The notes beneath the pieces were generated by a model. That model ran no database searches and was not told the origin of the DNA. It saw only the letters and a list, made by a program, of their open reading frames with translations. A DNA stretch of 64,000 nucleotides from Candidatus Ryanbacteria bacterium RIFCSPLOWO2_12_FULL_44_26 (GTDB taxonomy: Bacteria; Patescibacteriota; Minisyncoccia; Ryanbacterales; HO2-45-13). Within the stretch, counting starts at the first letter, position 1; each line of letters begins with the position of its first letter. Location: NCBI GenBank assembly GCA_001821765.1, contig MHOA01000001.1:1580-65579 (forward strand). The letters are read 5' to 3'. Below are positions 1-64,000 of the stretch, piece after piece. Made by a program: the position numbers and the translations under genes.

Positions 1-1277
1 CGCATTACAGTGAAGGATTTCAGACAGAGTTTTTCAAATTACTGCAAACGCTTGAGAATCCGGCGGTTCCCCGCGAGGAGCGCGATACCATAGTGGTAGA
101 TATGGTGAACCGGCTGATTCGATATGGCCATCAGAACAAAGCATCGGATATACACATTGAGCCGCTCGAAGATAACATAGGTGTGCGGATCAGGGTTGAC
201 GGTGTATTGCATGATGTGCTGACCATTCCAAAAAATCTGGGAGATCTGATCCTCTCTAGGATTAAAATATTAGCTAAGATGCGGACGGACGAACGCAGAG
301 CGGCGCAAGACGGAAGGTTTCGGTTTACAACAACACAGGAGACTGTTGATGTAAGAGTTTCGGTTGTTCCTATTACGCATGGTGAAAATGTCGTCATGAG
401 ACTTCTTTCGGCAAGGAACCGTCAATTCACAATCAGTGATTTGGGACTTTCTGAAAGCGATTTAAACAAGATAACACGCGCAATTGAACAGCCTCACGGC
501 ATGGTACTTGTGACAGGCCCCACCGGCAGCGGAAAAACAACGACTGTGTACGCTATTATGAAGATTATTAATAAAAGAAGTGTTCATATATCAACCATTG
601 AGGATCCTGTTGAATATGATATTGAGGGGATCAGCCAGATCCAGGTAAATCCGAAAACAAACCTTACCTTTGCAAGTGGGCTCCGGGCTATTGTGCGTCA
701 AGACCCCGATATTATTTTAGTTGGTGAAGTGCGAGATAAGGAAACAGCCGGTATTGCGATCAATTCTGCTATGACAGGACACCTCGTGCTTTCTACGCTT
801 CATGCCAATGATGCGGCAACGACGCTGCCCAGACTTTTGGATATGGACATTGAGCCGTTTTTAGTGGCTTCAACAGTAAATGTTGTTGTTGCACAGCGAT
901 TGGTAAGAAAAATTTGTGTTCGGTGCCGCGAATCGTATGCGTTAACACAGGAAGAAAAAAGAGCCATTCATGGCGAGCTGGCTGTTGAGACAGCTTTTAC
1001 AAAGAAGGGCATAAAGAAGCTTGATACACTGCGGCTGTATAGAGGAGCAGGATGCAAGGTATGCGGAAACACAGGGTATGCCGGACGTGTTGGCGTTTTT
1101 GAGGTTATGGAAATGAATAGCATGATTAAAAGTCTTATCATGACGCAATCATCAAGCGACACGATCCAACAAGCGGCGGTAAAAAGCGGCATGACAACAC
1201 TGCTTGAAGGCAGTATTGAAAAGATATTAAACGGCACCACAACACTTGAGGAAGTGTTAAGGGTAACAAAAGAGTGA
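1..1277 (+). CDS. pilB: Type IV pilus/T2SS assembly ATPase, GspE/PilB family (5' end lies upstream of window)
   Basis: Frame is open from nt 3 to the first ATG of the ORF (no stop), so the gene continues upstream; Walker A GPTGSGKTTT, Asp/His boxes, C-terminal CxxC...CxxC tetracysteine motif. Confidence 0.85.
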   Translation, partial: HYSEGFQTEFFKLLQTLENPAVPREERDTIVVDMVNRLIRYGHQNKASDIHIEPLEDNIGVRIRVDGVLHDVLTIPKNLGDLILSRIKILAKMRTDERRAAQDGRFRFTTTQETVDVRVSVVPITHGENVVMRLLSARNRQFTISDLGLSESDLNKITRAIEQPHGMVLVTGPTGSGKTTTVYAIMKIINKRSVHISTIEDPVEYDIEGISQIQVNPKTNLTFASGLRAIVRQDPDIILVGEVRDKETAGIAINSAMTGHLVLSTLHANDAATTLPRLLDMDIEPFLVASTVNVVVAQRLVRKICVRCRESYALTQEEKRAIHGELAVETAFTKKGIKKLDTLRLYRGAGCKVCGNTGYAGRVGVFEVMEMNSMIKSLIMTQSSSDTIQQAAVKSGMTTLLEGSIEKILNGTTTLEEVLRVTKE

Positions 1278-1278
1278 T

Positions 1279-1995
1279 ATGGCAAAGCATTCAAAACTAA
1301 AAGACAGAAAACATATTATTTCTGAAATTACCTCCATCATTTCTCATCAGTTAAAATCCCCTCTTTCCGGCATTAAGTCGTCTTTAGAGCTTATCCTTGC
1401 AGGTGAAGTGGGGCCTCTTGTAAAACAACAGCGCGAGTACTTAACCTTAACACTGAATCAGACGGAAAAGTTAATTACGTTAGTAAAGAATTTGCTTGAC
1501 GTCTCCCGAATTGATGAAAAGCGAATGGAGCTTACTATCAAATATGCCGATCTCGTCACGATAGTAACGAATGTCATAGACGAGCTTTTGCCATTGGCCC
1601 AGGCAAAAAACTCCGCAATTTCGTTTCGGGCGGGGGATCATATTCCCCACATTCATATCGATCCGATTAAAATCCACCAGGTTGTTTACAATATCATTGA
1701 TAACGCAATCCATTATAATAAAGGGAAGGGGTCAATTGATGTTCAGCTTGTCAAGAAGGGGAAGTATATTCTTTTTTCCTGCCGTGACCAAGGTATCGGC
1801 ATCTCCAAGAAAGAGGCTTCCAAAATTTTTACAAAGTATTTTCGCAGCAAACAGGTGATGGATATATTAACTGACGGGACGGGCCTGGGGTTATTTATCT
1901 CAAAAGCGATTATTAAAAAAAGCGGAGGAAATATATGGTTTGAGAGTAAATTAAACAAGGGGACGGTGTTTTATTTCACGCTACCGGTAAAGTAA
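1279..1995 (+). CDS. Sensor-less histidine kinase (HisKA + HATPase_c), embedded in pilus operon
   Basis: H-box SHQLKSPLSG, N/G boxes (NAIHYN, GTGLGLFISK); no TM or sensor domain; 1-nt gap after pilB stop. Confidence 0.75.
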   Translation: MAKHSKLKDRKHIISEITSIISHQLKSPLSGIKSSLELILAGEVGPLVKQQREYLTLTLNQTEKLITLVKNLLDVSRIDEKRMELTIKYADLVTIVTNVIDELLPLAQAKNSAISFRAGDHIPHIHIDPIKIHQVVYNIIDNAIHYNKGKGSIDVQLVKKGKYILFSCRDQGIGISKKEASKIFTKYFRSKQVMDILTDGTGLGLFISKAIIKKSGGNIWFESKLNKGTVFYFTLPVK

Positions 1996-1999
1996 TCAT

Positions 2000-2401
2000 A
2001 TGATGGCAAATACAGCAAAAAAAATTCTCATCATTGAAGACGATAAGTTTTTAATGAAATTATACAGCGATAAATTAAGGAGAGAAGGATTTGATGTGGC
2101 TATGTCTATTACCGGTGAGGAGGGGCTTTTACGGGCCCCTTCTTATGAGCCGGATTTGATATTTTTAGATATTGTCCTGCCGCGTGAAAACGGATTTGAC
2201 GTATTAAGCAAGTTAAAATTAGATCCGGCAACGAAACACATCCCAGTGATTATTCTCACTAACTTAGGACGGGAAAAAGACGTCAAGACTGGCATAGAAC
2301 TCGGAGCTGCGGATTATTTGATAAAAACAGATTTTTCAATAACCAAACTTGGCGAGGTTGCAAGAAAACATCTTGTAAACAAGCAACGGCGAAAGACATG
2401 A
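2000..2401 (+). CDS. Stand-alone response regulator receiver (CheY-like REC only)
   Basis: ILIIEDD...DLIFLDIVLP...KT motifs of REC domain; 133 aa, no output domain; overlaps pilC start. Confidence 0.8.
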   Translation: MMANTAKKILIIEDDKFLMKLYSDKLRREGFDVAMSITGEEGLLRAPSYEPDLIFLDIVLPRENGFDVLSKLKLDPATKHIPVIILTNLGREKDVKTGIELGAADYLIKTDFSITKLGEVARKHLVNKQRRKT

Positions 2402-3501
2402 CCGAGGAAAAAATACATAACAGCCGGCGGCAGCGTATCCTTCAATGGGACATTCCTATTGGCTCCGTGAGCCTTGAGCAAAAAGCACTTTTTGTAAAAC
2501 ATTTAGCAGTAATGATGAAATCCGGACTTACCATATCCGAGATATTGCATGTGGAAGAAGAAACAACAAGCGGGAGACTCAGGGGAGCGCTCCGAAAAGT
2601 AAGAAAATCAGTAGAGGCGGGGCATTCTCTTTCCGATGCTTTTAAACTGTTCCCAAAAATTTTTCCCCAGCTGCTTGTAAGCGCTGTATATACCGGCGAA
2701 TCTTCCGGCACGCTTTCAGACAATTTAGAACATGTTGCTTTGCAGCTGCAGAAGGAGAAAGAGTTGGTATCAAAAATTCGCGGAGCCATGCTGTATCCGG
2801 TAATCGTGCTTGCCGCGGCAGTTATTTTAGGGCTTGGGCTTGCGTTATTTGTGCTGCCAAAAATTACCACCATATTTAGCGGTTTGGATATAACACTACC
2901 TTTCACAACACGGATGCTTATCGCGTTTTCAAACTTTATGGAAAGCTATGGGTTGGAGTTTGTGGTTGCTTCGGTGGCGTTCGTTTTTTTTATCATATGG
3001 GTTTTGCGGTCGCGCATGATGCAGCCGATCACTCACTGGGTCCTGCTTCGGATGCCGGTTGTACAGCGTATCAGCAAAGGAGCGAACGCAGCGCGTTTCT
3101 GCAGGACGCTCGGAACATTGATCGGAAGCGGCGTTACGATTGAAGAATCGCTGGATATTATCGGAAAAACGATGAGTAATTATCATTACCGAAGATCCAT
3201 CGGCTCCGTCAATAAACGCGTGATCGGCGGAGCGCGGCTTTCGGTGAGTTTGGAGGATTTTCCCGGGCTTTATCCGAGGATTATTGTCAGCATGATACGC
3301 GTAGGAGAAGAATCGGGAAGACTTGATGAAGTGTGTTCATATCTCGGAGAGTTTTTTGAAGAAGAAGTGGATGCCGCGACGAAATCGCTTTCAGCAGTCA
3401 TAGAGCCCGTGCTTCTTATTATCATCGGCCTCGTTGTCGGGTTTCTCGCACTTTCCGTGATAACGCCAATCTATGAGATTACGGGAAGCATTGGGCGTTA
3501 A
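2398..3501 (+). CDS. pilC: Type IV pilus platform protein PilC/GspF family
   Basis: Two T2SS-F repeats with three TM segments, 367 aa, start overlaps upstream stop (ATGA). Confidence 0.85.
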   Translation: MTEEKIHNSRRQRILQWDIPIGSVSLEQKALFVKHLAVMMKSGLTISEILHVEEETTSGRLRGALRKVRKSVEAGHSLSDAFKLFPKIFPQLLVSAVYTGESSGTLSDNLEHVALQLQKEKELVSKIRGAMLYPVIVLAAAVILGLGLALFVLPKITTIFSGLDITLPFTTRMLIAFSNFMESYGLEFVVASVAFVFFIIWVLRSRMMQPITHWVLLRMPVVQRISKGANAARFCRTLGTLIGSGVTIEESLDIIGKTMSNYHYRRSIGSVNKRVIGGARLSVSLEDFPGLYPRIIVSMIRVGEESGRLDEVCSYLGEFFEEEVDAATKSLSAVIEPVLLIIIGLVVGFLALSVITPIYEITGSIGR

Positions 3502-3534
3502 GTGATAGTACGCCTTCCGCACATTTTTTGACTT

Positions 3535-3975
3535 ATGAGTAAAGGATTTTCCCTTTCAGAATTAATTATTGTCATAGGTATCTTGCTTATTGTCGGCGTG
3601 ACGGTGATCCCGGTTTATTCCAATATATTCGTCCTAAGTCAGCTTGACGAAAGCGCTGTTGCGGTATTGCAGGCATTACGCACCGCAAAAACGTATGCTA
3701 TATACAGAAAAAACAACGCCGCGTACGGAGTAAAATTTATCTCGCCTACCCTTACAATGTATCAGGGATTGTCATATCTAAGTAGAGATTCAACCAAGGA
3801 CCGCGTGATAGAGCTCGAGGATGTTATAGCGGTTACCACCACGTTCGCGGATGACGACGTGCATTTTGAAACGACCTCCGGGATGACGAGCGGCGGGATT
3901 ATCACCCTCCTGCATCAATCCGGCGCTTCACAAACGATTTCCGTAAGCGCGCAGGGTATCGCGCAAATTGAATAA
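3535..3975 (+). CDS. Pseudopilin/minor pilin-like protein (degenerate prepilin N-terminus)
   Basis: N-terminal KGFSLSELIIVIGILLIVG hydrophobic helix resembling class III signal, 146 aa. Confidence 0.55.
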   Translation: MSKGFSLSELIIVIGILLIVGVTVIPVYSNIFVLSQLDESAVAVLQALRTAKTYAIYRKNNAAYGVKFISPTLTMYQGLSYLSRDSTKDRVIELEDVIAVTTTFADDDVHFETTSGMTSGGIITLLHQSGASQTISVSAQGIAQIE

Positions 3976-4006
3976 CCGATAGGCGGTAGCCGGCGAGTGC
4001 GTAAAC

Positions 4007-7003
4007 ATGTGGAAGTATACGTCGGACAAAGGACAGAGTTTGCTGGAAGTGATTGTTGCCATGGCGATTTTTTCTATGATCGCGGTAGTGATGGTTTCCA
4101 TGGCAAGTGGAAGTTTTGTTTCTCTTATAAAAAGCAGAGAACATACTGAAGCGGCGGCGTTGGCGCAAGAAGGCATGGAGGCTGTCCGTTCCATCCGGGA
4201 TGGCGCGTGGAATGAATTGGAGTTTGATCAAAGCGGCGTTTCCGCAAACAGTGGGGAGTGGGCATTTATGGGCGAGGGAAGTGCTGAAACCATCGGGCAA
4301 TATACACGCACTATAACCTTTGACGATGTTTGCCGCGATGGAGTGGGGAATGTGGAAGATCCTTGCGCTGGTTCGCCTCCGGATGTGCACAGCAAAAAAG
4401 TGACGGCGCGTGTGGATTGGACAACCGGTTCAGACATTCCCAACACGGTAAAACGCACCGCATATATTACCAACTGGGATTCTCGTGACTGGACGCAGAC
4501 CGACTGGTCGGGCGGAGCAGGGCAGGCAATTTGGTCTGATCCGAGCAGGTTTGACAGCAGTGTAAACATTGATGTCAGCACTTTTGGAGAAGTGCAATTG
4601 ACAGAGGTGGAAAGCACATGGGTAAAAGGCGGAGGAGAAGAGGCGCTTGACGACACAGATGCTGATTTCGGCGCAGGTGTTTTGAACGACACGGTTATCG
4701 TAGGTAGCGGCGTTCCGGCAAGCGTTGTGCTTGATCAGGAGCTTGCTTGGTCGGGACATGCGGACAGCGGATCGGTTACCACGCGATCACTCCATGATTT
4801 ATACGCGCTTTCCGCGACAGATATTTGGGCTGTTGGCGATGCCGGAACGGTACTGCATTACGCGGGTTCGGGATGGGTTGTTGTTTCTTCGCCCACGACA
4901 GCGGCATTACATAGTATTTTTATGATATCGCCGTCAAACGGCTGGGCGGTGGGGGATAATGGGACGATCATCCGCTGGAATGGTGTAAACTGGTCATCGG
5001 TTGTGTCTCCGGTCAGTACCCATCTCTATAGCATCTTTATGGTTTCGGCAAACGATGGCTGGGCTGTTGGGAGAACTGGAAAGATTTTGCGTTGGAACGG
5101 TGTTTCTTGGAGCGAGTCTAGAGATACCGGAAGCCATACATGGAATGCTCTCTCCATGATTTCTTCCAATAACGGATGGCTTGCGGGAACAAGCGGCAAG
5201 ATCTATCGCTATAACGGTGTGGATTGGACAGAGTTTCAGGATACCGGCAATCAAACATGGAACTCTCTCTTTATGGTTTCGTTTACTAACGGCTGGGTTA
5301 TTGGGAATGGGGGAAATATCAGGCGTTTTAACGGTATTAGATGGGTGAGCGTATCTTCTCCTGTGGGGACGAATCTCCAGAGCGTTTTTATGGTCAATGC
5401 GAATGATGGTTGGGCGGTTGGAAATGCCGGTGAAATTCTTCGGTGGGATGGCATCTCTTGGCAACGATTCCATAATGTCGGATCCATCCAATTAAATTCA
5501 GTGTTTATGGCCTCGGCGTTTGAGGGATGGACTGTTGGCGCCGGAGGTACTATATTCCGCTACAAAGGATCAGGCACCTTTCATTCAAGAATTTTTGATA
5601 GCGGTGATGCCGGCACTGTCTGGAATGCGGTTTATTGGACAGAATCCTTACCCGTCGGATCCGATATCACCATTGCGACAAGGACCGGAAATACCCCTAT
5701 ACCAGACGGAACATGGTCGGCATTTAGCGGTGAACTTACTGACAGCGTTGTTTCCGATATTACTTCTCCAAACGGGCGCTACATTCAATACAGAGCTACT
5801 TTCACGCGCGGTACTGCGGGCGGCGAAACGCCGCAGCTCGCCGATATTACCATCGTGTACAATGCTCCGACGTCAAGGAATTTAAATGATATTTATCTAA
5901 TTTCTCAAAATGATGTTTGGGCAGTTGGAGATAACGGAACAATTATCCATTATGGAGGATCTGTATGGCTTCCTGTTGTTTCTCCCACGTCCCAGAATTT
6001 GCGCGGCGTGTTTTTTGTTGATCCAGGTGAAGGATGGGCGGTTGGTGATAACGGCACCATTATTCATTATGAAAGCGGTTCGTGGTTTTCTGTTCCTTCG
6101 CCAACAGCAAGAGATTTGCACGATATATATATGGTAAACGCTAGTGATGGATGGATTGTCGGGAATGTTGGTGAAATGCTCCGATGGAACGGTTCGCAGT
6201 GGTTGTCAGTTTCATCACCGACCACGAGCCGGCTATTAAGTGTTTATATGCTTTCAGCAAGTGAAGGATGGGCAGCGGGAGAAAATGGCGGGATTCTTTT
6301 CTGGAACGGTGTAAGCTGGATTGTGTTTCAAGGTACCGGAAGCCATATATGGGAATCTCTCTACACGGTTTCTTCCAGTGACGGCTGGCTGGTCGGTTCG
6401 GGCGGATGGATCTATCGTTTTAACGGTTCGGCATGGACAGCATTTGATAACAAAATAGTTTCTCCGCTCAATGCTGTTTTTATGACAGCGGCAGATCGCG
6501 GTTGGATTGTCGGAGCTGGCGGAAATATATTTAGATGGAATGGCGCTTTATGGGAAAGCGAATTATCTTCTACAGACAGGATATTAAACGCCGTCTCAAT
6601 GTTTTCTGCTGTAGAGGGATGGGCGGTAGGGGACAGAGGAACGATACTCCATTATACAAGAAACAGCACCTACGCCCCATTTGGCGTTCTTGTCTCGTCC
6701 GCGTTCCCTCTTGGCGATCCCTCTCCTCTACAGGTGATAGAATGGGACGAATCGGTGCCATTATGTTCACCATCCTGCGGGATGCTTTTTCAGATAAGAG
6801 CAGCTCCTGATAACGCCGGTACTCCGGGATTGTGGACAGCATGGTATGGTGTGACCGGTCCCGCGACGGTTTTTATAGAAACTAATGGTTCGCTTATTCC
6901 CAAAGAACTGAATGGTAATGAGTGGGCGCAATACAGGACGATACTGATCGGTGATGGATTAAACACTCCGATACTTTATGAGGTAAGAGTACATTACAAG
7001 TAA
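4007..7003 (+). CDS. Giant pilin-like protein: prepilin-type N-terminal helix fused to two 7-bladed beta-propellers (Ycf48/BNR-like repeats)
   Basis: N-term GQSLLEVIVAMAIF pilin-like helix; 14 tandem ~42-aa repeats of the form (D/E)GWAVGxxGTIxxWNGxxW in two blocks separated by a linker. Confidence 0.6.
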   Translation: MWKYTSDKGQSLLEVIVAMAIFSMIAVVMVSMASGSFVSLIKSREHTEAAALAQEGMEAVRSIRDGAWNELEFDQSGVSANSGEWAFMGEGSAETIGQYTRTITFDDVCRDGVGNVEDPCAGSPPDVHSKKVTARVDWTTGSDIPNTVKRTAYITNWDSRDWTQTDWSGGAGQAIWSDPSRFDSSVNIDVSTFGEVQLTEVESTWVKGGGEEALDDTDADFGAGVLNDTVIVGSGVPASVVLDQELAWSGHADSGSVTTRSLHDLYALSATDIWAVGDAGTVLHYAGSGWVVVSSPTTAALHSIFMISPSNGWAVGDNGTIIRWNGVNWSSVVSPVSTHLYSIFMVSANDGWAVGRTGKILRWNGVSWSESRDTGSHTWNALSMISSNNGWLAGTSGKIYRYNGVDWTEFQDTGNQTWNSLFMVSFTNGWVIGNGGNIRRFNGIRWVSVSSPVGTNLQSVFMVNANDGWAVGNAGEILRWDGISWQRFHNVGSIQLNSVFMASAFEGWTVGAGGTIFRYKGSGTFHSRIFDSGDAGTVWNAVYWTESLPVGSDITIATRTGNTPIPDGTWSAFSGELTDSVVSDITSPNGRYIQYRATFTRGTAGGETPQLADITIVYNAPTSRNLNDIYLISQNDVWAVGDNGTIIHYGGSVWLPVVSPTSQNLRGVFFVDPGEGWAVGDNGTIIHYESGSWFSVPSPTARDLHDIYMVNASDGWIVGNVGEMLRWNGSQWLSVSSPTTSRLLSVYMLSASEGWAAGENGGILFWNGVSWIVFQGTGSHIWESLYTVSSSDGWLVGSGGWIYRFNGSAWTAFDNKIVSPLNAVFMTAADRGWIVGAGGNIFRWNGALWESELSSTDRILNAVSMFSAVEGWAVGDRGTILHYTRNSTYAPFGVLVSSAFPLGDPSPLQVIEWDESVPLCSPSCGMLFQIRAAPDNAGTPGLWTAWYGVTGPATVFIETNGSLIPKELNGNEWAQYRTILIGDGLNTPILYEVRVHYK

Positions 7004-7007
7004 CTCC

Positions 7008-7586
7008 ATGATGAGTTTTAAGATGCCGCTTCAAGGAGTCAAAGGTGAAAGGTTCCCATTCTTGCCGGGCGAAGCGGTACGGGAAAAAATCAAAAATCAG
7101 CATGGCTTTACGCTGATTGAGATGATTATATACATCGCCATCATTGGCTTGGTGGTGAGCGGTTTTCTGTTTTTTAGTGTCAGTATCGGATCTTCCGGCG
7201 CAAAGACGCGGGTGGCGTCTGAAGTGCAGGAGAATGTCCGCACGGCCCTTGAGTTGATGGGCAAAAAGATACGTGCCGCCGAGAGTGTCGTTCAACCCGC
7301 GAAGGGAGCCTCCGGTTCATTGTTGGAGCTCAATATGCCTCCGGGAGTTCCCGATGTTGTCGTTCAGGTGGTGAACGGGGTGCTGTTGCTGGATGATACG
7401 GTAGATCAAATTGCTGTTACTACCGATGAGGTGCGCGTGGAAGATTTGCAATTTGTGAATATAGGAAAGAGTGGTGAACGCGATAGTATTCGTATTTTTA
7501 TAACCATTGCGTTTAACAATACTGGAAACGATGTGTTGCATACATTCTCACAGAGTGTTGAAACGGCAGTTGGTATTCGCAGATAA
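7008..7586 (+). CDS. Type IV (pseudo)pilin with canonical GFTLIEM class III signal; true start may be internal (long leader)
   Basis: Motif HGFTLIEMIIYIAIIGLVV; an in-frame alternative TTG start (LPGEAV...) would give a 15-aa leader. Confidence 0.65.
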   Translation: MMSFKMPLQGVKGERFPFLPGEAVREKIKNQHGFTLIEMIIYIAIIGLVVSGFLFFSVSIGSSGAKTRVASEVQENVRTALELMGKKIRAAESVVQPAKGASGSLLELNMPPGVPDVVVQVVNGVLLLDDTVDQIAVTTDEVRVEDLQFVNIGKSGERDSIRIFITIAFNNTGNDVLHTFSQSVETAVGIRR

Positions 7587-7587
7587 T

Positions 7588-8013
7588 ATGAACCCAAAAA
7601 AGATAAAAAGAAAAAATAGGAAAGAGGGTATAGCGGCTCTTCTCGTCGTTGTGGTGGTAAGCGCTGTTGTGCTGACTATGGCTTTTGGGGCCGCTATGAC
7701 CGGTATTGGCGAGCTCGATATGGGTTTTACCGTCAGTAAGGGAATGACAGCGTTTGCTTTTGCTGACGGTTGCATGGAAGAGGCGCTTCGAAGATTACGG
7801 ATTGACAAGAGTTGGCCATCGGCGTTGCTCTCCGTTGATGGCGGATCGTGTATAATGTTTAATGTTGACAATGCTGATATAAACCCGCCTAATGACAGAA
7901 GGACGATTTTGGTTGTTGGCAGTGACGGCACGTATTTTTCTTTCATAGAGGCGGTGGTTGACGTTTTAGATATCGGCAACGTGGTTACGATACAGACGTG
8001 GAAGGAAATATAA
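7588..8013 (+). CDS. Putative minor pilin/pseudopilin-like protein
   Basis: Internal Met (MNPKKIKRKNRKEG) directly after upstream stop; basic N-term then hydrophobic helix IAALLVVVVVSAVVLT; two Cys later. Confidence 0.45.
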   Translation: MNPKKIKRKNRKEGIAALLVVVVVSAVVLTMAFGAAMTGIGELDMGFTVSKGMTAFAFADGCMEEALRRLRIDKSWPSALLSVDGGSCIMFNVDNADINPPNDRRTILVVGSDGTYFSFIEAVVDVLDIGNVVTIQTWKEI

Positions 8014-8038
8014 ACATATTTTTCATCCGTGTTTCATT

Positions 8039-10048
8039 ATGTTTGTTTTTAGTAAGTCCTCGGTTGGAGTAGACATCGCCGACGGCAGCATCGAGGTGGT
8101 AGAGCTTTCAAGGCATCTCGGTCGCTTTTTGGTAAGTCGAAGAAACCGCGTGACGCTTCCTGCCGGTATCGTTGAGCGCGGAAGAATTGTGAAAAAGGTG
8201 GAGCTGGCGGGAGCGGTTCATGAAGCATTTCAAACGGCCAGCCCTTCGCCAATCACCAAAAAAGACATCATTTTCGGACTTCCGGAAGGCCATGTATACA
8301 CGCATGTTTTTAGATTTCCCTTGCCGCTTTCTAAAATAACCCGCGCTGTTGTTGTAAAAGAGACTCGTTGTTCAATTCCTCTTTCGGAAGATGATGTTGT
8401 TTTTGACTATATCATTCGCCGGTCAACGCCAGCAGAAACAGAAATACTCATCGTTGCATCGAGCAGGGCATTTATGACTGAGTGGAATCATTTTTTTGCT
8501 GAAAACGGTTTTACTGTCAAAACGTTTGACATCGAAACACTGGCAACGTTTCGCGGACTTTTCAAAGGGAATCCCGCTTCCCCTGTTTGTGTTGTTGATA
8601 TGGGGGCGGCAACATCCCTGATTGCTGTTTTTGACGCATCCGGCCTTATCTATGCGCACGCTGTTCCCATTGCCGGCAACGCAATAACTGACCAGATCGC
8701 AGCGTCTCTGAAGCTTTCTATCAAAGAGGCGGAGAAACAAAAAAAGGAAAAAGGATTAAGCGACAGCAAATCAAAGCTGTTTCTTGTTATAGTGAAAGCG
8801 CTTGAGCCGTTGCTTCAAAAGATAAAAATCTCTTTAGGATATATTGAGGGAAAAACCGGAAAGCCTGTTGCCCGCGTGATTTTCGTGGGTATGTCTTCAA
8901 AGATGAAGGGACTCTTGGATTATTTCGGGTCTAATCTTGAAGTATCTGTTGAAGAAGCTCCTTCCAGCATCGGCGGCAGTCATGTAGGAGCTTATATTGA
9001 AGCTCTGGGACTTGCGCTACGGGCATGGAAAGATACGGATCCAAAACTCACGTTGCCGGAGGTCCAGCGAACATCCATCATTGCTGCCACAAAAAAGTCT
9101 TTCGTCAACAAATTCTTTTCATTCAAAAGACCGGTTGCTCCCCAAAAACCTCCTACGCACATCGCTGAAGATATCAGGTTTCTAGAGCGCAAAAAAGATC
9201 CAATCCAGACCCAGCACAAAGGACTTTTTTGGTTATTAATAGTACTTGTTGTTTTTGTTATCGCTGGGGGCGGGCTGTGGTGGTTTTTAAACCGCCAACA
9301 GGCGCCGTCTCCTGTTGCAAGCGTAAAGACGGATATTCCGAATTTGAACATTCAGTTATTTTCCCTTACATTTCCTGTTGCAATCCATGAAAGTGAATAT
9401 GGCGAAGGACGTGTCAGCGGACGTGTTTTGAAAGAAATATACAGCACCATTGAAGATTATGCTGAAGCAGTTGCGCGTTCATGGAGTGTTGTTCGCGAAG
9501 AGCTCCAGCCCGGAGAAGCGCTCTTTTTTGAACCTATCAATAAACTGAACGAGAGCGCGGGGTCTATATCTCCATTCACATTGGAATGGCTGGCGTATTC
9601 TTTAGATGAATTGGATACTTTGATTCGTAAGGAAGTAGACAGGACAAACGAACTCCATATTCCATATGAGGTCGGACCAGTACATGGCATACGCGCATAT
9701 AAAACGGAAAACCCAGGTATTGTTATATTCGAGGTTTCAGTAACGCTTACACTGAATGAGTTAATTGCGGGTTTAGGCGAGAAAATAGAGGTTTATGGGG
9801 GTATAGCGGAAACAAAAAACGAACAAGCGCTGGATAACGAAGAGAAACAGTTTGTGCTCATAAAAAAAACAGAGATGGGATGGTTGAATGCGAGAACAGG
9901 TCCCGCAACGACCTACACAATTTTGAAAAAAGTGTATCCGGGTGAGCGTTATCCGTTGCTTGAAGAAAGACAAGACTGGGTTCGCATTGAGGTTGCTGAA
10001 GGGCAGGATGCATGGGTTGCCGTAAGATACATTGAGTTGTTGGAATGA
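8039..10048 (+). CDS. PilM-PilN fusion protein with C-terminal bacterial SH3 (SH3b) domain
   Basis: N-term actin-like PilM fold signature (GVDIADGSIEVVEL), central TM helix (LFWLLIVLVVFVIAGGGLWWFL) as in PilN, C-term GWLNARTGPATTYTILKKVYPGERYPLLEERQDWVRIEV SH3b motif. Confidence 0.7.
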   Translation: MFVFSKSSVGVDIADGSIEVVELSRHLGRFLVSRRNRVTLPAGIVERGRIVKKVELAGAVHEAFQTASPSPITKKDIIFGLPEGHVYTHVFRFPLPLSKITRAVVVKETRCSIPLSEDDVVFDYIIRRSTPAETEILIVASSRAFMTEWNHFFAENGFTVKTFDIETLATFRGLFKGNPASPVCVVDMGAATSLIAVFDASGLIYAHAVPIAGNAITDQIAASLKLSIKEAEKQKKEKGLSDSKSKLFLVIVKALEPLLQKIKISLGYIEGKTGKPVARVIFVGMSSKMKGLLDYFGSNLEVSVEEAPSSIGGSHVGAYIEALGLALRAWKDTDPKLTLPEVQRTSIIAATKKSFVNKFFSFKRPVAPQKPPTHIAEDIRFLERKKDPIQTQHKGLFWLLIVLVVFVIAGGGLWWFLNRQQAPSPVASVKTDIPNLNIQLFSLTFPVAIHESEYGEGRVSGRVLKEIYSTIEDYAEAVARSWSVVREELQPGEALFFEPINKLNESAGSISPFTLEWLAYSLDELDTLIRKEVDRTNELHIPYEVGPVHGIRAYKTENPGIVIFEVSVTLTLNELIAGLGEKIEVYGGIAETKNEQALDNEEKQFVLIKKTEMGWLNARTGPATTYTILKKVYPGERYPLLEERQDWVRIEVAEGQDAWVAVRYIELLE

Positions 10049-10178
10049 CTGACATGCATCGCGAGCGAAGAAGTCATCTGTGGATAACTTTTTCCTATTC
10101 AGAAAGGGCACTCTCACTTATAATGTAGATAAAGTATTGACGTCGAATTTTTAGCTCTTGAATTTGTTTGTAGTTCTT

Positions 10179-10691
10179 ATGCAAAAACAATCAGGATTTA
10201 CGTTGATTGAGCTTTTAATAGTAATTTCATTAATCGTTTTGCTCGCGTCAGTAGTATTCGTGGCGCTGAATCCTTTACAGCGCTTTCAGGACGCAAGAAA
10301 TGCCACGCGCATCACTGATGTAACATCAGTCGTGACCGCCCTTAAAGTGGATCAGGTTGATAACGGAGGAGCGTATCTTACAACAGTTGGCGTTTTAACC
10401 CCGGGAAGTACCTATATGATTTATGACAGCGTAGCTGGATCGGATTGTGCCGTAGCAATTCCGGCAGATTGCAACGTAAATTGTGCGGCTGTGACAAGCA
10501 CCACCCATAGTGTGGATTTAAGAGGACTGGTCACCGAGGGGTATCTGGGCAAAATGCCGATAAGTCCGAATGCGGTAGGAAGTTGGTCCGCCTCAAGAAC
10601 GGGATATGCCTTGACGTTAAACGCGAACAATTCCGTTTCAGTTGAAGCATGTGATGCGGAGGGCGGGGCGACGATTTTAGTAACGCAATAA
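10179..10691 (+). CDS. pilA: Type IV major pilin (PilA-like)
   Basis: Canonical MQKQSGFTLIELLIVISLIVLLASVV prepilin signal; C-terminal Cys pairs; followed by strong terminator. Confidence 0.8.
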   Translation: MQKQSGFTLIELLIVISLIVLLASVVFVALNPLQRFQDARNATRITDVTSVVTALKVDQVDNGGAYLTTVGVLTPGSTYMIYDSVAGSDCAVAIPADCNVNCAAVTSTTHSVDLRGLVTEGYLGKMPISPNAVGSWSASRTGYALTLNANNSVSVEACDAEGGATILVTQ

Positions 10692-10707
10692 TTCTTAGTA
10701 TAAAATT

Positions 10708-10746
10708 TTAAACAAACCCTGCATGTATGTGGGGTTTGTTTTTATA
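10708..10746 (+). terminator. Rho-independent terminator after pilin gene
   Basis: AACAAACCC / GGGTTTGTT stem followed by TTTT. Confidence 0.75.
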
Positions 10747-10977
10747 AAAAACTGTTTTTGTGAAAGGGTTGCGGTTGCTGGTGAATAGAAGGTTGTTTGT
10801 GACATCTGTCCAACGATGAGAGATAAAACATTTTACATGTGGGAGACAAGTTTATGCGCGAATATAAAAAAGTTTCCCCTATTATCCACCGTAATAAAAA
10901 AGCCCTGTCAGGCCCTTTGGATGGATTTTTGCTCAAACAGGGTATCAACGGCCCATGCGATTTGTTGCTTGCCGTTT

Positions 10978-11006
10978 CGGTGTCTTTGTTCTACAATATA
11001 TCCAGA
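10978..11006 (+). promoter_or_regulatory. Sigma70-like promoter (TTGCCG-17-TACAAT)
   Basis: Read from sequence; 14 nt upstream of GGAG RBS and ATG at 11020. Confidence 0.45.
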
Positions 11007-11019
11007 AAGGAGAAAAACC

Positions 11020-11223
11020 ATGCAACAGCGGGCATGTTTTGTGTGCGGAACTCCTATAAATAGCTGTTTTGGTTATGTGCTTGCCGGTGATTTCATTCAA
11101 GCACTGAATGGTCTGCTGGAATGGACAAAAGTTCGGGAGTTATGTGGGAAGTGTGTGGAAAAATATGAGTGGGAAAAAAGCGCAGGAAATATGAAAGGGA
11201 AAAAAGTGCAGGAGAAAGGATAG
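11020..11223 (+). CDS. Small Cys-rich zinc-ribbon-like protein (67 aa)
   Basis: GGAG RBS; CFVCG...CGKC two CxxC pairs; terminator hairpin directly after stop. Confidence 0.4.
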   Translation: MQQRACFVCGTPINSCFGYVLAGDFIQALNGLLEWTKVRELCGKCVEKYEWEKSAGNMKGKKVQEKG

Positions 11224-11253
11224 GTCATCTGTAAAAAAGATGACCTGTTTTTA
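11223..11253 (+). terminator. Rho-independent terminator
   Basis: GGTCATCT-loop-AGATGACC then TGTTTTT. Confidence 0.6.
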
Positions 11254-11398
11254 TATAAACCGTAAACCGAACTTTCTCTGTTAAAAAAAGGATCTCATTA
11301 AAATTTGTACACTTTCCTACGATCATAGTTTTTTGTGCAGATTTTTTAGCTGCACTTATATTCACCGGATGGTTTCGGCTTTTATACCAGACGTTTAC

Positions 11399-11611
11399 CT
11401 ATCCCTCTTTATTGTCTTCGTGCCAGTTTTTATGCCGTTCGCAACACCATGGATGCCAGCAACGTCCGCGCTTTTTTCCAAACAGCAGTGAAATTCCAAA
11501 AGCTATTAGAGCAATTGGCCAGAAAAAATCCCAGAAATCGCCAGGCATATATCCCAACGCCTGCAAAAGCCACAGAGCACCTATAATGATAAATAACAAT
11601 CCAGCAAACAT
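11399..11611 (-). CDS. Small membrane protein with LiaF/PspC-like transmembrane N-terminal region and Cys/His-rich tail
   Basis: LLFIIIGALWLLQALGYMPGDFWDFFWPIALIAFGISLLF then CWHPWCCERHKNWH. Confidence 0.45.
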   Translation of the reverse strand: MFAGLLFIIIGALWLLQALGYMPGDFWDFFWPIALIAFGISLLFGKKRGRCWHPWCCERHKNWHEDNKEG

Positions 11612-11776
11612 TATACTTATTGTATGTTCTTTTAATGGTTTTCGTCAACAAAAAGCGTGTAAGCTGTGTTGGTTATTCCATTATGCGGACAACTTTGATT
11701 GCGCGCTCGTTTCGTGATATAAGGGCAATGGAGTAATGTCTTTTGATGAAGAGAAAAACATGGAAGGAAAAAATCA

Positions 11777-12055
11777 ATGGAAATGATTCTTTCAGTGCCG
11801 ACAGAAAAGATTGAGCCGAGATATCCTGTCGAGGAACTCCCTACGCACTTTAATAAGAAGGTTGACTTGCCGTTTGTTCCGCATATTGGAGTGGAGTTTA
11901 TTTTAAGCTCCGGATATATCAAGGAAGTTGAGGGTATAGTGACCAAGCTGGAGTACTGGCTTGAAAGCGATGAACTGTATGTAACGATTGATGTGAATAA
12001 AGATAACTTTGAACCTTGTTACTTCTGGGAGACTGGTTGGAAGGATGTTGGTTAG
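11777..12055 (+). CDS. Hypothetical protein (92 aa)
   Basis: ORF with upstream purine-rich region, no recognisable domain. Confidence 0.35.
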   Translation: MEMILSVPTEKIEPRYPVEELPTHFNKKVDLPFVPHIGVEFILSSGYIKEVEGIVTKLEYWLESDELYVTIDVNKDNFEPCYFWETGWKDVG

Positions 12056-12292
12056 TACTTTCTCTCCAGCCCGTTTACTGGTTATAAGACTGGGGCGGGC
12101 TTTTTTATATATCATTACTCTTGTTTTTTGTTTTAAACCATAAATATATTGACAAATTCAACATAAAATTGATCAAAGAGCTGATCCCGTTAGCAATTCA
12201 TTTATGACTTTCTTTTCGTGATGTCTGCAAGGGAAACCGACTCCGTTTCCGTTTATTTCCATAGATACATAATAATAGTGGATTTTTTGCGG

Positions 12293-12321
12293 TTGACATC
12301 CTCGCCGTTCTCGTGTATAAA
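12293..12321 (+). promoter_or_regulatory. Sigma70-like promoter TTGACA-17-TATAAA
   Basis: Consensus -35, 17-nt spacer, followed by AGGAG RBS and ATG at 12348. Confidence 0.6.
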
Positions 12322-12347
12322 GGAGTGGAACTTTTAAGGAGAAGGCA

Positions 12348-12665
12348 ATGAGAGGAAAAGACAATGCGCTTTTGGAAGCGCTTGTGGCCAAGCACGGTCC
12401 GGATTCTGTTTTCGGCAAGATGCTTTTAGAGGAAAGAGAAGTGGATAGAAGAATGTCAAAGTGGCACCGATCACCTCAATGCTTCATCCCGTGGATTTTA
12501 TGTGGAATGACTTTCGTAGTGGCCCTGTTTCTTCTTTCATTTTTCGTGAGTACCGCAATACTTATCTTCATCGGTAACTTTCTTGCCATGGCATGGTTGT
12601 TGCAGCGAGAGGACGATATGTTCCAAAAAGCCTCAAAGGAGGTTTCCAGGGCACAACTTCACTGA
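12348..12665 (+). CDS. Small membrane protein (105 aa), hypothetical
   Basis: Strong promoter+RBS; two predicted TM helices; terminator downstream. Confidence 0.55.
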   Translation: MRGKDNALLEALVAKHGPDSVFGKMLLEEREVDRRMSKWHRSPQCFIPWILCGMTFVVALFLLSFFVSTAILIFIGNFLAMAWLLQREDDMFQKASKEVSRAQLH

Positions 12666-12745
12666 ACGAGAGCCGATTTCAGTAAAAGTCCTAAGCACGA
12701 CTATAAAAGGCTTTTATATATTTGACCGTCACCTTTTTGGCAAAC

Positions 12746-12775
12746 AAAAAGCGAGGGGTTGACTCGCTTTTTGTA
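12746..12775 (+). terminator. Rho-independent terminator
   Basis: AAAAAGCGAG-gggttgac-CTCGCTTTTT. Confidence 0.6.
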
Positions 12776-12789
12776 CTGTGATACGCTTG

Positions 12790-13062
12790 TTTCAGCGGTG
12801 GTGGTTCTGTGCCAAGAGACGGCGTTCGGAGGGGAACCCTCTCTCCCCACTTCCCTACGGGGAAACCCGTATTCCCCTCGGAGGTCTTTCTTTTTTGGCA
12901 CGGGGCCACCACCCACCAGCTCTCTGACGATTGAGAGTTTTGTGACAGGCGTGTCTCCTTTAAAGGACACATTGCCCGAAATGTCGAGGCCTGTTGCCTT
13001 GCCCTTGGTAATGTTTCTTAAAAAAGCGTGAAAACGCGGAAACCTCTTACCAAGGGCTTTTT
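12790..13062 (+). ncRNA. Candidate structured non-coding RNA (unassigned family), GC-rich with GNRA-capped hairpins
   Basis: No convincing ORF; nested pairings GGTGGTGG...CCACCACC, CGGG-GAAA-CCCG, GAGGG-GAA-CCCTC, CTCTC...GAGAG, GTGTC...GACAC; ends in CCCTTGGTAA...TTACCAAGGG + TTTTTT. Confidence 0.3.
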
Positions 13063-13380
13063 TATTTAATGTTTCCCTCATGCTTGTGTAAGATGAGCAT
13101 AGAACATTTGATTAAAATCAAAGAAGATACAAACCCAAAAGGTAAAGAACAAACAGCGCTAGAGAAAGTAAGAAAAAAATTTCCTGCTGTTGTTGAATTA
13201 GAACTTTACCGAATTACAGATGGACGGATTAGTTTTTTACCTTAAACTCTTTATATATCAAGGAATATAATATCTTTATCAAATTTATCCACAGAAATTT
13301 CTTGACATTTTTTCATATTTATTATCCTATGTAATATAATAAAAGTGTCCTAGAATTAGGATGCCCAAGTGGGCTTAAGA

Positions 13381-13421
13381 GCCCCCCGTGAGCGTTAAGC
13401 GGTCGCGGGGGGCATTTTTTT
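13381..13421 (+). terminator. Rho-independent terminator (GCCCCCCG...CGGGGGGC + T7)
   Basis: 8-bp GC stem followed by ATTTTTTT; lies ~75 nt downstream of a TTGACA box at 13303. Confidence 0.55.
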
Positions 13422-13477
13422 AAATTAAAAATCCCCAACACTTTTGTTGCCAGAAACATACTTGACGGCATTTGGAG

Positions 13478-13525
13478 TTTTAAATATAAAAGAGCCGCTT
13501 TCATGATCTTGCATGCAAGCGGCTC
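13478..13525 (-). terminator. Rho-independent terminator for the minus-strand nuclease gene
   Basis: GAGCCGCTT-loop-AAGCGGCTC; on minus strand followed by TTTTATATTT. Confidence 0.6.
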
Positions 13526-13550
13526 CAACCTTGGCTTTAAACGCCCTCTT

Positions 13551-14708
13551 TTAATCAAGGTGCATTGACAGTTTTGCTTTTCCTCTCTTGACCCGCCGTT
13601 TATGTTTTTCAAACGGCATGTCTCTTCTGTGTCTTTCCCTGTATTTCTTGTACTTGAATTGGATGTTCAGCGACAACTGTTCGCTTTGTGGTTCAGTTCT
13701 GTGTCGTGAAAGAAATTCGGAAACAACGTGTTCCCTAAAGGCGTCGGTGTCAGCATTTTGCGGCTGGCGAAAAGGGCATATTTGTTCAAACTTGCACGAT
13801 GAACAGTAAGGGCCGGGCCTTGGAACAAAGTGCCCTCTCTCCACGTCTTCCGGGTTTAGAAACCGAAACGGCAGTTCTCTCGCGCGCGGCGAATCTGGCG
13901 CGAGAATGTTTTGGACTTTGGCTCTGGCTTCGTCAAAAAGACATTCCAGGTTGTAGAAGTGGTATTTATTTCTCAGGGGCACTTCCACGATTTCTTGTCT
14001 GGCAAGCAGCAGCGCTCGCATTTTTTCCGGCACGATGCCAAATTTGTGCCAGAGGGCATATTGGATAACGGTAAACTGGAGGTCACGCACCGCTTTTTCT
14101 TCTGGAAAGGAGGCCATACCGGTTTTATAGTCGTCAACGATAAAACCGCCATGTTCGATCGGCTGTTTCCTGTCGATAATACACACCAGACGTATGCCTG
14201 TTGGGGTCTCAATTCTCACTTCTTCTTCAACGGTCGGGGCAAGAGGATGTGGCGGCAGAAGGTAACGATTCTCATCCCAGAATCTGGAAAGGATATGGTG
14301 TCCGCGGCCGAAATGTACTCCGGGCTCTTTTCCATTCCGTCCCTCGGGCATTCTCCAGCGTATCGGATCTTTTCCATCAGGCGATATCGGGTATTGGTAT
14401 GTAAGAATGCTTCCAAACCATTCACCTCTCCATTTTTTCAGAAAATCTTCTTTGCTCTTGCATGGTTTTGTAAAAAACAGCTCCAGTCTTTTATGAATGG
14501 CTCTTCCGGCTATCAGTTCAATGGGCTCCGGAACGGGCGGGTCGGGTGGGTCTATATACTCTAAGCGAAACTGTTCTCCGCACGGCTCCAATCTTCCAAG
14601 TTTCGTTACACTCCATTCTTCCCACATCCTTTTTTTCTGTGCAGGTGTTCGAAGCCGCCACGGCGTCTTCGGTCTAACCTTTTTCGGATCGGCGTTTTTA
14701 ATAGTCAT
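13551..14708 (-). CDS. Cas4-like PD-(D/E)XK nuclease with 4-Cys Fe-S cluster motif (stand-alone, no CRISPR context)
   Basis: N-terminal Cys (EPCGEQF), catalytic IVDDYKTG (D..D/ExK), C-terminal CSSCKFEQIC (Cx2Cx5C) as in Cas4/AddB nuclease domain; very basic C-terminal tail. Confidence 0.6.
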   Translation of the reverse strand: MTIKNADPKKVRPKTPWRLRTPAQKKRMWEEWSVTKLGRLEPCGEQFRLEYIDPPDPPVPEPIELIAGRAIHKRLELFFTKPCKSKEDFLKKWRGEWFGSILTYQYPISPDGKDPIRWRMPEGRNGKEPGVHFGRGHHILSRFWDENRYLLPPHPLAPTVEEEVRIETPTGIRLVCIIDRKQPIEHGGFIVDDYKTGMASFPEEKAVRDLQFTVIQYALWHKFGIVPEKMRALLLARQEIVEVPLRNKYHFYNLECLFDEARAKVQNILAPDSPRARELPFRFLNPEDVERGHFVPRPGPYCSSCKFEQICPFRQPQNADTDAFREHVVSEFLSRHRTEPQSEQLSLNIQFKYKKYRERHRRDMPFEKHKRRVKRGKAKLSMHLD

Positions 14709-14794
14709 GTTTCCGTCCTTTTAATTTGAAGGTTCGTCCTTTTAGAGAGTACGAAAAATAACCACGATATGCAAATAAAAACACCTCTGATATT

Positions 14795-15145
14795 TCACAG
14801 AGGTGATGTTTCAGCCAAGAAGGCATGTGTGTCAACTCTTTCAAGGGAACACAATATATCGTTTCCCATGACGCAGATACTGTTTTTAAGGGACTTTTTC
14901 TTTGCCAATGAGCATGTCTCGAGCCGTCCGTTTAATCGCGCCTCAAGCGTGTCAAGGTTGATAATAACCCCGTTCCGTTCCAGCGCTTTGTCGATCCCAA
15001 ACACGATCTCCTTATAATTTCTATACTTCTGTATATGTGTAAAACATATGTGTTCAAAGCAATCATATGGAAGTCGGTGTTGGTGTAGAATTCTTTCTAT
15101 GTCGTTTTGTATCCTTTCAAGAACGCGTTTGGAGGGTGTTTTCAT
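14795..15145 (-). CDS. Hypothetical protein co-oriented upstream of Cas4-like nuclease
   Basis: Internal Met (MKTPSKRVLERIQ) preceded by AAGGGGGAAA RBS; ~116 aa, no known domain. Confidence 0.4.
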   Translation of the reverse strand: MKTPSKRVLERIQNDIERILHQHRLPYDCFEHICFTHIQKYRNYKEIVFGIDKALERNGVIINLDTLEARLNGRLETCSLAKKKSLKNSICVMGNDILCSLERVDTHAFLAETSPL

Positions 15146-15243
15146 TGCTATTTCCCCCTTTCTTTTTATACGATAAAGCAAACAGGCCAACTGTCAATAG
15201 CACCGGGTAAAGTGCCAGCAGTGTTTGTGCATCGCCCCATCAG

Positions 15244-15272
15244 TTGACACATTAGTATAAATAATGTATAAT
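15244..15272 (+). promoter_or_regulatory. Near-consensus sigma70 promoter TTGACA-17-TATAAT, only 7 nt before the ATG (leaderless mRNA likely)
   Basis: Read from sequence. Confidence 0.55.
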
Positions 15273-15279
15273 TCCCGCT

Positions 15280-16995
15280 ATGCGTATCATACGATTACAT
15301 GGCTATATTCCGCTTTTATCGTTTGCTTTTTTGTGCATTTATAGTGTCTTCGACTTTGCATATGCCGCAAAAGCGGCTGATGAGCCGGCGGCTCTTACCA
15401 GACACGCGCTTTCGGTGGAAGAGAGATCTGCTGTCTTAAACGGGCTTGTTTTTCCAGGCGATGATTTAACGACATCAGCGTGGTTTGAATGGGGTAAAAC
15501 TGAAACCCTCGGGAGCACAACAGGCCGTCAATCATTTAAAGGAATAGCGGAGGTATCTGATAAGATCACTGGTTTAGATCGCGGTGTCACTTATTTTTTT
15601 AGGCTTATCGCGAGTAATAGTAATGGCACTGACAAAGGCACTATCTTTAAATTTAAAACCAGTATGGAAAGTTCACTGAATGACGAGAATGATGATGAAG
15701 ACAACGGAAGAGTCAGTGATGATGTAACTTCAGCGTTTTTACGTCCTGTCGTTCAAACGCGTTCAAGTGACCATATTTCGGAAACAAGTGTAGTGCTTCA
15801 CGGTCACGCAAAAAGCGGTCTGGAAGATGAAAAGACGACTGTATGGTTTCAATGGGGAGCACGGCCTGCACTCGGTAAAACAACCCCGCCGCAGACGTTT
15901 ACCGGAGACGTGTTTGATTTTAGTGTTCCGTTGCTGGAACTGAAACCGAACATCCAGTATTATTACCGCGCGGTTGCAGAAAATGAAGAGGGGATTTCGC
16001 TCGGGCAGGTTCTTACGTTTGTTACGGCATCTCCGCCAGTGCAGACTGCGGGCGATGCTGATTTTTTAACGGTAGCCACTAAAGGCGCTGAAAATATCAC
16101 AGAGCATAGTGTAACCCTTCAAGGGCTTGCGCTTCTTAGATCATCAAAGGCTGTTGGATGGTTTGAATGGGGAGAAACTACTGAGATGAAAAATAAAGCT
16201 CCAAAGACGCCGCTTGAAAAAATAAACACCGTCAATTCATTTTACTCATCTATATCAGGTTTACAGCCGGATACCACTTATTTCTATCGTGCCTTAGCAG
16301 ATGATGGTTTTGGCGTTAAAAAGGGAAGCCTTCTCAGTTTCAGAAGTAAACTAAAAACAATGGCACCGCCTGTTGGTCAGAAAATTCTTCCATCACCCCA
16401 AGCACAGGGCGTTGGAGGCACTGGAGGCACACTGACCATAGAATCAGACAGCAAAGAGATTCAAAAGGGAGATGCCGTACGCTACACGGTGAGGTACCAC
16501 AATAACGGCGATATGAACTTTTCAGAAGCTTCGATAAAAATTATTTTTCCCGCGGTTATTGCCTATAAAGGCAGTGATATTCAGAATGTAAGCGTGACAA
16601 ACGGAGATGTGGTAGTTTCCATTGGAACAGTTAAGGCAAATGACAGCGGGACATTTACAATTCATACTGATGTGCAGGGCGCTGTGTCTCATAAGGGCAG
16701 TTTAACCGTTGTCGCCGTTTTAAGTTTTACACATCCGCTGGTTGATGAAAAAGTGCACATACCAAGCTTTACCTCGCATGAAGTAAAGGCGGATTTGAAC
16801 GGCGTTGCAGATGTAGCCGGTTCGGGGTTCTGGCCGTCAACCATTACAGGATGGCTGATTTTGATGCTGCTGGTGCTTCTGATTTTCGTTGCTATTGTAA
16901 AACTGTACAAACGATCAGCTAGTAGGGAAAGAAACAAGGGCAATAAAGTGATGCCGGCGCCGGGTGATGTATTTCATCCTTCCGAGAATACATAA
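15280..16995 (+). CDS. Cell-surface protein: signal peptide, four FN3-like repeats, DUF11-like domain, C-terminal TM anchor
   Basis: Repeats of WFEWG...T..Y.YR..A.N..G...G....F.T pattern x4; C-terminal WLILMLLVLLIFVAIV + KLYKRS. Confidence 0.55.
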   Translation: MRIIRLHGYIPLLSFAFLCIYSVFDFAYAAKAADEPAALTRHALSVEERSAVLNGLVFPGDDLTTSAWFEWGKTETLGSTTGRQSFKGIAEVSDKITGLDRGVTYFFRLIASNSNGTDKGTIFKFKTSMESSLNDENDDEDNGRVSDDVTSAFLRPVVQTRSSDHISETSVVLHGHAKSGLEDEKTTVWFQWGARPALGKTTPPQTFTGDVFDFSVPLLELKPNIQYYYRAVAENEEGISLGQVLTFVTASPPVQTAGDADFLTVATKGAENITEHSVTLQGLALLRSSKAVGWFEWGETTEMKNKAPKTPLEKINTVNSFYSSISGLQPDTTYFYRALADDGFGVKKGSLLSFRSKLKTMAPPVGQKILPSPQAQGVGGTGGTLTIESDSKEIQKGDAVRYTVRYHNNGDMNFSEASIKIIFPAVIAYKGSDIQNVSVTNGDVVVSIGTVKANDSGTFTIHTDVQGAVSHKGSLTVVAVLSFTHPLVDEKVHIPSFTSHEVKADLNGVADVAGSGFWPSTITGWLILMLLVLLIFVAIVKLYKRSASRERNKGNKVMPAPGDVFHPSENT

Positions 16996-17144
16996 ACTCT
17001 TTATAAAACAAAGAAAGTATCCTGCATGGTTTTTTTTAGCCGCCGGGCTTTTTTGTGTGCGCGATTTTTTTACGGGGATTGGACTTTGAGCGGGATTTGT
17101 TTACTATGGAGTTATTTATCAAGCGAAGCTGAATCGGCAATACA

Positions 17145-18212
17145 ATGATTGAGCAAAAAAACATAGAAAGCCCTTCTTTTTTTATTGGCCTTGACGATAA
17201 AGATATTATTTCATTTGGAAGCGGCCAGCCGGATTTAAGCCCTCCAAAGGAGGTGTATAACATTCTTCCCACATACTCTGCGTTTCGATACGGCAGGATT
17301 GAAGGTGATAAGGAACTTCGTATCGCTCTTGCAGCGCAATATCCAAAAGCCGCTGCGGAGAATTTTGTTATCACGAACGGAGCTTCTGAAGCGCTTGATT
17401 TGTGTTTTAGGGTTCTTGCCGGAATGAAAGGAAAAAAGAAAATTCTTTTGCCGAGCCCTTATTATTATTCTTATCCTTTTATAGTAAAGTTTGCGGGACT
17501 TGAGTCGCTTTATACCAAACTGAAAGCAGGTAGGATTGATATAAATGATTTTAGTGCAAAAATTAAGAAATGCGCAGCGGTGTTGATCAATTCCCCGTCA
17601 AATCCGACAGGGAGAATTGAAGCTATTGGCACGCTTAAAGAAATTGAGCGGATTACAAAACAGCTTGGTATTTATGTGATTTCGGATGAAGTATACAAGG
17701 ATCTTATTTACGAGCGGGAAAATTATCTCATTAAAGGGCCTCGTGTTATAACGGTAAACTCGTTTTCAAAAACGTTTGCGATGTGCGGTTTGCGTGTGGG
17801 GTACCTGTATTCTTTGGATGCCGACTTTATTCGCCGTGTTATTGAAATGAAGACGCATGTCTCCATGAATACAAATATTTTAGCTCAGGCAATGGCGCTT
17901 GAAGCAACCAGAGTTCCGAGAAGTTACGTCGATTCGCAGATTGCTGTTTGGAGAGAGCGCCGTGATTTTATTTATGACGGGCTCAAATCAATTGGATTAG
18001 ATCTTTGGAAACCGGAAGGCGCGTTTTACGTTTTTCCGAAGGTAAAAAACGCAAGTAAAGCGGTAAGCGATCTTTTTTACAAGCAGAAAGTCATTGTGTA
18101 CGATGGGGCGTGGTTCGGGAGTCCCGGAAGGATTCGTTTAAGCTATGCGCTTGATAAGGAAAAAATCCGGGAAGGCATTAAGCGCATAAACTCGTATCTT
18201 ACCCGGCAGTAG
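17145..18212 (+). CDS. PLP-dependent aminotransferase class I/II
   Basis: SFSKTFAMCGLRVGY PLP-lysine motif; 355 aa. Confidence 0.8.
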   Translation: MIEQKNIESPSFFIGLDDKDIISFGSGQPDLSPPKEVYNILPTYSAFRYGRIEGDKELRIALAAQYPKAAAENFVITNGASEALDLCFRVLAGMKGKKKILLPSPYYYSYPFIVKFAGLESLYTKLKAGRIDINDFSAKIKKCAAVLINSPSNPTGRIEAIGTLKEIERITKQLGIYVISDEVYKDLIYERENYLIKGPRVITVNSFSKTFAMCGLRVGYLYSLDADFIRRVIEMKTHVSMNTNILAQAMALEATRVPRSYVDSQIAVWRERRDFIYDGLKSIGLDLWKPEGAFYVFPKVKNASKAVSDLFYKQKVIVYDGAWFGSPGRIRLSYALDKEKIREGIKRINSYLTRQ

Positions 18213-18219
18213 GTTTTGC

Positions 18220-19368
18220 ATGTTTCGATTTCGGGTTTTGAAAAAATCAAAACGAAGCAATGCGCGTGTTGGTCTATTGGAAACCAATCATGGCGCCATA
18301 GAGACGCCGTCTTTTGTTCCTGTCGCTACTCATGCGGCGGTAAAGTCGCTTGTAAGTGAACTGGTAGAGGAAACCGGGACGCAAGTTGTCATAGCAAACG
18401 CATTTCATTTACACCTAAAGCCTGGGGAAAAAACAATACGTTCATCCGGCGGGCTTCATGCATTTATGAACTGGTCAAGACCCATCATGACCGATTCAGG
18501 CGGATATCAAGTGTTCAGTCTCGGCTTTGGCAGGGACTTGCGGCTTAAAAAAGTGGCGAGGGGTAAAAATGCTCTGGCCCGTAACGATATTATTGAGCTG
18601 GGTGTCCAACCAAAATCGGTCACCATCACGCAGAAAGGCGTTTATTTCCGCTCTCCAATAAATGGGGATATGCTTTTTCTAGGACCAAGAGAATCCATCA
18701 TGATTCAGGAACGCCTTGGCGCGGATATCATGTTTGCATTTGATGAATGCACACCGCCGAATGCAAGTTATGAATATGTTGCCGTTTCAGTGGAGCGTAC
18801 TCACCGATGGGCCAAGACATCTTTAGAAACAAAAAAGAGCAGTCAAGCCCTCTTTGGCATCATGCATGGATCAACGTTTAGAGATCTTCGTGAAAAGAGC
18901 GCCGATTTTATCAATTCGCTCGGTTTTGATGGATTTGGAATCGGAGGAGATCTTGGAGCAAGCATGCGTTCAACACAGCAAATACTTAAATGGAGTTTCG
19001 ATCGAGTTGATGTCTTAAAACCGCGCCATCTTTTAGGTATCGGACATCTTACTGACATCATCCCAATAGTAAAATACGGCGTTGATTTGTTTGATTGTAC
19101 CGCTCCTACGCATTATGCGCGCCGCGGTATTGCGTTTGTCTCAAATAAAGCTCTTGATTTGAGAAAACGACGATTCCTAAAAGATCAACACTCGTTAAAC
19201 AGGTATTGTAACTGCTTTGTTTGTAAAAGCTATACAAGAAGCTACATCTCGCATCTTATAAGAGCAAATGAGATAACAGGTCTTCAGCTTCTTACGTTTC
19301 ATAATCTTTATTATTTCAATGAGTACGTTAAAAGAATTCGTGAGGATATTCGAAAAGGACGCGTGTAG
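18220..19368 (+). CDS. tgt: Queuine tRNA-ribosyltransferase (tRNA-guanine transglycosylase)
   Basis: GLLETNHGAIETPSFVPV, DSGGYQV, zinc site CNCFVCKSYTRSYISHL. Confidence 0.9.
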   Translation: MFRFRVLKKSKRSNARVGLLETNHGAIETPSFVPVATHAAVKSLVSELVEETGTQVVIANAFHLHLKPGEKTIRSSGGLHAFMNWSRPIMTDSGGYQVFSLGFGRDLRLKKVARGKNALARNDIIELGVQPKSVTITQKGVYFRSPINGDMLFLGPRESIMIQERLGADIMFAFDECTPPNASYEYVAVSVERTHRWAKTSLETKKSSQALFGIMHGSTFRDLREKSADFINSLGFDGFGIGGDLGASMRSTQQILKWSFDRVDVLKPRHLLGIGHLTDIIPIVKYGVDLFDCTAPTHYARRGIAFVSNKALDLRKRRFLKDQHSLNRYCNCFVCKSYTRSYISHLIRANEITGLQLLTFHNLYYFNEYVKRIREDIRKGRV

Positions 19369-19402
19369 TGTATGGTTAACGTCAAAGATATCCAAACGTC
19401 AA

Positions 19403-19430
19403 AAACCGCTGCTTATGTGCAACGGTTTTT
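19403..19430 (+). terminator. Putative rho-independent terminator after tgt
   Basis: AAACCG-15 nt loop-CGGTTT overlapping TTTTT. Confidence 0.4.
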
Positions 19431-20110
19431 GACTCGTTTCAGAGGCCGAGGAAGCAAGTCTTAGCTCTTTTAACACAATGAAAGTCTTGACATGTCCGGA
19501 GACATATCAAAAAGCTTTTTTTATGTTTGTGATAACTATTACTTGACCTAAGTGCTGTCGGCCTCTGAAAGAACTGGAAACACTCATCTATGTCTGAAGT
19601 CTACTTCCATTAAAATACATTGCAAAAAAAAATCAAGAGCTGGTTTTTTTGCATAATTCAGGATTTATCCACTGGAAACAGTGGTTTTTGTACCTCTTGT
19701 TAAAACGTTTTCCAGTGGATTTCCACATTTTGTATTCTTTATATATAACGTTGGAATCTATAAGTTTGATACGTCTTTTCACTGGGCGGGTTTATATATG
19801 GTTCGTTTTTTAAAAATACTGTTTTACTAAGCACATTTGCCAATTATGTGTTATTTGCATTCCGTGTAATGCGCCGTTTTTTTATATTATAAACTTCTTA
19901 TACCTTTACCTTTAAAAGTCAGATTGTCGGGTTTATTTGCTTCGTCATATATTCTGTATTTATAGTCGCATCTTTCCGATTACTGCTTAAGGGTAGCAGT
20001 TTTGTAAAGAAAGCCGTTTTACACTGTATGCTGGTATGTTGTCCGTTTTTAACATATTTGCATGCAATATGTGTTTTGCCTGCATGTATGCTACAGTTGG
20101 CATTGGTATT

Positions 20111-20965
20111 ATGAAGGTGTCAATCGGTATCGTTGGGTTGCCAAATGTAGGAAAATCAACGCTTTTTAAGCTTTTAACGGGGCGCAAGGTTCATATCGCG
20201 AATTATCCCTTTGCGACTGTGGATCCGAATGTCGGCGTCGTGCCTGTCCCCGATGAGCGTCTTAAAAAACTTGTGGATTTACTGAAAGTGGAGAACATAA
20301 CACCTGCGGTGGTGGAGTTTTACGATATTGCAGGGCTTGTAAAAGGCGCGAACAAGGGTGAAGGACTTGGAAATCAGTTTCTCTCTCATATTAGAAATGT
20401 TGCAGTTATTGTTGAGGTTGTCCGGTGTTTTCGCGATGATTCGGTAGCTCATATAGAAAGCGGGATTGATCCGATAAGAGATATGGATATTGTTGATTTG
20501 GAACTTCGGTTAAAAGATGAAGAGTCGGCAGAGAAGGAAAACCTGCTTTCCAAAAAACCAAAGATTATCTTGCTGAATGGCAGCGATCAGGATGTTTTAA
20601 AAGATGTAAAAGAACATATCCGTTCTATAAATACTCCATTTATCGTTGCTGATTTGGCAAAAGTTGACGGAGTGGAGCAGCTTATCAAGGAGGCTTTTCA
20701 AAGACTAAATCTTATAAACTTTTTTACTATAAATCCGACCGAAGTGCGTGCGTGGCCTATAAAGCGAGGAACAAAAGCGCCCCAGGCTGCTGGCGTCATT
20801 CACAGCGATTTCGAGAGGAGTTTCATAAAAGCTGAAGCGATACACTGGAAGGAGTTGATGAATGCCGGAGGATGGTCTCAGGCAAGAAAAACAGGGAAGA
20901 TACGCTTGGAAGGGAAGGAGTACATCGTAGAAGACGGCGATGTGTTATTTATTCGTCATGGATGA
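20111..20965 (+). CDS. ychF: Ribosome-binding ATPase YchF (Obg-family GTPase), short form
   Basis: IGIVGLPNVGKSTLF, ANYPFATVDPNVGVV, C-terminal TGS domain ...EYIVEDGDVLFIRHG; start taken at internal ATG after long upstream ORF extension. Confidence 0.85.
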   Translation: MKVSIGIVGLPNVGKSTLFKLLTGRKVHIANYPFATVDPNVGVVPVPDERLKKLVDLLKVENITPAVVEFYDIAGLVKGANKGEGLGNQFLSHIRNVAVIVEVVRCFRDDSVAHIESGIDPIRDMDIVDLELRLKDEESAEKENLLSKKPKIILLNGSDQDVLKDVKEHIRSINTPFIVADLAKVDGVEQLIKEAFQRLNLINFFTINPTEVRAWPIKRGTKAPQAAGVIHSDFERSFIKAEAIHWKELMNAGGWSQARKTGKIRLEGKEYIVEDGDVLFIRHG

Positions 20966-20977
20966 TAACATGTTTTC

Positions 20978-21283
20978 ATGAAACCGGTTGATGTTCGCAG
21001 TTTTAAGGGGATCTTTTTTCAAATGTTTCATCAGACGCCGCTTTCTCAGATCGGTGTTATGACCATAAAGCCCGGGGAAGATTCCGGGTCAGAGGAAATT
21101 CATAAAGGAGATCAAATTGTTTATATTATTGAAGGAACAGCAAAAGTCGAGATCGGAAAGGAAACATACCATCTCACCGAAGGTGTCATTGCCACAGTTC
21201 CTGCCGGAACCAAGCACCATATTTATAATGGCGGCGACAGCGGTCTTTTTTTTCTGACGATTTATACACCGCCCGCTTATTGA
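20978..21283 (+). CDS. Cupin-domain protein
   Basis: Two-motif cupin signature G(X)5HxH-like ...GTAKVEIG...PAGTKHHIYN. Confidence 0.55.
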   Translation: MKPVDVRSFKGIFFQMFHQTPLSQIGVMTIKPGEDSGSEEIHKGDQIVYIIEGTAKVEIGKETYHLTEGVIATVPAGTKHHIYNGGDSGLFFLTIYTPPAY

Positions 21284-21301
21284 TATTTTTTTTCGGAACC
21301 A

Positions 21302-22033
21302 TTGATGCCGGACTTGGCATTGGAAATTATTGATTTGATAAAAATGTACGGCTCAACTCCTGCCGTTCGCGGTGTTTCCTTTTCTATAAAGCGCGGTGAA
21401 TTCTTCGGCTTTCTAGGTCCTAATGGCGCGGGTAAAACAACAACGATCAATTGTATTACGGGCATTGCTACCCCGTCGGAAGGAACAGTAAGAGTGTTCG
21501 GGATTGACGCTGTAACCAACTATCGAGAAACACGCAGGCTGGTCGGTCTTTCCCCGCAGGAGTTTAATGTGGATATTTTTGCCACAACGCGCGAGATTCT
21601 TCATTATATTGCAGGGTTTTACGGAATCAGAAAGCGAGACAGGGAACCGAAAATTGAAGAGCTTTTAAAACGTTTTGAATTAACAAGCCATGCAGAAAAA
21701 CAGTTTCGCGCGCTTTCCGGAGGATTAAAGCGGCGGGTTATGCTTGCACGGGCAATGGTACATGATCCCGATCTTTTGATACTTGATGAGCCGACTGCCG
21801 GAGTGGATGTTCAATTGCGGCATGATCTGTGGCGTTTTTTAAGAGAGATCAATGCCGAAGGAAAAACGATTTTACTTACTTCACACTATCTCGAAGAGGT
21901 TGAAATGCTTTGCGGCCGCATCGCAATCATTCACGACGGGAAGATTATCGCAATAGGAGACAAATCGGCATTTATATCAGGCGGTAAAAAGCTTGAACAG
22001 CGATTTTTAGAGTTAACAGGAAGTGAACAATGA
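21302..22033 (+). CDS. ABC transporter ATP-binding protein
   Basis: Walker A GPNGAGKTT, signature LSGGLKRR, Walker B LLILDEPTAGVD. Confidence 0.85.
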   Translation: MMPDLALEIIDLIKMYGSTPAVRGVSFSIKRGEFFGFLGPNGAGKTTTINCITGIATPSEGTVRVFGIDAVTNYRETRRLVGLSPQEFNVDIFATTREILHYIAGFYGIRKRDREPKIEELLKRFELTSHAEKQFRALSGGLKRRVMLARAMVHDPDLLILDEPTAGVDVQLRHDLWRFLREINAEGKTILLTSHYLEEVEMLCGRIAIIHDGKIIAIGDKSAFISGGKKLEQRFLELTGSEQ

Positions 22034-22797
22034 ACGTAAACTGGATTGGTCTTGGGACGTTTGTGTTAAAAGAGATAAACAGGATGTTTCGCGTTGTTTT
22101 ACAGACGCTTATCAGTCCCTGGATTAGCGCGGTACTATATATATTGATATTCGGCAAAGTAATCGGCAGCAGAATTGACCTTATAGCGGGAGTGAAATAC
22201 ATAGACTTTGTGCTTCCCGGGATTTTAATGATGAATATTATTTCTTCATCTTTTACACAGGTTTCTTCATCTCTTTATTTTCAGCGTTTTGCGCGCCACA
22301 TAGAAGAAATACTGGTCGCTCCGTTTTCCTATCTTGAGATGATTGTTGCGTATGTGGTTGGAGGAGTTGTAAGGGGGCTGATTGTTGGGCTTGGGGTATA
22401 TATAATCGCTATATTTTTTACCGAAGCCAGCATAGAACATTTTTGGATATTTTTGTTTTATGCTTTTTCGGTTTCAATGGTATTCTCGCTTTTGGGACTG
22501 CTTGTTGGGCTTTGGGCCGATGGATTTGAACAACTCAACGTGCTTAATATATTTGTCATTTTGCCGCTCAGTTTCCTCGGCGGCGTGTTTAATTCCATCT
22601 ATATGCTGCCGGAAGGCGCGCAGACGTTTGCACGGTTAAATCCATTTTTTTATTTTATTGACGGGCTTCGGTACTCTATGGTTGGTATCAGCGAGGCGAA
22701 CACCATCATTGGGCTTTTCATCATATTTATCAGCATTGCGGGACTCGGCGCGCTTGGATGGTATTTGTTTAAGATTGGATATAAAATACGCTCGTGA
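22030..22797 (+). CDS. ABC-2 family transporter permease
   Basis: Six TM segments, overlaps ATPase stop. Confidence 0.7.
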   Translation: MNVNWIGLGTFVLKEINRMFRVVLQTLISPWISAVLYILIFGKVIGSRIDLIAGVKYIDFVLPGILMMNIISSSFTQVSSSLYFQRFARHIEEILVAPFSYLEMIVAYVVGGVVRGLIVGLGVYIIAIFFTEASIEHFWIFLFYAFSVSMVFSLLGLLVGLWADGFEQLNVLNIFVILPLSFLGGVFNSIYMLPEGAQTFARLNPFFYFIDGLRYSMVGISEANTIIGLFIIFISIAGLGALGWYLFKIGYKIRS

Positions 22798-23426
22798 ATA
22801 TCGGCGTTTCCAAGATAGTTTCCATTAGTGTTATAATTGTTCTTGTTGCTGGTGGTTTGTTTTTTGTCAAAAGTGTATTAAAAACGGATACGCCCGCCAG
22901 TGTAGAAGGCGAGTTGACAAAGAAAGAATCTTTAACAAAAAATCAGGCAATGAATCAAAAAATCAAAGATTCCATGCATATTTCAAGCCGTGCATTTGAA
23001 CATAATTCATCAATTCCATCCAAATATACCTGTGATGGGGAGAACATTAATCCGCCGTTCTCTGTTTCTGATGTTCCCGAAGGGACGGTCAGTTTGGTAT
23101 TCATCATGGATGATCCTGATGTGCCGACATATATCAGGAAAGATGGTATGTGGGATCATTGGGTGAAATTTAATATTCCTCCAATCCTAACAGTGATTGA
23201 AGAAGGCAAAGAACCGCCGGGTACTTCCGGAGCAGGCACTTCTGGTAACATAAAATATCACGGCCCGTGCCCTCCTGACAGAGAACACCGGTATTTCTTT
23301 AAAATATATGCGCTCAACGCAGAACTTGATCTTGAAGAAGGAGCGTCAAAAAAGGATGTTGAAACAGCTATGGCTGAGCACATTCTTGATAGCGCGGAAC
23401 TCATAGGACTTTATAGCAGGAAGTAA
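22794..23426 (+). CDS. YbhB/YbcL family phosphatidylethanolamine-binding protein (PEBP) with N-terminal TM/signal
   Basis: ...DPDVP...HWVKFNIP...YHGPCPP..HRYFFKIYAL motifs. Confidence 0.7.
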   Translation: MNIGVSKIVSISVIIVLVAGGLFFVKSVLKTDTPASVEGELTKKESLTKNQAMNQKIKDSMHISSRAFEHNSSIPSKYTCDGENINPPFSVSDVPEGTVSLVFIMDDPDVPTYIRKDGMWDHWVKFNIPPILTVIEEGKEPPGTSGAGTSGNIKYHGPCPPDREHRYFFKIYALNAELDLEEGASKKDVETAMAEHILDSAELIGLYSRK

Positions 23427-23441
23427 CACGCATATTAATGT

Positions 23442-23795
23442 ATGAATGGAAAGAGACAATTTTATATCGCTGCATTTTCTGTTCTGGGTGTTTTAGTCGG
23501 GTTTCTGTTCCACGCGGTTTTGGAGATTTGGTATATCGGGCTTTTACTTTCTAACTTCGGACAGTATGGCCTCGGACTTTCATGGGACCATTGGGAGGTT
23601 GTGCATCACGCCGGACTTGCGATATTGCTTATTGGCGGGGTATTGATTGGTTTTTGGCAGGGGAACGTGTGGTGGCATCGCTTGTATGAAACAGATTATT
23701 TACTTCCTCATCGTTTTTCTTTAAAAAAGAAACTGTTTATAGCAGCGATTGTTTTGATACTTTTTATCCTGGTTTTTTTAAACCGTGTTTCGTAA
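23442..23795 (+). CDS. Small membrane protein, hypothetical
   Basis: Three hydrophobic helices; no domain recognised. Confidence 0.4.
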   Translation: MNGKRQFYIAAFSVLGVLVGFLFHAVLEIWYIGLLLSNFGQYGLGLSWDHWEVVHHAGLAILLIGGVLIGFWQGNVWWHRLYETDYLLPHRFSLKKKLFIAAIVLILFILVFLNRVS

Positions 23796-24099
23796 AATTC
23801 CATATAAGGTGAAGAGTTTTAAAGCTAAGGTTTTAACCGTTGTTACGAAAATTCCAAAAGGGGAGACTGTAACATATAAAGAAGTTGCCTCGCGCGCCGG
23901 AAATAAAAATGCTTATAGGGCCGTTGGAAACATTTTAAGGAGTAACTATCATCCAAACATTCCCTGCCATCGCGTTGTTGGTTCAAATGGCCGCCTTGGC
24001 GGTTATAATCGCGGCGTTAAAAGGAAAATCATACTTCTTCAAAAAGAAGGGTGTTTGCTGAGCTGTTTATATCCGCGAGCTGGCGGAGCAGAAGGCTAG
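23785..24099 (+). CDS. ogt: Methylated-DNA-protein-cysteine methyltransferase, C-terminal domain only
   Basis: Active-site PCHRVV, YKEVA...AYRAVG motif; 104 aa. Confidence 0.75.
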   Translation: MFRKIPYKVKSFKAKVLTVVTKIPKGETVTYKEVASRAGNKNAYRAVGNILRSNYHPNIPCHRVVGSNGRLGGYNRGVKRKIILLQKEGCLLSCLYPRAGGAEG

Positions 24100-24143
24100 A
24101 GATGATCACTTGTCTTGATACACTTCGCGCGAATCCGGCATTG

Positions 24144-24182
24144 GGCAATTCGTTACGATGATGACGAATTGCCAAATTTTTA
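24144..24182 (+). terminator. Rho-independent terminator (10-bp perfect stem GGCAATTCGT/ACGAATTGCC + AAATTTTT)
   Basis: Read from sequence. Confidence 0.7.
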
Positions 24183-24444
24183 ACTACAGGGGAAGGTTCG
24201 GTTTGTTTTTCTGAAACGACGGAGGCTGTTTTCATTATCTGCTCGCTATAGAACCCCGACTCTTATCTATGATGACGAGCAAAAATTCCGTGATGCGTTG
24301 CCGCAAGTCAATAGAAACCCTCCATGACGGTCATTCTTCCCGAAATGCTCATATAGATATTATTATGCTATCAGTTGAATTTCTGCTCTGTTTTTTCGTT
24401 ATGAATTCAAATAATGTCAGCATGTATGGTAACATATAATATAT

Positions 24445-26232
24445 ATGATATCGGGCATTTCTGAACTTGCGGTTGTGATAACGATAGCGGCGTTTTTGGG
24501 TGTTCTTGCAAAACTGTTTCGTCAGCCACTTATCCTTGCATATCTGGCGACGGGCGCGCTGATCGGCGCCGGATCAAAGTTGGAAGTATTGAGCATTCCT
24601 CAACTTGGCGATGGAGAGATGTTTCAGCTTTTTGCTGATTTGGGCATTATGTTTTTGCTCTTTTTGGTTGGCTTGGAGGTGAATTACAAATCGGTGCGGC
24701 TTGTCGGCAAAGCTTCATTAGCGGTAGGGCTTTTGCAGATTCTTTTTACGTTTGTTATTGGGTACGGCATCGCATCGTTTCTAGGTTTTTCGGTGATAGA
24801 AGCTGTGTATATTTCTATAGCGCTTACGTTCTCAAGTACCATTATCGTCGTAAAACTGCTTTCCGAAAAAAAACAAATAAACAGCCTCTATGGGAGAATC
24901 AGCATCGGGCTTCTGCTGGTGCAGGATTTTGTCGCTATTTTTATTTTAATGGCGCTCGCCGGCATGCAGGCAGGAGGAGTATATGTGTTTTCGGGCGTGG
25001 TTTTAAAAATAGTTATCGGTGTTTTGCTTTTTGCAACAATGCTCTGGCTTGGAAGGAGCGTTTTTCCTTATTTATTTGATAAAGTTGCGCGTTCGCAGGA
25101 GCTGCTTTTTCTTATAAGTCTTGCATGGGTGTTTTTGGTTGTCGCAGTTGTGTACCGGTTTGGTTTTTCACTGGAGATAGGAGGGTTTTTGGCGGGCATC
25201 GCGCTTGCAAACGCATCGGAGCATTATCAAATAGCGAGCCGCGTGAGATCACTTCGGGATTTCTTTATTTTGATATTTTTTGCCATTTTAGGATCGTCTC
25301 TTCTTTTTTCAAATCTTTCAGGAGTTGTCCTGGCCGTTGTGGTTTTTTCTCTGTTTGTACTCATCGGCAATCCGCTTGTTGTTTTGGTTGTGATGGGCCT
25401 TATGGGATATAGGAAACATACCAGTTTTCTTACCGGTATTACCATTGCGCAGATTTCTGAATTCAGTCTGGTGCTTGCTGTGCTCGGCATGAAATTGGGG
25501 CACATCAATAACACGATTGTTTCTCTTATTACAGCGGTCGGTATTATTACCATAACCCTTTCTACGTATGCTGTCGTACACGCCAATTACCTTTACCGTG
25601 CCGGCAGAAGACTTCTTTCCGTTTTTGAAAGGCGGATAGCGGTTCGGGAGCTTAGTTTTGCCCGGGATGTCTCCAAACCGATTATCATTGTAGGATTTGG
25701 ACGGACTGGTCAAAGTGTCGCTATGCATCTTAAAAAAGAAGACCTTCTTGTGATTGATTTTGATCCGGAGATTATTCATGCACTCGGGAAAAGCGGGTAT
25801 GTATTTATGTTTGGAGATGCCGTTGATGATGGAATTTTTGAACAAGTTGATCTTTCTAAAACAAGGTTGCTTATTTCCACCAGTCCGACACTTGAAGATA
25901 ACATGTCGCTTCTTGAAATTGTGAAGCGTCATAATATTGAGTTTAGAAGTACAGACGCTCCGTTGTTAAAGGCGATTTTACGCGCCGAAGATGACACTAT
26001 TGCTGATTTGTTATATAAAGCGGGCGCCGATTACGTTCTTTTGCCGCATTTTACATCCGGACATTATTTGGGGTCCATCATTGCCGGTGACATTGAACTG
26101 AAAACCTTGGAAAGCGCAAGGCGACGAGAAATAATGATGCTTCGCAGGAAAGACACGGAATCCGTCTCTTTTGTCTTGGAAGGGCCGCTTCATACGAAAG
26201 GAGAGGTGAAAAATTTACAGAAATTTATGTGA
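24445..26232 (+). CDS. CPA2 cation:proton antiporter with C-terminal TrkA-N (RCK) domain
   Basis: 12-13 TM helices then IIIVGFGRTGQSVA Rossmann motif. Confidence 0.8.
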   Translation: MISGISELAVVITIAAFLGVLAKLFRQPLILAYLATGALIGAGSKLEVLSIPQLGDGEMFQLFADLGIMFLLFLVGLEVNYKSVRLVGKASLAVGLLQILFTFVIGYGIASFLGFSVIEAVYISIALTFSSTIIVVKLLSEKKQINSLYGRISIGLLLVQDFVAIFILMALAGMQAGGVYVFSGVVLKIVIGVLLFATMLWLGRSVFPYLFDKVARSQELLFLISLAWVFLVVAVVYRFGFSLEIGGFLAGIALANASEHYQIASRVRSLRDFFILIFFAILGSSLLFSNLSGVVLAVVVFSLFVLIGNPLVVLVVMGLMGYRKHTSFLTGITIAQISEFSLVLAVLGMKLGHINNTIVSLITAVGIITITLSTYAVVHANYLYRAGRRLLSVFERRIAVRELSFARDVSKPIIIVGFGRTGQSVAMHLKKEDLLVIDFDPEIIHALGKSGYVFMFGDAVDDGIFEQVDLSKTRLLISTSPTLEDNMSLLEIVKRHNIEFRSTDAPLLKAILRAEDDTIADLLYKAGADYVLLPHFTSGHYLGSIIAGDIELKTLESARRREIMMLRRKDTESVSFVLEGPLHTKGEVKNLQKFM

Positions 26233-26415
26233 GTGCCGCAAATGCCTGCAATGCCTCTTTGTGCTTTGGCATACTTGTTTCTTCACATAACCAATCACCA
26301 AGTAATCAATCATCACATGGGTTGAATATTGGTTATTGTAATTTGGAATTTGTTTGGTTGTTGTATCTTGGTTATTGCATCTTTTTGTTTAAGGGTAATG
26401 AGATGATGAGGAATT

Positions 26416-27195
26416 ATGAACACACGTACTCTTTTATCATGGAACGTAAACGGCATTCGGGCCATTGAGCGCAAGGGCTTTTTGGATTGGTTTTTGAACA
26501 GCGGAGGTGATATTGTTGCTCTTCAGGAAACGAAGGTATCTGATTTTTCATCACTGAGCGATACACTTCAGCATCCGGCTGGATTTCATGCGTATTGGAA
26601 TTCTTGCGTTGAAAAGAAAGGGTATAGCGGCGTTGTTGTTTATACCAAGATTGAGCCGCGGAGGGTGAAGACTGATTTCGGAGATAATTTTCTTTCTCAA
26701 GAAGGAAGGATGATTGAGTGTGATTTTGGGACGTTTGTTTTGCTTAATGCTTATTTCCCAAACGGCGGATCGGGAGAGAAACGACTGCAATATAAACTTA
26801 CGTTCTACAATCAGTTTCTTCCGTATGTGAAAGAACTGGCAAAGTCCGGCAGACACGTTATCTTTTGCGGAGATGTAAACACCGCGCATAAGGAAATTGA
26901 CCTCGCGCGCCCAAAAGAAAACAAAAATAATACAGGTTTTTTGCCGATAGAGCGGAAGTGGATAGACGATGTTATAAATGCCGGTTTTATTGATACTTTT
27001 AGAATGTTTAACAGTGAAGGGGGATATTACACGTACTGGGATCTCAAAACGTTCGCTCGTGATAGAAATGTCGGGTGGCGCATTGATTATTTTTTTGCCA
27101 GTGAATCGCTTAAGAGTCGGGTTAAGGATGCGTTTATTGCGGCGGATGTTTTGGGATCGGACCATTGCCCGATCGGCATTATAATCAACGTTTAA
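26416..27195 (+). CDS. xth: Exodeoxyribonuclease III (AP endonuclease, EEP family)
   Basis: LLSWNVNGIR, QETK, FCGDVNTAH, WRIDYFF, SDHCPI. Confidence 0.85.
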   Translation: MNTRTLLSWNVNGIRAIERKGFLDWFLNSGGDIVALQETKVSDFSSLSDTLQHPAGFHAYWNSCVEKKGYSGVVVYTKIEPRRVKTDFGDNFLSQEGRMIECDFGTFVLLNAYFPNGGSGEKRLQYKLTFYNQFLPYVKELAKSGRHVIFCGDVNTAHKEIDLARPKENKNNTGFLPIERKWIDDVINAGFIDTFRMFNSEGGYYTYWDLKTFARDRNVGWRIDYFFASESLKSRVKDAFIAADVLGSDHCPIGIIINV

Positions 27196-27288
27196 TGGTC
27201 TTTCTATGCTTTAGTGCCCTCTGTTCCGATTTTGGACTTTTAACTTCGGAGCTTTGGCTTTTTTGTAGATGTTTGATTTAAGACTATC

Positions 27289-28056
27289 ATGCACACACTG
27301 CGCACGCGTTTTAAAAAAGATATCGTTGCTGAATTCCTTCCCCCTTCGGGAAGCCAGGCTTCCCATTCCTACAAGGAGAGAGTGGTTATTTTTTGCGATG
27401 GTTTGCCAAGTGTTCCTTCAAAAAGATCACTGTTGGAGTTTTTTTCCAAGAAAGGATACTGGGTGTTTCATCCAAGATATCGTGGGACGTGGGAAAGCGG
27501 AGGAAGGTTTTTAAAAAAATCGCCTCATGAAGATATTTTGGACGTTATTTCTGCGTTGTCGGGCGGATTTCGCGATTTTTGGAGCAACAAAAAATATACA
27601 GTGAGGCCTGACCATCTCTATGTGATAGGGTCAAGTTTCGGCGGCACTGCCGCTATTTTAGCTTCCGGGGATCCTCGGGTGACAAAAGCAGTGGCAATTG
27701 CTCCTGTTGTTGACTGGACACGCAAAAGCAGAGCCGAACCGATTGATTGGCTCGCAAAGTTCACTAAAAGAGCATTTGGGCAGGGTTATCGTTTTTCACA
27801 TTCAGATTGGAGGAAACTTGAAGGCGGAAAATTTTATAACCCTTTTGGCATGATAGAACGTATCAACGGAACAAAACTTTTGATCATTCATGCCAATGAC
27901 GATGATGTTGTTTCTTTTAAACCCGTAAAGACGTTTGCGAAACATACGGGCTGTACATTCGTTCCGGTTAAAAAAGGAGGACATCTTTCCTCATCTATTC
28001 TTTTAAAAAAGCGTTTTTACAGGCGTTTCCAAGAATTTATAAAGAAAAAGATGTGA
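27289..28056 (+). CDS. Alpha/beta hydrolase (dienelactone hydrolase/peptidase S9-like)
   Basis: Nucleophile elbow GSSFGG, C-terminal Asp/His region. Confidence 0.65.
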   Translation: MHTLRTRFKKDIVAEFLPPSGSQASHSYKERVVIFCDGLPSVPSKRSLLEFFSKKGYWVFHPRYRGTWESGGRFLKKSPHEDILDVISALSGGFRDFWSNKKYTVRPDHLYVIGSSFGGTAAILASGDPRVTKAVAIAPVVDWTRKSRAEPIDWLAKFTKRAFGQGYRFSHSDWRKLEGGKFYNPFGMIERINGTKLLIIHANDDDVVSFKPVKTFAKHTGCTFVPVKKGGHLSSSILLKKRFYRRFQEFIKKKM

Positions 28057-28277
28057 GAATATTTATTGAGGCAAAGCCAAACGCCAAGCAAAACAAAGTG
28101 GAGAAAATTGATAAAGCGCATTTTAAAGTGTCGGTGACGTCTCCTCCTGTTAACGGAAAAGCAAATGAAGCGATTATTCGCGTGCTTGCTGAATATTTTA
28201 ATGTTTCACCGTCGCATATAAACATTGTCAGCGGACATACGAATCGGAGAAAAGTTGCAGAGATTAAAAATATTTGA
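28053..28277 (+). CDS. DUF167/YggU family protein
   Basis: 74 aa, ...VSVTSPPVNGKANEAIIRVLAEYFNV... typical of UPF0235. Confidence 0.55.
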   Translation: MRIFIEAKPNAKQNKVEKIDKAHFKVSVTSPPVNGKANEAIIRVLAEYFNVSPSHINIVSGHTNRRKVAEIKNI

Positions 28278-28305
28278 AATTGCGTTTTCATACCTGGCTC
28301 GGAAC

Positions 28306-29127
28306 ATGCACAGCGATAAGCGTAAGGGAAAAATAGGGATTTTTGATTCCGGACTTGGAGGTTTATTGATTATGCGCGGCATAGTGAAGAGCTTGGCGGA
28401 GTATGACTATGTGTATCTGGGTGATACTGCGCGTGTGCCGTACGGCAACAGATCCAAGCGCACCATTTATCAGTTTACCGAAGAAGCGGTTCGGTATCTT
28501 TCGGGTAAGGGATGTGAACTGATTATTGTCGCCTGCAACGCGGCGTCTGCTCAAGCACTCCGTAAAATTCAGCGTTCCTTTCTTCCGCGCTGGCACAGGA
28601 GTGTAAGAGTGTTGGGGGTAGTGGTTCCAACACTGGAAGAAGTTTTTGATATAAAAGGTTCGCGTATCGGTGTCCTCGCAACACAAGGGACTGTTGATTC
28701 TTCTGTTTTTACAAAAGAATTAAGGAAAATAAACCCCAAAGCGAAAATTTTCGAACAATCCGCGCCTCTTCTAGTGCCGCTTATTGAGCATGACGGTCTT
28801 CGGTGGTCAGGCCCGATACTCCGCTTTTACATTGATCCCCTTTTAAAAAAGCGCATAGATACGCTTGTTTTGGGGTGTACGCACTATCCGGTTCTAAAAC
28901 ATACTATACGGAACATGGTTGGTAAAGGCGTTCGCGTTATTTCACAAGATGAGATCATTCCAAAAAAACTGAATGAGTATCTTGTAAGGCATCCGGAAAT
29001 AGAAAAGAGACTTCACAGAAACCGCGGCAGAACGTTCATTGTTTCAGATATGACAGACCATTTTCGTAACAGAGCTCGTAAATGGTTTGGGAACCATGTT
29101 ACATTGAAGATGGTGAAATATTATTGA
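28306..29127 (+). CDS. murI: Glutamate racemase
   Basis: IGIFDSGLGGL, ACNAASA, GCTHYP; start set at internal Met after yggU stop. Confidence 0.85.
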   Translation: MHSDKRKGKIGIFDSGLGGLLIMRGIVKSLAEYDYVYLGDTARVPYGNRSKRTIYQFTEEAVRYLSGKGCELIIVACNAASAQALRKIQRSFLPRWHRSVRVLGVVVPTLEEVFDIKGSRIGVLATQGTVDSSVFTKELRKINPKAKIFEQSAPLLVPLIEHDGLRWSGPILRFYIDPLLKKRIDTLVLGCTHYPVLKHTIRNMVGKGVRVISQDEIIPKKLNEYLVRHPEIEKRLHRNRGRTFIVSDMTDHFRNRARKWFGNHVTLKMVKYY

Positions 29128-29193
29128 ATGAACGTATCGGCATGAAATCAATCGCGGCGGTTGCCGCATTTATAAGCGGTGTGTATTTTAACA

Positions 29194-29595
29194 ATGCGCT
29201 TTCAAATTGAAACAAAGGGCCATTACGATTTTATTGATATTACGGATCAGGTGGCGTCGTGTATCGCAAGATCAGGGAAAGCAGGCGGCACGGCGTTTGT
29301 GTTCGCTCCCGGCACGACATGCGCTCTTATAACCATGGAATACGAAGAGGGCATTATAAAAGATCTCACTGCGCTTTTAGAGAGGCTGGCTCCCCAAAAC
29401 ACAGAGTATGAGCACCATAAAAGATGGGGAGATCATAACGGCGCAGCACACATAAAATCAGCGCTGATGGGAACTGACGTTGCTCTTCCGGTACAGAACC
29501 GTGTATTACAAATCGGAACATGGCAGAGAATTGTGTTTATTGATTTTGATGAGCGTCCCCGAACGCGTGAGGTTATAATGGAAGTATTCGGTTGA
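29194..29595 (+). CDS. YjbQ/UPF0047 family protein (secondary thiamine-phosphate synthase-like)
   Basis: MRFQIETKG...FVFAPGTT...HIKSALMG... Confidence 0.65.
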   Translation: MRFQIETKGHYDFIDITDQVASCIARSGKAGGTAFVFAPGTTCALITMEYEEGIIKDLTALLERLAPQNTEYEHHKRWGDHNGAAHIKSALMGTDVALPVQNRVLQIGTWQRIVFIDFDERPRTREVIMEVFG

Positions 29596-29629
29596 GCGTC
29601 GTTTGATAAAGGCCGTTTGTTTATGAGGC

Positions 29630-30223
29630 ATGACGCCAGATAATATGAGATTTTCGGTAAAACATCGGTATATGCTGGTCATTGTTTTTTTTGTGGTCTT
29701 TTCTGTTCTTTTTTCACTATTTTTAAGGGAACAGTTTGAAATATTCAAAGATCGCGAATCCTTAATGTTGTTTGTACGACAGTTTGGCATTATCGCGCCG
29801 ATTGTCGTCGTTGCTATTGTTATCGTTGAGACGGTGATAGCGCCGCTTCCCGGAGGCATTATGCCGATTATTGCGGGAGCAGTGTTCGGACCGGTGCTCG
29901 GCACCCTGTATTCATGGATTGGTAATGTCTTTGGTTCTCTTATAGCGTTTTCCCTCTCACGAATTTTCGGAGAGAGCGTCATCCGTGTCTTTTCTCCCCA
30001 TTTTGACAAACAGCGATATAGCGAAACGATCCGTAGGTACAAAAATTTCTTTTGGTTTCTTTACGCGACTCCATTTGTTGCTGTTGATGTGTTAAGCTTC
30101 GCGCTCGGCGCTTCCACCATGAAGTTACAACGCTTTGCTCTTGCCATTATGTTTGCATTTTTCGTGCGCATGGCAATTCTTAATATGTTTGGCGATGCCA
30201 TCGCACGGCTTGTCTTTGAGTGA
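29630..30223 (+). CDS. DedA/SNARE-associated family membrane protein
   Basis: ETVIAPLPGG...GNVFGSLIAFSLSRIFG motif. Confidence 0.7.
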   Translation: MTPDNMRFSVKHRYMLVIVFFVVFSVLFSLFLREQFEIFKDRESLMLFVRQFGIIAPIVVVAIVIVETVIAPLPGGIMPIIAGAVFGPVLGTLYSWIGNVFGSLIAFSLSRIFGESVIRVFSPHFDKQRYSETIRRYKNFFWFLYATPFVAVDVLSFALGASTMKLQRFALAIMFAFFVRMAILNMFGDAIARLVFE

Positions 30224-30247
30224 TTTTTCTATAGACTGTATGATACT

Positions 30248-31030
30248 ATGTCGCATTTGCGTCATTTGATGCGTGTTGATGCAGATATTTATATGCGAAA
30301 AGGAAACCTTTTTGATCCATTGTCCAATAAGTCTTATCGGTTAAGCAGAACCAAGCTCGAACTGTTTATGAATTGCCCGCGCTGTTTTTATCTTGACAGG
30401 CGTTTCGGCATTAAACAGCCTGCCGGGTATCCATTCAATCTCAATGCCGCAGTTGATTTTTTGTTAAAGAAAGAATTTGACATTCATCGCGCCAAGGGCA
30501 AGGTGCATCCATTATTGAAAGAGAGGGGGATTGAAGCAATCCCTTTTTCCCATGATGAACTTGACGAATGGAGGGAAAATTTTAAAGGTGTACGGTATCT
30601 GCATACCCCGACGAATTTTCTTGTAACAGGAGCAGTGGATGATGTATGGTATGATGTAAACAAGGAACTCATCGTTGTTGATTATAAAGCCACGAGCAAG
30701 AATGCAAAAGTTACAATTGATGAACCGTGGCAGGATAGCTATAAGCGCCAGATGGAGGTATATCAGTGGCTTTTAAGAAGAAAGGGTTTTCGGGTGTCGG
30801 ATGTCGGCTATTTTGTATATTGCAATGCAAAGAGAAATAAAAGAACATTCGGAGGAAAATTGGAATTTGATATCGACATTATTCCGTATCAGGGACGTGA
30901 TAACTGGGTTGAGGGTATTCTTTATGAAATCCGGCAATGTCTTACAGGCGGTCTTCCGTCGTATAACGAGCTGTGTCCGCATTGTAATTATAGGAGGGCG
31001 TCTCAACAGGTTGAAGCTTATGAGGAATAG
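30248..31030 (+). CDS. Cas4-like/RecB-family PD-(D/E)XK nuclease with Cys pairs at both ends (second copy in window)
   Basis: N-term CPRC, core LIVVDYKAT (D-x-K), C-term CPHC; 260 aa. Confidence 0.5.
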   Translation: MSHLRHLMRVDADIYMRKGNLFDPLSNKSYRLSRTKLELFMNCPRCFYLDRRFGIKQPAGYPFNLNAAVDFLLKKEFDIHRAKGKVHPLLKERGIEAIPFSHDELDEWRENFKGVRYLHTPTNFLVTGAVDDVWYDVNKELIVVDYKATSKNAKVTIDEPWQDSYKRQMEVYQWLLRRKGFRVSDVGYFVYCNAKRNKRTFGGKLEFDIDIIPYQGRDNWVEGILYEIRQCLTGGLPSYNELCPHCNYRRASQQVEAYEE

Positions 31031-31060
31031 ATTTTTTTATTATGGTAGAATGAAAAGCGT

Positions 31061-31279
31061 ATGTGGAGAAGTTTAACCATCGGAGTTCTCGGCGTTTTTG
31101 TGATTGCCGTTCCTTTTGTCTTTCTGCCCGGCACAACGCGGGTTGTAGTGTTCGTATTTGTAGGATCTATGATCACTTTTCTTGCTTTATGGAAACTTGC
31201 TTCTGAAGGGAGGGAAAGCATTGAAAAAGGAACACACAGTGACAAGACAGATGCCGATGATCCAGAGCTTTCTAAATGA
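31061..31279 (+). CDS. Small membrane protein, hypothetical
   Basis: Two TM helices; weak. Confidence 0.3.
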   Translation: MWRSLTIGVLGVFVIAVPFVFLPGTTRVVVFVFVGSMITFLALWKLASEGRESIEKGTHSDKTDADDPELSK

Positions 31280-32520
31280 GCAGAAATACTTTTTATGATT
31301 ACATCATTGTTGGAGGAGGTATTGCTGGTGTCAGTGCCGCTGAGGCCATTCGTGCGAATGACAAGTACGCGAGTATCTCAATACTTTCCGAAGAACCGGA
31401 GCTTTTGTATTCACGGGTCATGCTCCCGCTTTATGTGCGTGGAAAGATAAAGCGCGAGCAGCTTTTTTTAAGAGCTGCGAATGATTATGAGCGACATAAT
31501 ATAGCGCTTTGGCTTGATGAGCGTGTGGTTGAAATAAACAGAAAAAAAAGAGAAATTGCAACGGACAGAAAACGGGTTTTGAATTATAAAAAACTGCTCA
31601 TAGCAACCGGAGGTGTGCCGTCTCAGTGGAAAGAGTCCGGCGCCCAGACAGTAAAGATGCTTCAGTTTCAGAGCATCAATGATGCTGATGAATTACGAGC
31701 ATTGCTTGCTTTAGGCAGTAAAGGCGGCGCCGTTGTCGTTGGCAGTGGTTTTATCGGGTTTGAGTTTATAGAATTCTTTGTGTCAGCCGGGTTTCACACA
31801 GCAGTCGTTTCTCCAGATCCGTGGTATTTTCATCATTTCTTTGACAGCGAAGGCGCTGAAATTATCAAAGAAAGTTTCATACGGCATAATGTTGAGGTGT
31901 ATAACGATGCTCATATTGTGTCTATTGCAGAATCTCCGGAAGGGATACATGTGAAAACGAAAGAAAACTTGGATATTGTTGCTGACGCAATAGGTGCGGG
32001 GGTTGGACTTAAGAGGAAAGTGGAAATGTTTGAGAAGGCGGGACTTGTTGTATCACGAGGCGTGTACACCAACGAATATCTTAAAACGAATGACGATAAC
32101 ATTTATGCGGCCGGGGATATTGCTGAGTATTATGATGTTGTTTTTCGTAAGCGCATGCTTTTAGGGACTTGGAACAATGCTTTTTTGCAGGGAAAAACAG
32201 CCGGTGAAAATATGACAGGTAAAGAAATTGTGTTTCGCAATGTTCCAAACTACTCTATTAGGCATTTTGGACTTTATATCAGTATGGTTGGCGATTGTGC
32301 GAGGTCGGAAGCAGATTCCGTTATCAAGCTTCGATGGCCGTATACAGACCAATACAGAGAATTACACTTACGAGAGGGAATTTTAAACGGAGCGTTGTTG
32401 ATCAATCGTCCCCAGGATCGCAATATTTTGGAACAATTGATTAAAAAAAGAGTTGATGTGCGTTCTCATGTGAATGACCTGCAATCAGCACATTTTGATA
32501 TACATCAGCTAACGGCATGA
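31276..32520 (+). CDS. FAD-dependent pyridine nucleotide-disulfide oxidoreductase family protein (no redox Cys; ferredoxin/rubredoxin reductase-like)
   Basis: YDYIIVGGGIAGVSAA FAD motif, second Rossmann VVVGSGFIG, AAGDIAE. Confidence 0.75.
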   Translation: MSRNTFYDYIIVGGGIAGVSAAEAIRANDKYASISILSEEPELLYSRVMLPLYVRGKIKREQLFLRAANDYERHNIALWLDERVVEINRKKREIATDRKRVLNYKKLLIATGGVPSQWKESGAQTVKMLQFQSINDADELRALLALGSKGGAVVVGSGFIGFEFIEFFVSAGFHTAVVSPDPWYFHHFFDSEGAEIIKESFIRHNVEVYNDAHIVSIAESPEGIHVKTKENLDIVADAIGAGVGLKRKVEMFEKAGLVVSRGVYTNEYLKTNDDNIYAAGDIAEYYDVVFRKRMLLGTWNNAFLQGKTAGENMTGKEIVFRNVPNYSIRHFGLYISMVGDCARSEADSVIKLRWPYTDQYRELHLREGILNGALLINRPQDRNILEQLIKKRVDVRSHVNDLQSAHFDIHQLTA

Positions 32521-33662
32521 TGCATTATCTTTTTTCCATACTGGTGGTGCTGTTTATCGGAGGTTTGTTTTATTATGTTTTTTTTCTTGATGGGGTTGTT
32601 ATATCTTATGACCGTTACGATCAGGCGGATACGGAGGCAGCGGCAGAAACTAATGAGGTTGCTTTGCCGAAGCATGTGGTTCCCCCAACCCCCGTAAGGG
32701 CGATTTATATGACGTCATGGGTTGGAGGAACGAAAGATTGGAGGGCGGAATTGGTCCAGTTTGTTGAGCGCACAGAACTCAACGCCATTGTTATTGATAT
32801 AAAGGATTACAGCGGCATGGTTTCGTTCATTACCGGCGATGAGGTTATTAAGCGGATCGGATCGGAGGAGGAACGCATATCTGATATGCAAGCATTTATT
32901 CATGAATTGCACAGCAAAAACATTTACGTCATCGCACGAATAACCGCGTTTCAGGATCCTCACTATTCAAAGCTGTTTCCGGATGACGCTATAAAAGATT
33001 CGCGCGGGGGTTTATGGAAAGATAAAAATGGTCTTACGTATGTGGATCCGCTTGCCAGAGATTTTTGGGATTATTTGGTGCGTGTTGCGCGTGCTGCCGA
33101 GGCGGTCGGATTTGACGAACTCAATTTCGATTATATTCGCTACCCGTCCGACGGGCCCATTCAATATGCTGTCTACCCTTATACAAAAAACGGCATTGCA
33201 AAGGCGGATGTCATAGAGGAATTTTTCCAGTATATAAACCATGAACTTGACAGCGTCCCGGTTCCGCTTTCGGCTGACCTTTTTGGCTTTACAACCTATT
33301 ACGAGAACGATTTAAACATCGGCCAGATCTTGGAACGCGCTGATCCGTATTTTGATTATCTCTCTCCCATGGTGTATCCCTCGCATTATCCGGACGGCTT
33401 TAATGGATATGCAAATCCGGCGAAGCACCCATATGATATCATTCGCCTCTCAATGACCAGAGGTATGGAGCGTCTTATGAACGCGAGTTCTACCCCGGAA
33501 AAACTTCGTCCATGGATTCAGGACTTTGATCTTGGCGCAACATATGATGAATATATGGTAAGAGAAGAAAAACGCGCGGTGTATGATGTCGGGTTGGATT
33601 CGTGGATGGCATGGGATCCCGCAAACCGGTATACCCGCTCGGCATATGATCCAGCGAATTAA
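32517..33662 (+). CDS. Putative glycoside-hydrolase-like TIM-barrel protein (DUF4015/GHL-type) with N-terminal TM
   Basis: RAIYMTSWVGG...NAIVIDIKDY...DELNFDYIRYP pattern. Confidence 0.45.
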   Translation: MMHYLFSILVVLFIGGLFYYVFFLDGVVISYDRYDQADTEAAAETNEVALPKHVVPPTPVRAIYMTSWVGGTKDWRAELVQFVERTELNAIVIDIKDYSGMVSFITGDEVIKRIGSEEERISDMQAFIHELHSKNIYVIARITAFQDPHYSKLFPDDAIKDSRGGLWKDKNGLTYVDPLARDFWDYLVRVARAAEAVGFDELNFDYIRYPSDGPIQYAVYPYTKNGIAKADVIEEFFQYINHELDSVPVPLSADLFGFTTYYENDLNIGQILERADPYFDYLSPMVYPSHYPDGFNGYANPAKHPYDIIRLSMTRGMERLMNASSTPEKLRPWIQDFDLGATYDEYMVREEKRAVYDVGLDSWMAWDPANRYTRSAYDPAN

Positions 33663-33710
33663 CTTCATCCACTGGACAGTAAATGTGCTTCATTGATACC
33701 ATGTTTTTAT

Positions 33711-34673
33711 ATGGTATTTGATCTTATTATTCTTGGAGGTGGTCCTGCCGGCGTTGCGGCGGGCGTGTATGCTGCCAGAAAAAGACTTACGACGCTGTTA
33801 ATTACCGAATCCATCGGCGGACAGTCAGAAGTTTCTGCTAATGTGCAAAACTGGATTGGCATGGCGAGCGTGTCCGGTTTTGAGCTCGCACAGATGTTTG
33901 AAAAGCACCTCCGTGCTCAGGAATCAATAGATATTCAAATGCCCGAGAAAGCAAAAAAGGTGTTAAAAAGCGGCAATGAATTTATTGTTGAGACAGAGTC
34001 TGGCGCCACATATAAAAGCAGGGGTTTGATTATTGCAACGGGAGCACGCCGCAGAAAACTCAATATACCCGGTGAGGAAGAGTTTAACGGCAAAGGGATT
34101 GCGTATTGTTCAACGTGTGATGCGCCGATATTTAAAGGGAAAGATGTTGTTGTTGTCGGTGGTGGAAATGCCGGGCTTGAGGCAGTCGTTGATCTGCTTC
34201 CGTATGCGACAAAAATTTACGTGCTTGAGTTTTCTGATGCCTTGCGAGGGGATACTGTAACGCTGGAGCGCATCAAGCAGGATGAAAAGGTGGAAATTAT
34301 TACCAGTGCCCAAGCGCTTCGCATTGAAGGGAACAAGTTTTTAGAGAAAATTGTGTATAAAGACAGAGTAACGGAAAAAGAAAAACAACTGGACGTTGGC
34401 GGCGTGTTTGTAGAAATTGGCTCCGTTCCGAATTCAGAGCTTGTAAAGGATTTGGTTAGTATAAATAAACATGGCGAAATCATTATTGATCATAAAACTG
34501 CCGCTACAAGCGCTGAAGGAATCTGGGCGGCTGGCGATGTCACTGATGAAATATTTAAACAGAACAATATTTCCGCCGGCGACGCAGTGAAGGCGGCGCT
34601 CTCGGCGTATAGTTACTTGTCGGAGCTTAAACGAGAAAGCCCGGCTTCTGTTCAGGTTGGGGCGGCTGAATAG
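33711..34673 (+). CDS. trxB: Thioredoxin-disulfide reductase
   Basis: DLIILGGGPAG, redox CSTCDAPIF, VVVGGGNAG. Confidence 0.85.
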   Translation: MVFDLIILGGGPAGVAAGVYAARKRLTTLLITESIGGQSEVSANVQNWIGMASVSGFELAQMFEKHLRAQESIDIQMPEKAKKVLKSGNEFIVETESGATYKSRGLIIATGARRRKLNIPGEEEFNGKGIAYCSTCDAPIFKGKDVVVVGGGNAGLEAVVDLLPYATKIYVLEFSDALRGDTVTLERIKQDEKVEIITSAQALRIEGNKFLEKIVYKDRVTEKEKQLDVGGVFVEIGSVPNSELVKDLVSINKHGEIIIDHKTAATSAEGIWAAGDVTDEIFKQNNISAGDAVKAALSAYSYLSELKRESPASVQVGAAE

Positions 34674-34784
34674 AAATGCTGATCATCCGGTACCAATATC
34701 CGAATGGATGCTAAAATGATGCTAACAAAAAAGAAACTATATGCGCATCATTAGTATGAATGAGCATATGAGCATTAATATATT

Positions 34785-35786
34785 ATGAAAATAGCGATAA
34801 ATGGTTTTGGCAGGATAGGACGGACGTTTTTTCGTCAGGCATTTGGGCAAAAGAATATTGATATTGTTGCTATCAATGATCTTGGCAGTGCCGGGAATCT
34901 TGCATATCTTTTACAATATGATTCTGTCTATGGGAGATATAGCAAACCCGTTCAGCTGGCCGGTGAGGATTTAACGGTAGACGGAAAGAAAATTTATTTT
35001 CTACAAATAAAAGATCCCTTAGAGCTTCCATGGAAAAAGCTGGACATTGATATAGTGATAGAATCAACAGGCGTCTTCGCCACTTCGGAAAAATCAAAAG
35101 CACACATCAATGCCGGTGCGAGGCGCGTCGTGATCACCGCTCCCGCAGAAGATGACGAAACCATCACTGTTACTCCGCATGTTGGAGAAAAAAAAATAAA
35201 GGACGTGCGTATAACGTCTAATGCTTCCTGCACCACTAATGCTACAACTCCTGTGGTGACTATTTTAATGCAGAACCCCGGCATTGAGAAAGCGATTCTC
35301 AGCACTGTGCACGGATATACCGCTACCCAAGCAATTGTGGATGGTCCCGATAAAAAGGATTGGACCCGCGGCCGCGCAGCTGCTGTCAACATTGTGCCTT
35401 CCACTACCGGCGCTGCTATTGCTACTGAAAAGGCAGTGCCGGATATAAAAGGTAAGTTTGACGGCATTGCAATAAGAGTGCCTGTTATCACCGGCTCGGT
35501 TATAGATTTTACTTTTATTGCGAGCAGAAACACCTCTCGGGATGAAATTAATGATATTTTCAGGCAAGCCGCACAAGATGACTTCTGGAAAGGAATCTTT
35601 TCAGTTTCAGAACAGCCTCTTGTTTCAACAGACATCATAGGCAATGCGCACGGCTCCATCGCGGATCTGCACTTTACGAAAGTTGTTGATGGGAATCTCG
35701 TGAAAGTGCTTGCGTGGTATGACAACGAGTGGGGATATTGTTCCATGCTTGTAAAACACGTTTTGTCGCTTAAACCTTTCCTATAA
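34785..35786 (+). CDS. gap: Glyceraldehyde-3-phosphate dehydrogenase
   Basis: MKIAINGFGRIGR, active-site SNASCTTN. Confidence 0.9.
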   Translation: MKIAINGFGRIGRTFFRQAFGQKNIDIVAINDLGSAGNLAYLLQYDSVYGRYSKPVQLAGEDLTVDGKKIYFLQIKDPLELPWKKLDIDIVIESTGVFATSEKSKAHINAGARRVVITAPAEDDETITVTPHVGEKKIKDVRITSNASCTTNATTPVVTILMQNPGIEKAILSTVHGYTATQAIVDGPDKKDWTRGRAAAVNIVPSTTGAAIATEKAVPDIKGKFDGIAIRVPVITGSVIDFTFIASRNTSRDEINDIFRQAAQDDFWKGIFSVSEQPLVSTDIIGNAHGSIADLHFTKVVDGNLVKVLAWYDNEWGYCSMLVKHVLSLKPFL

Positions 35787-36005
35787 ACAACCTTCTTGAA
35801 ACAAAATCTGCACAAAAAACAACGATCGTAGGAAAATGTGTACTTTTAGAAAAGTATGTACTTTTTAGTTTCTACAGGGAGCATGACGGCTACCAGCAAG
35901 ATGTATATATAGTATGATGTAATGATTTATGCTTCAAACATGCCGTTTCATGTCCGCGTGCTTTTTTTTTGTCTTTCTAGTTAGTGATATAATGAAACGT
36001 GATTT

Positions 36006-36473
36006 ATGAGAGTATTTTTGGGAGCTGACCATGCTGGGTATGAGTTGAAAGAAACGCTAAAGTCATATCTTCGTGATGTAGGATACATTATTGAAGACTG
36101 CGGTGCGTTTAGGCTGAATGCAGATGATGATTATCCGGATTTTATAGGGGAAGCGATAAAAAAATTGAAAAAAAGTTTAGAGAAAGACGCAGATGCTGTT
36201 GCAATTGTAATGGGCGGATCAGGGCAAGGTGAGGCTATGGTAGCTAATAGATTTCATGGAATAAGGGCTGCGGTGTATTACGGGGGCAATGCGGATATCA
36301 TTAAACTCTCAAAAGAACATAACGATGCAAATGTCCTTTCATTAGGCGCCCGATTCATATCAGCACAGGAAGCAAAAGAGGCAGTTTCATTATGGTTGAA
36401 AACGGTTTTTTCCGGAGAAGAGCGGCACAAACGAAGGCTAAAGAAAATCCATGCCTTATACAAAGGCATTTAA
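36006..36473 (+). CDS. rpiB: Ribose-5-phosphate isomerase B
   Basis: MRVFLGADHAGYELK...GSGQGEAMVANRFHGIRAAV. Confidence 0.85.
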   Translation: MRVFLGADHAGYELKETLKSYLRDVGYIIEDCGAFRLNADDDYPDFIGEAIKKLKKSLEKDADAVAIVMGGSGQGEAMVANRFHGIRAAVYYGGNADIIKLSKEHNDANVLSLGARFISAQEAKEAVSLWLKTVFSGEERHKRRLKKIHALYKGI

Positions 36474-36480
36474 AAGATAT

Positions 36481-37146
36481 ATGGGATCTGTTGAGATTAT
36501 ACCGGCGATCAACGTTAATACATTTGAGGAGCTTGTAAAAAGAATAAAAATTATAGAAGCATATCTCATGCCGCTCGCAGACGGGCCGCAATGGGTGCAC
36601 ATTGATGTTGCAGACGGGTCTTTTACTGAAAATACCATTTGGCATAATTTTATTGATTTGAAAAATTTTCAAACAACTCTCAACGTGGAAATGCACTTAA
36701 TGATAAACAATATAGACTCAGATATTTTTAATTGGTTGTTTCCAGTTATAAAAAGAAATATATTTCATTTAGAGGCCGCCGAAAATGCATTAAATGTAAT
36801 TGATATTTGCCATGAAGCTGGCATTAAGGCCGGCGTTGCAATTAACCCGGAAACGCCGTGGGAGAGTCTTGAATCTATCTTCGGCGAAGCAGATCTTATT
36901 CAAACGCTTGCGGTGCACCCCGGCGTTGCCGGACAGGAATTTGATGAATATATATTTACGAAAATCAGCGATATACGCCGCTCGTGCCCCGGATGTATGT
37001 TGGAGGTTGATGGCGGGGTGAAAGTCGGCATTGCGCGCAAATGTGTCGGGATGGGCGCGAATATTATTGTTGCCGCATCAGCGATTTTTAATAACCCCGA
37101 TGTAACAGAAGCGTATCGCGCATTGAAAGACGATGCACGGCTGTAA
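36481..37146 (+). CDS. rpe: Ribulose-phosphate 3-epimerase-like
   Basis: IIPAINV...HIDVADGSF...HLM...GVAINPETP; start after rpiB stop. Confidence 0.7.
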   Translation: MGSVEIIPAINVNTFEELVKRIKIIEAYLMPLADGPQWVHIDVADGSFTENTIWHNFIDLKNFQTTLNVEMHLMINNIDSDIFNWLFPVIKRNIFHLEAAENALNVIDICHEAGIKAGVAINPETPWESLESIFGEADLIQTLAVHPGVAGQEFDEYIFTKISDIRRSCPGCMLEVDGGVKVGIARKCVGMGANIIVAASAIFNNPDVTEAYRALKDDARL

Positions 37147-37277
37147 TGTCATGCCGGTTTATGTTGTTGAATCGCTTGAAGTATTATAATGATATTATTA
37201 CGGCAGATAGAAAATATATGTAAAGTGGAAAGTGTATGGTCCGTAGACGATACTATAAGGTTATAGTTCCTTAATTC

Positions 37278-38138
37278 ATGAACCATCTTCACGACAAAAA
37301 GATAAAATTTCTTGAAGAAAAGGCAAACGCGATTCGTCAATCTATCATTGAGGAGTTGGTAGAAGCGGGTTCGGGGCATACTGCGGGGCCTCTCGGCATG
37401 GCCGATGTTTTCACTGCTTTTTATTTCCACATCTTAAATCATAATCCTAAAAAACCTTTCTGGGAGGATCGTGATCGTCTTATTTTATCAAACGGGCATA
37501 TTTGTCCTGTGCAATACGCAACCCTTGCTCATGCAGGATACTTTCCGCTTAAAGAACTGAAGACGTTAAGAAAATTCGGCACACGACTTCAGGGTCATCC
37601 CCACAAAGACACATTGCCGGGCGTGGAGACGACATCCGGTCCTTTGGGTTCTGGTCTCGGTCAGGCAGCCGGCATGGCGTATGGTGCGCGTATGGATAAT
37701 AAATCGTTCCGTGTGTATTGTTTGATGTCAGACGGAGAACACGACGCGGGAAATCTGTGGGAGGGTGTTATGTTTACCGGAAAGAATAAGCTGCATAATC
37801 TAACGGGACTCATTGACAGAAACAATATTCAGATTGACGGTATGACTGAAAATATTATGCCGCTTGAACCTCTTAGGGAAAAATATGAGGCGTTTAACTG
37901 GCACGTTATTGACATCAATGGTCATGATTTTGAGGCAATTGTTGGCGCTGTTGAGGAAGCGAAGGCAATTTATGAAAAGCCGACTGTAATTATTGCGCAC
38001 ACCATCCCCGGCAAAGGCATAAAGGAAATTGAATTTGATTATACGTGGCATGGAAAACCTCCGAAGTCCGACGAGGCAAGAAAATTTTTACATGAGCTGA
38101 GAACGCTTGGAGGAAAAATTAAAAGTGAACATGAGTAA
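37278..38138 (+). CDS. Transketolase, N-terminal subunit (split tkt)
   Basis: SGHTAGPLGMADV, GHPH, TPP-binding GDG. Confidence 0.85.
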   Translation: MNHLHDKKIKFLEEKANAIRQSIIEELVEAGSGHTAGPLGMADVFTAFYFHILNHNPKKPFWEDRDRLILSNGHICPVQYATLAHAGYFPLKELKTLRKFGTRLQGHPHKDTLPGVETTSGPLGSGLGQAAGMAYGARMDNKSFRVYCLMSDGEHDAGNLWEGVMFTGKNKLHNLTGLIDRNNIQIDGMTENIMPLEPLREKYEAFNWHVIDINGHDFEAIVGAVEEAKAIYEKPTVIIAHTIPGKGIKEIEFDYTWHGKPPKSDEARKFLHELRTLGGKIKSEHE

Positions 38139-38292
38139 TTCAATAAACAAAAGCAGGCTTCATATGCTCATATTTTGCATTGTTGCTCTTGGGATGACGT
38201 TATTGGTGCTTCAGCAGTGGTATGTGACGGTCAGTGCAATAGATGCGCTTTATGCGAACAGTTACTATTACGATATAAAGCTAAGGGATTTA

Positions 38293-39305
38293 TGATTCGT
38301 TCCGGGGCAAAACTCGTTGAAAATATATTTGATGCCGAATCTATTGAGCAAATCCCAACCCGTAATGGCTATGGGGAGGGTCTTGTAGAGGTTGGTGAAA
38401 AGGATTCAAGGGTGGTTGCGTTGTGCGCTGATCTTACCGAATCAACGAGAACACAAGAGTTTGCTGATAAATTCCCAGAGAGATTTATTCAGATTGGGGT
38501 CGCTGAACAGAATCTTGCCACTGTTGCTTCTGGGCTTGCGAGTTACGGGAAAATTCCTTTTATTGCAAGTTATGCTATGTTCAGCCCCGGAAGAAACTGG
38601 GAACAGATCAGAACGACGGTTTGCTATAATAATGTTCCTGTTAAAATTATCGGCGCTCATGCAGGGGTGTCGGTTGGACCTGACGGCGCAACGCATCAGG
38701 CAATTGAAGACATGGCTATTATGCGGCCAATTGCCAATATGACTGTTATAGCTCCTTGTGATGTCCACGAGGCGAGAAAGGCGGTTATTGCTTCTGTTGC
38801 TGTTAATGGCCCGGTGTACATGCGGTTTGCACGCGAAAAGACACCGGTTTTTACCACCGCTGCATCACCTTTTAAAATAGGGAAAGCAGAGGTGTTTTTT
38901 GACTCTTCAAGTAGTTCAGGACGAAGCGCCCGACTTGATGTCGCTATTGTTGCATGCGGTCCGTTGGTTTATAACTCATTATTGGCAGCTGGTAGACTTC
39001 TTAAGGACGGCATACGGGTGCGTGTTGTGAATAATCATACCGTCAAGCCGATGGACGAAAAAACCATTATAAAGGCCGCGAGGGATGCTGGCGCAGTAGT
39101 AACAGTGGAAGAACATCAGGTGATGGGTGGCATGGGATCTGCGGTTGCGGAAGTTCTTGCAAAAAATTATCCTGTTCCTATGGAGTTTATAGGGGTTCAA
39201 AACCGCTTTGGAGAATCCGGTTCACCGGATGACTTGATTGAAGCATTCGGCATGGGAGTGAAGGCAATTACTGGCGCCGTAAAAAAGGTGTTGAAGCGAA
39301 AGTAA
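38293..39305 (+). CDS. Transketolase, C-terminal subunit (split tkt)
   Basis: Pyrimidine-binding and C-terminal domains; start at MIRSGAKLVENIF. Confidence 0.85.
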
Positions 39306-39411
39306 TGCGGTGCAGCCCATTTTTGTATGAGTGATCTATCGCCATGACTATAAAAGATGACATATGTGGGATGAAAAATAAAAAGGTCTCCATTATTGTT
39401 TCATTGTTCTA

Positions 39412-39609
39412 TTGAATATGAAAGAAAACATAAAAAAATTTGGAATAGTACTCTGGTTGGCAGCTTTCTTTACCTATGTAGGCGGCTTTGCGGCGCTTTC
39501 CTATGGCAGAGATTTTCTGGGAATCGGCTGGCAGGTTTGGTTCTGGAATTCTTTACTGCTCGGCGTGCTGGCCATTGGCGTGAAGCTTGGAGTTTTAATA
39601 GAAGAGTAG
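39412..39609 (+). CDS. Small membrane protein, hypothetical
   Basis: Two TM helices; weak RBS. Confidence 0.3.
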   Translation: MNMKENIKKFGIVLWLAAFFTYVGGFAALSYGRDFLGIGWQVWFWNSLLLGVLAIGVKLGVLIEE

Positions 39610-39782
39610 CGGCGGATATCTGAAGCAATATTCCATAAAGCCTTTCGACAACACAGGCGGCCCCAGCCAGCAGATTAGTTGTGTTGGTTATGGTCGCCCT
39701 AAATGAGGAGTTTGTTTGTTTTATATCCTTTCAATACCTTCGCTATCCAGCGGTATAGAAAAAGTTTTTTGGTTGTTTAGTT

Positions 39783-40769
39783 TTAGAGAATTTTCGTGGG
39801 CGTATAAAAATCCGGCGCTTCTTTCATGAACTGTTCCAGTTGGTCACGGGTCAGCAGTCCCTTTTGTGCGCCTGTATATTGCACAACGGACATGGAGTTT
39901 GTCGGTCCCCAAGCAAGTGCTTCGGGGATGGATTTTCCAAGCGCAAGCGCCACTGTAAATGTGGATGAGTAACTGTCTCCCGCTCCGGTTCGGTCGTACG
40001 GCGGTTTTGGATCCGGATACATTGGCATTTTCCATGCGTTTTTTCCGTCGTATGCATATGCTCCGTTGGGACCGTCTGTTATAGAGACAATACGCGGACC
40101 TCGTTCGTGCATCAACTGCAGCAGTTTTATCAAATCTTCTTCTTTTGTGTTTAAAATCCTTTGAGCCTCCTGAAGATTACAGAAAAAAAGATCAGAAATC
40201 TCGTATACATCTTTTAAGATTTCGTAACCCAGCTTTATTTGAAAGGTTCCCGGCTGGTAGGCGAGTTTAATACCGGGATGCTTTTTTATATATTGGACTA
40301 TTTCATGATGAAAAGGGACGGAGTTTTCACCAAGGGAGCTTAAATACATCCAGCGCGGCTTTCCGACATCAGGCATTTTGTAATCGTATTCTTCGTGCTT
40401 AATAAGAATGGTACGCTCTGCTTTAAACCAAAGGACATAGTGGTAGTTTGTGGGTTTTCCCTTATGGATTGAAACAAAATCAATTGCAACTCCGTTGTTT
40501 TGAAGCGACTCCAGGCACTCTTTCCCGTTTTGATCGTCTCCCAGATTTGTAATAACCGCTGATTTCAAACCCAATCGTGCGGCGCTGACCGCAGCGTTTG
40601 GGCTATTCCCGACAGCGCGAACAACTTCAACGCGCTCGTAAGGAATTTTATCTCCAAACCGGACGCAGAGTTCTTTTGTATGATGATTCATGTGCACATC
40701 CGCGTCCTTTAAACGTATGAATGCGTCCGTTGTAATATCGCCGAGCGCAATAAAATCAAATGTATTCAT
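39783..40769 (-). CDS. PfkB-family carbohydrate/nucleoside kinase
   Basis: N-terminal GG motif region, C-terminal TGAGDSY. Confidence 0.8.
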   Translation of the reverse strand: MNTFDFIALGDITTDAFIRLKDADVHMNHHTKELCVRFGDKIPYERVEVVRAVGNSPNAAVSAARLGLKSAVITNLGDDQNGKECLESLQNNGVAIDFVSIHKGKPTNYHYVLWFKAERTILIKHEEYDYKMPDVGKPRWMYLSSLGENSVPFHHEIVQYIKKHPGIKLAYQPGTFQIKLGYEILKDVYEISDLFFCNLQEAQRILNTKEEDLIKLLQLMHERGPRIVSITDGPNGAYAYDGKNAWKMPMYPDPKPPYDRTGAGDSYSSTFTVALALGKSIPEALAWGPTNSMSVVQYTGAQKGLLTRDQLEQFMKEAPDFYTPTKIL

Positions 40770-40912
40770 TTAAAGAATATTAGTTGGTAATGGTGCTGTT
40801 TGAGTTTTGCAGGCAATGTTTCCTAAGGAGCGCATATGTCAGGTATCTCTATCAACAGTGTACGCACTATATAATCTACATAATATCATAAGCATGTGTT
40901 AAACTAAAAACG

Positions 40913-41788
40913 ATGATGACGCTTTCAGAAGTTTTAGATGTGGCGAGAAGCGGAAGATGGGCTGTACCTCATTTTAACATTTCTAATTTCGTTCAGTTAA
41001 AAGGCATTATTGCGGCTTGTGCGGAACTGCGCTCGCCGGTGATGATCGGAACCTCCGAGGGTGAAGTCGAGTTTATTGGGTTCAAGGTGGCCCGCGCGAT
41101 GGTTGATGCGCTGAAAGCCGAAACAGGACTCCCTCTGTTTCTCAATGCCGACCATTTTCATAGTTTCGCGATGTGCAAAAAAGCCATTGACGAAGGGTAT
41201 GATGGAGTGCATATTGATATGTCAAAAAAACCTTATAAAGAGAATATCAATGAGACCAAGCAAGTTGTGCGATATGCACGAGCAGCAGAAAAAGATATCA
41301 GTGTTGAAGGAGAACTTGGTTATATTGTGACTGACTCGTCAAAGATTTATAAAAAAATTGTGGCAATACCGCAAGAAAGTCTTACTAAGCCGGGAGAAGC
41401 GATCTCGTACATAGAGGAAACCGGCGTGGATCGTTTTGCGGCTGCAGTGGGGAGCTTGCACGGCATCGCCGCAAACAAGCCGATATTGGATTTTTACCGC
41501 ATTGAAAGACTGCGTGAGATTATTCCAAAAAATACCACTTTGGTACTCCACGGCGGTTCTGGGCTCCTTGATAATGACTTTAAGCGTGCCATCGAATTGG
41601 GTATAAATAATATTCACATCTCAACAACGATACGAGCTGCCTATATAAAGGCTTTAAAAAAGGCTCTGAAAGAAAAGAAAGATGAAACCACACCGTATAA
41701 ACTATATGACCCTGTTGTTCGCGCAGTTGCTGAAACGGTAAAAGAACACATAAAGCTCTTTGGGTCGCAAAATAAATCAATGGAATAA
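40913..41788 (+). CDS. fba: Class II fructose/tagatose-bisphosphate aldolase
   Basis: VPHFNISN, ...NADHF..., LHGGSG. Confidence 0.85.
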   Translation: MMTLSEVLDVARSGRWAVPHFNISNFVQLKGIIAACAELRSPVMIGTSEGEVEFIGFKVARAMVDALKAETGLPLFLNADHFHSFAMCKKAIDEGYDGVHIDMSKKPYKENINETKQVVRYARAAEKDISVEGELGYIVTDSSKIYKKIVAIPQESLTKPGEAISYIEETGVDRFAAAVGSLHGIAANKPILDFYRIERLREIIPKNTTLVLHGGSGLLDNDFKRAIELGINNIHISTTIRAAYIKALKKALKEKKDETTPYKLYDPVVRAVAETVKEHIKLFGSQNKSME

Positions 41789-41860
41789 ACAGTTTGCTTT
41801 TAGCCGATAGGTTTGCATACATCGTCATTTCAGTTATTATTCGCTCATTAATTAAAATTT

Positions 41861-42838
41861 ATGCCGAAGGTATATGTAACACGCATGATCCCTCAAGCAG
41901 GGATTGAGAAATTAAAAGAGAAAGGATATGACGTTACCATAAATCCAGATGACCAGGCGCTGGATACATCGGAACTGATAGACGCCCTTAAGGGGAAAGG
42001 GTATGATGCAGTGCTTTGTCTTTTAACTGATCATGTGAACGCTGAAGTATTGGATGCTGCTGGCAGTAATTGCAGGATCTTTGCGAATTATGCCGTCGGG
42101 TATGATAACATAGACGTCAAAGCCGCATCAGAGCGCAACATTGTGATAACAAATACACCCGGCATTCTTACCGAAAGCGTAGCAGAACATACGTTTGCGC
42201 TGATGCTTGCAATCAGCCGCCGCATAGCAGAAGCAGACAGGTTTGTAAGAGCAGGAAAGTATAAGGGTTGGGCGCCGAAATTGCTTTTAGGAAACGACGT
42301 TTCTGGTAAAATCATCGGGATTGTGGGGCTTGGACGTATCGGAAGCCGCGTTGCTCATCATGCCGCAGGAGGATTTGACGCGCGTATCATATATCACGAC
42401 CTTACAAGAAATGAAGAATTTGAAAAAAGTGTCGGCGCCGTTTATAGAGAAACACTTGAAGAACTCTTGGGAGAAGCGGATTATGTATCTTTGCACGTCC
42501 CGCTTCTTCCTCAGACAAAGCATCTTATCAACGCCGAGAAACTGAAGCTCATGAAACATTCTGCGTATCTTATAAATACGTCGCGCGGTCCGGTCATTGA
42601 TGAAGCGGCACTTGTGCATGCCCTTAAAAAGAAAGAAATCAAAGGTGCTGCTTTGGATGTTTTTGAGGATGAGCCGGAATTAAAACCCGGACTTGCTGAA
42701 TTGGACAACGTTATTCTTACCCCCCACATTGCTTCCGGAACTGAAGAAACAAGAAATAAAATGGCAGAAATGGCCGCCGAGAACATTATCGCTGTTTTTG
42801 AGGGCCGTACACCGCCGCAGCTTGTAAAACCAAGCTGA
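41861..42838 (+). CDS. D-isomer-specific 2-hydroxyacid dehydrogenase (glyoxylate/hydroxypyruvate reductase-like)
   Basis: GIVGLGRIGSRVA, NTSRGPVIDEAAL, catalytic His region. Confidence 0.8.
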   Translation: MPKVYVTRMIPQAGIEKLKEKGYDVTINPDDQALDTSELIDALKGKGYDAVLCLLTDHVNAEVLDAAGSNCRIFANYAVGYDNIDVKAASERNIVITNTPGILTESVAEHTFALMLAISRRIAEADRFVRAGKYKGWAPKLLLGNDVSGKIIGIVGLGRIGSRVAHHAAGGFDARIIYHDLTRNEEFEKSVGAVYRETLEELLGEADYVSLHVPLLPQTKHLINAEKLKLMKHSAYLINTSRGPVIDEAALVHALKKKEIKGAALDVFEDEPELKPGLAELDNVILTPHIASGTEETRNKMAEMAAENIIAVFEGRTPPQLVKPS

Positions 42839-42905
42839 TATACATAAACATGCGCCATCTTACTATGCCTGTTGATTTTTGTGTTTTTTTCGCTAAGATA
42901 GTGTC

Positions 42906-43604
42906 ATGCCCATATTAAAAGCACAAACACGGGATCTGTTTAAAAAAAAGGTAAAACAACTTCGGGAAAAAGGAGATATTCCCGCGGTGCTTTATGGTTC
43001 AAAAATCAAAAAAGCTGAACATATTACCGTTTCGTGTCGTGAGTTTGAGCTCTTATGGAAAAAGGCCGGAAGTTCAAGCATAATTGATCTGGCAATAGAA
43101 AATCAAAAGCCGCGAAAAGTGCTCATCCATGATGTCGCAGTGGATCCTTTAAAAGATCGTCCAATACACGTTGATTTTTATGCTGTTGATGTTTCAAAAT
43201 CGGTTCGCGTCCACATTCCATTTATATTTTCTGGCGAAGCTCCTGCTGTAAAATCAGAGGGAGGGATTTTACTCAAGTTAATCCATGAGGTAGAAATTGA
43301 GGCATTACCGCAAGATCTGCCGCACGACATCATGGTTGATGTTGGGGTACTAAAAACATTTGAAGACCACATCACGCTTAAAGATATTACTTTCCCGAAG
43401 GGAACAAAGATGATTGGAGAGGATGATATGGTTGTTGCGCTTGTTGAACCTCCGAGGAAAGAGGAGGTTGAGGAAGCTGGTCCGGCAGAGATTGATTTCG
43501 AGAAGATAGAAAATACTGGAAAGAAAGGCCTTAAAGAAAAGGAGCTATCAGGAGAAAAAACAGAAGCGCAAACATCTGAAAGCAGGTCTTCAGATGAAAA
43601 ATAA
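42906..43604 (+). CDS. rplY: 50S ribosomal protein L25/Ctc
   Basis: N-terminal L25 domain (RDLFKKKVKQLREKGDIPAVLYG), acidic C-term extension. Confidence 0.8.
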   Translation: MPILKAQTRDLFKKKVKQLREKGDIPAVLYGSKIKKAEHITVSCREFELLWKKAGSSSIIDLAIENQKPRKVLIHDVAVDPLKDRPIHVDFYAVDVSKSVRVHIPFIFSGEAPAVKSEGGILLKLIHEVEIEALPQDLPHDIMVDVGVLKTFEDHITLKDITFPKGTKMIGEDDMVVALVEPPRKEEVEEAGPAEIDFEKIENTGKKGLKEKELSGEKTEAQTSESRSSDEK

Positions 43605-44926
43605 TGAAACAATCATTTTATTCTATCGCGGTTTTTTTACTGTTTTTCGGCGCGAATGCCTTTGGGCAGGGTCTTTCTGATGCAGTTGTTGAACAGCGAA
43701 AGCATCTGGAGGAAGAATTAGGGAAGATCGAGCTTGAGATTGGAAAGTTTCAAGATGTCATCTTGAAAAAACAGCAGGAGTCTTCCTCATTGGAGCGCGA
43801 TATTGCCATACTGGATGCACAGATTAGAAAAACACGTCTGGAGATTAAAAGCCTTGAGCTTGAAATTTTGCGCCTTTCCGGGCGAATAGAGGAAAAAGAG
43901 GATTCTATTGACGATATAAATACAGTGATAAATCGTCAGAAAGAATCGCTCGCGGAATCGTTAAAAAAACTTCGGGAGTATGACGATTATGCTCTTATTG
44001 AAATTCTTCTTTCCCACGAACATCTCTCTGATTTTTTTGGAGATGTTGATACTATTGATGTTATCCAGTCTGCTCTCAAGGAGCAGTTTCATGAACTCCG
44101 TTCAACAAAAAATCAGGAGGAAGAACTGAGAGATAATTTCATTGAGCAAAAAAAGAGTCAAATTGAAGCCCGTGCGCTGCTTGATATAGAAAAACGGACT
44201 CTTGAAGCGCAAGAAGTTGAAAGAAAGAAAATATTACAGGAAACGCGCGGAGAAGAAGCTGCCTATCAAAGGATGCTTGGGGCAAGGAGAAGCAACGCCG
44301 CCTCAATACGCTCTCAGCTGTTTTTACTTGAAGGTTCTCCCGCTATACCGTTCGAAAAAGCCGTGTTGTTCGCGGAACGAGCTTCTGTGAAAACAGGCGT
44401 TCGGGTGGCATTTATTCTTGGTATTATCGCGCAGGAATCTGAATTGGGACGTAATATAGGACAGTGTAATCTTCCAGACGATCCCCCTCAATACAAGTGG
44501 CGGGCAATCATGAAACCGACTCGCGATCACAAACCCTATTTGGAGATCACTGCTCGGCTTGGTCTTGACCCGAATCTCATGCCTCTTTCATGTCCGCTTG
44601 GAGGAGGATGGGGCGGAGCAATGGGACCCGCACAGTTTATCCCCTCTACATGGCTTATGTTTGAGGATCGCATAGCCCGTGCAACCGGACACAACCCCCC
44701 TAATCCATGGGAACCGGAGGACGCTTTTATGGCTTCAGGACTTTTTCTTTCAGACCTTGGCGCAACAAGTATTTCAGGGGAACAGGAAGCCGCCGGCCGG
44801 TATTTTGCGGGAAGCAGATGGAATACATCTCTTGGCCGCAGGTATGCAAGTCAAGTGCTTGCAAAGGTAACGGTATATCAAGAACAGATAAACCTTCTCA
44901 AAGGTCTTGCGGTTGATTCACAATAG
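43604..44926 (+). CDS. Secreted coiled-coil protein with C-terminal MltB-type lytic transglycosylase domain
   Basis: Signal peptide, heptad-rich region, then IAQESELGRN (catalytic Glu) and GPAQFIPSTW. Confidence 0.6.
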   Translation: MKQSFYSIAVFLLFFGANAFGQGLSDAVVEQRKHLEEELGKIELEIGKFQDVILKKQQESSSLERDIAILDAQIRKTRLEIKSLELEILRLSGRIEEKEDSIDDINTVINRQKESLAESLKKLREYDDYALIEILLSHEHLSDFFGDVDTIDVIQSALKEQFHELRSTKNQEEELRDNFIEQKKSQIEARALLDIEKRTLEAQEVERKKILQETRGEEAAYQRMLGARRSNAASIRSQLFLLEGSPAIPFEKAVLFAERASVKTGVRVAFILGIIAQESELGRNIGQCNLPDDPPQYKWRAIMKPTRDHKPYLEITARLGLDPNLMPLSCPLGGGWGGAMGPAQFIPSTWLMFEDRIARATGHNPPNPWEPEDAFMASGLFLSDLGATSISGEQEAAGRYFAGSRWNTSLGRRYASQVLAKVTVYQEQINLLKGLAVDSQ

Positions 44927-44974
44927 GGTTTTTTAGGGACGAGCAAAATGTTGCGATAAGCTCTGCTGTTTGGA

Positions 44975-45724
44975 TTAGTTGCCAGTTTTTATTGATTGCT
45001 CTTTTTTGCTTTTTTTAAAAGTTTCTATGATCGTCTCAAGGTTGCCATTCAGTATTTTCTCAATATGGCGCCATGATTTTTTTATACGGTGATCAGTAAT
45101 ACGGTCTTGCAGATAGTTATAGGTTCTCATTTTTTCTGAACGTTCTTGGAATCCGATTTGTATTCGGCGTTCGCTTGCGGTTTTACTTATGACACCTCCA
45201 TGCTCTCGATCGTACAGCTTTGCTCTTAAAATTGACATGGCGCGCTCACGGTTTTGTTGTTGGGAGCGTTCTGTTTGTGCTCTTACAACAATGCCGGTTG
45301 GCTTGTGTAATATACGTACAGCTGTTTCAACTTTATTTACATTTTGTCCTCCCGCGCCTCCTGATCGGGCGAATGTTATCTCAAGGTCCTGTGGTTTTAT
45401 TTCAATATCTGTCGGTGGAACCTGTTTTAAGATGGCGACTGACGCCGTCGAGGTGTGTATGCGGCCGGACTTCTCTGTTTTCGGTATGCGTTGTACTCTG
45501 TGTACTCCGCTTTCTTGAGACAATTCTTCGTATATGTTTTCTCCTTTCAGTTCGAAGATACCTTCTTTTAAACCACCCAGATCATTTTTTGATTCGCTGA
45601 TACAGTGCATCGTCCATCCTCGTTTTGCTGCGTACATTGCATACATATTGCTCAGCGTATCAGCAAAAAGCGCTGCTTCATCTCCGCCGGCCCCCGCTCG
45701 TATCTCTAAAAGAATGCTGTTCAT
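44975..45724 (-). CDS. prfA: Peptide chain release factor 1, N-terminally short (domains 2-4 only, 249 aa)
   Basis: RF1-type [17 protein letters not shown] (PxT) tripeptide, GGQ motif; start ATG overlaps rpmE stop (ATGA); in-frame stop 45 nt upstream excludes a longer N-terminus. Confidence 0.8.
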
Positions 45725-45984
45725 AAAACCTTTGTAGACTTTTTTTCCGATTTTTTGCGGGATTTTTTAGCGGGAGTTTTTAAACGGCGTTCAATTTTTT
45801 TCTGAAATTTTTCAATTCGTCCGGCAGTGTCAATAAGTTTTTCTTTTCCAGTATAGAATGGATGGCATTTGTAGCAAATTTCAACTTCAAGTTTTTCTTT
45901 TGTGGACCCCACGATAAAACTGTTTCCGCATGCACAGGTTACTTTAGCGTTCTGGTGATATGTTGGATGTAAGCCTTTTTTCAT
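45721..45984 (-). CDS. rpmE: 50S ribosomal protein L31
   Basis: [21 protein letters not shown]...[11 protein letters not shown]. Confidence 0.85.
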
Positions 45985-46243
45985 AATGTGTTGTATAGAT
46001 CTCAAATCAATTTTGAATATTAGAGAAAAGTTTCTGATTAATTAGTGATGATTATAACCGCACTGTACCATATTATATCGGGTCTTGCAATGGTTGTGAT
46101 TTTTTATTACAATGTTTCTACCCCTTCAAAGGAGGACCTGTTGGTTGTTATGAACCTTACGGCATTTCCCTCACGGATGAGGTTTGAAGAGATTCATGCA
46201 GCATCAGGCAGTAAAACTTTTTTATTTATCTTCTAAGAGACGT

Positions 46244-47050
46244 ATGGAGGAAACAAATATAATAACACAACCCCCTATAAAACCGGAAATAGAAGCATTA
46301 TTTAATGCAGGGGTTCATTTCGCGTACAAAAAAACGAGGCGTCATCCAAAAATGCGGGAGTATATCGCCGGTGTGCGCAGTAATGTCGAAGTATTTCATC
46401 TTGAACGTGTATATGAAAGACTAGTTGATGCGATGGCCTTTATGGAGAAACTCGGAACCGAGTCGGCGGTAATTCTATGGATTGGAACAAAACCCGCCGC
46501 TTGCTCTATTATTACCGACACGGCGACAGCGCTACAGCACCCATATGTTGCGAAACGCTGGATAGGAGGAACGCTGACGAATTTTAAAATCATTCGCGGA
46601 AGGGTTGAATATCTGAAAACCTTGGAAGAAGCTATACAAAATCCAGACTTTTTAAAATATCCAAAGCACGAACGCATGAAGACGAAAAAGGAAGTAGAAA
46701 AACTTCAAGAAGAGTTTGGAAACCTTCGTCTCCTTAAAAGCATTCCGAATGCAATGGTGATTGTTGACGCGAATGAAGAATTGACAGCGGTGACAGAGGG
46801 GCGAAAAGTGGGCGTGAAAACAATTGCCATTATGAATTCGGATTGCGACCCCGACGCTGTGACTTGTCCGATACCGGGGAATGACAATGCCGTTCAAAGC
46901 ATCAAATACTTAATTGGTAAATTAAAAGAAGCATATCTGAAGGGTAAAGCCTCAGCCCCCAAAAAAGACGAAGTGAGGGAAAAAGAGGTAAAAGACGAAG
47001 CATTGCAGAACCCTGTAAAAAACCACCAAGTGCCGGCAAATAGTTCTTGA
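46244..47050 (+). CDS. rpsB: 30S ribosomal protein S2
   Basis: FNAGVHFAYKKTRRHPKM..., conserved S2 core; internal Met start after GGAGG-like RBS. Confidence 0.9.
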   Translation: MEETNIITQPPIKPEIEALFNAGVHFAYKKTRRHPKMREYIAGVRSNVEVFHLERVYERLVDAMAFMEKLGTESAVILWIGTKPAACSIITDTATALQHPYVAKRWIGGTLTNFKIIRGRVEYLKTLEEAIQNPDFLKYPKHERMKTKKEVEKLQEEFGNLRLLKSIPNAMVIVDANEELTAVTEGRKVGVKTIAIMNSDCDPDAVTCPIPGNDNAVQSIKYLIGKLKEAYLKGKASAPKKDEVREKEVKDEALQNPVKNHQVPANSS

Positions 47051-47140
47051 TGAGCATCCAAACAATAATTAATGATCTACTGATAACAGAATCCTCCGGA
47101 CTTATAGGTTATAGATTATACACTATAAGCTATATATCAT

Positions 47141-47596
47141 ATGGATATATCAACTGAACAAATAAAAGCGCTTCGTGAGAAGACTGGTGTTTCAGTCATG
47201 CTGGTAAGAAAAGCTTTAATTGAAGCTGGTGGAGATGAAAAAGAAGCAATGAAGAAACTTGAAAAACTTGAAAGTCATCTGGCAGACAAGAAAGCGCAGC
47301 GCAATGCTTCTATGGGTGTTGTGGAATCATATATTCATCATGATGGTCGTGTTGGAGTGCTTTTGGCGCTTAAGTGTGAAACCGATTTTGTTGCCAGGAA
47401 CGAAGAGTTTAAAAAGGAAGCACACAATATTGCAATGCACATCGCCGCTATGGATCCGGCTGACAAGGAAGCGCTTCTAGGGGAACCATATGCGCTGGAT
47501 CAGTCCAGGACAGTATCCCAGGTGCTTGCCGCCATAACGACGAAGTTTGGTGAGCACATCACGATTGAAAAATTTGTTCGTTACTCCATTTCATGA
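47141..47596 (+). CDS. tsf: Elongation factor Ts (short form)
   Basis: N-terminal UBA-like LREKTGVSVMLVRKALIEAGGD; 151 aa. Confidence 0.8.
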   Translation: MDISTEQIKALREKTGVSVMLVRKALIEAGGDEKEAMKKLEKLESHLADKKAQRNASMGVVESYIHHDGRVGVLLALKCETDFVARNEEFKKEAHNIAMHIAAMDPADKEALLGEPYALDQSRTVSQVLAAITTKFGEHITIEKFVRYSIS

Positions 47597-48045
47597 TTCT
47601 GGTATTTCTTACAATATTTGTTATCAGTTTTCTTTGGATTGTGGTGATTATGTGGTGGCATACGCCAAATATGTTAAGAGCAAATAATGCTGTTTTTCTT
47701 AAGAGTCAAAGCTTTCACTTAAAAACTGACAGAATATTATCCTTCACCATTATTGTCGGTTTTGTAGAACATATTGTGAAAGTTCGTGTCATACCTCAAG
47801 TGCTTCGTTTTCTGGGTTTTTGTTTTTTTATTATTGAGCGCGGAGCGACTATTGTTTCTATAAAAGCGAGGCGTGTCCGCGCTTTTTTACAAAGCAAATC
47901 AGCGGTAACAGCTCATCAGTCTTCATATTGGGATGAAATTCGCCAATGGAAGAAGAAAAACGGGCTGGAAAATGGAAAAGCGCCTGAAAAAATAAATTTT
48001 GCGGTAGCAGATCATGATATTTCCAACCATCGTATCGATGATTAA
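47593..48045 (+). CDS. Hypothetical membrane protein
   Basis: ATGA overlap with tsf; two N-terminal TM helices. Confidence 0.35.
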   Translation: MILVFLTIFVISFLWIVVIMWWHTPNMLRANNAVFLKSQSFHLKTDRILSFTIIVGFVEHIVKVRVIPQVLRFLGFCFFIIERGATIVSIKARRVRAFLQSKSAVTAHQSSYWDEIRQWKKKNGLENGKAPEKINFAVADHDISNHRIDD

Positions 48046-48425
48046 TTTAAACTCGGATGGAGGCCGTTTTTTGAATCTTGGTATAAAAAACATTCCATAA
48101 TCTTGTGAAATGTTGCTGGCATGGTCCCGACGCGCTTTTTTATACTAAGATAGTGAAATTAGGATCTCGGCGTTTGCGAATTTTGTCGCTTTAGCCCCGA
48201 CGCACTATGATTGTATTGGATAGTGCAGTTGGAATTCTGCTTTCTTGCAAGTGACACATAGAGCGACGAAACTCTATGGCACTTTGCAGAACAGTGGAGT
48301 TGTATGTAAGACAGGGGAACAACGGTGGTGCTTATCCCGAATGAAATGTACAGATTTAGTTTTGCTGTAGAGCGGCTGTTTTGCGTCAGTCCCGCGCCAA
48401 GGTTATTATTAAAAATAAGGAACAT

Positions 48426-48663
48426 GCCGATGTAGCTTAATAGCAGAGCAACGGTTTTGCTCCGATATTCTCAAAAACAAAGGTTTTGTTAGAATATCGA
48501 GAGTCCCCGATTTTGTAAAAAAATTGCCGGCGTAGCTCAGTGGCAGAGCAGCTGTTTTGTAAACAGCAGGTCGTCAGTTCAAATCTGACCGCCGGCTCTA
48601 CAAAATTTTTACAAAATCTGGATAAACCGTAAGTTGTCGGCTTGAGTCCGACCATCGGCTCCA
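48426..48663 (+). other. Interrupted tRNA-like gene: 5' half (acceptor, D-arm, anticodon-stem 5' strand) and 3' half (anticodon-stem 3' strand, variable loop, T-arm, acceptor, CCA) separated by a 163-nt structured insert that contains tRNA-Thr(UGU)
   Basis: GCCGATG (48426-32) pairs CATCGGC (48653-59), discriminator T and CCA at 48660-63; ACGGT (48451-55) pairs ACCGT (48626-30); T-stem GTCGG/CCGAC; D-loop lacks GG and T-loop lacks C56. Confidence 0.4.
48526..48597 (+). tRNA. tRNA-Thr (anticodon UGU)
   Basis: Cloverleaf: GCCGGCG/CGCCGGC acceptor, GCTC..GAGC D-arm, GCTGT-TTTGTAA-ACAGC anticodon arm, GTCAG-TTCAAAT-CTGAC T-arm; flanked by 13-nt inverted repeats 48509-21/48606-18. Confidence 0.8.
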
Positions 48664-48738
48664 TAGTTAAAACAAACTTTTGAATGACTTGACAAGTTAT
48701 TTATTTTATGATTTATTATTAGTTGAAAGGGAGTGTAT

Positions 48739-48963
48739 ATGATAAACAAAATCGGAAAGATAGTTGTAGATAGAGATCTTTGTATCGGGGCGGCATCCTG
48801 TATCGCAATAGCTCCGGAGGTTTTTCAACTTGATGAAGAAAATAAAGCGATTGTAGTAAATCCTAAGAGAGCTGATGACGAAACGATTTTGCTTGCCGCC
48901 AAATCCTGCCCCACAAAAGCCATTATAGTATTTGATGAAGAGGGAAATCAGCTTTATCCATAA
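48739..48963 (+). CDS. Small ferredoxin (single Fe-S cluster, CxxxxC...C type)
   Basis: AAGGGAG RBS 5 nt before ATG; DRDLCIGAASC...KSCP motif. Confidence 0.65.
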   Translation: MINKIGKIVVDRDLCIGAASCIAIAPEVFQLDEENKAIVVNPKRADDETILLAAKSCPTKAIIVFDEEGNQLYP

Positions 48964-49241
48964 AAGGTTGATAAACGCTGTTTCGTTTTTTAAACAAAAA
49001 ATGAAATACGTAGCTTGCATAGCATCACTGCGGTATCGTATTTTTTACTCGATTCGTTATTATAATCATATAGCGTGGTATAATTATAATGCAGATATGT
49101 ATAGAAATACGAAATCCTAAACACAATGCTTGAAACACTATTTACATTCATATGTTCAAAGCTCTGGACGTTTTATTCATTTGAATGTAGTGTCGGAATT
49201 TGTTTTGGATTTCGAAATAAAAGGAGTTCGCATTTTGGTTT

Positions 49242-50507
49242 ATGGAAGAATTAACAAAAACACAACTTGTCTTGTTGGTGCTTTTGGTTAGTTTTATGAC
49301 GTCGGTTGTAACAGGCATTGTTACGGTTACGCTGATTGATCAGGCGCCAAAGCCGGTTACACAGACGATTAACCGAGTTGTTGAAAAAATTGTTGGCACT
49401 GGAGAAGGAAGCAAAAATAACAACGATCCTTTTGTAGTGAATGAAAAAACTGTTGTTGTAACGCAAGAGGAAAAGATTACATCAATAGTTGCTAGTGTTG
49501 CGCCGGCGGTGGTAAGCGTTGTTGCGACAAAAGATGTTCCTCTTTTAACTGAATGTTTTTTTAGCCCTTTTGGCGATAATGACATGTTTGGACGGTTCTT
49601 CCCTGGACTGAAGGTTCCAAGCGTTTGCGAGGAAGGAACGGAACGTCGGCAAGTTTCAGCCGGGAGCGGTTTTTTTGTGAGTGAGTCTGGTTTTGTTGCG
49701 ACAAACCGACACGTGGTTGCTGACGAGACTGCTGACTATAGCGTTATATTAAATAATGGCGACAGCTTGCCAGCACAGGTGCTTGCACGCGATCCTTTTC
49801 AGGACATTGCCATCTTAAAGATTGACGGAGAAGGTTTTACCAGTCTCGCTCTTGGAGATTCCAATACTCTCCAGATAGGGCGCACGGTTATTGCAATCGG
49901 CAATGCATTGGGTGAGTTTCAAAATACGGTTTCCGTAGGAGTTGTTTCCGGTCTTCGGCGGACGGTGAATACCATTGGCGCCGGAACCGTAGAAGAACTT
50001 CGTTCGCTTATCCAAACCGATGCGGCAATCAACCCGGGAAACTCCGGCGGGCCTCTTATTACGCTGGACGGGAAGGCAGTGGGAATCAACACAGCAGTTG
50101 CCAGAGGAGCAGAAAATGTCGGGTTTGCACTGCCAGTCAATATTTTAAAAAAAGATCTGAAAGACATTGAAAAATATGGAAGAATCGTGTACCCTTTTAT
50201 AGGTATTCGATACGTGCTTGTAACCAAGGACGTAGCTGCTGAAAATAACTTGTCTATTAGCTCTGGAGCGCTTATTTTAGGGGATGCTGATCGTCCGGGC
50301 GTTGTTTCCGGTTCTCCAGCTGACAAGGTTGGCCTTACAGTCGGAGATGTTATACTGGAGATAGGAGGGGAAAAAGTCGGGTCTGAAAATCCGATCTCCG
50401 TAGTTATTGAAAAATACAAGCCCGGGGATACGGTATTGTTTAAGGTATTCAAGTCTTCCGGCAAGGAAGTTGACGTGGAGATAACATTCACGGAGTTTAA
50501 ACCGTAA
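49242..50507 (+). CDS. htrA: HtrA/DegP-family serine protease with PDZ domain, N-terminal TM anchor
   Basis: Catalytic His (NRHVV), Asp, GNSGGPL; C-terminal PDZ. Confidence 0.85.
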   Translation: MEELTKTQLVLLVLLVSFMTSVVTGIVTVTLIDQAPKPVTQTINRVVEKIVGTGEGSKNNNDPFVVNEKTVVVTQEEKITSIVASVAPAVVSVVATKDVPLLTECFFSPFGDNDMFGRFFPGLKVPSVCEEGTERRQVSAGSGFFVSESGFVATNRHVVADETADYSVILNNGDSLPAQVLARDPFQDIAILKIDGEGFTSLALGDSNTLQIGRTVIAIGNALGEFQNTVSVGVVSGLRRTVNTIGAGTVEELRSLIQTDAAINPGNSGGPLITLDGKAVGINTAVARGAENVGFALPVNILKKDLKDIEKYGRIVYPFIGIRYVLVTKDVAAENNLSISSGALILGDADRPGVVSGSPADKVGLTVGDVILEIGGEKVGSENPISVVIEKYKPGDTVLFKVFKSSGKEVDVEITFTEFKP

Positions 50508-50741
50508 AGGAATAGATCAAATCTTGTTTGGCAGACACTATAGTGAAGATAATCCCAGCCCATTTTTTATAAAAGTAAACATGATAGCAGAAAGAATAAT
50601 TATTCATAAAAAAAGCGGCGCAAAGCGCTTCGCCCACCAAAGAGTGGGCTGTTTGGCCGCGCACTTTACAAGGAATATAAGCGATAAAAAATGGGCGGGG
50701 CGCTTAAAGTGTAGCCTTCGCTTCGTTTAGTAAATTTTAAT

Positions 50742-53441
50742 ATGTTACCCTTTTCGAATTTTACAATAAAAGCGCAGGAAGCTCTTAAAAAAGCTCATGA
50801 GCTTGCTGTTGAGCGCGGGCAGGGATCGCTGGATGCCATGTATCTGCTTGCAGCTCTTTTACTGCAGGAAGAAGGTGTTATTATTTCACTGGTAGAGAAG
50901 CTCGGGATTGATTATCAATCATTTGCGGACTACGTCCTTGATGCGCTTGATGCGAGGAAGAGTCAACAACTCCTCACGCCCCCGTCGCAGTTTTATATCA
51001 CTCCGGAACTAGCCCGTGTGCTGGAAGAAGCGCATAGAGCCGCTATTTCCTTAAAAGATGAATATATTTCAACGGAACATCTGTTTCTCGCGTTTCTTGA
51101 GACTCCCTCAAAGGCGCGTGACATTCTTGATCGGTTTCATATTGATAAAGAGTCGGTTTTGCAGGTTCTTGCAAGTATCCGGGGCGCTCAGCGTGTAACC
51201 GACGTTGAGCCGGAAAGCAAATATCAGGTTCTTGAAAAATATGCCAGAAATCTGACGCGTCTTGCGCGCGAAGATAAACTTGACCCTGTTATTGGCAGAG
51301 ATACGGAAATTCGCCGTGTCATGCAGGTGCTTTCGCGACGGACAAAAAACAACCCCGTTCTTATAGGAGAAGCAGGGGTCGGGAAAACAGCCATTGTGGA
51401 AGGGCTTGCCCAGCGCGTTGTGTCAGGAAGCGTTCCGGAGAGTCTTCGCGATCATGAGCTTGTTGCTCTGGATCTTGGTGCGCTTGTTGCGGGCACGAAG
51501 TATCGCGGAGAATTTGAAGAACGATTGAAAGCTGTTCTTAGAGAAATTCATCGTGAAGGCAGCAGGATATTATTGTTTATTGACGAGCTGCACACGCTGG
51601 TAGGCGCAGGGTCGGCGGAAGGCGCTATGGACGCTTCTAACATGCTCAAACCCGCGCTTGGAAGGGGAGAACTTCATGCGATCGGCGCCACGACGATAAA
51701 AGAATATCAAAGACACATTGAAAAAGATCCTGCTCTTGCGCGCCGCTTTCAGCCCGTATATGTGGATGAGCCCTCTCCTGAAGATACCGTTGCTATCCTT
51801 TTGGGGTTGAAAGAAAAATACGAGGTGTTTCATGGAATTAAGATAACCAATGAAGCCATTCAAAAAGCGGTGGAGTTGTCTCGGAGATATATTACTGACA
51901 GATTTCTTCCGGATAAAGCCATTGATCTTATTGATGAAGCCGCATCAGCGCTTCGGCTTGAGATTGACAGTGTACCGCGTGATTTGGATGATGTTCGCCA
52001 AGAAATCATGAAATTGGAGATTGAACGGGAGGCGATGAAGCGCGATGAGGGAAGCAAAAACAGCCGCCGGCTGCGTGTTATTGTGCGGCAGCTTGCTGAA
52101 CTGCATGAGAAAAACAAATCCATTGAACTAAAGTGGAAAAACGAGAAAGACACAATTGTCCACATTAGAGAACTCAAGAAAGATTTCGAGAAGTTGCGGA
52201 TGGAGTCTGAAAGTGCGGAGCGCGCTTCAGATTTTACGAAAGTGGCGGAGATTCGTTATTCACGAATGCCGGAGCTTTCAAAACAGCTCAGAGAAGGAGA
52301 GAAACGCCTCAGAAGATTACAAGCATACAGAAAGATTTTAAAAGAGGAAATTGGAGAGGAGGAAATTGCCGAGGTTGTTTCCCGATGGACGGGCGTACCG
52401 GTAAAACGCATGCTTGAAGAAGAAGCAAAAAAACTGCTTAAAATGGAGGACGCGCTTAAGAAACGTATTGTAGGGCAGGATGAAGCTATAAAAGAAATTT
52501 CACATGCGGTAAGGCGGAGCCGCGCCGGCATTAATGAAGAGGATCATCCGATCGGTTCTTTTATATTTCTTGGAGCAAGTGGTGTGGGGAAAACTGAACT
52601 GGGCCGCGCGCTTGCCGAATTTATGTTTAATGATGGAAAAGCGCTTATCCGAGTTGATATGTCCGAGTACATGGAACGGCATACGGTTTCAAAGTTTATC
52701 GGTTCTCCTCCGGGTTATGTCGGGCATGAAGAGGGAGGTCAGTTAACAGAACTTATTCGTCATAGGCCCTATGCTGTTGTGCTTTTTGACGAGATTGAAA
52801 AAGCACACCCGGAAGTGTTTAACATTATGCTTCAAATTCTGGATAACGGCCGCTTAACGGACGCAAAAGGAAGACATGTCAACTTTAAAAATACCATCAT
52901 TATCATGACTTCTAATATTGGCTCCGAGCTTGTAAGAGAAGCCGGATCTATCGGGTTTGATTTGTCTACTGGGGAGAAGGAAGCGAGGCAGTTAAAATCA
53001 AAAGAAGAGGAACTGAAGTCAAAGATTCACAAGCAGCTTGAATCGCATTTCAGGCCGGAGTTCTTAAATCGCCTTGATTCGATAATCATATTTAACAACC
53101 TTTCCAAGGAACATATTCTTGCAATTGTTGATATTCAGCTTGCGCATGTACAGAAACGCCTTGACCAAAAAGAAATAATGTTGGTTGTTGAAAAGAATGT
53201 AAAAGAATTTTTGGCTCGCGAGGGATATAACCCTCAATATGGTGCAAGGCCGCTGAAAAGATTTATTCAAAACAAAATTCTCAATCCTCTTGCCGAAAAA
53301 ATGGTTTCAAAGGAAATACAGGAGGGAGACAGGGTACGCCTGACTGTTAAAGATGAGAGTATTGTATTTGAATATACGCATCGCGTAAGCACTGATAAGA
53401 AGAAAGGAAAGCGAAAAACCGCAACCTCTACCATAAGGTAA
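50742..53441 (+). CDS. clpB: Chaperone ClpB (two AAA+ modules with coiled-coil M-domain)
   Basis: Clp_N repeats, [15 protein letters not shown], long middle domain, second Walker [12 protein letters not shown]. Confidence 0.9.
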
Positions 53442-53503
53442 ATACATAAGGTATAATACACTCTATAGTTTGCTTTGCGTTAGTTCGCATTTATAGCATA
53501 CAT

Positions 53504-53532
53504 GCGTCGGTGGCGGAGTGGACAATCGCACC
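53504..53532 (+). repeat. 29-nt exact copy of the 5' end of the downstream tRNA-Tyr gene (acceptor 5' strand + D-arm)
   Basis: Identical to 53797-53825; immediately followed by hairpin CCCCGC-TATAA-GCGGGG. Confidence 0.7.
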
Positions 53533-53558
53533 CCGCTATAAGCGGGGCGGCCTTATAT

Positions 53559-53834
53559 ATGTGGTATGTTTATATTCTTAAGAGTAAAAAGGATAATAAA
53601 TATTATATTGGATGTACATCAGATTTAGATAAACGTCTTGTTCGTCATAATAAAGGAGGCAATAAATCTACTAAAAACAGGAAACCGCTTGAGCTTATTC
53701 ACCGTGAGTTATATGATGATAAACATCAAGCTCTAGCCAGAGAACGAAAGATAAAAAGTTATAAGGGTGGTGATGAGTTTAAGAGGTTAATATCAGGCGT
53801 CGGTGGCGGAGTGGACAATCGCACCAGACTGTAA
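53559..53834 (+). CDS. Small GIY-YIG nuclease-domain protein (COG2827/YhbQ-like); stop codon lies in the tRNA-Tyr anticodon loop
   Basis: WYVYIL...YYIGCT...R..H...ERKIKSYKG GIY-YIG motifs; ORF runs into tRNA-Tyr. Confidence 0.6.
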   Translation: MWYVYILKSKKDNKYYIGCTSDLDKRLVRHNKGGNKSTKNRKPLELIHRELYDDKHQALARERKIKSYKGGDEFKRLISGVGGGVDNRTRL

Positions 53835-53883
53835 ATCTGGCGGCCTCAGGCCTACGCAGGTTCGAATCCTGCCCGGCGCACCA
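53797..53883 (+). tRNA. tRNA-Tyr (anticodon GUA), long variable arm, CCA encoded
   Basis: GCGTCGG/CCGGCGC acceptor, CCAGA-CTGTAAA-TCTGG anticodon arm, GCAGG-TTCGAAT-CCTGC T-arm. Confidence 0.85.
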
Positions 53884-53922
53884 AGACACAACTCAATTCA
53901 GTTTCAGAGATTTTTTAATCAT

Positions 53923-54429
53923 ATGAATCCAGAAAAACCAAATTTCAATCCAGAACCTCCAAAAGAGGAAAATAAAGAAATCAAGGGTGATGGTTTTGTA
54001 ATGGGCGGTAAGGATAGAAAACCGTCTCGGTTTTCTAGTTTTTCCCATGATACTTCCGTAGAATTTCGACCAGGCGAAACCAACGAAGGAAAGATAAAAG
54101 CGAAAGAAGAAGCAATGAAAAAAGAAATTGAGCGCACTAAAAATTTCACTGACGCTGACTATGCCGAAGATTTGTTGAGTGGTATGCTCGAGACGAATAA
54201 TCCTTATTCGGAAACCTTTAAAATTAAACCTGATGGAAAATTTGATAAAATTTTGAGAGCAGATGGCGCTCCTGTTTATTTGGTGGCATATGGTGATACA
54301 CCGGCTGAACTTTACAAAATTGCAGCAGAGATAGAGAAGAAGCATCCGGAGTATTATTTTGCTTTCGAAACCGATCCGCAAGGACAGTGGATGAAATATA
54401 CGGTTTCGAAATCCGAAACTGAAAAATAA
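53923..54429 (+). CDS. Hypothetical protein (168 aa, Lys/Glu-rich)
   Basis: Internal Met after tRNA; no domain recognised. Confidence 0.4.
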   Translation: MNPEKPNFNPEPPKEENKEIKGDGFVMGGKDRKPSRFSSFSHDTSVEFRPGETNEGKIKAKEEAMKKEIERTKNFTDADYAEDLLSGMLETNNPYSETFKIKPDGKFDKILRADGAPVYLVAYGDTPAELYKIAAEIEKKHPEYYFAFETDPQGQWMKYTVSKSETEK

Positions 54430-54434
54430 ATTTG

Positions 54435-54616
54435 TATAATTTCATAATTAAATTGCCGCCAAAGAAAAACTTGTCCTTCGGCAGTGCTCAGGACAATCCT
54501 GAGTTTATCGAAGGATTGAAATTGTCGCCTCGTTTTGCGAGGCGAAAACCGCCAAAGAGCCCCGAGAAAAACATCGGCGCGAACCATATTTTAATTTTGG
54601 GGGAAGAAAATTTTTT
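54435..54616 (+). promoter_or_regulatory. Extended -10 promoter (TGTATAAT) plus ~150-nt structured leader, copy A of a duplicated element
   Basis: Shares ATAATTAAATTGCCGCC...AAAGAAAAACTTGT..TTCGGCAG...ATCCTGAGTTTATCGAAGGA..AATTGTC with 55580-55682. Confidence 0.5.
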
Positions 54617-55138
54617 ATGAATCCTACGCATACGCTTGATGAATTTTTAGACCTTGTTGATGAAAACGATAACGTCGTTGGTAAAAAAAAGCGGTCAGAA
54701 GTTTACGCAGAAAATCTTTCAAATTTCCGGGTAGTGAACGCTTTTGTTGTAAACTCTAAAGGAGAAGTTTGGATACCGAGGCGAGTCGCGAACAAGCGGA
54801 TATTTCCTTTGTGTTTGGATATGAGTATGGGCGGCCACGTTGAAAGCGGCGAGACATACGAGCAAACGCTGAAACGCGAGACACAGGAGGAATTGAATAT
54901 TGATACCGATAAAGCAGAAGTGCGTTTACTCGGCCATTTAACCCCGCAGAAAGACGGCGTTTCAGCGTATATGAACGTTTACGAGATAAAGATGGATGAA
55001 ACACCAAATTACAACAAAAGCGATTTTGTCGAGTATTTTTGGCTGACGCCAAAAGCACTTTTTGAACGAATTGCCAACGGCGAAAAGACAAAAGGTGATT
55101 TACCAAAACTTGTAAAGATTTTTTATGGAGACAAGTAG
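54617..55138 (+). CDS. NUDIX hydrolase
   Basis: Nudix box GGHVESGETYEQTLKRETQEELNI. Confidence 0.75.
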   Translation: MNPTHTLDEFLDLVDENDNVVGKKKRSEVYAENLSNFRVVNAFVVNSKGEVWIPRRVANKRIFPLCLDMSMGGHVESGETYEQTLKRETQEELNIDTDKAEVRLLGHLTPQKDGVSAYMNVYEIKMDETPNYNKSDFVEYFWLTPKALFERIANGEKTKGDLPKLVKIFYGDK

Positions 55139-55574
55139 TCAACCAACAAAAAGAGCATATGCGATTTACCATGTCGGTTTGAAAGTTCTTCTCAAAAAAG
55201 GAGATGAGTTTTTGTTTTTGACGGACGCCGTTGGCAAACATTTTGATTTGCCTGGAGGCCGCATAGACGATGTAGAGCATACTACTCCGCTTACCGAAGT
55301 TATCGCGCGAGAAGTCGGAGAAGAACTTGGCGAAGAAGTAAAATACAAGCTCGGCAAACCAGTTTTTCAATTTCGCCGACATTTTGAAAGTAAAGGGTTG
55401 CATATTTTTCTCACAGTTTACGAAGCAGAATATTTGTCCGGCGAAATCAAACTGTCTGCCGAGCATAGCGACCTCCAATGGGTAGATCCGAAAAAAGTTG
55501 ATTTGAAGGATGAACAATTTTTTCATAAGGAAGAATATCTTGCTTTCAAAAAGTATTTTGAAAATTTGGTTTGA
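55125..55574 (+). CDS. NUDIX hydrolase (second, tandem)
   Basis: Nudix box GGRIDDVEHTTPLTEVIAREVGEELG. Confidence 0.7.
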   Translation: METSSQPTKRAYAIYHVGLKVLLKKGDEFLFLTDAVGKHFDLPGGRIDDVEHTTPLTEVIAREVGEELGEEVKYKLGKPVFQFRRHFESKGLHIFLTVYEAEYLSGEIKLSAEHSDLQWVDPKKVDLKDEQFFHKEEYLAFKKYFENLV

Positions 55575-55579
55575 TTGCA

Positions 55580-55682
55580 TATAATTAAATGCCGCCACTT
55601 CGATAAACTCAGTGCAAGCAAAGAAAAACTTGTGGTTCGGCAGACTTACCATCCTGAGTTTATCGGAGGAAAATTGTCAGCG
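55580..55682 (+). promoter_or_regulatory. Copy B of duplicated TATAAT + structured leader element
   Basis: Same conserved blocks as copy A with a 23-nt insertion and compensatory stem changes (GTCCT/AGGAC vs GTGGT/ACCAT). Confidence 0.5.
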
Positions 55683-56127
55683 GTGCTGCTCCCCGCCTGC
55701 GCCGAGGCTTGGTTCGGCTTTACTCACCATAAGTCGCTCAGTGCAGGCCGCCGCATTTCTGAATTTTCGCGGGGGGATTTCCTCGCCCTTCGATTGACTC
55801 AGGGCGAAATGCCGAAGGTACTGAGGAACGAAGTATGTTCGGATTTTGTCAAACAAGCGCATATCAAAATGAATACCCAGATTTTTACTGGATATTCATT
55901 TTGATAAGTTTTCAGAAGGAAAGCCGTTTTCTACTCAAGTCCTCTTCGGCGGGGTAAAGAAGGCGGCCTCATAACAAACCGCGAGCTTTGTTATGGGATT
56001 TGCCGTATAAAAAGGTTTTTTTAACCTATGTTTAGGCACAATCTGCCATAGTCCTTTTTGAAAAGTTTTAGTATGCTAATAATAGCGTCGTTATCTATTT
56101 TTTATGGAACGTAGACAATAAAATAAA

Positions 56128-57258
56128 ATGTTTAGGGAAAAGAAAGGTAAGGGCAAGACGAAAATTAAAAAACTGTCAAAGCAGAAAAAACGGCCCCCAA
56201 AAAGAGCTCCCAAGAGCATTAAAAGAAAGACAGAAAAGAAAAAACAACCTGGCACGCCGGCTCTTGTAAGAGCAGTAGAAAATCCGATTATTCTGCCAAA
56301 ACCCGAACATCACTGGGAGGCATGGCAGACGTTTAACCCCGGAGTTATCTTGCTTGAAGATAAAATACATTTTCTCTATCGAGCAATCGGGGAAGACGGT
56401 ATCTCGCGTTTCGGATATGCTGTTTCCAGTGATGGATTTGCGATTGATGAGCGATTACCAAACCCAGTTTTCGAGCACCGCTTCACAAAGCCGGTGTTTA
56501 ATTTTTATTCTTTTGTTTCAGGAGGAAGTTTCGGGGGGAGCGAAGATCCGCGCATTGTTCAGGTAAACGGAGAAGATACATTATATATGACTTATACTGC
56601 TTGCGATGAAGGATTGAGAATGGCCTTGTCATCAATAAAAGTTAAGGACTTTTTACGGAAAAAGTGGACATGGGAATTGCCGGTTTTGATCTCGCCGCCC
56701 GGAGAACTTCATAAAAACTGGGTTATTTTCCCGGAAAAAATAAATGGGAAGTATGCTGTCTTGCACAGCATCAGCCCTGAAATATCCATCGCTTATCGCG
56801 ACAGTTTGGAATTTCAAGAAGGCGAATACATTTACAGTTTTTATAACGGCAATAATAGCCAAAGAAAAAATTGCTGGGATAGTTGGGTGCGGGGCGTTGG
56901 GGCGCCGCCGATTAAAACAAATAAAGGCTGGCTGTTGTTTTATCATGCCATCGATGAAAGCGACCCCGGCAAGTACAAGGTTGGCGCCATGCTTCTGGAT
57001 ATACATAATCCGGCTAAAATACTTTGCCGCTCTCAAGAACCAGTTCTGGAGCCGGAAAAAGATTATGAAAGCAACGGTTTTAAAGCGGGTGTTATATATG
57101 TATCCGGAGCGGCGGTGAAAAACGGAGAACTTTTGGTGTATTATGGCGCTTCGGATAGCTATATCAGTGTGGCCCACGCACCAGTAGAGGAATTTTTGAA
57201 CAGATTAATAAGTCAGGCCAAACCGAAACTCAAGGCAAAAACTCTAAAGGGAACATAA
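56128..57258 (+). CDS. GH130/DUF377-like beta-propeller glycosidase/phosphorylase-family protein with highly basic N-terminal tail
   Basis: ...EDPRIV...YMTYTA... pattern; N-terminal 45 aa K/R-rich. Confidence 0.5.
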   Translation: MFREKKGKGKTKIKKLSKQKKRPPKRAPKSIKRKTEKKKQPGTPALVRAVENPIILPKPEHHWEAWQTFNPGVILLEDKIHFLYRAIGEDGISRFGYAVSSDGFAIDERLPNPVFEHRFTKPVFNFYSFVSGGSFGGSEDPRIVQVNGEDTLYMTYTACDEGLRMALSSIKVKDFLRKKWTWELPVLISPPGELHKNWVIFPEKINGKYAVLHSISPEISIAYRDSLEFQEGEYIYSFYNGNNSQRKNCWDSWVRGVGAPPIKTNKGWLLFYHAIDESDPGKYKVGAMLLDIHNPAKILCRSQEPVLEPEKDYESNGFKAGVIYVSGAAVKNGELLVYYGASDSYISVAHAPVEEFLNRLISQAKPKLKAKTLKGT

Positions 57259-57259
57259 G

Positions 57260-59182
57260 ATGATTATTGAGCGCTTTAAGAAAAATCCGATACTCACGCC
57301 GGATAAAAATCAGTCTTGGGAAGCTGAGGCTGTTTTTAATGGTTGTCCTGTTCGGAAAGGAAATAATGTTTTTCTCCTTTATCGTGCCGTTTCTCTGATC
57401 CATTATCACACGTTGGCAAAAGCAAAACTCATGGTGTCTGATATCGGTATTGCCGAAAGCAAAGACGGGCTCAATTTTTATGACCGAAAACGGTTTATTT
57501 TTCCAGAGCACGAGTGGGAAAGGTTCGGTTGTGAAGATCCGCGAATAACAAAACTGGACAACAAATACTATATCTTTTATACCGCGCTTTCAAGCTGGCC
57601 TCCCCGAACGGAGCATATAAAAGTAGGACTTGCCATAAGCAAAGATTTAAAAACGATTGAAAAAAAACATCTTATAACCCCCTTCAACGCTAAAGCAATG
57701 GCTCTTTTTCCGGAAAAAATCAATGGCAAAATCTGGGCGGTTTTGACGGTGCACACTGATCGGCCGCCGGCAAAAATATGCCTTGTTTCTTTTCAAAGAG
57801 AAGAAGATATCTGGAATGAATCATATTGGAATAAATGGTATCAAAATTTTGATAAGTATTCTTTGCCGCTTCAACGCCGGCCGCAGGACCATATCGAAGT
57901 CGGCTCTCCGCCGATAAAAACAAAACATGGCTGGCTTTTATTTTATTCCTATATTTGGGATTATATTTCTCCCCGAAGGTCTTTTAGTATTGAAAGTGTA
58001 CTGCTGGATTTAAAAAATCCTTTTAAGATTATCGGAAAAACCGATTTCCCACTTCTTTCTCCTGAAGATTATTATGAAAAACACGGTATAGTGCCGAATG
58101 TCGTTTTTCCTTCCGGAGCGTTACTGAATAAAAATACGATCTCATTATATTATGGAGCCGCAGATACTACCTGTGCGGTTGCTTTTATTGATCTCCCCTC
58201 GCTTATTGATAAGTTTATAAAAAAACAAATCGTTCTGATAAAGCTTCGTCGAGCCAACATAAATCCAATCATCACGCCAAACAAAAATCATCCTTGGGAA
58301 GCAAAAGCGACATTCAACCCGGCGGCCATGTATCTTAAAGGAAAAGTTCACCTGCTTTATCGGGCAATGTCGGAAGATAACACTTCAGTGCTTGGTTATG
58401 CGACAAGTCGGGACGGCATTCACATAGATTATCGTTCTCCGGAGCCGGTTTATATTCCTCGGGAACAATTTGAACAAAAGCTTGAAAGGGGAGGAAATTC
58501 AGGCACGGAAGATCCGAGACTCGTAAAAATTGGGAGCAGAATTTATATGTTCTATACCGCCTTTGATGGGAAAAATCCGCCGCGAGTGGCTTTCACTTGG
58601 ATTAAAGAGCAGGATTTTTTAAACAAGAAGTGGGATTGGTCGCGTGCCATGCTTATCTCCGCTCCTGATTTGGATGATAAAGATGCAGCTATGTTTCCGG
58701 AAAAAATAAAAGGGCGGTACCTTATTATTCATCGCGTCGGCGACGATATTGATTTCTCTCATCATAAAACACTGGATTTTAACGGGACGAATTGGCTTGA
58801 AGAGTATCGCTGGATAATGCCGAGGAAAGGACGGTGGGATTCGAGAAAGGTTGGTGTTGCCGCTCCGCCGATAAAAACAAAGGCAGGCTGGCTTCTGCTC
58901 TATCACGGAATTTCAGAAGAAGACCAGTTTTATCGCGTAGGAGCGATATTAGTTGGTTTGCGTGATCCTGCAAAAATTATCTGTCGCACGGATTATCCGA
59001 TTTTTGAACCGGAAACTTCTTATGAAAAAGAAGGAGAGGTTTCAAATGTGGTATTTCCTTGTGGGGCGGCACTTATTGGCAAAAAACTTTTCGTATATTA
59101 CGGAGGAGCGGATAAAGTGGTTGGAGTGGCTACGGTGAATATTGATGAGCTTCTCGGTGTGCTTAAGGTATGTAAATGTTAG
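57260..59182 (+). CDS. Tandem double GH130/DUF377-like domain protein
   Basis: Two repeats of the same fold (EDPRIT..., EDPRLV...), 640 aa. Confidence 0.5.
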   Translation: MIIERFKKNPILTPDKNQSWEAEAVFNGCPVRKGNNVFLLYRAVSLIHYHTLAKAKLMVSDIGIAESKDGLNFYDRKRFIFPEHEWERFGCEDPRITKLDNKYYIFYTALSSWPPRTEHIKVGLAISKDLKTIEKKHLITPFNAKAMALFPEKINGKIWAVLTVHTDRPPAKICLVSFQREEDIWNESYWNKWYQNFDKYSLPLQRRPQDHIEVGSPPIKTKHGWLLFYSYIWDYISPRRSFSIESVLLDLKNPFKIIGKTDFPLLSPEDYYEKHGIVPNVVFPSGALLNKNTISLYYGAADTTCAVAFIDLPSLIDKFIKKQIVLIKLRRANINPIITPNKNHPWEAKATFNPAAMYLKGKVHLLYRAMSEDNTSVLGYATSRDGIHIDYRSPEPVYIPREQFEQKLERGGNSGTEDPRLVKIGSRIYMFYTAFDGKNPPRVAFTWIKEQDFLNKKWDWSRAMLISAPDLDDKDAAMFPEKIKGRYLIIHRVGDDIDFSHHKTLDFNGTNWLEEYRWIMPRKGRWDSRKVGVAAPPIKTKAGWLLLYHGISEEDQFYRVGAILVGLRDPAKIICRTDYPIFEPETSYEKEGEVSNVVFPCGAALIGKKLFVYYGGADKVVGVATVNIDELLGVLKVCKC

Positions 59183-59392
59183 CAGGCCTTAAAAAAGCAA
59201 TTGGAAAGTAAGTGGCGCGTAGAAACAAAAAGACCCGATTTGTTTCGACGGATCGATTCTTTTATTTTCACCTGTCAAAATATTTGACAAGCAAGATTAC
59301 TTGATATATACTTGAAGCAGATCATCTAGAATGAGAATACGGTATTCTCATTCTATTGCGCAATAAAACCGGGAACTTTAAGGAGTCCAAAG

Positions 59393-59698
59393 ATGGATGT
59401 ATGTACATATGGAAATGCAACTCGGGAAGGGACGTTGCTCTGTATCTTTCATACCTTGAACCTGAAGTTCTATCATGTGAAGATGAATTGGAACGGCGCT
59501 CCTTTTCAAGATAGCGTGTCTGTGTGCGGTCGCTTCTCCAATCTTGCGGAGTGCGATGGGAGTTGCACTGAATATGCCCGGCGCGAGTTTACGCTCGACG
59601 AAGCGGATGCGGAGGAACTCAAGAGAATGCTCGAGGATTACGAAGAAGATAAGCTTGACGCGCAGCTTCTCGCAACTGAGATTAAGGATGAGTTTTAG
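59393..59698 (+). CDS. Hypothetical acidic protein (101 aa), locally GC-rich
   Basis: AAGGAG RBS 7 nt upstream of ATG; followed by GCCCAA..TTGGGC hairpin. Confidence 0.45.
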   Translation: MDVCTYGNATREGTLLCIFHTLNLKFYHVKMNWNGAPFQDSVSVCGRFSNLAECDGSCTEYARREFTLDEADAEELKRMLEDYEEDKLDAQLLATEIKDEF

Positions 59699-59868
59699 TA
59701 CATTGTTAAAGTGGGGCCGAAATAGGCGGCTCAACAGGAAAAGTCTCCGATATTGGTTTGATCCCATATGGGAGATTTTGTCTTAAGCCCAAGTCTGATT
59801 TGGGCTTCTGCCAAAGCATTCAATACTCATTGAGCATTTTGGTAGAACTGGCATATTGAAACAAACAC

Positions 59869-59897
59869 TTGCAATCTTGCACGTATTGTGCTATGCT
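59869..59897 (+). promoter_or_regulatory. Sigma70-like promoter TTGCAA-17-TATGCT
   Basis: Read from sequence. Confidence 0.45.
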
Positions 59898-59903
59898 CAA
59901 CCT

Positions 59904-60171
59904 TGTCCGATGCTGGGAAGCTTACCGAGCCGGCAAAACTCAGCGCTTGAGGACAACAGATGCGCTCGGACCCTAGGGAAAATGGCGTTTCCCGGCCACT
60001 CTCGGGTAATGACAGGGATAGGTTCCGCAAGGAAAGCTGGCCCGAACGGAACCGAAAAGAAGAACAGCGGCCAATACACATGACCCCAGTGTGTAGGCGT
60101 CAAAAAAGCCGTGAAGGTATGGGGCCGCCCCCTCCGAACGCTAATGCTAGTAGGAGGGGGTTTTTCTTTTT
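59904..60171 (+). ncRNA. Candidate small RNA (~267 nt) from promoter to intrinsic terminator; contains an SRP-RNA domain-IV-like GNRA hairpin (possible long-form ffs)
   Basis: No plausible ORF; AGGUUCC-GCAA-GGAAAGCUGGCC at 60021-60043 resembles the SRP RNA AGGUCC-GGAA-GGAAGCAGCC; terminator CCCCCTCC...GGAGGGGG+T run at 60128-60171. Confidence 0.4.
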
Positions 60172-60262
60172 AATAAAGAGTTAAAAATTGTCGTTGGATG
60201 AAAAATTTGTTACTATGCTTATAGTTTTTTAGCGGGAGTAGTTCAGTTGCACCGCCACATTT

Positions 60263-60338
60263 GCCCAAGTAGCTCAGCTGGTAGAGCAACTCCATGGTAA
60301 GGAGTAGGTCAGCGGTTCAAGTCCGCTCTTGGGCTCCA
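60263..60338 (+). tRNA. tRNA-Thr (anticodon GGU), CCA encoded
   Basis: GCCCAAG/CTTGGGC acceptor, ACTCC-ATGGTAA-GGAGT anticodon arm, AGCGG-TTCAAGT-CCGCT T-arm. Confidence 0.85.
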
Positions 60339-60521
60339 GTTTTGTAGAAAAAGATACAGAAGCACCCAGAGCGTGGGACGCGCTTCGCGCGTCCCACCAA
60401 AAAATCGGTCTTTTGTCTGAAAATCGGATTCTGGAGTATATTTACGACCTCGCTAGAACCTATTTTATCAAAAATGCCTGACCAAAGGAAGCCGCCCCGC
60501 CGCCGCTCGCTAACGCTCGCC

Positions 60522-60605
60522 GCCAAGCAAAATACTCTTTACGATTTCGGATTTGCGCGCGCCACCAAAAAATTCTTCTAAAAAGAAAAGAGTATTTTGC
60601 TTGGC
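60522..60605. repeat. 19-bp perfect inverted repeat (GCCAAGCAAAATACTCTTT / AAAGAGTATTTTGCTTGGC) with 46-nt loop
   Basis: Read from sequence; lies in a GC-rich hairpin-dense region. Confidence 0.7.
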
Positions 60606-60727
60606 TCTGCTCTGAACGAGCAGGCGACGGGGCTGGCCTCTATTTTTGCTCGCGGGGGCAAGGCGTTTCCTCCCCCTCGCCCCCTCCACGCCTTGCCCGC
60701 TCGCCAAAAAAGTTGGGTGGGTTGGGA

Positions 60728-61198
60728 TCAAAACTGTTGCACGGCGGTTTTGAGAACCGCTTTGGTGGCGTCAGAGATGTTGGGCGTGTTGAACGCTTCA
60801 TCCGAGAGTGCTACCAAGTAATACGCTTGGTGTTCGCTGGGTTCCAGTTTGACCTCGTCGTCGGGAGCGGTTTCGACGAGAAAGTTAAACTGTCTCGTCT
60901 TTTTGCCGGAACCGGACGTATAGTCGAATGGACCGAGATACGCGAGGACCGTCGTGATGACAAGCCCTGTTTCTTCTTGAACTTCCCGAGCAAGCGCCGT
61001 GAGCAAGTCTTCACCTGCATCTACGGTACCGCTCGGAAGTTCGACGAGTCCGCCCATGAAGTCGGACGGAATGCGCTCGAGAAGAAGAAACTTGCCTTCC
61101 TTGCGGATTACCGCTCCAATGACCAGCTTTTGAATACCATCCTTTTGGGAATCGGTAACCAGTTGCTCGAGGGTGTTATGATCAACGTTTGACTGCAT
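60728..61198 (-). CDS. NUDIX hydrolase
   Basis: Nudix box GGLVELPSGTVDAGEDLLTALAREVQEETGL. Confidence 0.75.
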   Translation of the reverse strand: MQSNVDHNTLEQLVTDSQKDGIQKLVIGAVIRKEGKFLLLERIPSDFMGGLVELPSGTVDAGEDLLTALAREVQEETGLVITTVLAYLGPFDYTSGSGKKTRQFNFLVETAPDDEVKLEPSEHQAYYLVALSDEAFNTPNISDATKAVLKTAVQQF

Positions 61199-61224
61199 AG
61201 TTTTCCTTATTTAACAAAAGAGTT

Positions 61225-61824
61225 TTAAAAATCTTTAACCACTTTTTTCTTTACAAGCGTTTGATAGTGGTTTGGTTTTGCTCGTTTTAAGTATTCAATA
61301 ATTTTCCCTCGCGCTGGAGTTATTGTAAGATTCTGCGATTTTGCAAAATCCATTATCATTTCAATCGCGCTTTCAATTTCAGATTTATCGCTCACCAGCA
61401 ACTCAATCTCTGCAATGTTGTAGGTAAAGTCTTGAAAATCAACAATATCGAGGTCAATGATAAATAGTCCCTTTTTATATTTTCTTCGCGTAGTTTTACA
61501 AGTGCAAAACGGAAAATACCCCGCTTTTATTAAATCGTCCGCAAGGTTTTTATTTGGAAGCAGATTTAGGGCTCGTCTAATTTTCTGTTCATCTTCCAGC
61601 TCATCATATTGGTCAGCTAACCTTTCTACTCCATTGTGCAGAGGAAGTTTTAGCTCAAACACCCTATCACGAGAACGGAGCCATTTGTCTTGCGAAGTTA
61701 GTAGAAATTTTTCGGTATCATAGTAAATATCGCTAAAAACTCGCTCGCTCAAAAACTCAGCATCTTTTGTGAGCTGTTTTTTATCTTGTTCACTAAGAAT
61801 AAATTTTTTTTCCACTTCAATCAT
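61225..61824 (-). CDS. CYTH-domain protein (triphosphate tunnel metalloenzyme; CyaB/ThTPase-like)
   Basis: N-terminal IEVEKKF (ExExK) signature. Confidence 0.6.
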   Translation of the reverse strand: MIEVEKKFILSEQDKKQLTKDAEFLSERVFSDIYYDTEKFLLTSQDKWLRSRDRVFELKLPLHNGVERLADQYDELEDEQKIRRALNLLPNKNLADDLIKAGYFPFCTCKTTRRKYKKGLFIIDLDIVDFQDFTYNIAEIELLVSDKSEIESAIEMIMDFAKSQNLTITPARGKIIEYLKRAKPNHYQTLVKKKVVKDF

Positions 61825-62564
61825 AAACTTAATTGAGTAATAAGCGCGGAGTGGTCGCTTAGCTTTTGTAATCTTGGTTCATGAAGGTAAACCGAATTTT
61901 TTGTAGCGGGCAATAAGGCATTTGAAACAAAACAATGGTCATAACGGTATCCATCGCCCGTTTTTCCTACCCAGCTATATTCTTGCTTGGATGGATGCAG
62001 AAAACGCCACGCGTCGCTTAATTGATATTGCAGTAATTGAATATAAAAATTGTATTCCCAATTCTTGAAGAATGGGTAGCGTGGCCTATGATTGGGTTCA
62101 AGTACATTAAAATCTCCGCAAACAACGCGCATATTGTTTGAGTTTAATTTCTGGAGAGCACTCAAAAGAGCTTGTAAAAAAAGCTTCTTTCTTTTTATTT
62201 TTTCGTTGCTTACATCGCGAGAGGGGACATAAATACCCACAACTTCTATATTTTTACCAAAAAATGAAAATTTCCCGCACATAACCCGCGACGGGATAAA
62301 ATTCATATATTTAAGAGTCCCTCCCGATATAGGAATTTTGCTCACAATCATTGACCCATATTCTTTATGCTCAATATCAGGAAAGAGCACATGATACCCG
62401 TATGCCTCAAAATATTTTTTCAAAAACAAACATCCACGACTTGTTTTTATCTCGGTTAAAACAAAAATATCTTCTTTTCTTTTGCGAATCCATTCCGCTT
62501 GTTTGGCGGCGCGCTCAGGCGATGGGTTAGCTATATTCCAAGTAAAAATAGATAGGTTTTGCAT
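61821..62564 (-). CDS. Endonuclease/exonuclease/phosphatase (ExoIII-like) family protein
   Basis: WNIAN..., VLTEIK, CGDFN, SDHSAL motifs. Confidence 0.7.
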   Translation of the reverse strand: MQNLSIFTWNIANPSPERAAKQAEWIRKRKEDIFVLTEIKTSRGCLFLKKYFEAYGYHVLFPDIEHKEYGSMIVSKIPISGGTLKYMNFIPSRVMCGKFSFFGKNIEVVGIYVPSRDVSNEKIKRKKLFLQALLSALQKLNSNNMRVVCGDFNVLEPNHRPRYPFFKNWEYNFYIQLLQYQLSDAWRFLHPSKQEYSWVGKTGDGYRYDHCFVSNALLPATKNSVYLHEPRLQKLSDHSALITQLSL

Positions 62565-62584
62565 ATTACTTTAATCAATTTTAC

Positions 62585-62625
62585 CACAAAAAATCCCGCA
62601 GCAGAATACTTAAATCCTACTGCGG
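62585..62625 (-). terminator. Rho-independent terminator downstream of radical SAM gene
   Basis: CCCGCAG...CTGCGGG stem followed by ATTTTTTG on minus strand. Confidence 0.55.
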
Positions 62626-62632
62626 GTGCGTT

Positions 62633-63703
62633 TTACGGATTAACGATTGGGCATACCTCCGCGTCCACTTCCTCAATGCGTTTGCCCGAAGAAATGACTG
62701 CTGCGGGACACCCTTTGCCACACTCCGCGTTAAGACGACATCCTTCGCAAGTCGGATTGCCACCGAGACGATATCGCTCATGGAGCTTGTATTCATCAAG
62801 ACGGGTAGCAATATCGGCATCACGGAAGATGTTGCCAACAATGAACTCTTCCGCCTTGTGCTGGCTTTGCGGAGTCCGCGCCGCAAACACGAGATAGGGA
62901 CACACCGTGAGTTCGCCGAGAGTAAAGACATAGATGATGTTGCCCGCTTCGCATCCTGCGAGCGGCAACTTCTTTTCGTTCGGGAATCGGATGTAGACCA
63001 TTTCAACTTTGTCCGCAAACTGCAAAGTTGTGTTGGCGATCTGACGCATCACTTCATCGGGAGCTCCGAGCTTTCCCGTCGTCCTTACGCCCCTTCCCAT
63101 GGAGGAAAGCGGATTCATCAACATGTATGTCGCGCCGTTTTCCACCGCGAACTCGCAGAGCTTAGTGTATTCCTCAGCCTCAGCGAGGTTGTTGGGAGTC
63201 ACCAAAAGCCCTTGCAGCAAACCATATTTAGCCAATGCCTCAATGGTCGCGATGGTAGTTGCGAACGACGTTTTGTCGCCGCGAAACCTACCATGGCTTT
63301 CAGGAGAAAAGCCATCCAAGCTGACGTTGCAGTGCGCACCCAATTCCACGAGTTGTTTCATCTGATCTTCGCTAATGCGGGTTGCGTTTGTGCAGATGCC
63401 AACTTTCATACCAACATTTTTGTAGAGCGATACGATCTCGATGATATCCTGGTATGCGAATGGTTCGCCGCCGGTAAGCGTAACACTCACCACGCGGCAC
63501 TCTTTGAGACGCGGTACGAGGATGTCGCGGATACTCTCCAGCGACATGGTATCGCCGTATTGTCCAGCCGAGACGAAGCAATGCGCGCAATGTAGATTGC
63601 ACCATTCGGTAATCTGCACGAGCGCTTTCCGGTGCGGCGGCTGAACTGATGTGCGGAAGTAGCAGGACGCCATCTGGTTGGCGGAAATGATGGATTTTTT
63701 CAT
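62633..63703 (-). CDS. Radical SAM enzyme with C-terminal SPASM/twitch auxiliary cluster domain
   Basis: CNLHCAHCF (Cx3Cx2C) and C-terminal CEGCRLNAECGKGC...C cluster; GGAGG RBS; ATGA overlap with upstream kinase-like gene. Confidence 0.75.
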   Translation of the reverse strand: MKKSIISANQMASCYFRTSVQPPHRKALVQITEWCNLHCAHCFVSAGQYGDTMSLESIRDILVPRLKECRVVSVTLTGGEPFAYQDIIEIVSLYKNVGMKVGICTNATRISEDQMKQLVELGAHCNVSLDGFSPESHGRFRGDKTSFATTIATIEALAKYGLLQGLLVTPNNLAEAEEYTKLCEFAVENGATYMLMNPLSSMGRGVRTTGKLGAPDEVMRQIANTTLQFADKVEMVYIRFPNEKKLPLAGCEAGNIIYVFTLGELTVCPYLVFAARTPQSQHKAEEFIVGNIFRDADIATRLDEYKLHERYRLGGNPTCEGCRLNAECGKGCPAAVISSGKRIEEVDAEVCPIVNP

Positions 63704-64000
63704 GACACTTCCTCCTTCATGTTGAGTAGCTTTTGAATTTCAATCACAATGCATTCAGAAGTATCGCCAACAGGTTGTTTGTCATTCTCCAACAAGAGAA
63801 CATTAAACCCTTTTTGGACGATGAATTCTGCCGCTTCGCGGTAGAAACGCATCTCTTGTTCTCTCGTTTCTTCGCGTTCAAATCGACTTAGTTTTGTTCG
63901 CTCGATTGCGAGCCGTTGTCCGAGAATAGTGGGATCAGCGACGAGGATAACGCTTAAATCAGGAGCGAGAACTTGCGAGTTAATGCTCCAGATGAATTCA
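63701..64000 (-). CDS. P-loop nucleoside/nucleotide kinase-like protein (dTMP-kinase-like C-terminal region), 5' end beyond window
   Basis: Minus-strand frame open to window edge; C-term ...DPTILGQRLAIERTKLSRFEREETREQEMRFYREAAEF... typical of the lid/C-terminal helices of Tmk/dNK-type kinases. Confidence 0.4.

What the first reader, a model, noticed from the sequence alone, without database searches (positions are those of the whole stretch)
59869..60171. Promoter-to-terminator ~267-nt RNA with an SRP-RNA-like domain IV hairpin
A TTGCAA-17-TATGCT promoter at 59869 is followed ~265 nt later by a strong intrinsic terminator (CCCCCTCC...GGAGGGGG plus U-run). No credible ORF lies between.

The transcript is full of GC hairpins. 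The segment CAGGGAUAGGUUCC-GCAA-GGAAAGCUGGCC (60010-60043) parallels the SRP RNA helix-8 motif CAGGUCAGGUCC-GGAA-GGAAGCAGCC. It has a GNRA tetraloop closed by CC/GG and flanking purine-rich strands.

The length fits a long (Bacillus-type) SRP RNA. It could also be 6S RNA or an unassigned sRNA.
Basis: partly seen in the sequence, partly recalled or inferred. Interest (0 to 1): 0.6.

Follow-up and report, generated by a model that had tools for sequence, protein, structure and literature searches.

The report
Orphan small RNA unit, not SRP

Summary
The sequence features exist. TTGCAA-17-TATGCT (with an extended -10 TG) lies at 59869-59897. A GC-rich body with no credible ORF starts at the predicted +1 (59903). 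A strong intrinsic terminator lies at 60128-60171 (rank 5 of 519 in the window).

The SRP reading fails. No Rfam SRP, 6S, RNase P or tmRNA model matches at E<=10 when 701, 275 or 86 nt are searched. The domain-IV-like string AGG-UUCC-GCAA-GGAA-AGC is real and rare by chance (~0.04 per window), but it only caps a 37-nt local hairpin. The surrounding 91-151 nt fold no better than shuffles (z +0.2 to +0.5; the E. coli 4.5S control gives -3.15). Only the 3' 118 nt, a Y-shaped terminator domain, is significantly structured (z -4.8).

No homologue was found in any protein database, genome, metagenome, viral, plasmid or phage search. Every recovered copy is 100% identical and comes from one Rifle population. 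The unit lies in strain-variable, rearranged DNA between tRNA-Tyr and tRNA-Thr(GGT), which are adjacent in relatives.

Best reading: an orphan stand-alone non-coding transcription unit. The main rival is an inert spacer with a terminator. Interest is low.

The parts
59869..59897 (+). Putative sigma-70-type promoter: -35 TTGCAA (59869-59874), 17-nt spacer, extended -10 TGcTATGCT (59889-59897). Predicted +1 at about 59903-59906.
   Evidence: Sequence read directly. The 8/12 match plus TG is not rarer than chance (14 observed, 12.9 expected per strand). TATGCT is 1.9-fold enriched in intergenic DNA and lies upstream of the adjacent tRNA-Thr and of GH130. GC steps up at 59903. Inferred; no expression data.
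59903..60053 (+). 5' body of the predicted transcript: GC-rich (0.50-0.60), non-coding, with no defined secondary structure.
   Evidence: z = +0.16, 107 of 200 shuffles fold as well, and the centroid is far from the MFE. Overlapping ORFs have non-coding codon statistics. No Rfam match.
60011..60047 (+). Local hairpin with a GCAA tetraloop (60027-60030) closed by UUCC/GGAA and flanked by AGG (60020-60022) and AGCU (60035-60038). This is the 'SRP domain IV-like' string. It competes with an alternative 7-bp helix, GGUUCCG 60021-60027 / CGGAACC 60047-60053.
   Evidence: The motif is unique in the window, with 0.043 expected. The 37-nt hairpin gives z = -1.87 and does not extend into a rod. In the full-length ensemble the alternative helix has probability 0.86. 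No SRP model matches when only 86 nt are searched.
60054..60171 (+). Well-defined Y-shaped 3' domain. A 12-bp closing helix pairs the A-rich tract GAAAAGAAGAAC (60054-60065) with the terminator U-tract GUUUUUCUUUUU (60160-60171). Arm 1 is GCGGCC 60067-60072 / GGCCGC 60123-60128, enclosing hairpin 60075-60095. Arm 2 is the terminator hairpin.
   Evidence: z = -4.76, 0 of 200 shuffles fold as well, and MFE equals centroid. Pair probabilities are 0.97-1.00. Arm 1 alone gives z = -1.79. The minus strand folds less well (-41.4 vs -47.9 kcal/mol, z = -3.18).
60128..60171 (+). Intrinsic (Rho-independent) terminator: 8-bp G+C stem CCCCCUCC/GGAGGGGG, a 17-nt loop, and an 11-nt U-tract.
   Evidence: Sequence. 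-21 kcal/mol, rank 5 of 519 in the window (-21.5 kcal/mol).

Best explanation
This is a stand-alone, lineage-restricted small non-coding transcription unit of Candidatus Ryanbacteria (Parcubacteria/CPR).

Proposed mechanism: transcription starts about 6-9 nt downstream of an extended -10 promoter (TGcTATGCT), runs through about 150 nt of GC-rich, ORF-free and essentially unstructured RNA, and ends at a strong Rho-independent terminator. That terminator is embedded in a stable Y-shaped 3' domain. The product would be an RNA of about 265-270 nt with the generic layout of a bacterial trans-acting sRNA: an accessible 5' body and a protective 3' hairpin with a U tail. The same terminator also shields the tRNA-Thr(GGT) gene 92 nt downstream from upstream transcription.

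Shown: the terminator, the absence of coding potential, the GC block that coincides with the predicted transcript, the lack of membership in any Rfam family, and the lack of any homologue.

Inferred: that the promoter fires, that the RNA accumulates, and that it has any function. No target or partner could be identified. It is not the SRP RNA.
For: - The terminator is strong (rank 5 of 519).
- The upstream orphan gene has its own terminator hairpin at 59736-59784 (-19.7 kcal/mol, U-rich tail), so a second strong terminator 350 nt further on implies a separate unit.
- GC rises from 0.33-0.43 to 0.60 exactly at the predicted +1 and falls to 0.20-0.37 after the terminator stem, as it does for the neighbouring tRNA.
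- The -10 hexamer TATGCT is enriched in intergenic DNA and is used upstream of the adjacent tRNA-Thr and of GH130.
- No ORF has coding statistics, a Pfam hit or a homologue.
- The 3' domain is highly significant and strand-asymmetric in favour of the + strand.
- The unit is kept 100% identical in all 14 recovered copies of the population, including two structural variants.
Against: - The -35/-10 match is no better than chance as a string.
- The 5' 151 nt have no structure beyond composition.
- No homologue exists beyond one clonal population, so there is no evidence of selection. The 100% identity carries no information, because the flanks are 99.9% identical too.
- Close relatives that share the tRNA-Thr lack the RNA.
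- No complementarity to the translation-start regions in the window exceeds the null.
- There are no expression data.
Confidence: 0.5

Rival explanations
1. Inert spacer. The GC-rich stretch is a decayed remnant of foreign or rearranged DNA with no dedicated transcript, and the promoter match is coincidental. The strong hairpin plus U-tract, with its complementary upstream A-tract, acts only as a partly bidirectional terminator or insulator. It would sit between the GH130/orphan-gene unit, the tRNA-Thr(GGT) gene and the convergent Nudix operon.
For: - The promoter is at chance level.
- The body has z of about 0.
- There is no conservation anywhere.
- The locus lies in a rearrangement-prone region. 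tRNA-Tyr and tRNA-Thr(GGT) are 10-40 nt apart in relatives but 6.4 kb apart here. Variant breakpoints lie at 55582 and 60442.
- Other GC-rich non-coding patches lie nearby (60600-60750 is 64-68% GC).
- The 3' domain also folds significantly on the minus strand and is followed there by a U-rich tract.
Against: - The GC block starts exactly at the predicted +1 and ends at the terminator.
- The upstream gene already has its own terminator.
- The -10 hexamer is one this genome uses.
- No trace of a former gene was found in the two frames tested, and Pfam finds nothing in four ORFs.
Confidence: 0.35
2. A highly divergent SRP RNA (long or Bacillus type, or a novel CPR type). Its helix-8 apex would be the AGG-UUCC-GCAA-GGAA-AGCU hairpin, which would bind the Ffh M domain.
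For: - The string motif is unique in the window and rare by chance (0.043 per 64 kb).
- The tetraloop fits GNAR, and GACA and GGG/CCC flank it much as ACCA and GG(U)/(G)CC do in E. coli 4.5S (sequence comparison).
- The apex lies near the middle of the transcript, and the length resembles large SRP RNAs.
- No ffs was found in the ~90 kb of this genome that I could scan.
Against: - No SRP model of any domain of life matches at E<=10, even when only 86 nt are searched.
- The stem is 4 bp rather than 3, and a U replaces the conserved A63-equivalent.
- There is no helix 5/8 rod: z = +0.33 and +0.50 at 91 and 121 nt, against -3.15 for genuine 4.5S.
- In the full-length ensemble a competing helix, GGUUCCG/CGGAACC, is favoured (probability 0.86).
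- The 20-nt core is absent from all other species representatives.
- The RNA is absent next to the same tRNA in relatives and sits in strain-variable DNA.
Confidence: 0.03
3. Another housekeeping RNA too diverged for Rfam: a reduced RNase P RNA of the kind reported for some CPR genomes, or a 6S RNA.
For: - Lui et al. 2021 (PMC8172020) found that 10 of 35 complete CPR genomes have RNase P RNAs below Rfam thresholds.
- The sequence contains GGAAAG(C)U, reminiscent of CR-I, and ACAG..GGCCAAUA, reminiscent of CR-IV/V.
- GC(U)GGCC at 60036-60042 could pair with GGCCGC at 60123-60128, leaving a bulged U as in P4 (my inspection).
Against: - RF00010, RF00011, RF00013 and related models give nothing at E<=10 on the 275-nt transcript.
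- The motif spacing is incompatible with RNase P architecture. Only ~80 nt lie between the putative P4 strands, where the whole S-domain plus P15 should be, while 128 nt lie upstream, where P1-P3 need about 60.
- GGCCGC pairs with GCGGCC 60067-60072 at probability 0.99 instead.
- There is no rod with a central bubble as in 6S, and the body has z of about 0.
- The RNA is not conserved.
Confidence: 0.04
4. A small protein gene: the 74-codon ORF at 59960-60184 (ATG preceded by GAGGA at -6), which one assembly's gene caller predicted.
For: An SD-like GAGGA lies 6 nt upstream of the ATG. The ORF was called as a gene in L006.
Against: - The codon log-likelihood is -0.088, against 0.242 +/- 0.052 for real genes.
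- The ORF runs through the terminator hairpin and the U-tract.
- The only match among 5.8 billion protein clusters is the ORF itself, and there is no Pfam hit.
- This genome rarely uses SD sites (7 of 38 genes).
Confidence: 0.02

Closest known systems
Bacterial SRP RNA (4.5S/ffs, Rfam RF00169 Bacteria_small_SRP; Bacillus-type RF01854 Bacteria_large_SRP)
   Same: A GNRA/GNAR tetraloop hairpin flanked by 5' AGG and 3' AGC. There are G-C pairs below it and a 4-nt purine/C-rich 5' bulge (GACA against ACCA). The overall length is similar to the large type.
   Different: - No covariance-model match at any threshold I could reach.
- A 4-bp rather than 3-bp apical stem, and AGCU rather than AGCA.
- No extended helix 5/8 rod and no Alu-domain signature.
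- Thermodynamically indistinguishable from shuffles.
- Not conserved in any other genome, and located in strain-variable DNA.
Generic trans-encoded bacterial sRNAs with Rho-independent terminators (for example the Hfq-dependent sRNAs of enterobacteria; knowledge of the class, not tested by homology)
   Same: Its own promoter, no ORF, an accessible 5' body, and a stable 3' terminator hairpin with a U tail. It is intergenic and orphan or lineage-restricted, as many sRNAs are.
   Different: At the long end of the size range. No seed or target was identified. No chaperone is known in CPR bacteria. There is no conservation even at genus level, and expression has not been shown.
Diverged RNase P RNAs of CPR bacteria (Lui et al. 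2021, PMC8172020)
   Same: A CPR host, escape from Rfam gathering thresholds, and a GGAAAG motif.
   Different: Those RNAs were still found with RF00010 at lowered thresholds and keep the P1-P4 core architecture. Here nothing is found, and the motif spacing cannot form the P4 pseudoknot core.
Bidirectional intrinsic terminators (hairpin flanked by complementary A- and U-tracts)
   Same: The U-tract pairs over 12 bp with an upstream A-rich tract. The module also folds significantly on the minus strand, where a U-rich run follows it.
   Different: The A-tract is 63 nt upstream of the terminator hairpin, with an extra branched arm in between. This gives a three-way junction rather than a simple hairpin.

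Membership tests
SRP RNA (RF00169 / RF01854 and other SRP clan models) | Scores against the family covariance model (sequence plus structure) | tested here: not met
   No SRP model is listed at gathering score on the 64 kb, or at E<=10 on 701 nt, 275 nt or 86 nt centred on the hairpin.
SRP RNA (RF00169 / RF01854 and other SRP clan models) | Helix 8 apex: a GNAR tetraloop on a short stem, with a symmetric loop of 5' AGG / 3' AGCA | tested here: inconclusive
   GCAA fits GNAR, and AGG and AGC are present. However, the stem is 4 bp rather than 3, the fourth loop base is U rather than A, and A18/G39-G40 disrupt the next helix. This is a string-level resemblance only.
SRP RNA (RF00169 / RF01854 and other SRP clan models) | Long, stable helix 5/8 rod pairing the 5' and 3' halves around the apex | tested here: not met
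   z = +0.33 at 91 nt and +0.50 at 121 nt around the apex. The 5' 151 nt give z = +0.16. The verified E. coli ffs control forms a rod with z = -3.15 and MFE equal to centroid.
SRP RNA (RF00169 / RF01854 and other SRP clan models) | Universally conserved single-copy housekeeping gene, so its core should be conserved in related species | tested here: not met
   The 20-nt core pattern gives only 10 chance hits in unrelated phyla among ~185,000 species genomes. Relatives that share the adjacent tRNA lack the RNA. Caveat: a pattern scan finds only exact matches.
SRP RNA (RF00169 / RF01854 and other SRP clan models) | Binds Ffh M domain; no other ffs in the genome | not testable with these tools
   Only ~90 kb of this organism's DNA could be reached (the window plus the flanks in L029, L030, L032 and L035). 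No ffs was found there.
6S RNA (RF00013 and variants) | Covariance-model match; a ~180-nt rod with a large central bubble that mimics an open promoter | tested here: not met
   No 6S model matches at E<=10. The predicted fold is multibranched and diffuse, and the body has z = -0.03.
RNase P RNA (RF00010/RF00011), including diverged CPR forms | Covariance-model match at lowered threshold; a P4 pseudoknot formed by CR-I and CR-V more than 150 nt apart, enclosing the S-domain | tested here: not met
   No RNase P model matches at E<=10 on the 275-nt transcript. The CR-I-like and CR-V-like strings are 30 nt apart. The alternative P4-like pairing (60036-42 with 60123-28) leaves only 80 nt for everything between, and pairing with 60067-72 out-competes it (probability 0.99).
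tmRNA | tRNA-like domain plus a tag reading frame | tested here: not met
   ARAGORN finds no tmRNA in the window. There is no Rfam tmRNA match.
Stand-alone bacterial sRNA gene (generic class) | Intergenic, with its own promoter | tested here: inconclusive
   An extended -10 promoter with correct spacing is present, but the match is at chance frequency. Supporting points: TATGCT usage and the GC step at +1.
Stand-alone bacterial sRNA gene (generic class) | Rho-independent terminator at the 3' end | tested here: met
   An 8-bp GC stem plus an 11-nt U-tract, rank 5 of 519. The 3' domain has z = -4.76.
Stand-alone bacterial sRNA gene (generic class) | No protein-coding potential | tested here: met
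   Codon statistics, no Pfam hit, and no homologues.
Stand-alone bacterial sRNA gene (generic class) | Detectable transcript; conservation or an identified target | not testable with these tools
   No expression data are available. No homologues were found. The in-window target screen equals the null.

The most novel reading that the evidence does not exclude
The hairpin at 60011-60047 is a genuine Ffh-binding helix-8 mimic. The RNA would then be either an extremely divergent CPR-type SRP RNA that escapes all current covariance models, or an accessory RNA that titrates Ffh. In the first case SRP RNA architecture in Parcubacteria would be far more plastic than assumed: no helix-5 rod and a strain-variable locus.
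Probability: 0.03. Interest if true: 0.65.

Novelty: new member of a known kind. Interest (0 to 1): 0.14.

Why it matters
It matters little. If the unit is transcribed, it would be one more orphan sRNA candidate. It would have modest value because my one literature search for small RNAs in Parcubacteria found no paper, and because it could be checked cheaply against existing Rifle metatranscriptomes. The useful result is negative: the attractive 'SRP domain IV' resemblance is a local string coincidence without model, structural or evolutionary support, so the locus should not be annotated as ffs, 6S or rnpB. The neighbourhood may deserve more attention than the RNA itself. It holds tRNA-linked rearrangements, a partial tRNA-Tyr duplication next to a GIY-YIG gene, and 290-bp inverted spacer repeats that bracket a five-gene block found next to different tRNAs.

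Tried and rejected
1. Synteny route. The upstream 101-aa ORF is an orphan. The tandem GH130 protein has hundreds of Patescibacteria relatives at 68-80% identity, but downstream synteny is lost and their loci contain no RNA.
2. Spurious-ORF route. I searched the 74-aa + frame ORF against 5.8 billion clusters and the 84-aa - frame ORF with full HMMER against 1.84 billion representatives. The results were self only and nothing.
3. DNA pattern scans. Four RNA segments against viral contigs gave one chance hit in a coding region. The core motif against genome contigs gave 10 chance hits. In neither the genome scan nor the metagenome scan (item 4) was the source species returned. I take this to mean its region is masked in those collections.
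4. Anchoring on the adjacent tRNA-Thr in metagenome contigs. This returned three relatives, none with the RNA.
5. blastn against plasmids and phages found nothing.
6. Members of the 90% clusters (P0125, P0130) and other exact-protein look-ups returned only 99.6-100% identical DNA, with the RNA invariant or absent.
7. No covariation analysis or custom covariance model was possible, because only one sequence variant exists.
8. A mobile-element reading of the RNA itself was rejected. There are no terminal inverted or direct repeats around it, and no repeat of the tRNA-Tyr 3' end as an att site.
9. Weak Rfam matches were rejected as chance: RAGATH-9 (18.9 bits, gathering score 75), ClpQY_promoter and DUF3800-X (about 13 bits, on the terminator hairpin), Transposase-1, DUF805b and sR2 (8-11 bits).
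10. A duplex screen of the 5' body against 67 translation-start regions in the window gave a best energy no better than 57% of shuffles. The unrestricted duplexfold model is also crude.
11. A CsrA-sponge idea was considered. I counted the GGA motifs by eye: about 8, against about 6 expected from composition. I did not pursue it.

Full report
What is in the sequence

- -35 TTGCAA at 59869-59874, then a 17-nt spacer.
- -10 TATGCT at 59892-59897. It is preceded by TGc, so it is an extended -10.
- A body of about 225 nt.
- The terminator CCCCCUCC (60128-60135) / GGAGGGGG (60153-60160), followed by UUUUUCUUUUU (60161-60171).

tRNA-Thr(GGT) follows at 60263-60338. Upstream lie two GH130 genes and a 101-aa orphan ORF. 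Downstream, on the minus strand, lie Nudix, CYTH, an endonuclease/exonuclease/phosphatase-family gene and a radical SAM gene. The window comes from Candidatus Ryanbacteria MAGs from Rifle groundwater (GCA_001819835.1, contig MHNP01000011.1).

Is each element more than chance?

The terminator is. In my scan it ranks 5th of 519 U-tract-adjacent hairpins in the 64 kb.

The promoter string is not. Matches at 8/12 with a TG occur 14 times on the + strand against 12.9 +/- 2.9 in Markov simulations. Three things nevertheless make it plausible:
- TATGCT is 1.9-fold enriched in intergenic DNA, and it sits 44 nt upstream of the adjacent tRNA-Thr and 51 nt upstream of a GH130 gene.
- GC content steps from 0.33-0.43 to 0.60 exactly at the predicted +1 (59903) and falls to 0.20-0.37 after the terminator stem.
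- The upstream orphan gene has its own terminator-like hairpin at 59736-59784 (-19.7 kcal/mol), so the second, stronger terminator implies a separate unit.

'No credible ORF' holds. The four overlapping ORFs of 68-84 aa have codon log-likelihoods of -0.16 to +0.03 per codon, against 0.242 +/- 0.052 (minimum 0.132) for 38 real genes. The GAGGA before the ATG at 59960 carries no weight, because only 7 of 38 genes have an SD-like motif. Pfam finds nothing.

Structure

'Full of GC hairpins' is not supported for most of the RNA.
- Whole transcript: z = -1.72.
- Without the terminator hairpin: z = -0.03, with 104 of 200 shuffles folding as well and a centroid of -16 against an MFE of -71 kcal/mol.
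- 5' 151 nt, which contain the SRP-like hairpin: z = +0.16.
- 3' 118 nt (60054-60171): z = -4.76, with 0 of 200 shuffles as good and MFE equal to centroid.

The 3' part forms a Y shape. A 12-bp closing helix pairs GAAAAGAAGAAC with the terminator U-tract. One branched arm is closed by GCGGCC/GGCCGC. The other arm is the terminator hairpin. Pair probabilities are 0.97-1.00. The branched arm alone is marginal (z = -1.79). The minus strand folds less well (-41.4 against -47.9 kcal/mol), which fits + strand function with some bidirectional character.

The SRP hypothesis

The string AGG-UUCC-GCAA-GGAA-AGC is the only such motif on either strand of the window. About 0.043 are expected per 64 kb, and about 3e-4 in a 226-nt body of this composition (the test was defined after the fact). 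Everything beyond the string fails:
- No SRP model (bacterial small or large, archaeal, or eukaryotic) appears at gathering score, or at E<=10 when 701, 275 or only 86 nt are searched. What does appear are chance matches of 8-19 bits to unrelated families.
- The hairpin is local. z is -1.87 for 37 nt, -1.28 for 61 nt, +0.33 for 91 nt and +0.50 for 121 nt. E. coli 4.5S RNA, whose sequence I verified as ffs in 5,425 genomes, gives a rod with MFE equal to centroid and z = -3.15.
- In the full-length ensemble a competing 7-bp helix, GGUUCCG/CGGAACC, is preferred (probability 0.86).
- The details differ from the consensus: a 4-bp rather than 3-bp apical stem, and AGCU rather than AGCA.
- The 20-nt core, with the loop left degenerate, is found in no related genome. 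The 10 hits among ~185,000 species representatives are in unrelated phyla, match the chance expectation of about 9, and do not extend beyond the seed.

RNase P, 6S and tmRNA

Lui et al. 2021 report that 10 of 35 complete CPR genomes have RNase P RNAs below Rfam thresholds (PMC8172020), so I examined this possibility explicitly.
- There is a GGAAAG motif like CR-I and an ACAG..GGCCAAUA string. They are 30 nt apart.
- The only P4-like alternative (60036-42 with 60123-28) leaves 80 nt for the entire specificity domain, and pairing with 60067-72 out-competes it.
- No RNase P model appears at E<=10 on the transcript alone.
- 6S is excluded by the missing rod and the missing model match.
- tmRNA is excluded by ARAGORN and Rfam.

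Search for homologues

Every route failed:
- The orphan upstream ORF has no relatives.
- GH130 relatives at 68-80% identity do not share the downstream synteny and have no RNA in their loci.
- Pseudo-proteins translated from the RNA have no match in 5.8 billion clusters or 1.84 billion representatives.
- Viral contigs, plasmids and phages give nothing.
- Fourteen recovered copies (L001-L006, L024, L025, L029-L034) come from one Rifle population. They are 99.86-100% identical over the flanks, and the RNA in them is 100% identical. That gives no information about selection.

No covariation analysis was therefore possible.

Genomic context

Three metagenome contigs share the first 42 nt of the tRNA-Thr(GGT). 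In them, tRNA-Thr(TGT) and/or tRNA-Tyr, then tRNA-Thr(GGT), then rpmG are packed with 10-40-nt spacers, and the RNA is absent. In this genome tRNA-Tyr (53797) and tRNA-Thr(GGT) (60263) are 6.4 kb apart, and rpmG is not in the window. Two near-identical variants break away at 55582 (L030) and at 60442 (L035, where the Nudix block abuts tRNA-Cys and there is no RNA or tRNA-Thr). The RNA therefore lies in lineage-specific, recombinationally active DNA. That is not where a universal RNA gene would be expected. No ffs, rnpB or ssrS was found in the window or in ~25 kb of extra flanks, but most of the genome was out of reach.

Conclusion

The best-supported reading (about 0.5) is an orphan, stand-alone non-coding transcription unit. 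It would have an extended -10 promoter, a ~150-nt unstructured GC-rich 5' body and a stable Y-shaped 3' terminator domain, which is the generic layout of a bacterial trans-acting sRNA. Its terminator would also insulate the downstream tRNA-Thr. The promoter's activity, the RNA's accumulation and any function are inferred, not shown. A screen for complementarity to translation-start regions in the window gave nothing above null.

The main rival (about 0.35) is an inert GC-rich remnant with a functional, partly bidirectional terminator. Divergent SRP RNA (about 0.03), another housekeeping RNA (about 0.04) and a small protein (about 0.02) are unlikely.

The finding is ordinary and of low interest.

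Noticed in passing
window 53503-53883: A second copy of the 5' part of tRNA-Tyr lies at 53503-53553. Its acceptor strand and D arm are identical to the real tRNA-Tyr for ~30 nt, but its anticodon arm is different (CCCCG-CUAUAAG-CGGGG). A ~91-aa GIY-YIG nuclease ORF follows immediately (53559-53834, Pfam 1.3e-17), and its 3' end overlaps the start of the intact tRNA-Tyr (53797-53883). This looks like a GIY-YIG gene inserted at the tRNA with partial tRNA duplication.
   Followed up: partly
window 60432-60723 and L029 8966-9253 (about 450-740 nt beyond the window's right end): The spacer between tRNA-Thr(GGT) and Nudix has a 70-79% identical copy in inverted orientation on the far side of the Tmk-radical SAM-EEP-CYTH-Nudix block, with tRNA-Trp about 530 nt beyond it, so ~290-bp imperfect inverted repeats bracket the five-gene block. 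Conserved blocks include TGGAGTATATTTACGACCTCGCT and GGGCAAGGCG-loop-CGCCTTGCCCGCTCGCCAAAAAAGTTGGGTGGGTT. The ~23-nt loop of that hairpin is reverse-complemented between the two copies.
   Followed up: partly
L035 1-2290 vs window 60442-62655: A 99.6%-identical copy of the EEP-CYTH-Nudix block plus spacer sits in a different genomic context, next to tRNA-Cys, RbfA and IF-2. The breakpoint is exactly at the edge of the repeated spacer (window 60442). This suggests that the block moves or recombines at tRNA-linked spacer repeats, although no integrase or transposase is visible.
   Followed up: partly
L030 vs window, breakpoint at window 55582: This is a structural variant of the same population. 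It is 99.99% identical to the window from 55582 to 64000. To the left it carries PP2C and hypothetical genes, tRNA-Arg and HtrA, where the window has Nudix x2, the 208-aa ORF, GIY-YIG, tRNA-Tyr and ClpB.
   Followed up: partly
window 60352-60395 (minus strand) and 60522-60605: A very strong hairpin, GUGGGACGCGC-GAAG-GCGCGUCCCAC, is followed 6 nt later by a second small hairpin and then a U-rich run on the minus strand (-26 kcal/mol, rank 2 of 519). It lies just past the 3' end of tRNA-Thr and is probably the terminator of the convergent Nudix operon. A 26-nt-arm inverted repeat lies at 60522-60605. There is no Rfam family in the 400-nt spacer.
   Followed up: partly
window 59284-59698: An 11/12 consensus promoter (TTGACA-17-TATACT, 59284-59312) is followed by a perfect 14+14-nt palindrome (59327-59355) and then the orphan ORF. 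The 71-codon version of that ORF (from 59483) has gene-like codon usage (LLR 0.238), yet it has no homologue among 5.8 billion clusters.
   Followed up: partly
L026 (reverse complement) about 2700-2900, between tRNA-Tyr and tRNA-Thr(GGT): In a relative, the 3' end of tRNA-Tyr (CCCTCACCGCCCAAAA) occurs three times, the first two each followed by a ~55-nt segment. This resembles att-site or tandem duplication scars, and it suggests that this tRNA spacer is an insertion hot spot in the group.
   Followed up: no
window, gene starts (for example 15280 and 24445): Only 7 of 38 confident genes have an SD-like motif. Several have a -10-like box (TATAAT) within ~10 nt of the ATG, which suggests frequent leaderless mRNAs in this Ryanbacteria genome.
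   Followed up: no

What the first reader, a model, noticed from the sequence alone, without database searches (positions are those of the whole stretch)
60728..64000. Minus-strand cluster of nucleotide-acting enzymes including a radical SAM/SPASM enzyme coupled to a kinase
Reading the minus strand, the order is:
- a Tmk/dNK-like kinase (partial);
- a radical SAM-SPASM enzyme with an ATGA overlap and its own terminator;
- an EEP nuclease;
- a CYTH triphosphatase;
- a NUDIX hydrolase.

Radical SAM enzymes translationally coupled to nucleotide kinases recall nucleotide-modifying systems. Prokaryotic viperins, for example, pair with nucleotide kinases. Here, though, the enzyme has a SPASM auxiliary-cluster domain rather than a viperin fold, so the substrate is unknown. 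It could be a peptide or RiPP, a sulfatase, or a nucleotide.

The cluster abuts a tRNA-Thr gene and a GC-rich hairpin region, which is typical of island boundaries.
Basis: partly seen in the sequence, partly recalled or inferred. Interest (0 to 1): 0.6.

Follow-up and report, generated by a model that had tools for sequence, protein, structure and literature searches.

The report
Radical SAM, thymidylate-kinase, nuclease gene module
The window ends in a five-gene cassette whose core (a radical SAM enzyme, a thymidylate-kinase-like kinase and an exonuclease-III-like nuclease) recurs as a uniform, unnamed module in very different bacteria, often next to known anti-phage genes, and most likely makes or handles a modified DNA building block.

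Summary
On the minus strand lie a NUDIX hydrolase, a CYTH triphosphatase, an exonuclease-III-like EEP nuclease, a radical SAM/SPASM enzyme and the last 100 codons of a Tmk-like kinase, with the ATGA overlap and a terminator hairpin as described.

New findings:
- The radical SAM enzyme belongs to a sharply bounded family with no curated model. It is 57-65% identical between candidate-phyla-radiation (CPR) bacteria and Streptomyces.
- In 90 non-redundant loci, the EEP nuclease is adjacent in 90 and the Tmk-like kinase in 87.
- A variable fourth gene is almost always a nucleotide phosphohydrolase (NUDIX 40, MazG 23, CYTH 8) or, once, a deoxynucleoside kinase.
- No conserved precursor peptide, RiPP-recognition domain or sulfatase accompanies it.
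- The module sits beside Gabija-, Hachiman-, reverse-transcriptase-, TIR/STAND-, restriction- and integrase-type genes, on a Streptomyces plasmid and at prophage edges.
- In this genome the kinase carries a recent +2 frameshift after its P-loop, just beyond the window.

Best reading (confidence about 0.5): a mobile module that modifies a deoxynucleotide, with the logic of viperin plus kinase or of the 4'-thiothymidine cluster thmABC, and probably antiviral. The chemistry and the phenotype are untested.

The parts
63700..64000 (-). The last 100 codons of a Tmk-family (dTMP-kinase-like) kinase. The gene runs off the window end. In the identical contig L001 it carries a +2 frameshift directly after the P-loop GPNGVGK.
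   Evidence: Translation and the PF02223 hit are. The window is 100% identical to L001/L006/L007. The frameshift shows as GGGAAAAGACTACC here against GGGAAGACTACC in the intact relative L014. Full-length homologues pass the TIGR00041 dTMP kinase cutoff, 104-106 bits against 83.
62633..63703 (-). Radical SAM enzyme (356 aa) with a C-terminal 7-Cys SPASM region. It is the founding member of an uncurated, sharply bounded family and the invariant core gene of the module.
   Evidence: Sources. The CxxxCxxC motif uses C35/39/42 and the SPASM motif spans 251-351. The best NCBIfam hit is 101.9 bits against a cutoff of 625. Family members score 190 bits or more, and the next radical SAM enzymes score 112 bits or less.
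62595..62626 (-). Intrinsic-terminator-like hairpin (13-bp stem followed by a U-run) between the radical SAM and EEP genes. It splits the cassette into Tmk-rSAM and EEP-CYTH-NUDIX.
   Evidence: Sources. A hairpin plus U-run sits at the same junction in L014, L112, L015 and L018, although the L018 sequence is unrelated. Fold z-scores are -4.8 to -7.9 in four of the five loci.
61821..62564 (-). EEP-superfamily nuclease of the exonuclease III / APE1 / LINE-1 endonuclease branch. It is the second invariant core gene and a divergent paralogue of the housekeeping xth.
   Evidence: Sources. The catalytic N10, E38, D151, N153, D237 and H238 are invariant. It scores 81.7 bits against the TIGR00633 cutoff of 99. 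The window's true xth (26416-27195) scores 296 bits and is only 21% identical.
61225..61824 (-). CYTH / triphosphate-tunnel metalloenzyme, closest to thiamine triphosphatase. It occupies the variable fourth slot and overlaps the EEP gene by 4 nt.
   Evidence: Sources: (ExExK motif). The best PDB match is mammalian ThTPase at 3e-15 over the full length.
60728..61198 (-). NUDIX hydrolase with an intact Nudix box. It is a second fourth-slot phosphohydrolase, found together with CYTH only in this lineage.
   Evidence: Sources.
60432..60723 (.). A GC-rich structured repeat of about 290 nt at the cassette's downstream edge. A second, inverted copy (70% identical) lies upstream of the kinase, about 0.5-0.8 kb beyond the window end. 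Synteny with strain variants breaks here.
   Evidence: Sources. Long hairpins are kept through different sequences in the two copies.

Best explanation
The cassette is a lineage variant of a conserved, horizontally mobile three-to-five-gene module. Its core is a SPASM/twitch radical SAM enzyme, a dTMP-kinase-family kinase and an exonuclease-III-like nuclease. A fourth slot is filled by a nucleotide phosphohydrolase (NUDIX, MazG, CYTH or HAD) or a deoxynucleoside kinase.

Proposed mechanism (inferred):
1. The kinase supplies a phosphorylated thymidine-type deoxynucleotide.
2. The radical SAM enzyme abstracts a hydrogen from it and, using its auxiliary Fe-S cluster(s), converts it into a modified nucleotide that poisons DNA synthesis.
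3. The phosphohydrolase destroys the toxic triphosphate in the producer's own pool. ThmC does this in the 4'-thiothymidine cluster.
4. The ExoIII-like nuclease trims the analogue from 3' ends of the cell's own DNA, or degrades stalled invader DNA.

Because the module keeps turning up in defence islands, its most likely role is anti-phage. This follows the logic of viperin plus CMPK2, but with a different radical SAM clade and a deoxynucleotide flavour.

Shown: gene identities, module conservation, family boundaries, genomic contexts and the kinase frameshift in this genome. Inferred: the substrate, the chemistry, the roles of the nuclease and the phosphohydrolase, and the antiviral phenotype.
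For: Module conservation:
- EEP is adjacent in 90 of 90 non-redundant loci and Tmk in 87 of 90. The loci come from Patescibacteria, Saccharibacteria, Bipolaricaulota, Melainabacteria, Bacteroidota, Abditibacteria and Actinomycetes.
- The same trio appears in members only 40-47% identical, from gut Clostridia and metagenomes.
- The fourth gene is NUDIX in 40 loci, MazG in 23, CYTH in 8 and dNK in 1, and HAD in Clostridia. All of these act on nucleotide phosphates.

Gene identities:
- The kinase passes the dTMP-kinase model and best matches solved bacterial Tmk. It weakly hits the PADLOC model VakA, whose table description field is empty.
- The nuclease belongs to the DNA-acting ExoIII/APE1 branch and has an intact active site.

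The radical SAM enzyme:
- It is 57-65% identical across genomes whose module GC content ranges from 29% to 71%, with dN/dS of 0.09. That suits an invariant small-molecule substrate.
- Many basic residues are invariant: R25 and K26 in all 57 aligned sequences, and R17, R141 and R204 in 90% or more.
- Its nearest structures include BlsE and DesII, which act on a nucleoside and on a TDP-sugar.

Contexts:
- OLD-TOPRIM plus UvrD (Gabija-like) and SLFN_AlbA_2.
- Integrases and a Schlafen-type helicase.
- A site downstream of a GATase/SIS (GlmS-like) gene, with an RVT_1/HD-CE protein.
- TIR_2 plus a STAND-like protein.
- HamA plus a DEAD helicase (Hachiman-like).
- An MmeI-like RM enzyme, GmrSD and VapBC.
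- MADS genes, a type I methyltransferase and integrases among 150 flank genes.
- A Streptomyces linear plasmid and four IMG/VR contigs.
- 437 of 470 flank-gene clusters are singletons.

Precedents:
- thmABC (radical SAM + nucleoside kinase + nucleoside triphosphatase) makes 4'-thiothymidine, and the triphosphatase gives self-resistance (PMC12691670).
- Ophion (radical SAM + PHP + PRTase) is a validated defence system.
Against: - No experiment exists for any family member, and no product or phage phenotype is known.
- Defence-island association was judged from about a dozen annotated contexts plus a 150-gene flank sample, without a genome-wide background statistic.
- In this CPR genome the flanks are ordinary (FecR-domain protein, GH130 enzymes, a tRNA).
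- In Pseudonocardiaceae a divergent LysR-type regulator precedes the operon, which is more typical of metabolic or stress operons.
- The kinase is dispensable. It is frameshifted here, carries a nonsense codon in a Saccharibacteria relative, and is absent in L012, L028, L038, L186 and L188.
- NTP pyrophosphatases, ExoIII and Tmk are all classical sanitation, repair and salvage enzymes, so a repair pathway fits the parts list too.
- Homology to ThmA, AbmM or OpnA could not be tested, because no sequences were obtainable.
Confidence: 0.5

Rival explanations
1. Nucleotide repair and salvage ('house-cleaning') pathway. The phosphohydrolase and the ExoIII-like nuclease release damaged or foreign thymidine-type nucleotides from the pool or from DNA. 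The radical SAM enzyme restores them, for example by a two-electron oxidation such as dihydrothymine to thymine. The Tmk-like kinase then returns dTMP to the pool.
For: - Every partner belongs to a classical sanitation, repair or salvage family: MutT-like NUDIX, MazG, ExoIII and Tmk.
- SPASM/twitch enzymes such as anSME are dehydrogenases (plus established knowledge of the family).
- Pseudonocardiaceae copies have a divergent LysR-type regulator.
- CPR bacteria depend on nucleotide salvage (established knowledge), and two more NUDIX genes lie nearby.
Against: - The module is rare. At most 271 matching stretches were found among 185,579 species genomes. It sits in variable contexts and repeatedly among defence and mobile genes, which is unlike a housekeeping repair pathway.
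- The organism already has a canonical xth.
- The kinase is lost in several lineages without loss of the rest of the module.
Confidence: 0.2
2. Small biosynthetic cluster for a secreted nucleoside antibiotic (a thymidine analogue like 4'-thiothymidine), used against competing bacteria rather than phages. The phosphohydrolase and the nuclease provide self-resistance.
For: - The parts list is the same as thmABC, where the triphosphatase alone confers resistance (PMC12691670).
- The module is abundant in Streptomyces and Pseudonocardiaceae, and one copy lies on a linear plasmid.
- One copy lies next to an Imm1 immunity protein.
Against: - No exporter or final nucleotidase is consistently linked.
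- The module is present in tiny CPR genomes and in gut Clostridia, inside defence islands.
- ThmA-type clusters were reported only in Gammaproteobacteria.
Confidence: 0.17
3. RiPP or protein maturase (sactipeptide-, ranthipeptide- or anSME-like) whose nucleotide-enzyme neighbours are incidental.
For: - The best NCBIfam and PDB similarities are to peptide-modifying SPASM enzymes: StsB, MftC, SkfB, SuiB and CteB.
- In nine Streptomyces loci (several duplicating the same genome) a Cys-rich ORF of 61-90 aa lies 270-740 nt upstream of the radical SAM gene.
Against: - All of those hits are far below cutoff: 102 against 625, and 84 against 265.
- The protein starts only about 30 residues before the CxxxCxxC motif, so it has no RRE domain.
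- No small ORF is conserved across lineages, and in CPR bacteria the kinase overlaps the start codon.
- No sulfatase was found in any context.
- The partners are conserved in 87-90 of 90 loci.
- 60% identity across phyla is atypical for RiPP maturases.
Confidence: 0.05
4. DNA-directed system. The radical SAM enzyme modifies or damages DNA itself (its own DNA as an epigenetic mark, or invader DNA as a lesion), and the ExoIII-like nuclease cuts at the resulting site.
For: - The nuclease is the invariant partner (90 of 90 loci) and belongs to the AP-endonuclease branch.
- The pair without a kinase persists in L012, L028, L038, L186 and L188.
Against: - No DNA-binding or target-recognition domain is present in any component.
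- The kinase and the NTP-hydrolase partners point to free nucleotides.
Confidence: 0.08

Closest known systems
Prokaryotic viperins (pVips) with associated nucleotide kinases; vertebrate viperin + CMPK2
   Same: - A radical SAM enzyme is genetically coupled to a nucleotide kinase. That CMPK2 is itself a Tmk-family kinase is from my own knowledge.
- The genes reside in defence islands.
- The radical SAM core gives weak hits to PADLOC pVip models at 5e-20.
- The kinase gives a weak hit to the PADLOC model VakA.
   Different: - It is not a viperin. It scores 58.7 bits against a cutoff of 180, and only the N-terminal core aligns.
- It carries SPASM/twitch auxiliary-cluster cysteines.
- Viperin ranks below SkfB, BlsE, SuiB and DesII in the fold search.
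- Its partners (dTMP kinase, dNK) point to deoxynucleotides rather than CTP, UTP or GTP.
- It has an obligatory ExoIII-like nuclease and a phosphohydrolase slot.
thmABC, the 4'-thiothymidine cluster of Photorhabdus asymbiotica (PMC12691670), and AbmM/AbmG of albomycin biosynthesis
   Same: - The cluster combines a radical SAM enzyme, a nucleoside or nucleotide kinase and a nucleoside triphosphatase.
- It has a thymidine flavour. Its product is toxic through incorporation into DNA.
- The triphosphatase protects the producer.
- The cluster moves as a unit between genomes with different flanks.
   Different: - ThmB is an AbmG-like nucleoside kinase, not a Tmk.
- thmABC has no ExoIII-like nuclease.
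- It was reported only in Gammaproteobacteria.
- thmABC is described as an antibiotic cluster, not a defence system.
Ophion (OpnABC), an anti-jumbo-phage system (bioRxiv 10.1101/2025.09.30.679545)
   Same: It is a three-gene system of a non-viperin radical SAM enzyme, a phosphoesterase/nuclease-type protein and a nucleotide-metabolism enzyme. It is experimentally protective and is proposed to act through modified nucleotides.
   Different: - Its partners are a PHP domain protein and a phosphoribosyltransferase, not EEP and Tmk.
- It is found in Gammaproteobacteria.
- The sequence relation of OpnA to this family was not tested.
SPASM/twitch radical SAM enzymes acting on nucleosides or sugar nucleotides (BlsE, DesII) and on peptides (SkfB, SuiB, CteB, anSME)
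   Same: The fold and the auxiliary-cluster region match. Foldseek top hits are SkfB at 2.6e-16 and BlsE at 2e-15. The profile against PDB gives SkfB at 1.2e-23 and BlsE at 3.8e-16.
   Different: - Identity is only 13-22%.
- There is no RRE or other N-terminal substrate-recognition domain.
- The family has its own invariant N-terminal motif (S-C-Y/F-F-R...P-x-R-K) and extra invariant cysteines C14, C104 and C183.

Membership tests
Prokaryotic viperin (pVip) | Passes the viperin family model (NF038283, cutoff 180 bits) over its full length | tested here: not met
   It scores 58.7 bits, and only residues 31-147 align. The PADLOC pVip hits likewise cover only residues 30-142.
Prokaryotic viperin (pVip) | A single [4Fe-4S] radical SAM cluster with a viperin-specific C-terminal nucleotide-binding extension and no auxiliary clusters | tested here: not met
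   A 7-Cys SPASM motif occupies residues 251-351. Viperin structures rank 22nd or lower in the fold search.
Prokaryotic viperin (pVip) | Converts an NTP to the 3'-deoxy-3',4'-didehydro-NTP and protects against phage | not testable with these tools
   This needs enzymology and phage assays.
SPASM/twitch subgroup of radical SAM enzymes | A CxxxCxxC core plus the C-terminal CX9-15GX4C...CX2CX5CX3C...C cysteine motif | tested here: met
   The regular expression matches the window protein and 56 of 57 close family members. The Clostridial branch keeps only the first (twitch-like) half. The Pfam SPASM model gave no hit at E<=0.01.
RiPP maturases (sactipeptide, ranthipeptide, mycofactocin, PQQ) | Passes a family model cutoff | tested here: not met
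   StsB 101.9 against 625; MftC 84.2 against 265; AlbA 63.6 against 850; PapB 61.3 against 340.
RiPP maturases (sactipeptide, ranthipeptide, mycofactocin, PQQ) | A RiPP recognition element or PqqD-like domain, and an adjacent conserved precursor peptide gene | tested here: not met
   Only about 30 residues precede the cluster motif. No small ORF is conserved across lineages within 800 nt upstream.
Anaerobic sulfatase-maturating enzyme (anSME) | A family model hit and a cognate sulfatase gene nearby | tested here: not met
   No anSME model is among the best 25 NCBIfam hits. No sulfatase appears in any annotated context.
dTMP kinase (TIGR00041 / PF02223) | Passes the model cutoff and has the P-loop, DRY motif and LID region in one reading frame | tested here: inconclusive
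   Intact homologues pass, at 104-106 bits against 83, and keep GxxGxGK[ST], DRY and the Q of the thymine pocket. The copy in this genome is split by a +2 frameshift after GVGK. Substrate specificity is untested.
Exodeoxyribonuclease III (xth, TIGR00633) | Passes the equivalog cutoff (99 bits) | tested here: not met
   It scores 81.7 bits. The true xth of this genome, at 26416-27195, scores 296 bits. The catalytic residues are nevertheless invariant, and ExoIII is the best solved relative.
CYTH / triphosphate tunnel metalloenzymes | Pfam CYTH above cutoff and the N-terminal ExExK motif | tested here: met
   58.5 bits against 23.2; EVEKK at residues 3-7; ThTPase match at 3e-15.
NUDIX hydrolases | Pfam NUDIX above cutoff and the Nudix box GX5EX7REUXEEXGU | tested here: met
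   58.9 bits against 21.1; the box GTVDAGEDLLTALAREVQEETGL is present.
thmABC-type thionucleoside clusters | A radical SAM enzyme homologous to ThmA, an AbmG-like kinase and a ThmC-like triphosphatase | not tested
Only the gene-content logic could be compared.
Known anti-phage systems (PADLOC-DB v2) | Components match the models of a named system | tested here: not met
   Only partial or weak hits were found: the pVip core, VakA at 1e-5, PDC-M51B at 1e-9 to 2e-13, and PDC-S07 for NUDIX. EEP, CYTH and MazG gave none.

The most novel reading that the evidence does not exclude
The family is a new antiviral radical SAM system that makes a DNA-directed deoxynucleotide analogue, for example a sugar-modified dTTP. 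The auxiliary Fe-S cluster may serve as electron conduit or even as sulfur donor, as in AbmM. The system would have built-in self-immunity: an ExoIII-like enzyme that excises the analogue from host DNA, and a phosphohydrolase that clears it from the pool. That would be a deoxynucleotide counterpart of viperin, spread from CPR bacteria to Streptomyces and gut Clostridia.
Probability: 0.3. Interest if true: 0.85.

Novelty: new variant of a known kind. Interest (0 to 1): 0.68.

Why it matters
Radical SAM enzymes that rewrite nucleotides have yielded antiviral chain terminators (viperin) and new antibiotics (4'-thiothymidine, albomycin). This family is unusually conserved and sharply delimited, and none of the curated models or literature searched covers it. 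It is always wired to a DNA nuclease and nearly always to a thymidylate-kinase paralogue and a nucleotide phosphohydrolase, so its product is likely to be a new bioactive deoxynucleotide.

If it proves to be a defence system, it would add a second, mechanistically distinct radical SAM arm to bacterial immunity. It would also supply a ready-made resistance and repair pair that shows how producers avoid self-poisoning. Its presence in the reduced genomes of CPR bacteria suggests the function is worth its cost even there.

Tried and rejected
Family assignment and literature:
- Curated family assignment of the radical SAM enzyme (NCBIfam, Pfam, PADLOC, PDB by sequence and by fold) gave only superfamily-level or below-cutoff hits.
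- Ten full-text searches found no paper describing the triad. They found only the analogous thmABC and Ophion systems.

Phage and plasmid carriage:
- GenBank phage records hold no family member.
- Four IMG/VR contigs and two PLSDB plasmid-collection records do (one a 5.7-Mb Embleya replicon).

Precursor peptide:
- The search found only lineage-restricted ORFs, or antisense artefacts of a LysR gene.

GC content as an island signal:
- The module's GC content tracks each host, from 29% to 71%, with a mean difference of 0.002. It is therefore not a recent transfer signature.

Programmed frameshifting in the kinase:
- This was considered and rejected. A -1 slip at GGGAAAAG would insert an extra Lys into the P-loop.
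- Relatives with 82-94% identity have a plain in-frame gene.

Obtaining ThmA, AbmM or OpnA sequences:
- This failed. Only primers are given in the supplement, two cited papers are not held, and no family representative begins with the primer-encoded MYK+C.

Other:
- Simple ORF calling in high-GC loci produced spurious antisense 'conserved' ORFs. I re-called genes with a GC3 filter.
- Rfam on the GC-rich intergenic stretch found only the tRNA.

Full report
**Observation.** The minus strand of 60728-64000 carries five genes, exactly as described.

| Gene | Coordinates | Evidence |
|---|---|---|
| NUDIX hydrolase | 60728-61198 | PF00293; intact Nudix box |
| CYTH protein | 61225-61824 | PF01928; ExExK motif; best solved relative is thiamine triphosphatase, 3e-15 |
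| EEP nuclease | 61821-62564 | PF03372 |
| Radical SAM enzyme | 62633-63703 | PF04055 |
| Tmk-like kinase, last 100 codons | 63700-64000 | PF02223; open at the window end |

The kinase stop and the radical SAM start share ATGA. A 13-bp hairpin with a U-run follows the radical SAM gene. The SPASM call is right by motif: CxxxCxxC at C35/39/42 and a 7-Cys motif at 251-351. tRNA-Thr(GGT) lies at 60263-60338.

**What lies beyond the window.**
- The window is 100% identical over 52633-64000 to metagenome contigs L001, L006 and L007. The identical radical SAM protein is indexed in 46 blocks of the contig collection.
- The closest named relatives are Candidatus Paceibacterota / Pacebacteria genomes.
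- In these contigs the kinase gene is broken. The P-loop GPNGVGK is in one frame and the rest of the protein in another.
- Compared with the intact relative L014, the site reads GGGAAAAGACTACC instead of GGGAAGACTACC, a +2 insertion.
- A 94%-identical relative (L112) is intact, and the remnant still shows dN/dS of 0.12 against L014. The lesion is therefore recent.
- A Saccharibacteria relative has an in-frame TGA in the same gene.
- Several loci lack the kinase altogether.

**Identity of the parts.**
- The radical SAM enzyme fits no curated family. Its best NCBIfam hit is StsB, at 101.9 bits against a cutoff of 625. The viperin model gives 58.7 against 180, over the core only. PADLOC gives only partial pVip-core hits.
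- Intact kinase homologues pass the dTMP-kinase equivalog (104-106 bits against 83). They best match solved bacterial thymidylate kinases and keep the P-loop, DRY and Gln motifs.
- The EEP protein belongs to the DNA-acting ExoIII / LINE-1 endonuclease / APE1 branch and has invariant catalytic residues.
- The EEP protein is nevertheless a divergent paralogue. The genome's real xth is at 26416-27195, scores 296 bits, and is only 21% identical to it.

**A conserved module.**
- The radical SAM family is sharply bounded. Among 1.84 billion representatives, full-length members score 190 bits or more, and the next radical SAM enzymes score 112 bits or less.
- It is remarkably conserved: 57-65% identity between CPR bacteria, Streptomyces, Pseudonocardiaceae, Abditibacteria, Melainabacteria and a Ferruginibacter. 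Module GC content ranges from 29% to 71%.
- It is rare. At most 271 matching stretches were found among 185,579 species genomes.
- In 90 non-redundant loci with enough flanking DNA, the EEP nuclease is adjacent in 90 and the Tmk-like kinase in 87 (L114's kinase lies just outside my distance cut).
- The usual order is rSAM-Tmk-EEP with overlapping genes. The order Tmk-rSAM | EEP seen in the window is confined to five CPR loci: this lineage, three Paceibacterota/Patescibacteria relatives and one Saccharibacteria genome.
- The gene after EEP is NUDIX in 40 loci, MazG in 23, CYTH in 8 and dNK in 1. The window lineage alone has CYTH plus NUDIX, and 16 loci have none.
- A branch from gut Clostridia, 40-47% identical and keeping only the twitch-like half of the SPASM motif, still has EEP. 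It has either Tmk or a HAD hydrolase, or both, as in L185.
- PGAP independently annotates one Streptomyces plasmid copy as radical SAM protein / dTMP kinase / EEP family protein / MazG-like protein.

**Peptide or nucleotide?**
- The protein has only about 30 residues before its cluster motif, so there is no RRE domain.
- No small ORF is conserved across lineages, and no sulfatase occurs in any context.
- Every conserved partner acts on nucleotides or DNA, and two of them (Tmk, dNK) are deoxynucleotide-specific families.
- The AlphaFold model has pLDDT 81, with the C-terminal cluster region poorly modelled. It is closest to SkfB, BlsE, SuiB, CteB, DesII and anSME, and viperin ranks lower. BlsE and DesII act on a nucleoside and a TDP-sugar.
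- I therefore favour a (deoxy)nucleotide substrate. This is an inference, at roughly 0.75.

**Genomic company.** Flanks are highly variable: 437 of 470 flank-gene clusters are singletons. Annotated contexts include:
- An MmeI-like RM enzyme, GmrSD and VapBC.
- OLD-TOPRIM plus UvrD (Gabija-like), an SLFN_AlbA_2 protein and an integrase.
- Three integrases and a Schlafen-type helicase.
- A site downstream of a GATase/SIS (GlmS-like) gene, shared with an RVT_1/HD-CE protein or with HamA plus a DEAD helicase, which is Hachiman-like.
- TIR_2 plus a STAND-like protein.
- Prophage-like genes, Lsr2 and XRE/DUF397 pairs in Streptomyces.
- MADS genes, a type I methyltransferase and Imm1 in the flank sample.
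- A linear plasmid and four IMG/VR contigs.

This is guilt by association without a formal background. The CPR copy itself sits among ordinary genes.

**Precedents from the literature.**
- thmABC of Photorhabdus (radical SAM + nucleoside kinase + nucleoside triphosphatase) makes 4'-thiothymidine. This compound is phosphorylated, enters DNA and blocks replication, and ThmC alone confers self-resistance (PMC12691670).
- That paper also cites AbmM, a radical SAM enzyme that swaps the furanose oxygen for sulfur taken from its own cluster, and the kinase AbmG.
- Ophion (radical SAM + PHP + PRTase) is a validated anti-jumbo-phage system.
- Viperin plus CMPK2, and pVip plus kinase, are the classic pairing.
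- I could not obtain the ThmA, AbmM or OpnA sequences, so only the logic is compared, not homology.

**Model.**
1. The kinase feeds a thymidine-type nucleotide to the radical SAM enzyme.
2. The radical SAM enzyme converts it into a toxic analogue.
3. The phosphohydrolase clears the triphosphate from the host pool.
4. The ExoIII-like nuclease removes the analogue from host DNA ends, or attacks stalled invader DNA.

Gene identities, linkage and contexts are shown. Substrate, chemistry, roles and phenotype are inferred.

Rivals, with my estimated probabilities, are:
- a damaged-nucleotide repair and salvage pathway (0.2);
- a secreted nucleoside antibiotic cluster (0.17);
- a DNA-directed lesion-and-cut system (0.08);
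- a RiPP or protein maturase (0.05).

**Local architecture.**
- The terminator-like hairpin between the radical SAM and EEP genes is kept at the same junction in five CPR loci, including one with unrelated sequence. In this clade the module therefore runs as two transcription units.
- The cassette is bracketed by two inverted copies of a structured repeat of about 290 nt: 60432-60723, and about 0.5-0.8 kb past the window end.
- In strain variants L004 and L005 the cassette is 99.4-99.8% identical, but homology ends inside this repeat. Different genes follow: LeuRS in one, and NUDIX plus a methyltransferase in the other.
- The boundary idea is thus partly right. However, the breakpoint is the repeat rather than the tRNA, and the GC contrast is slight.

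**Verdict.** The cassette is one member, with a freshly broken kinase, of an unnamed and widespread module of a radical SAM enzyme, a Tmk-like kinase and an ExoIII-like nuclease. I class it as a new variant of the 'radical SAM plus nucleotide kinase' kind.

Noticed in passing
L001:9373-10004 (the same genome, about 0-630 nt beyond the window end); window 63700-64000: The Tmk-like kinase of this genome has a +2 insertion right after its P-loop. All independent assemblies share it, while 82-94%-identical relatives are intact. This is a recent pseudogene or split gene.
   Followed up: yes
window 60432-60723 and L001:8966-9253: Two inverted copies (70% identical) of a GC-rich element of about 290 nt bracket the cassette. 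Long hairpins are kept through different sequences. The loop of one 10-bp-stem hairpin is in opposite orientation in the two copies. No further copy exists in the 64-kb window.
   Followed up: partly
window 59846-60172 (+): A GC-rich intergenic stretch ends in a strong hairpin plus U-run just upstream of tRNA-Thr. The fold z-score is only -2.0 and there is no Rfam match (best hit RAGATH-9, 18.9 bits, E=1.6). It may be an unclassified small RNA or just a terminator region.
   Followed up: partly
window 54617-55138 and 55125-55574 (+): Two further, overlapping NUDIX genes lie 5 kb from the cassette, followed by two GH130-family genes (56128-57258 and 57260-59182). This is an unusual local density of NUDIX hydrolases.
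   Followed up: no
window 26416-27195 (+): The canonical housekeeping exodeoxyribonuclease III is here (TIGR00633, 296 bits). This shows that the cassette's EEP protein is an extra, specialised paralogue.
   Followed up: yes
L004:6113-7300 and L005:6058-6600, compared with window 60433-60485: Near-identical strains carry the same cassette but different downstream neighbours: LeuRS in one, and NUDIX plus a methyltransferase in the other. Homology ends inside the flanking repeat, which makes it a strain-level rearrangement hotspot.
   Followed up: partly
L096:8386-9000 (Saccharibacteria): The kinase is inactivated independently by an in-frame TGA. Loci L012, L028 and L038 lack the kinase entirely, so the kinase is the dispensable member of the trio.
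   Followed up: partly
L029:4754-5812 and about 34 Pseudonocardiaceae loci; L064:5723-5905 and 8 other Streptomyces loci: Lineage-specific upstream genes: a divergent LysR-type regulator in Pseudonocardiaceae, and a small Cys-rich (CxxC...CxxC) ORF of 61-90 aa in Streptomyces.
   Followed up: partly
L110:838-2690: In one groundwater locus, a flavodoxin-like FMN reductase and a thioredoxin/ferredoxin-thioredoxin-reductase fusion lie directly upstream of the module. They are possible electron donors for the radical SAM enzyme.
   Followed up: no
P0131/P0272 branch; L185-L194: The gut-Clostridia branch has lost the CX2CX5CX3C half of the SPASM motif but keeps the module. In L185 a 440-aa HAD hydrolase lies between the EEP and Tmk genes, and in L188-L191 a 433-aa HAD hydrolase follows the EEP gene with no Tmk. 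This suggests the second auxiliary cluster is not essential to the shared chemistry.
   Followed up: partly
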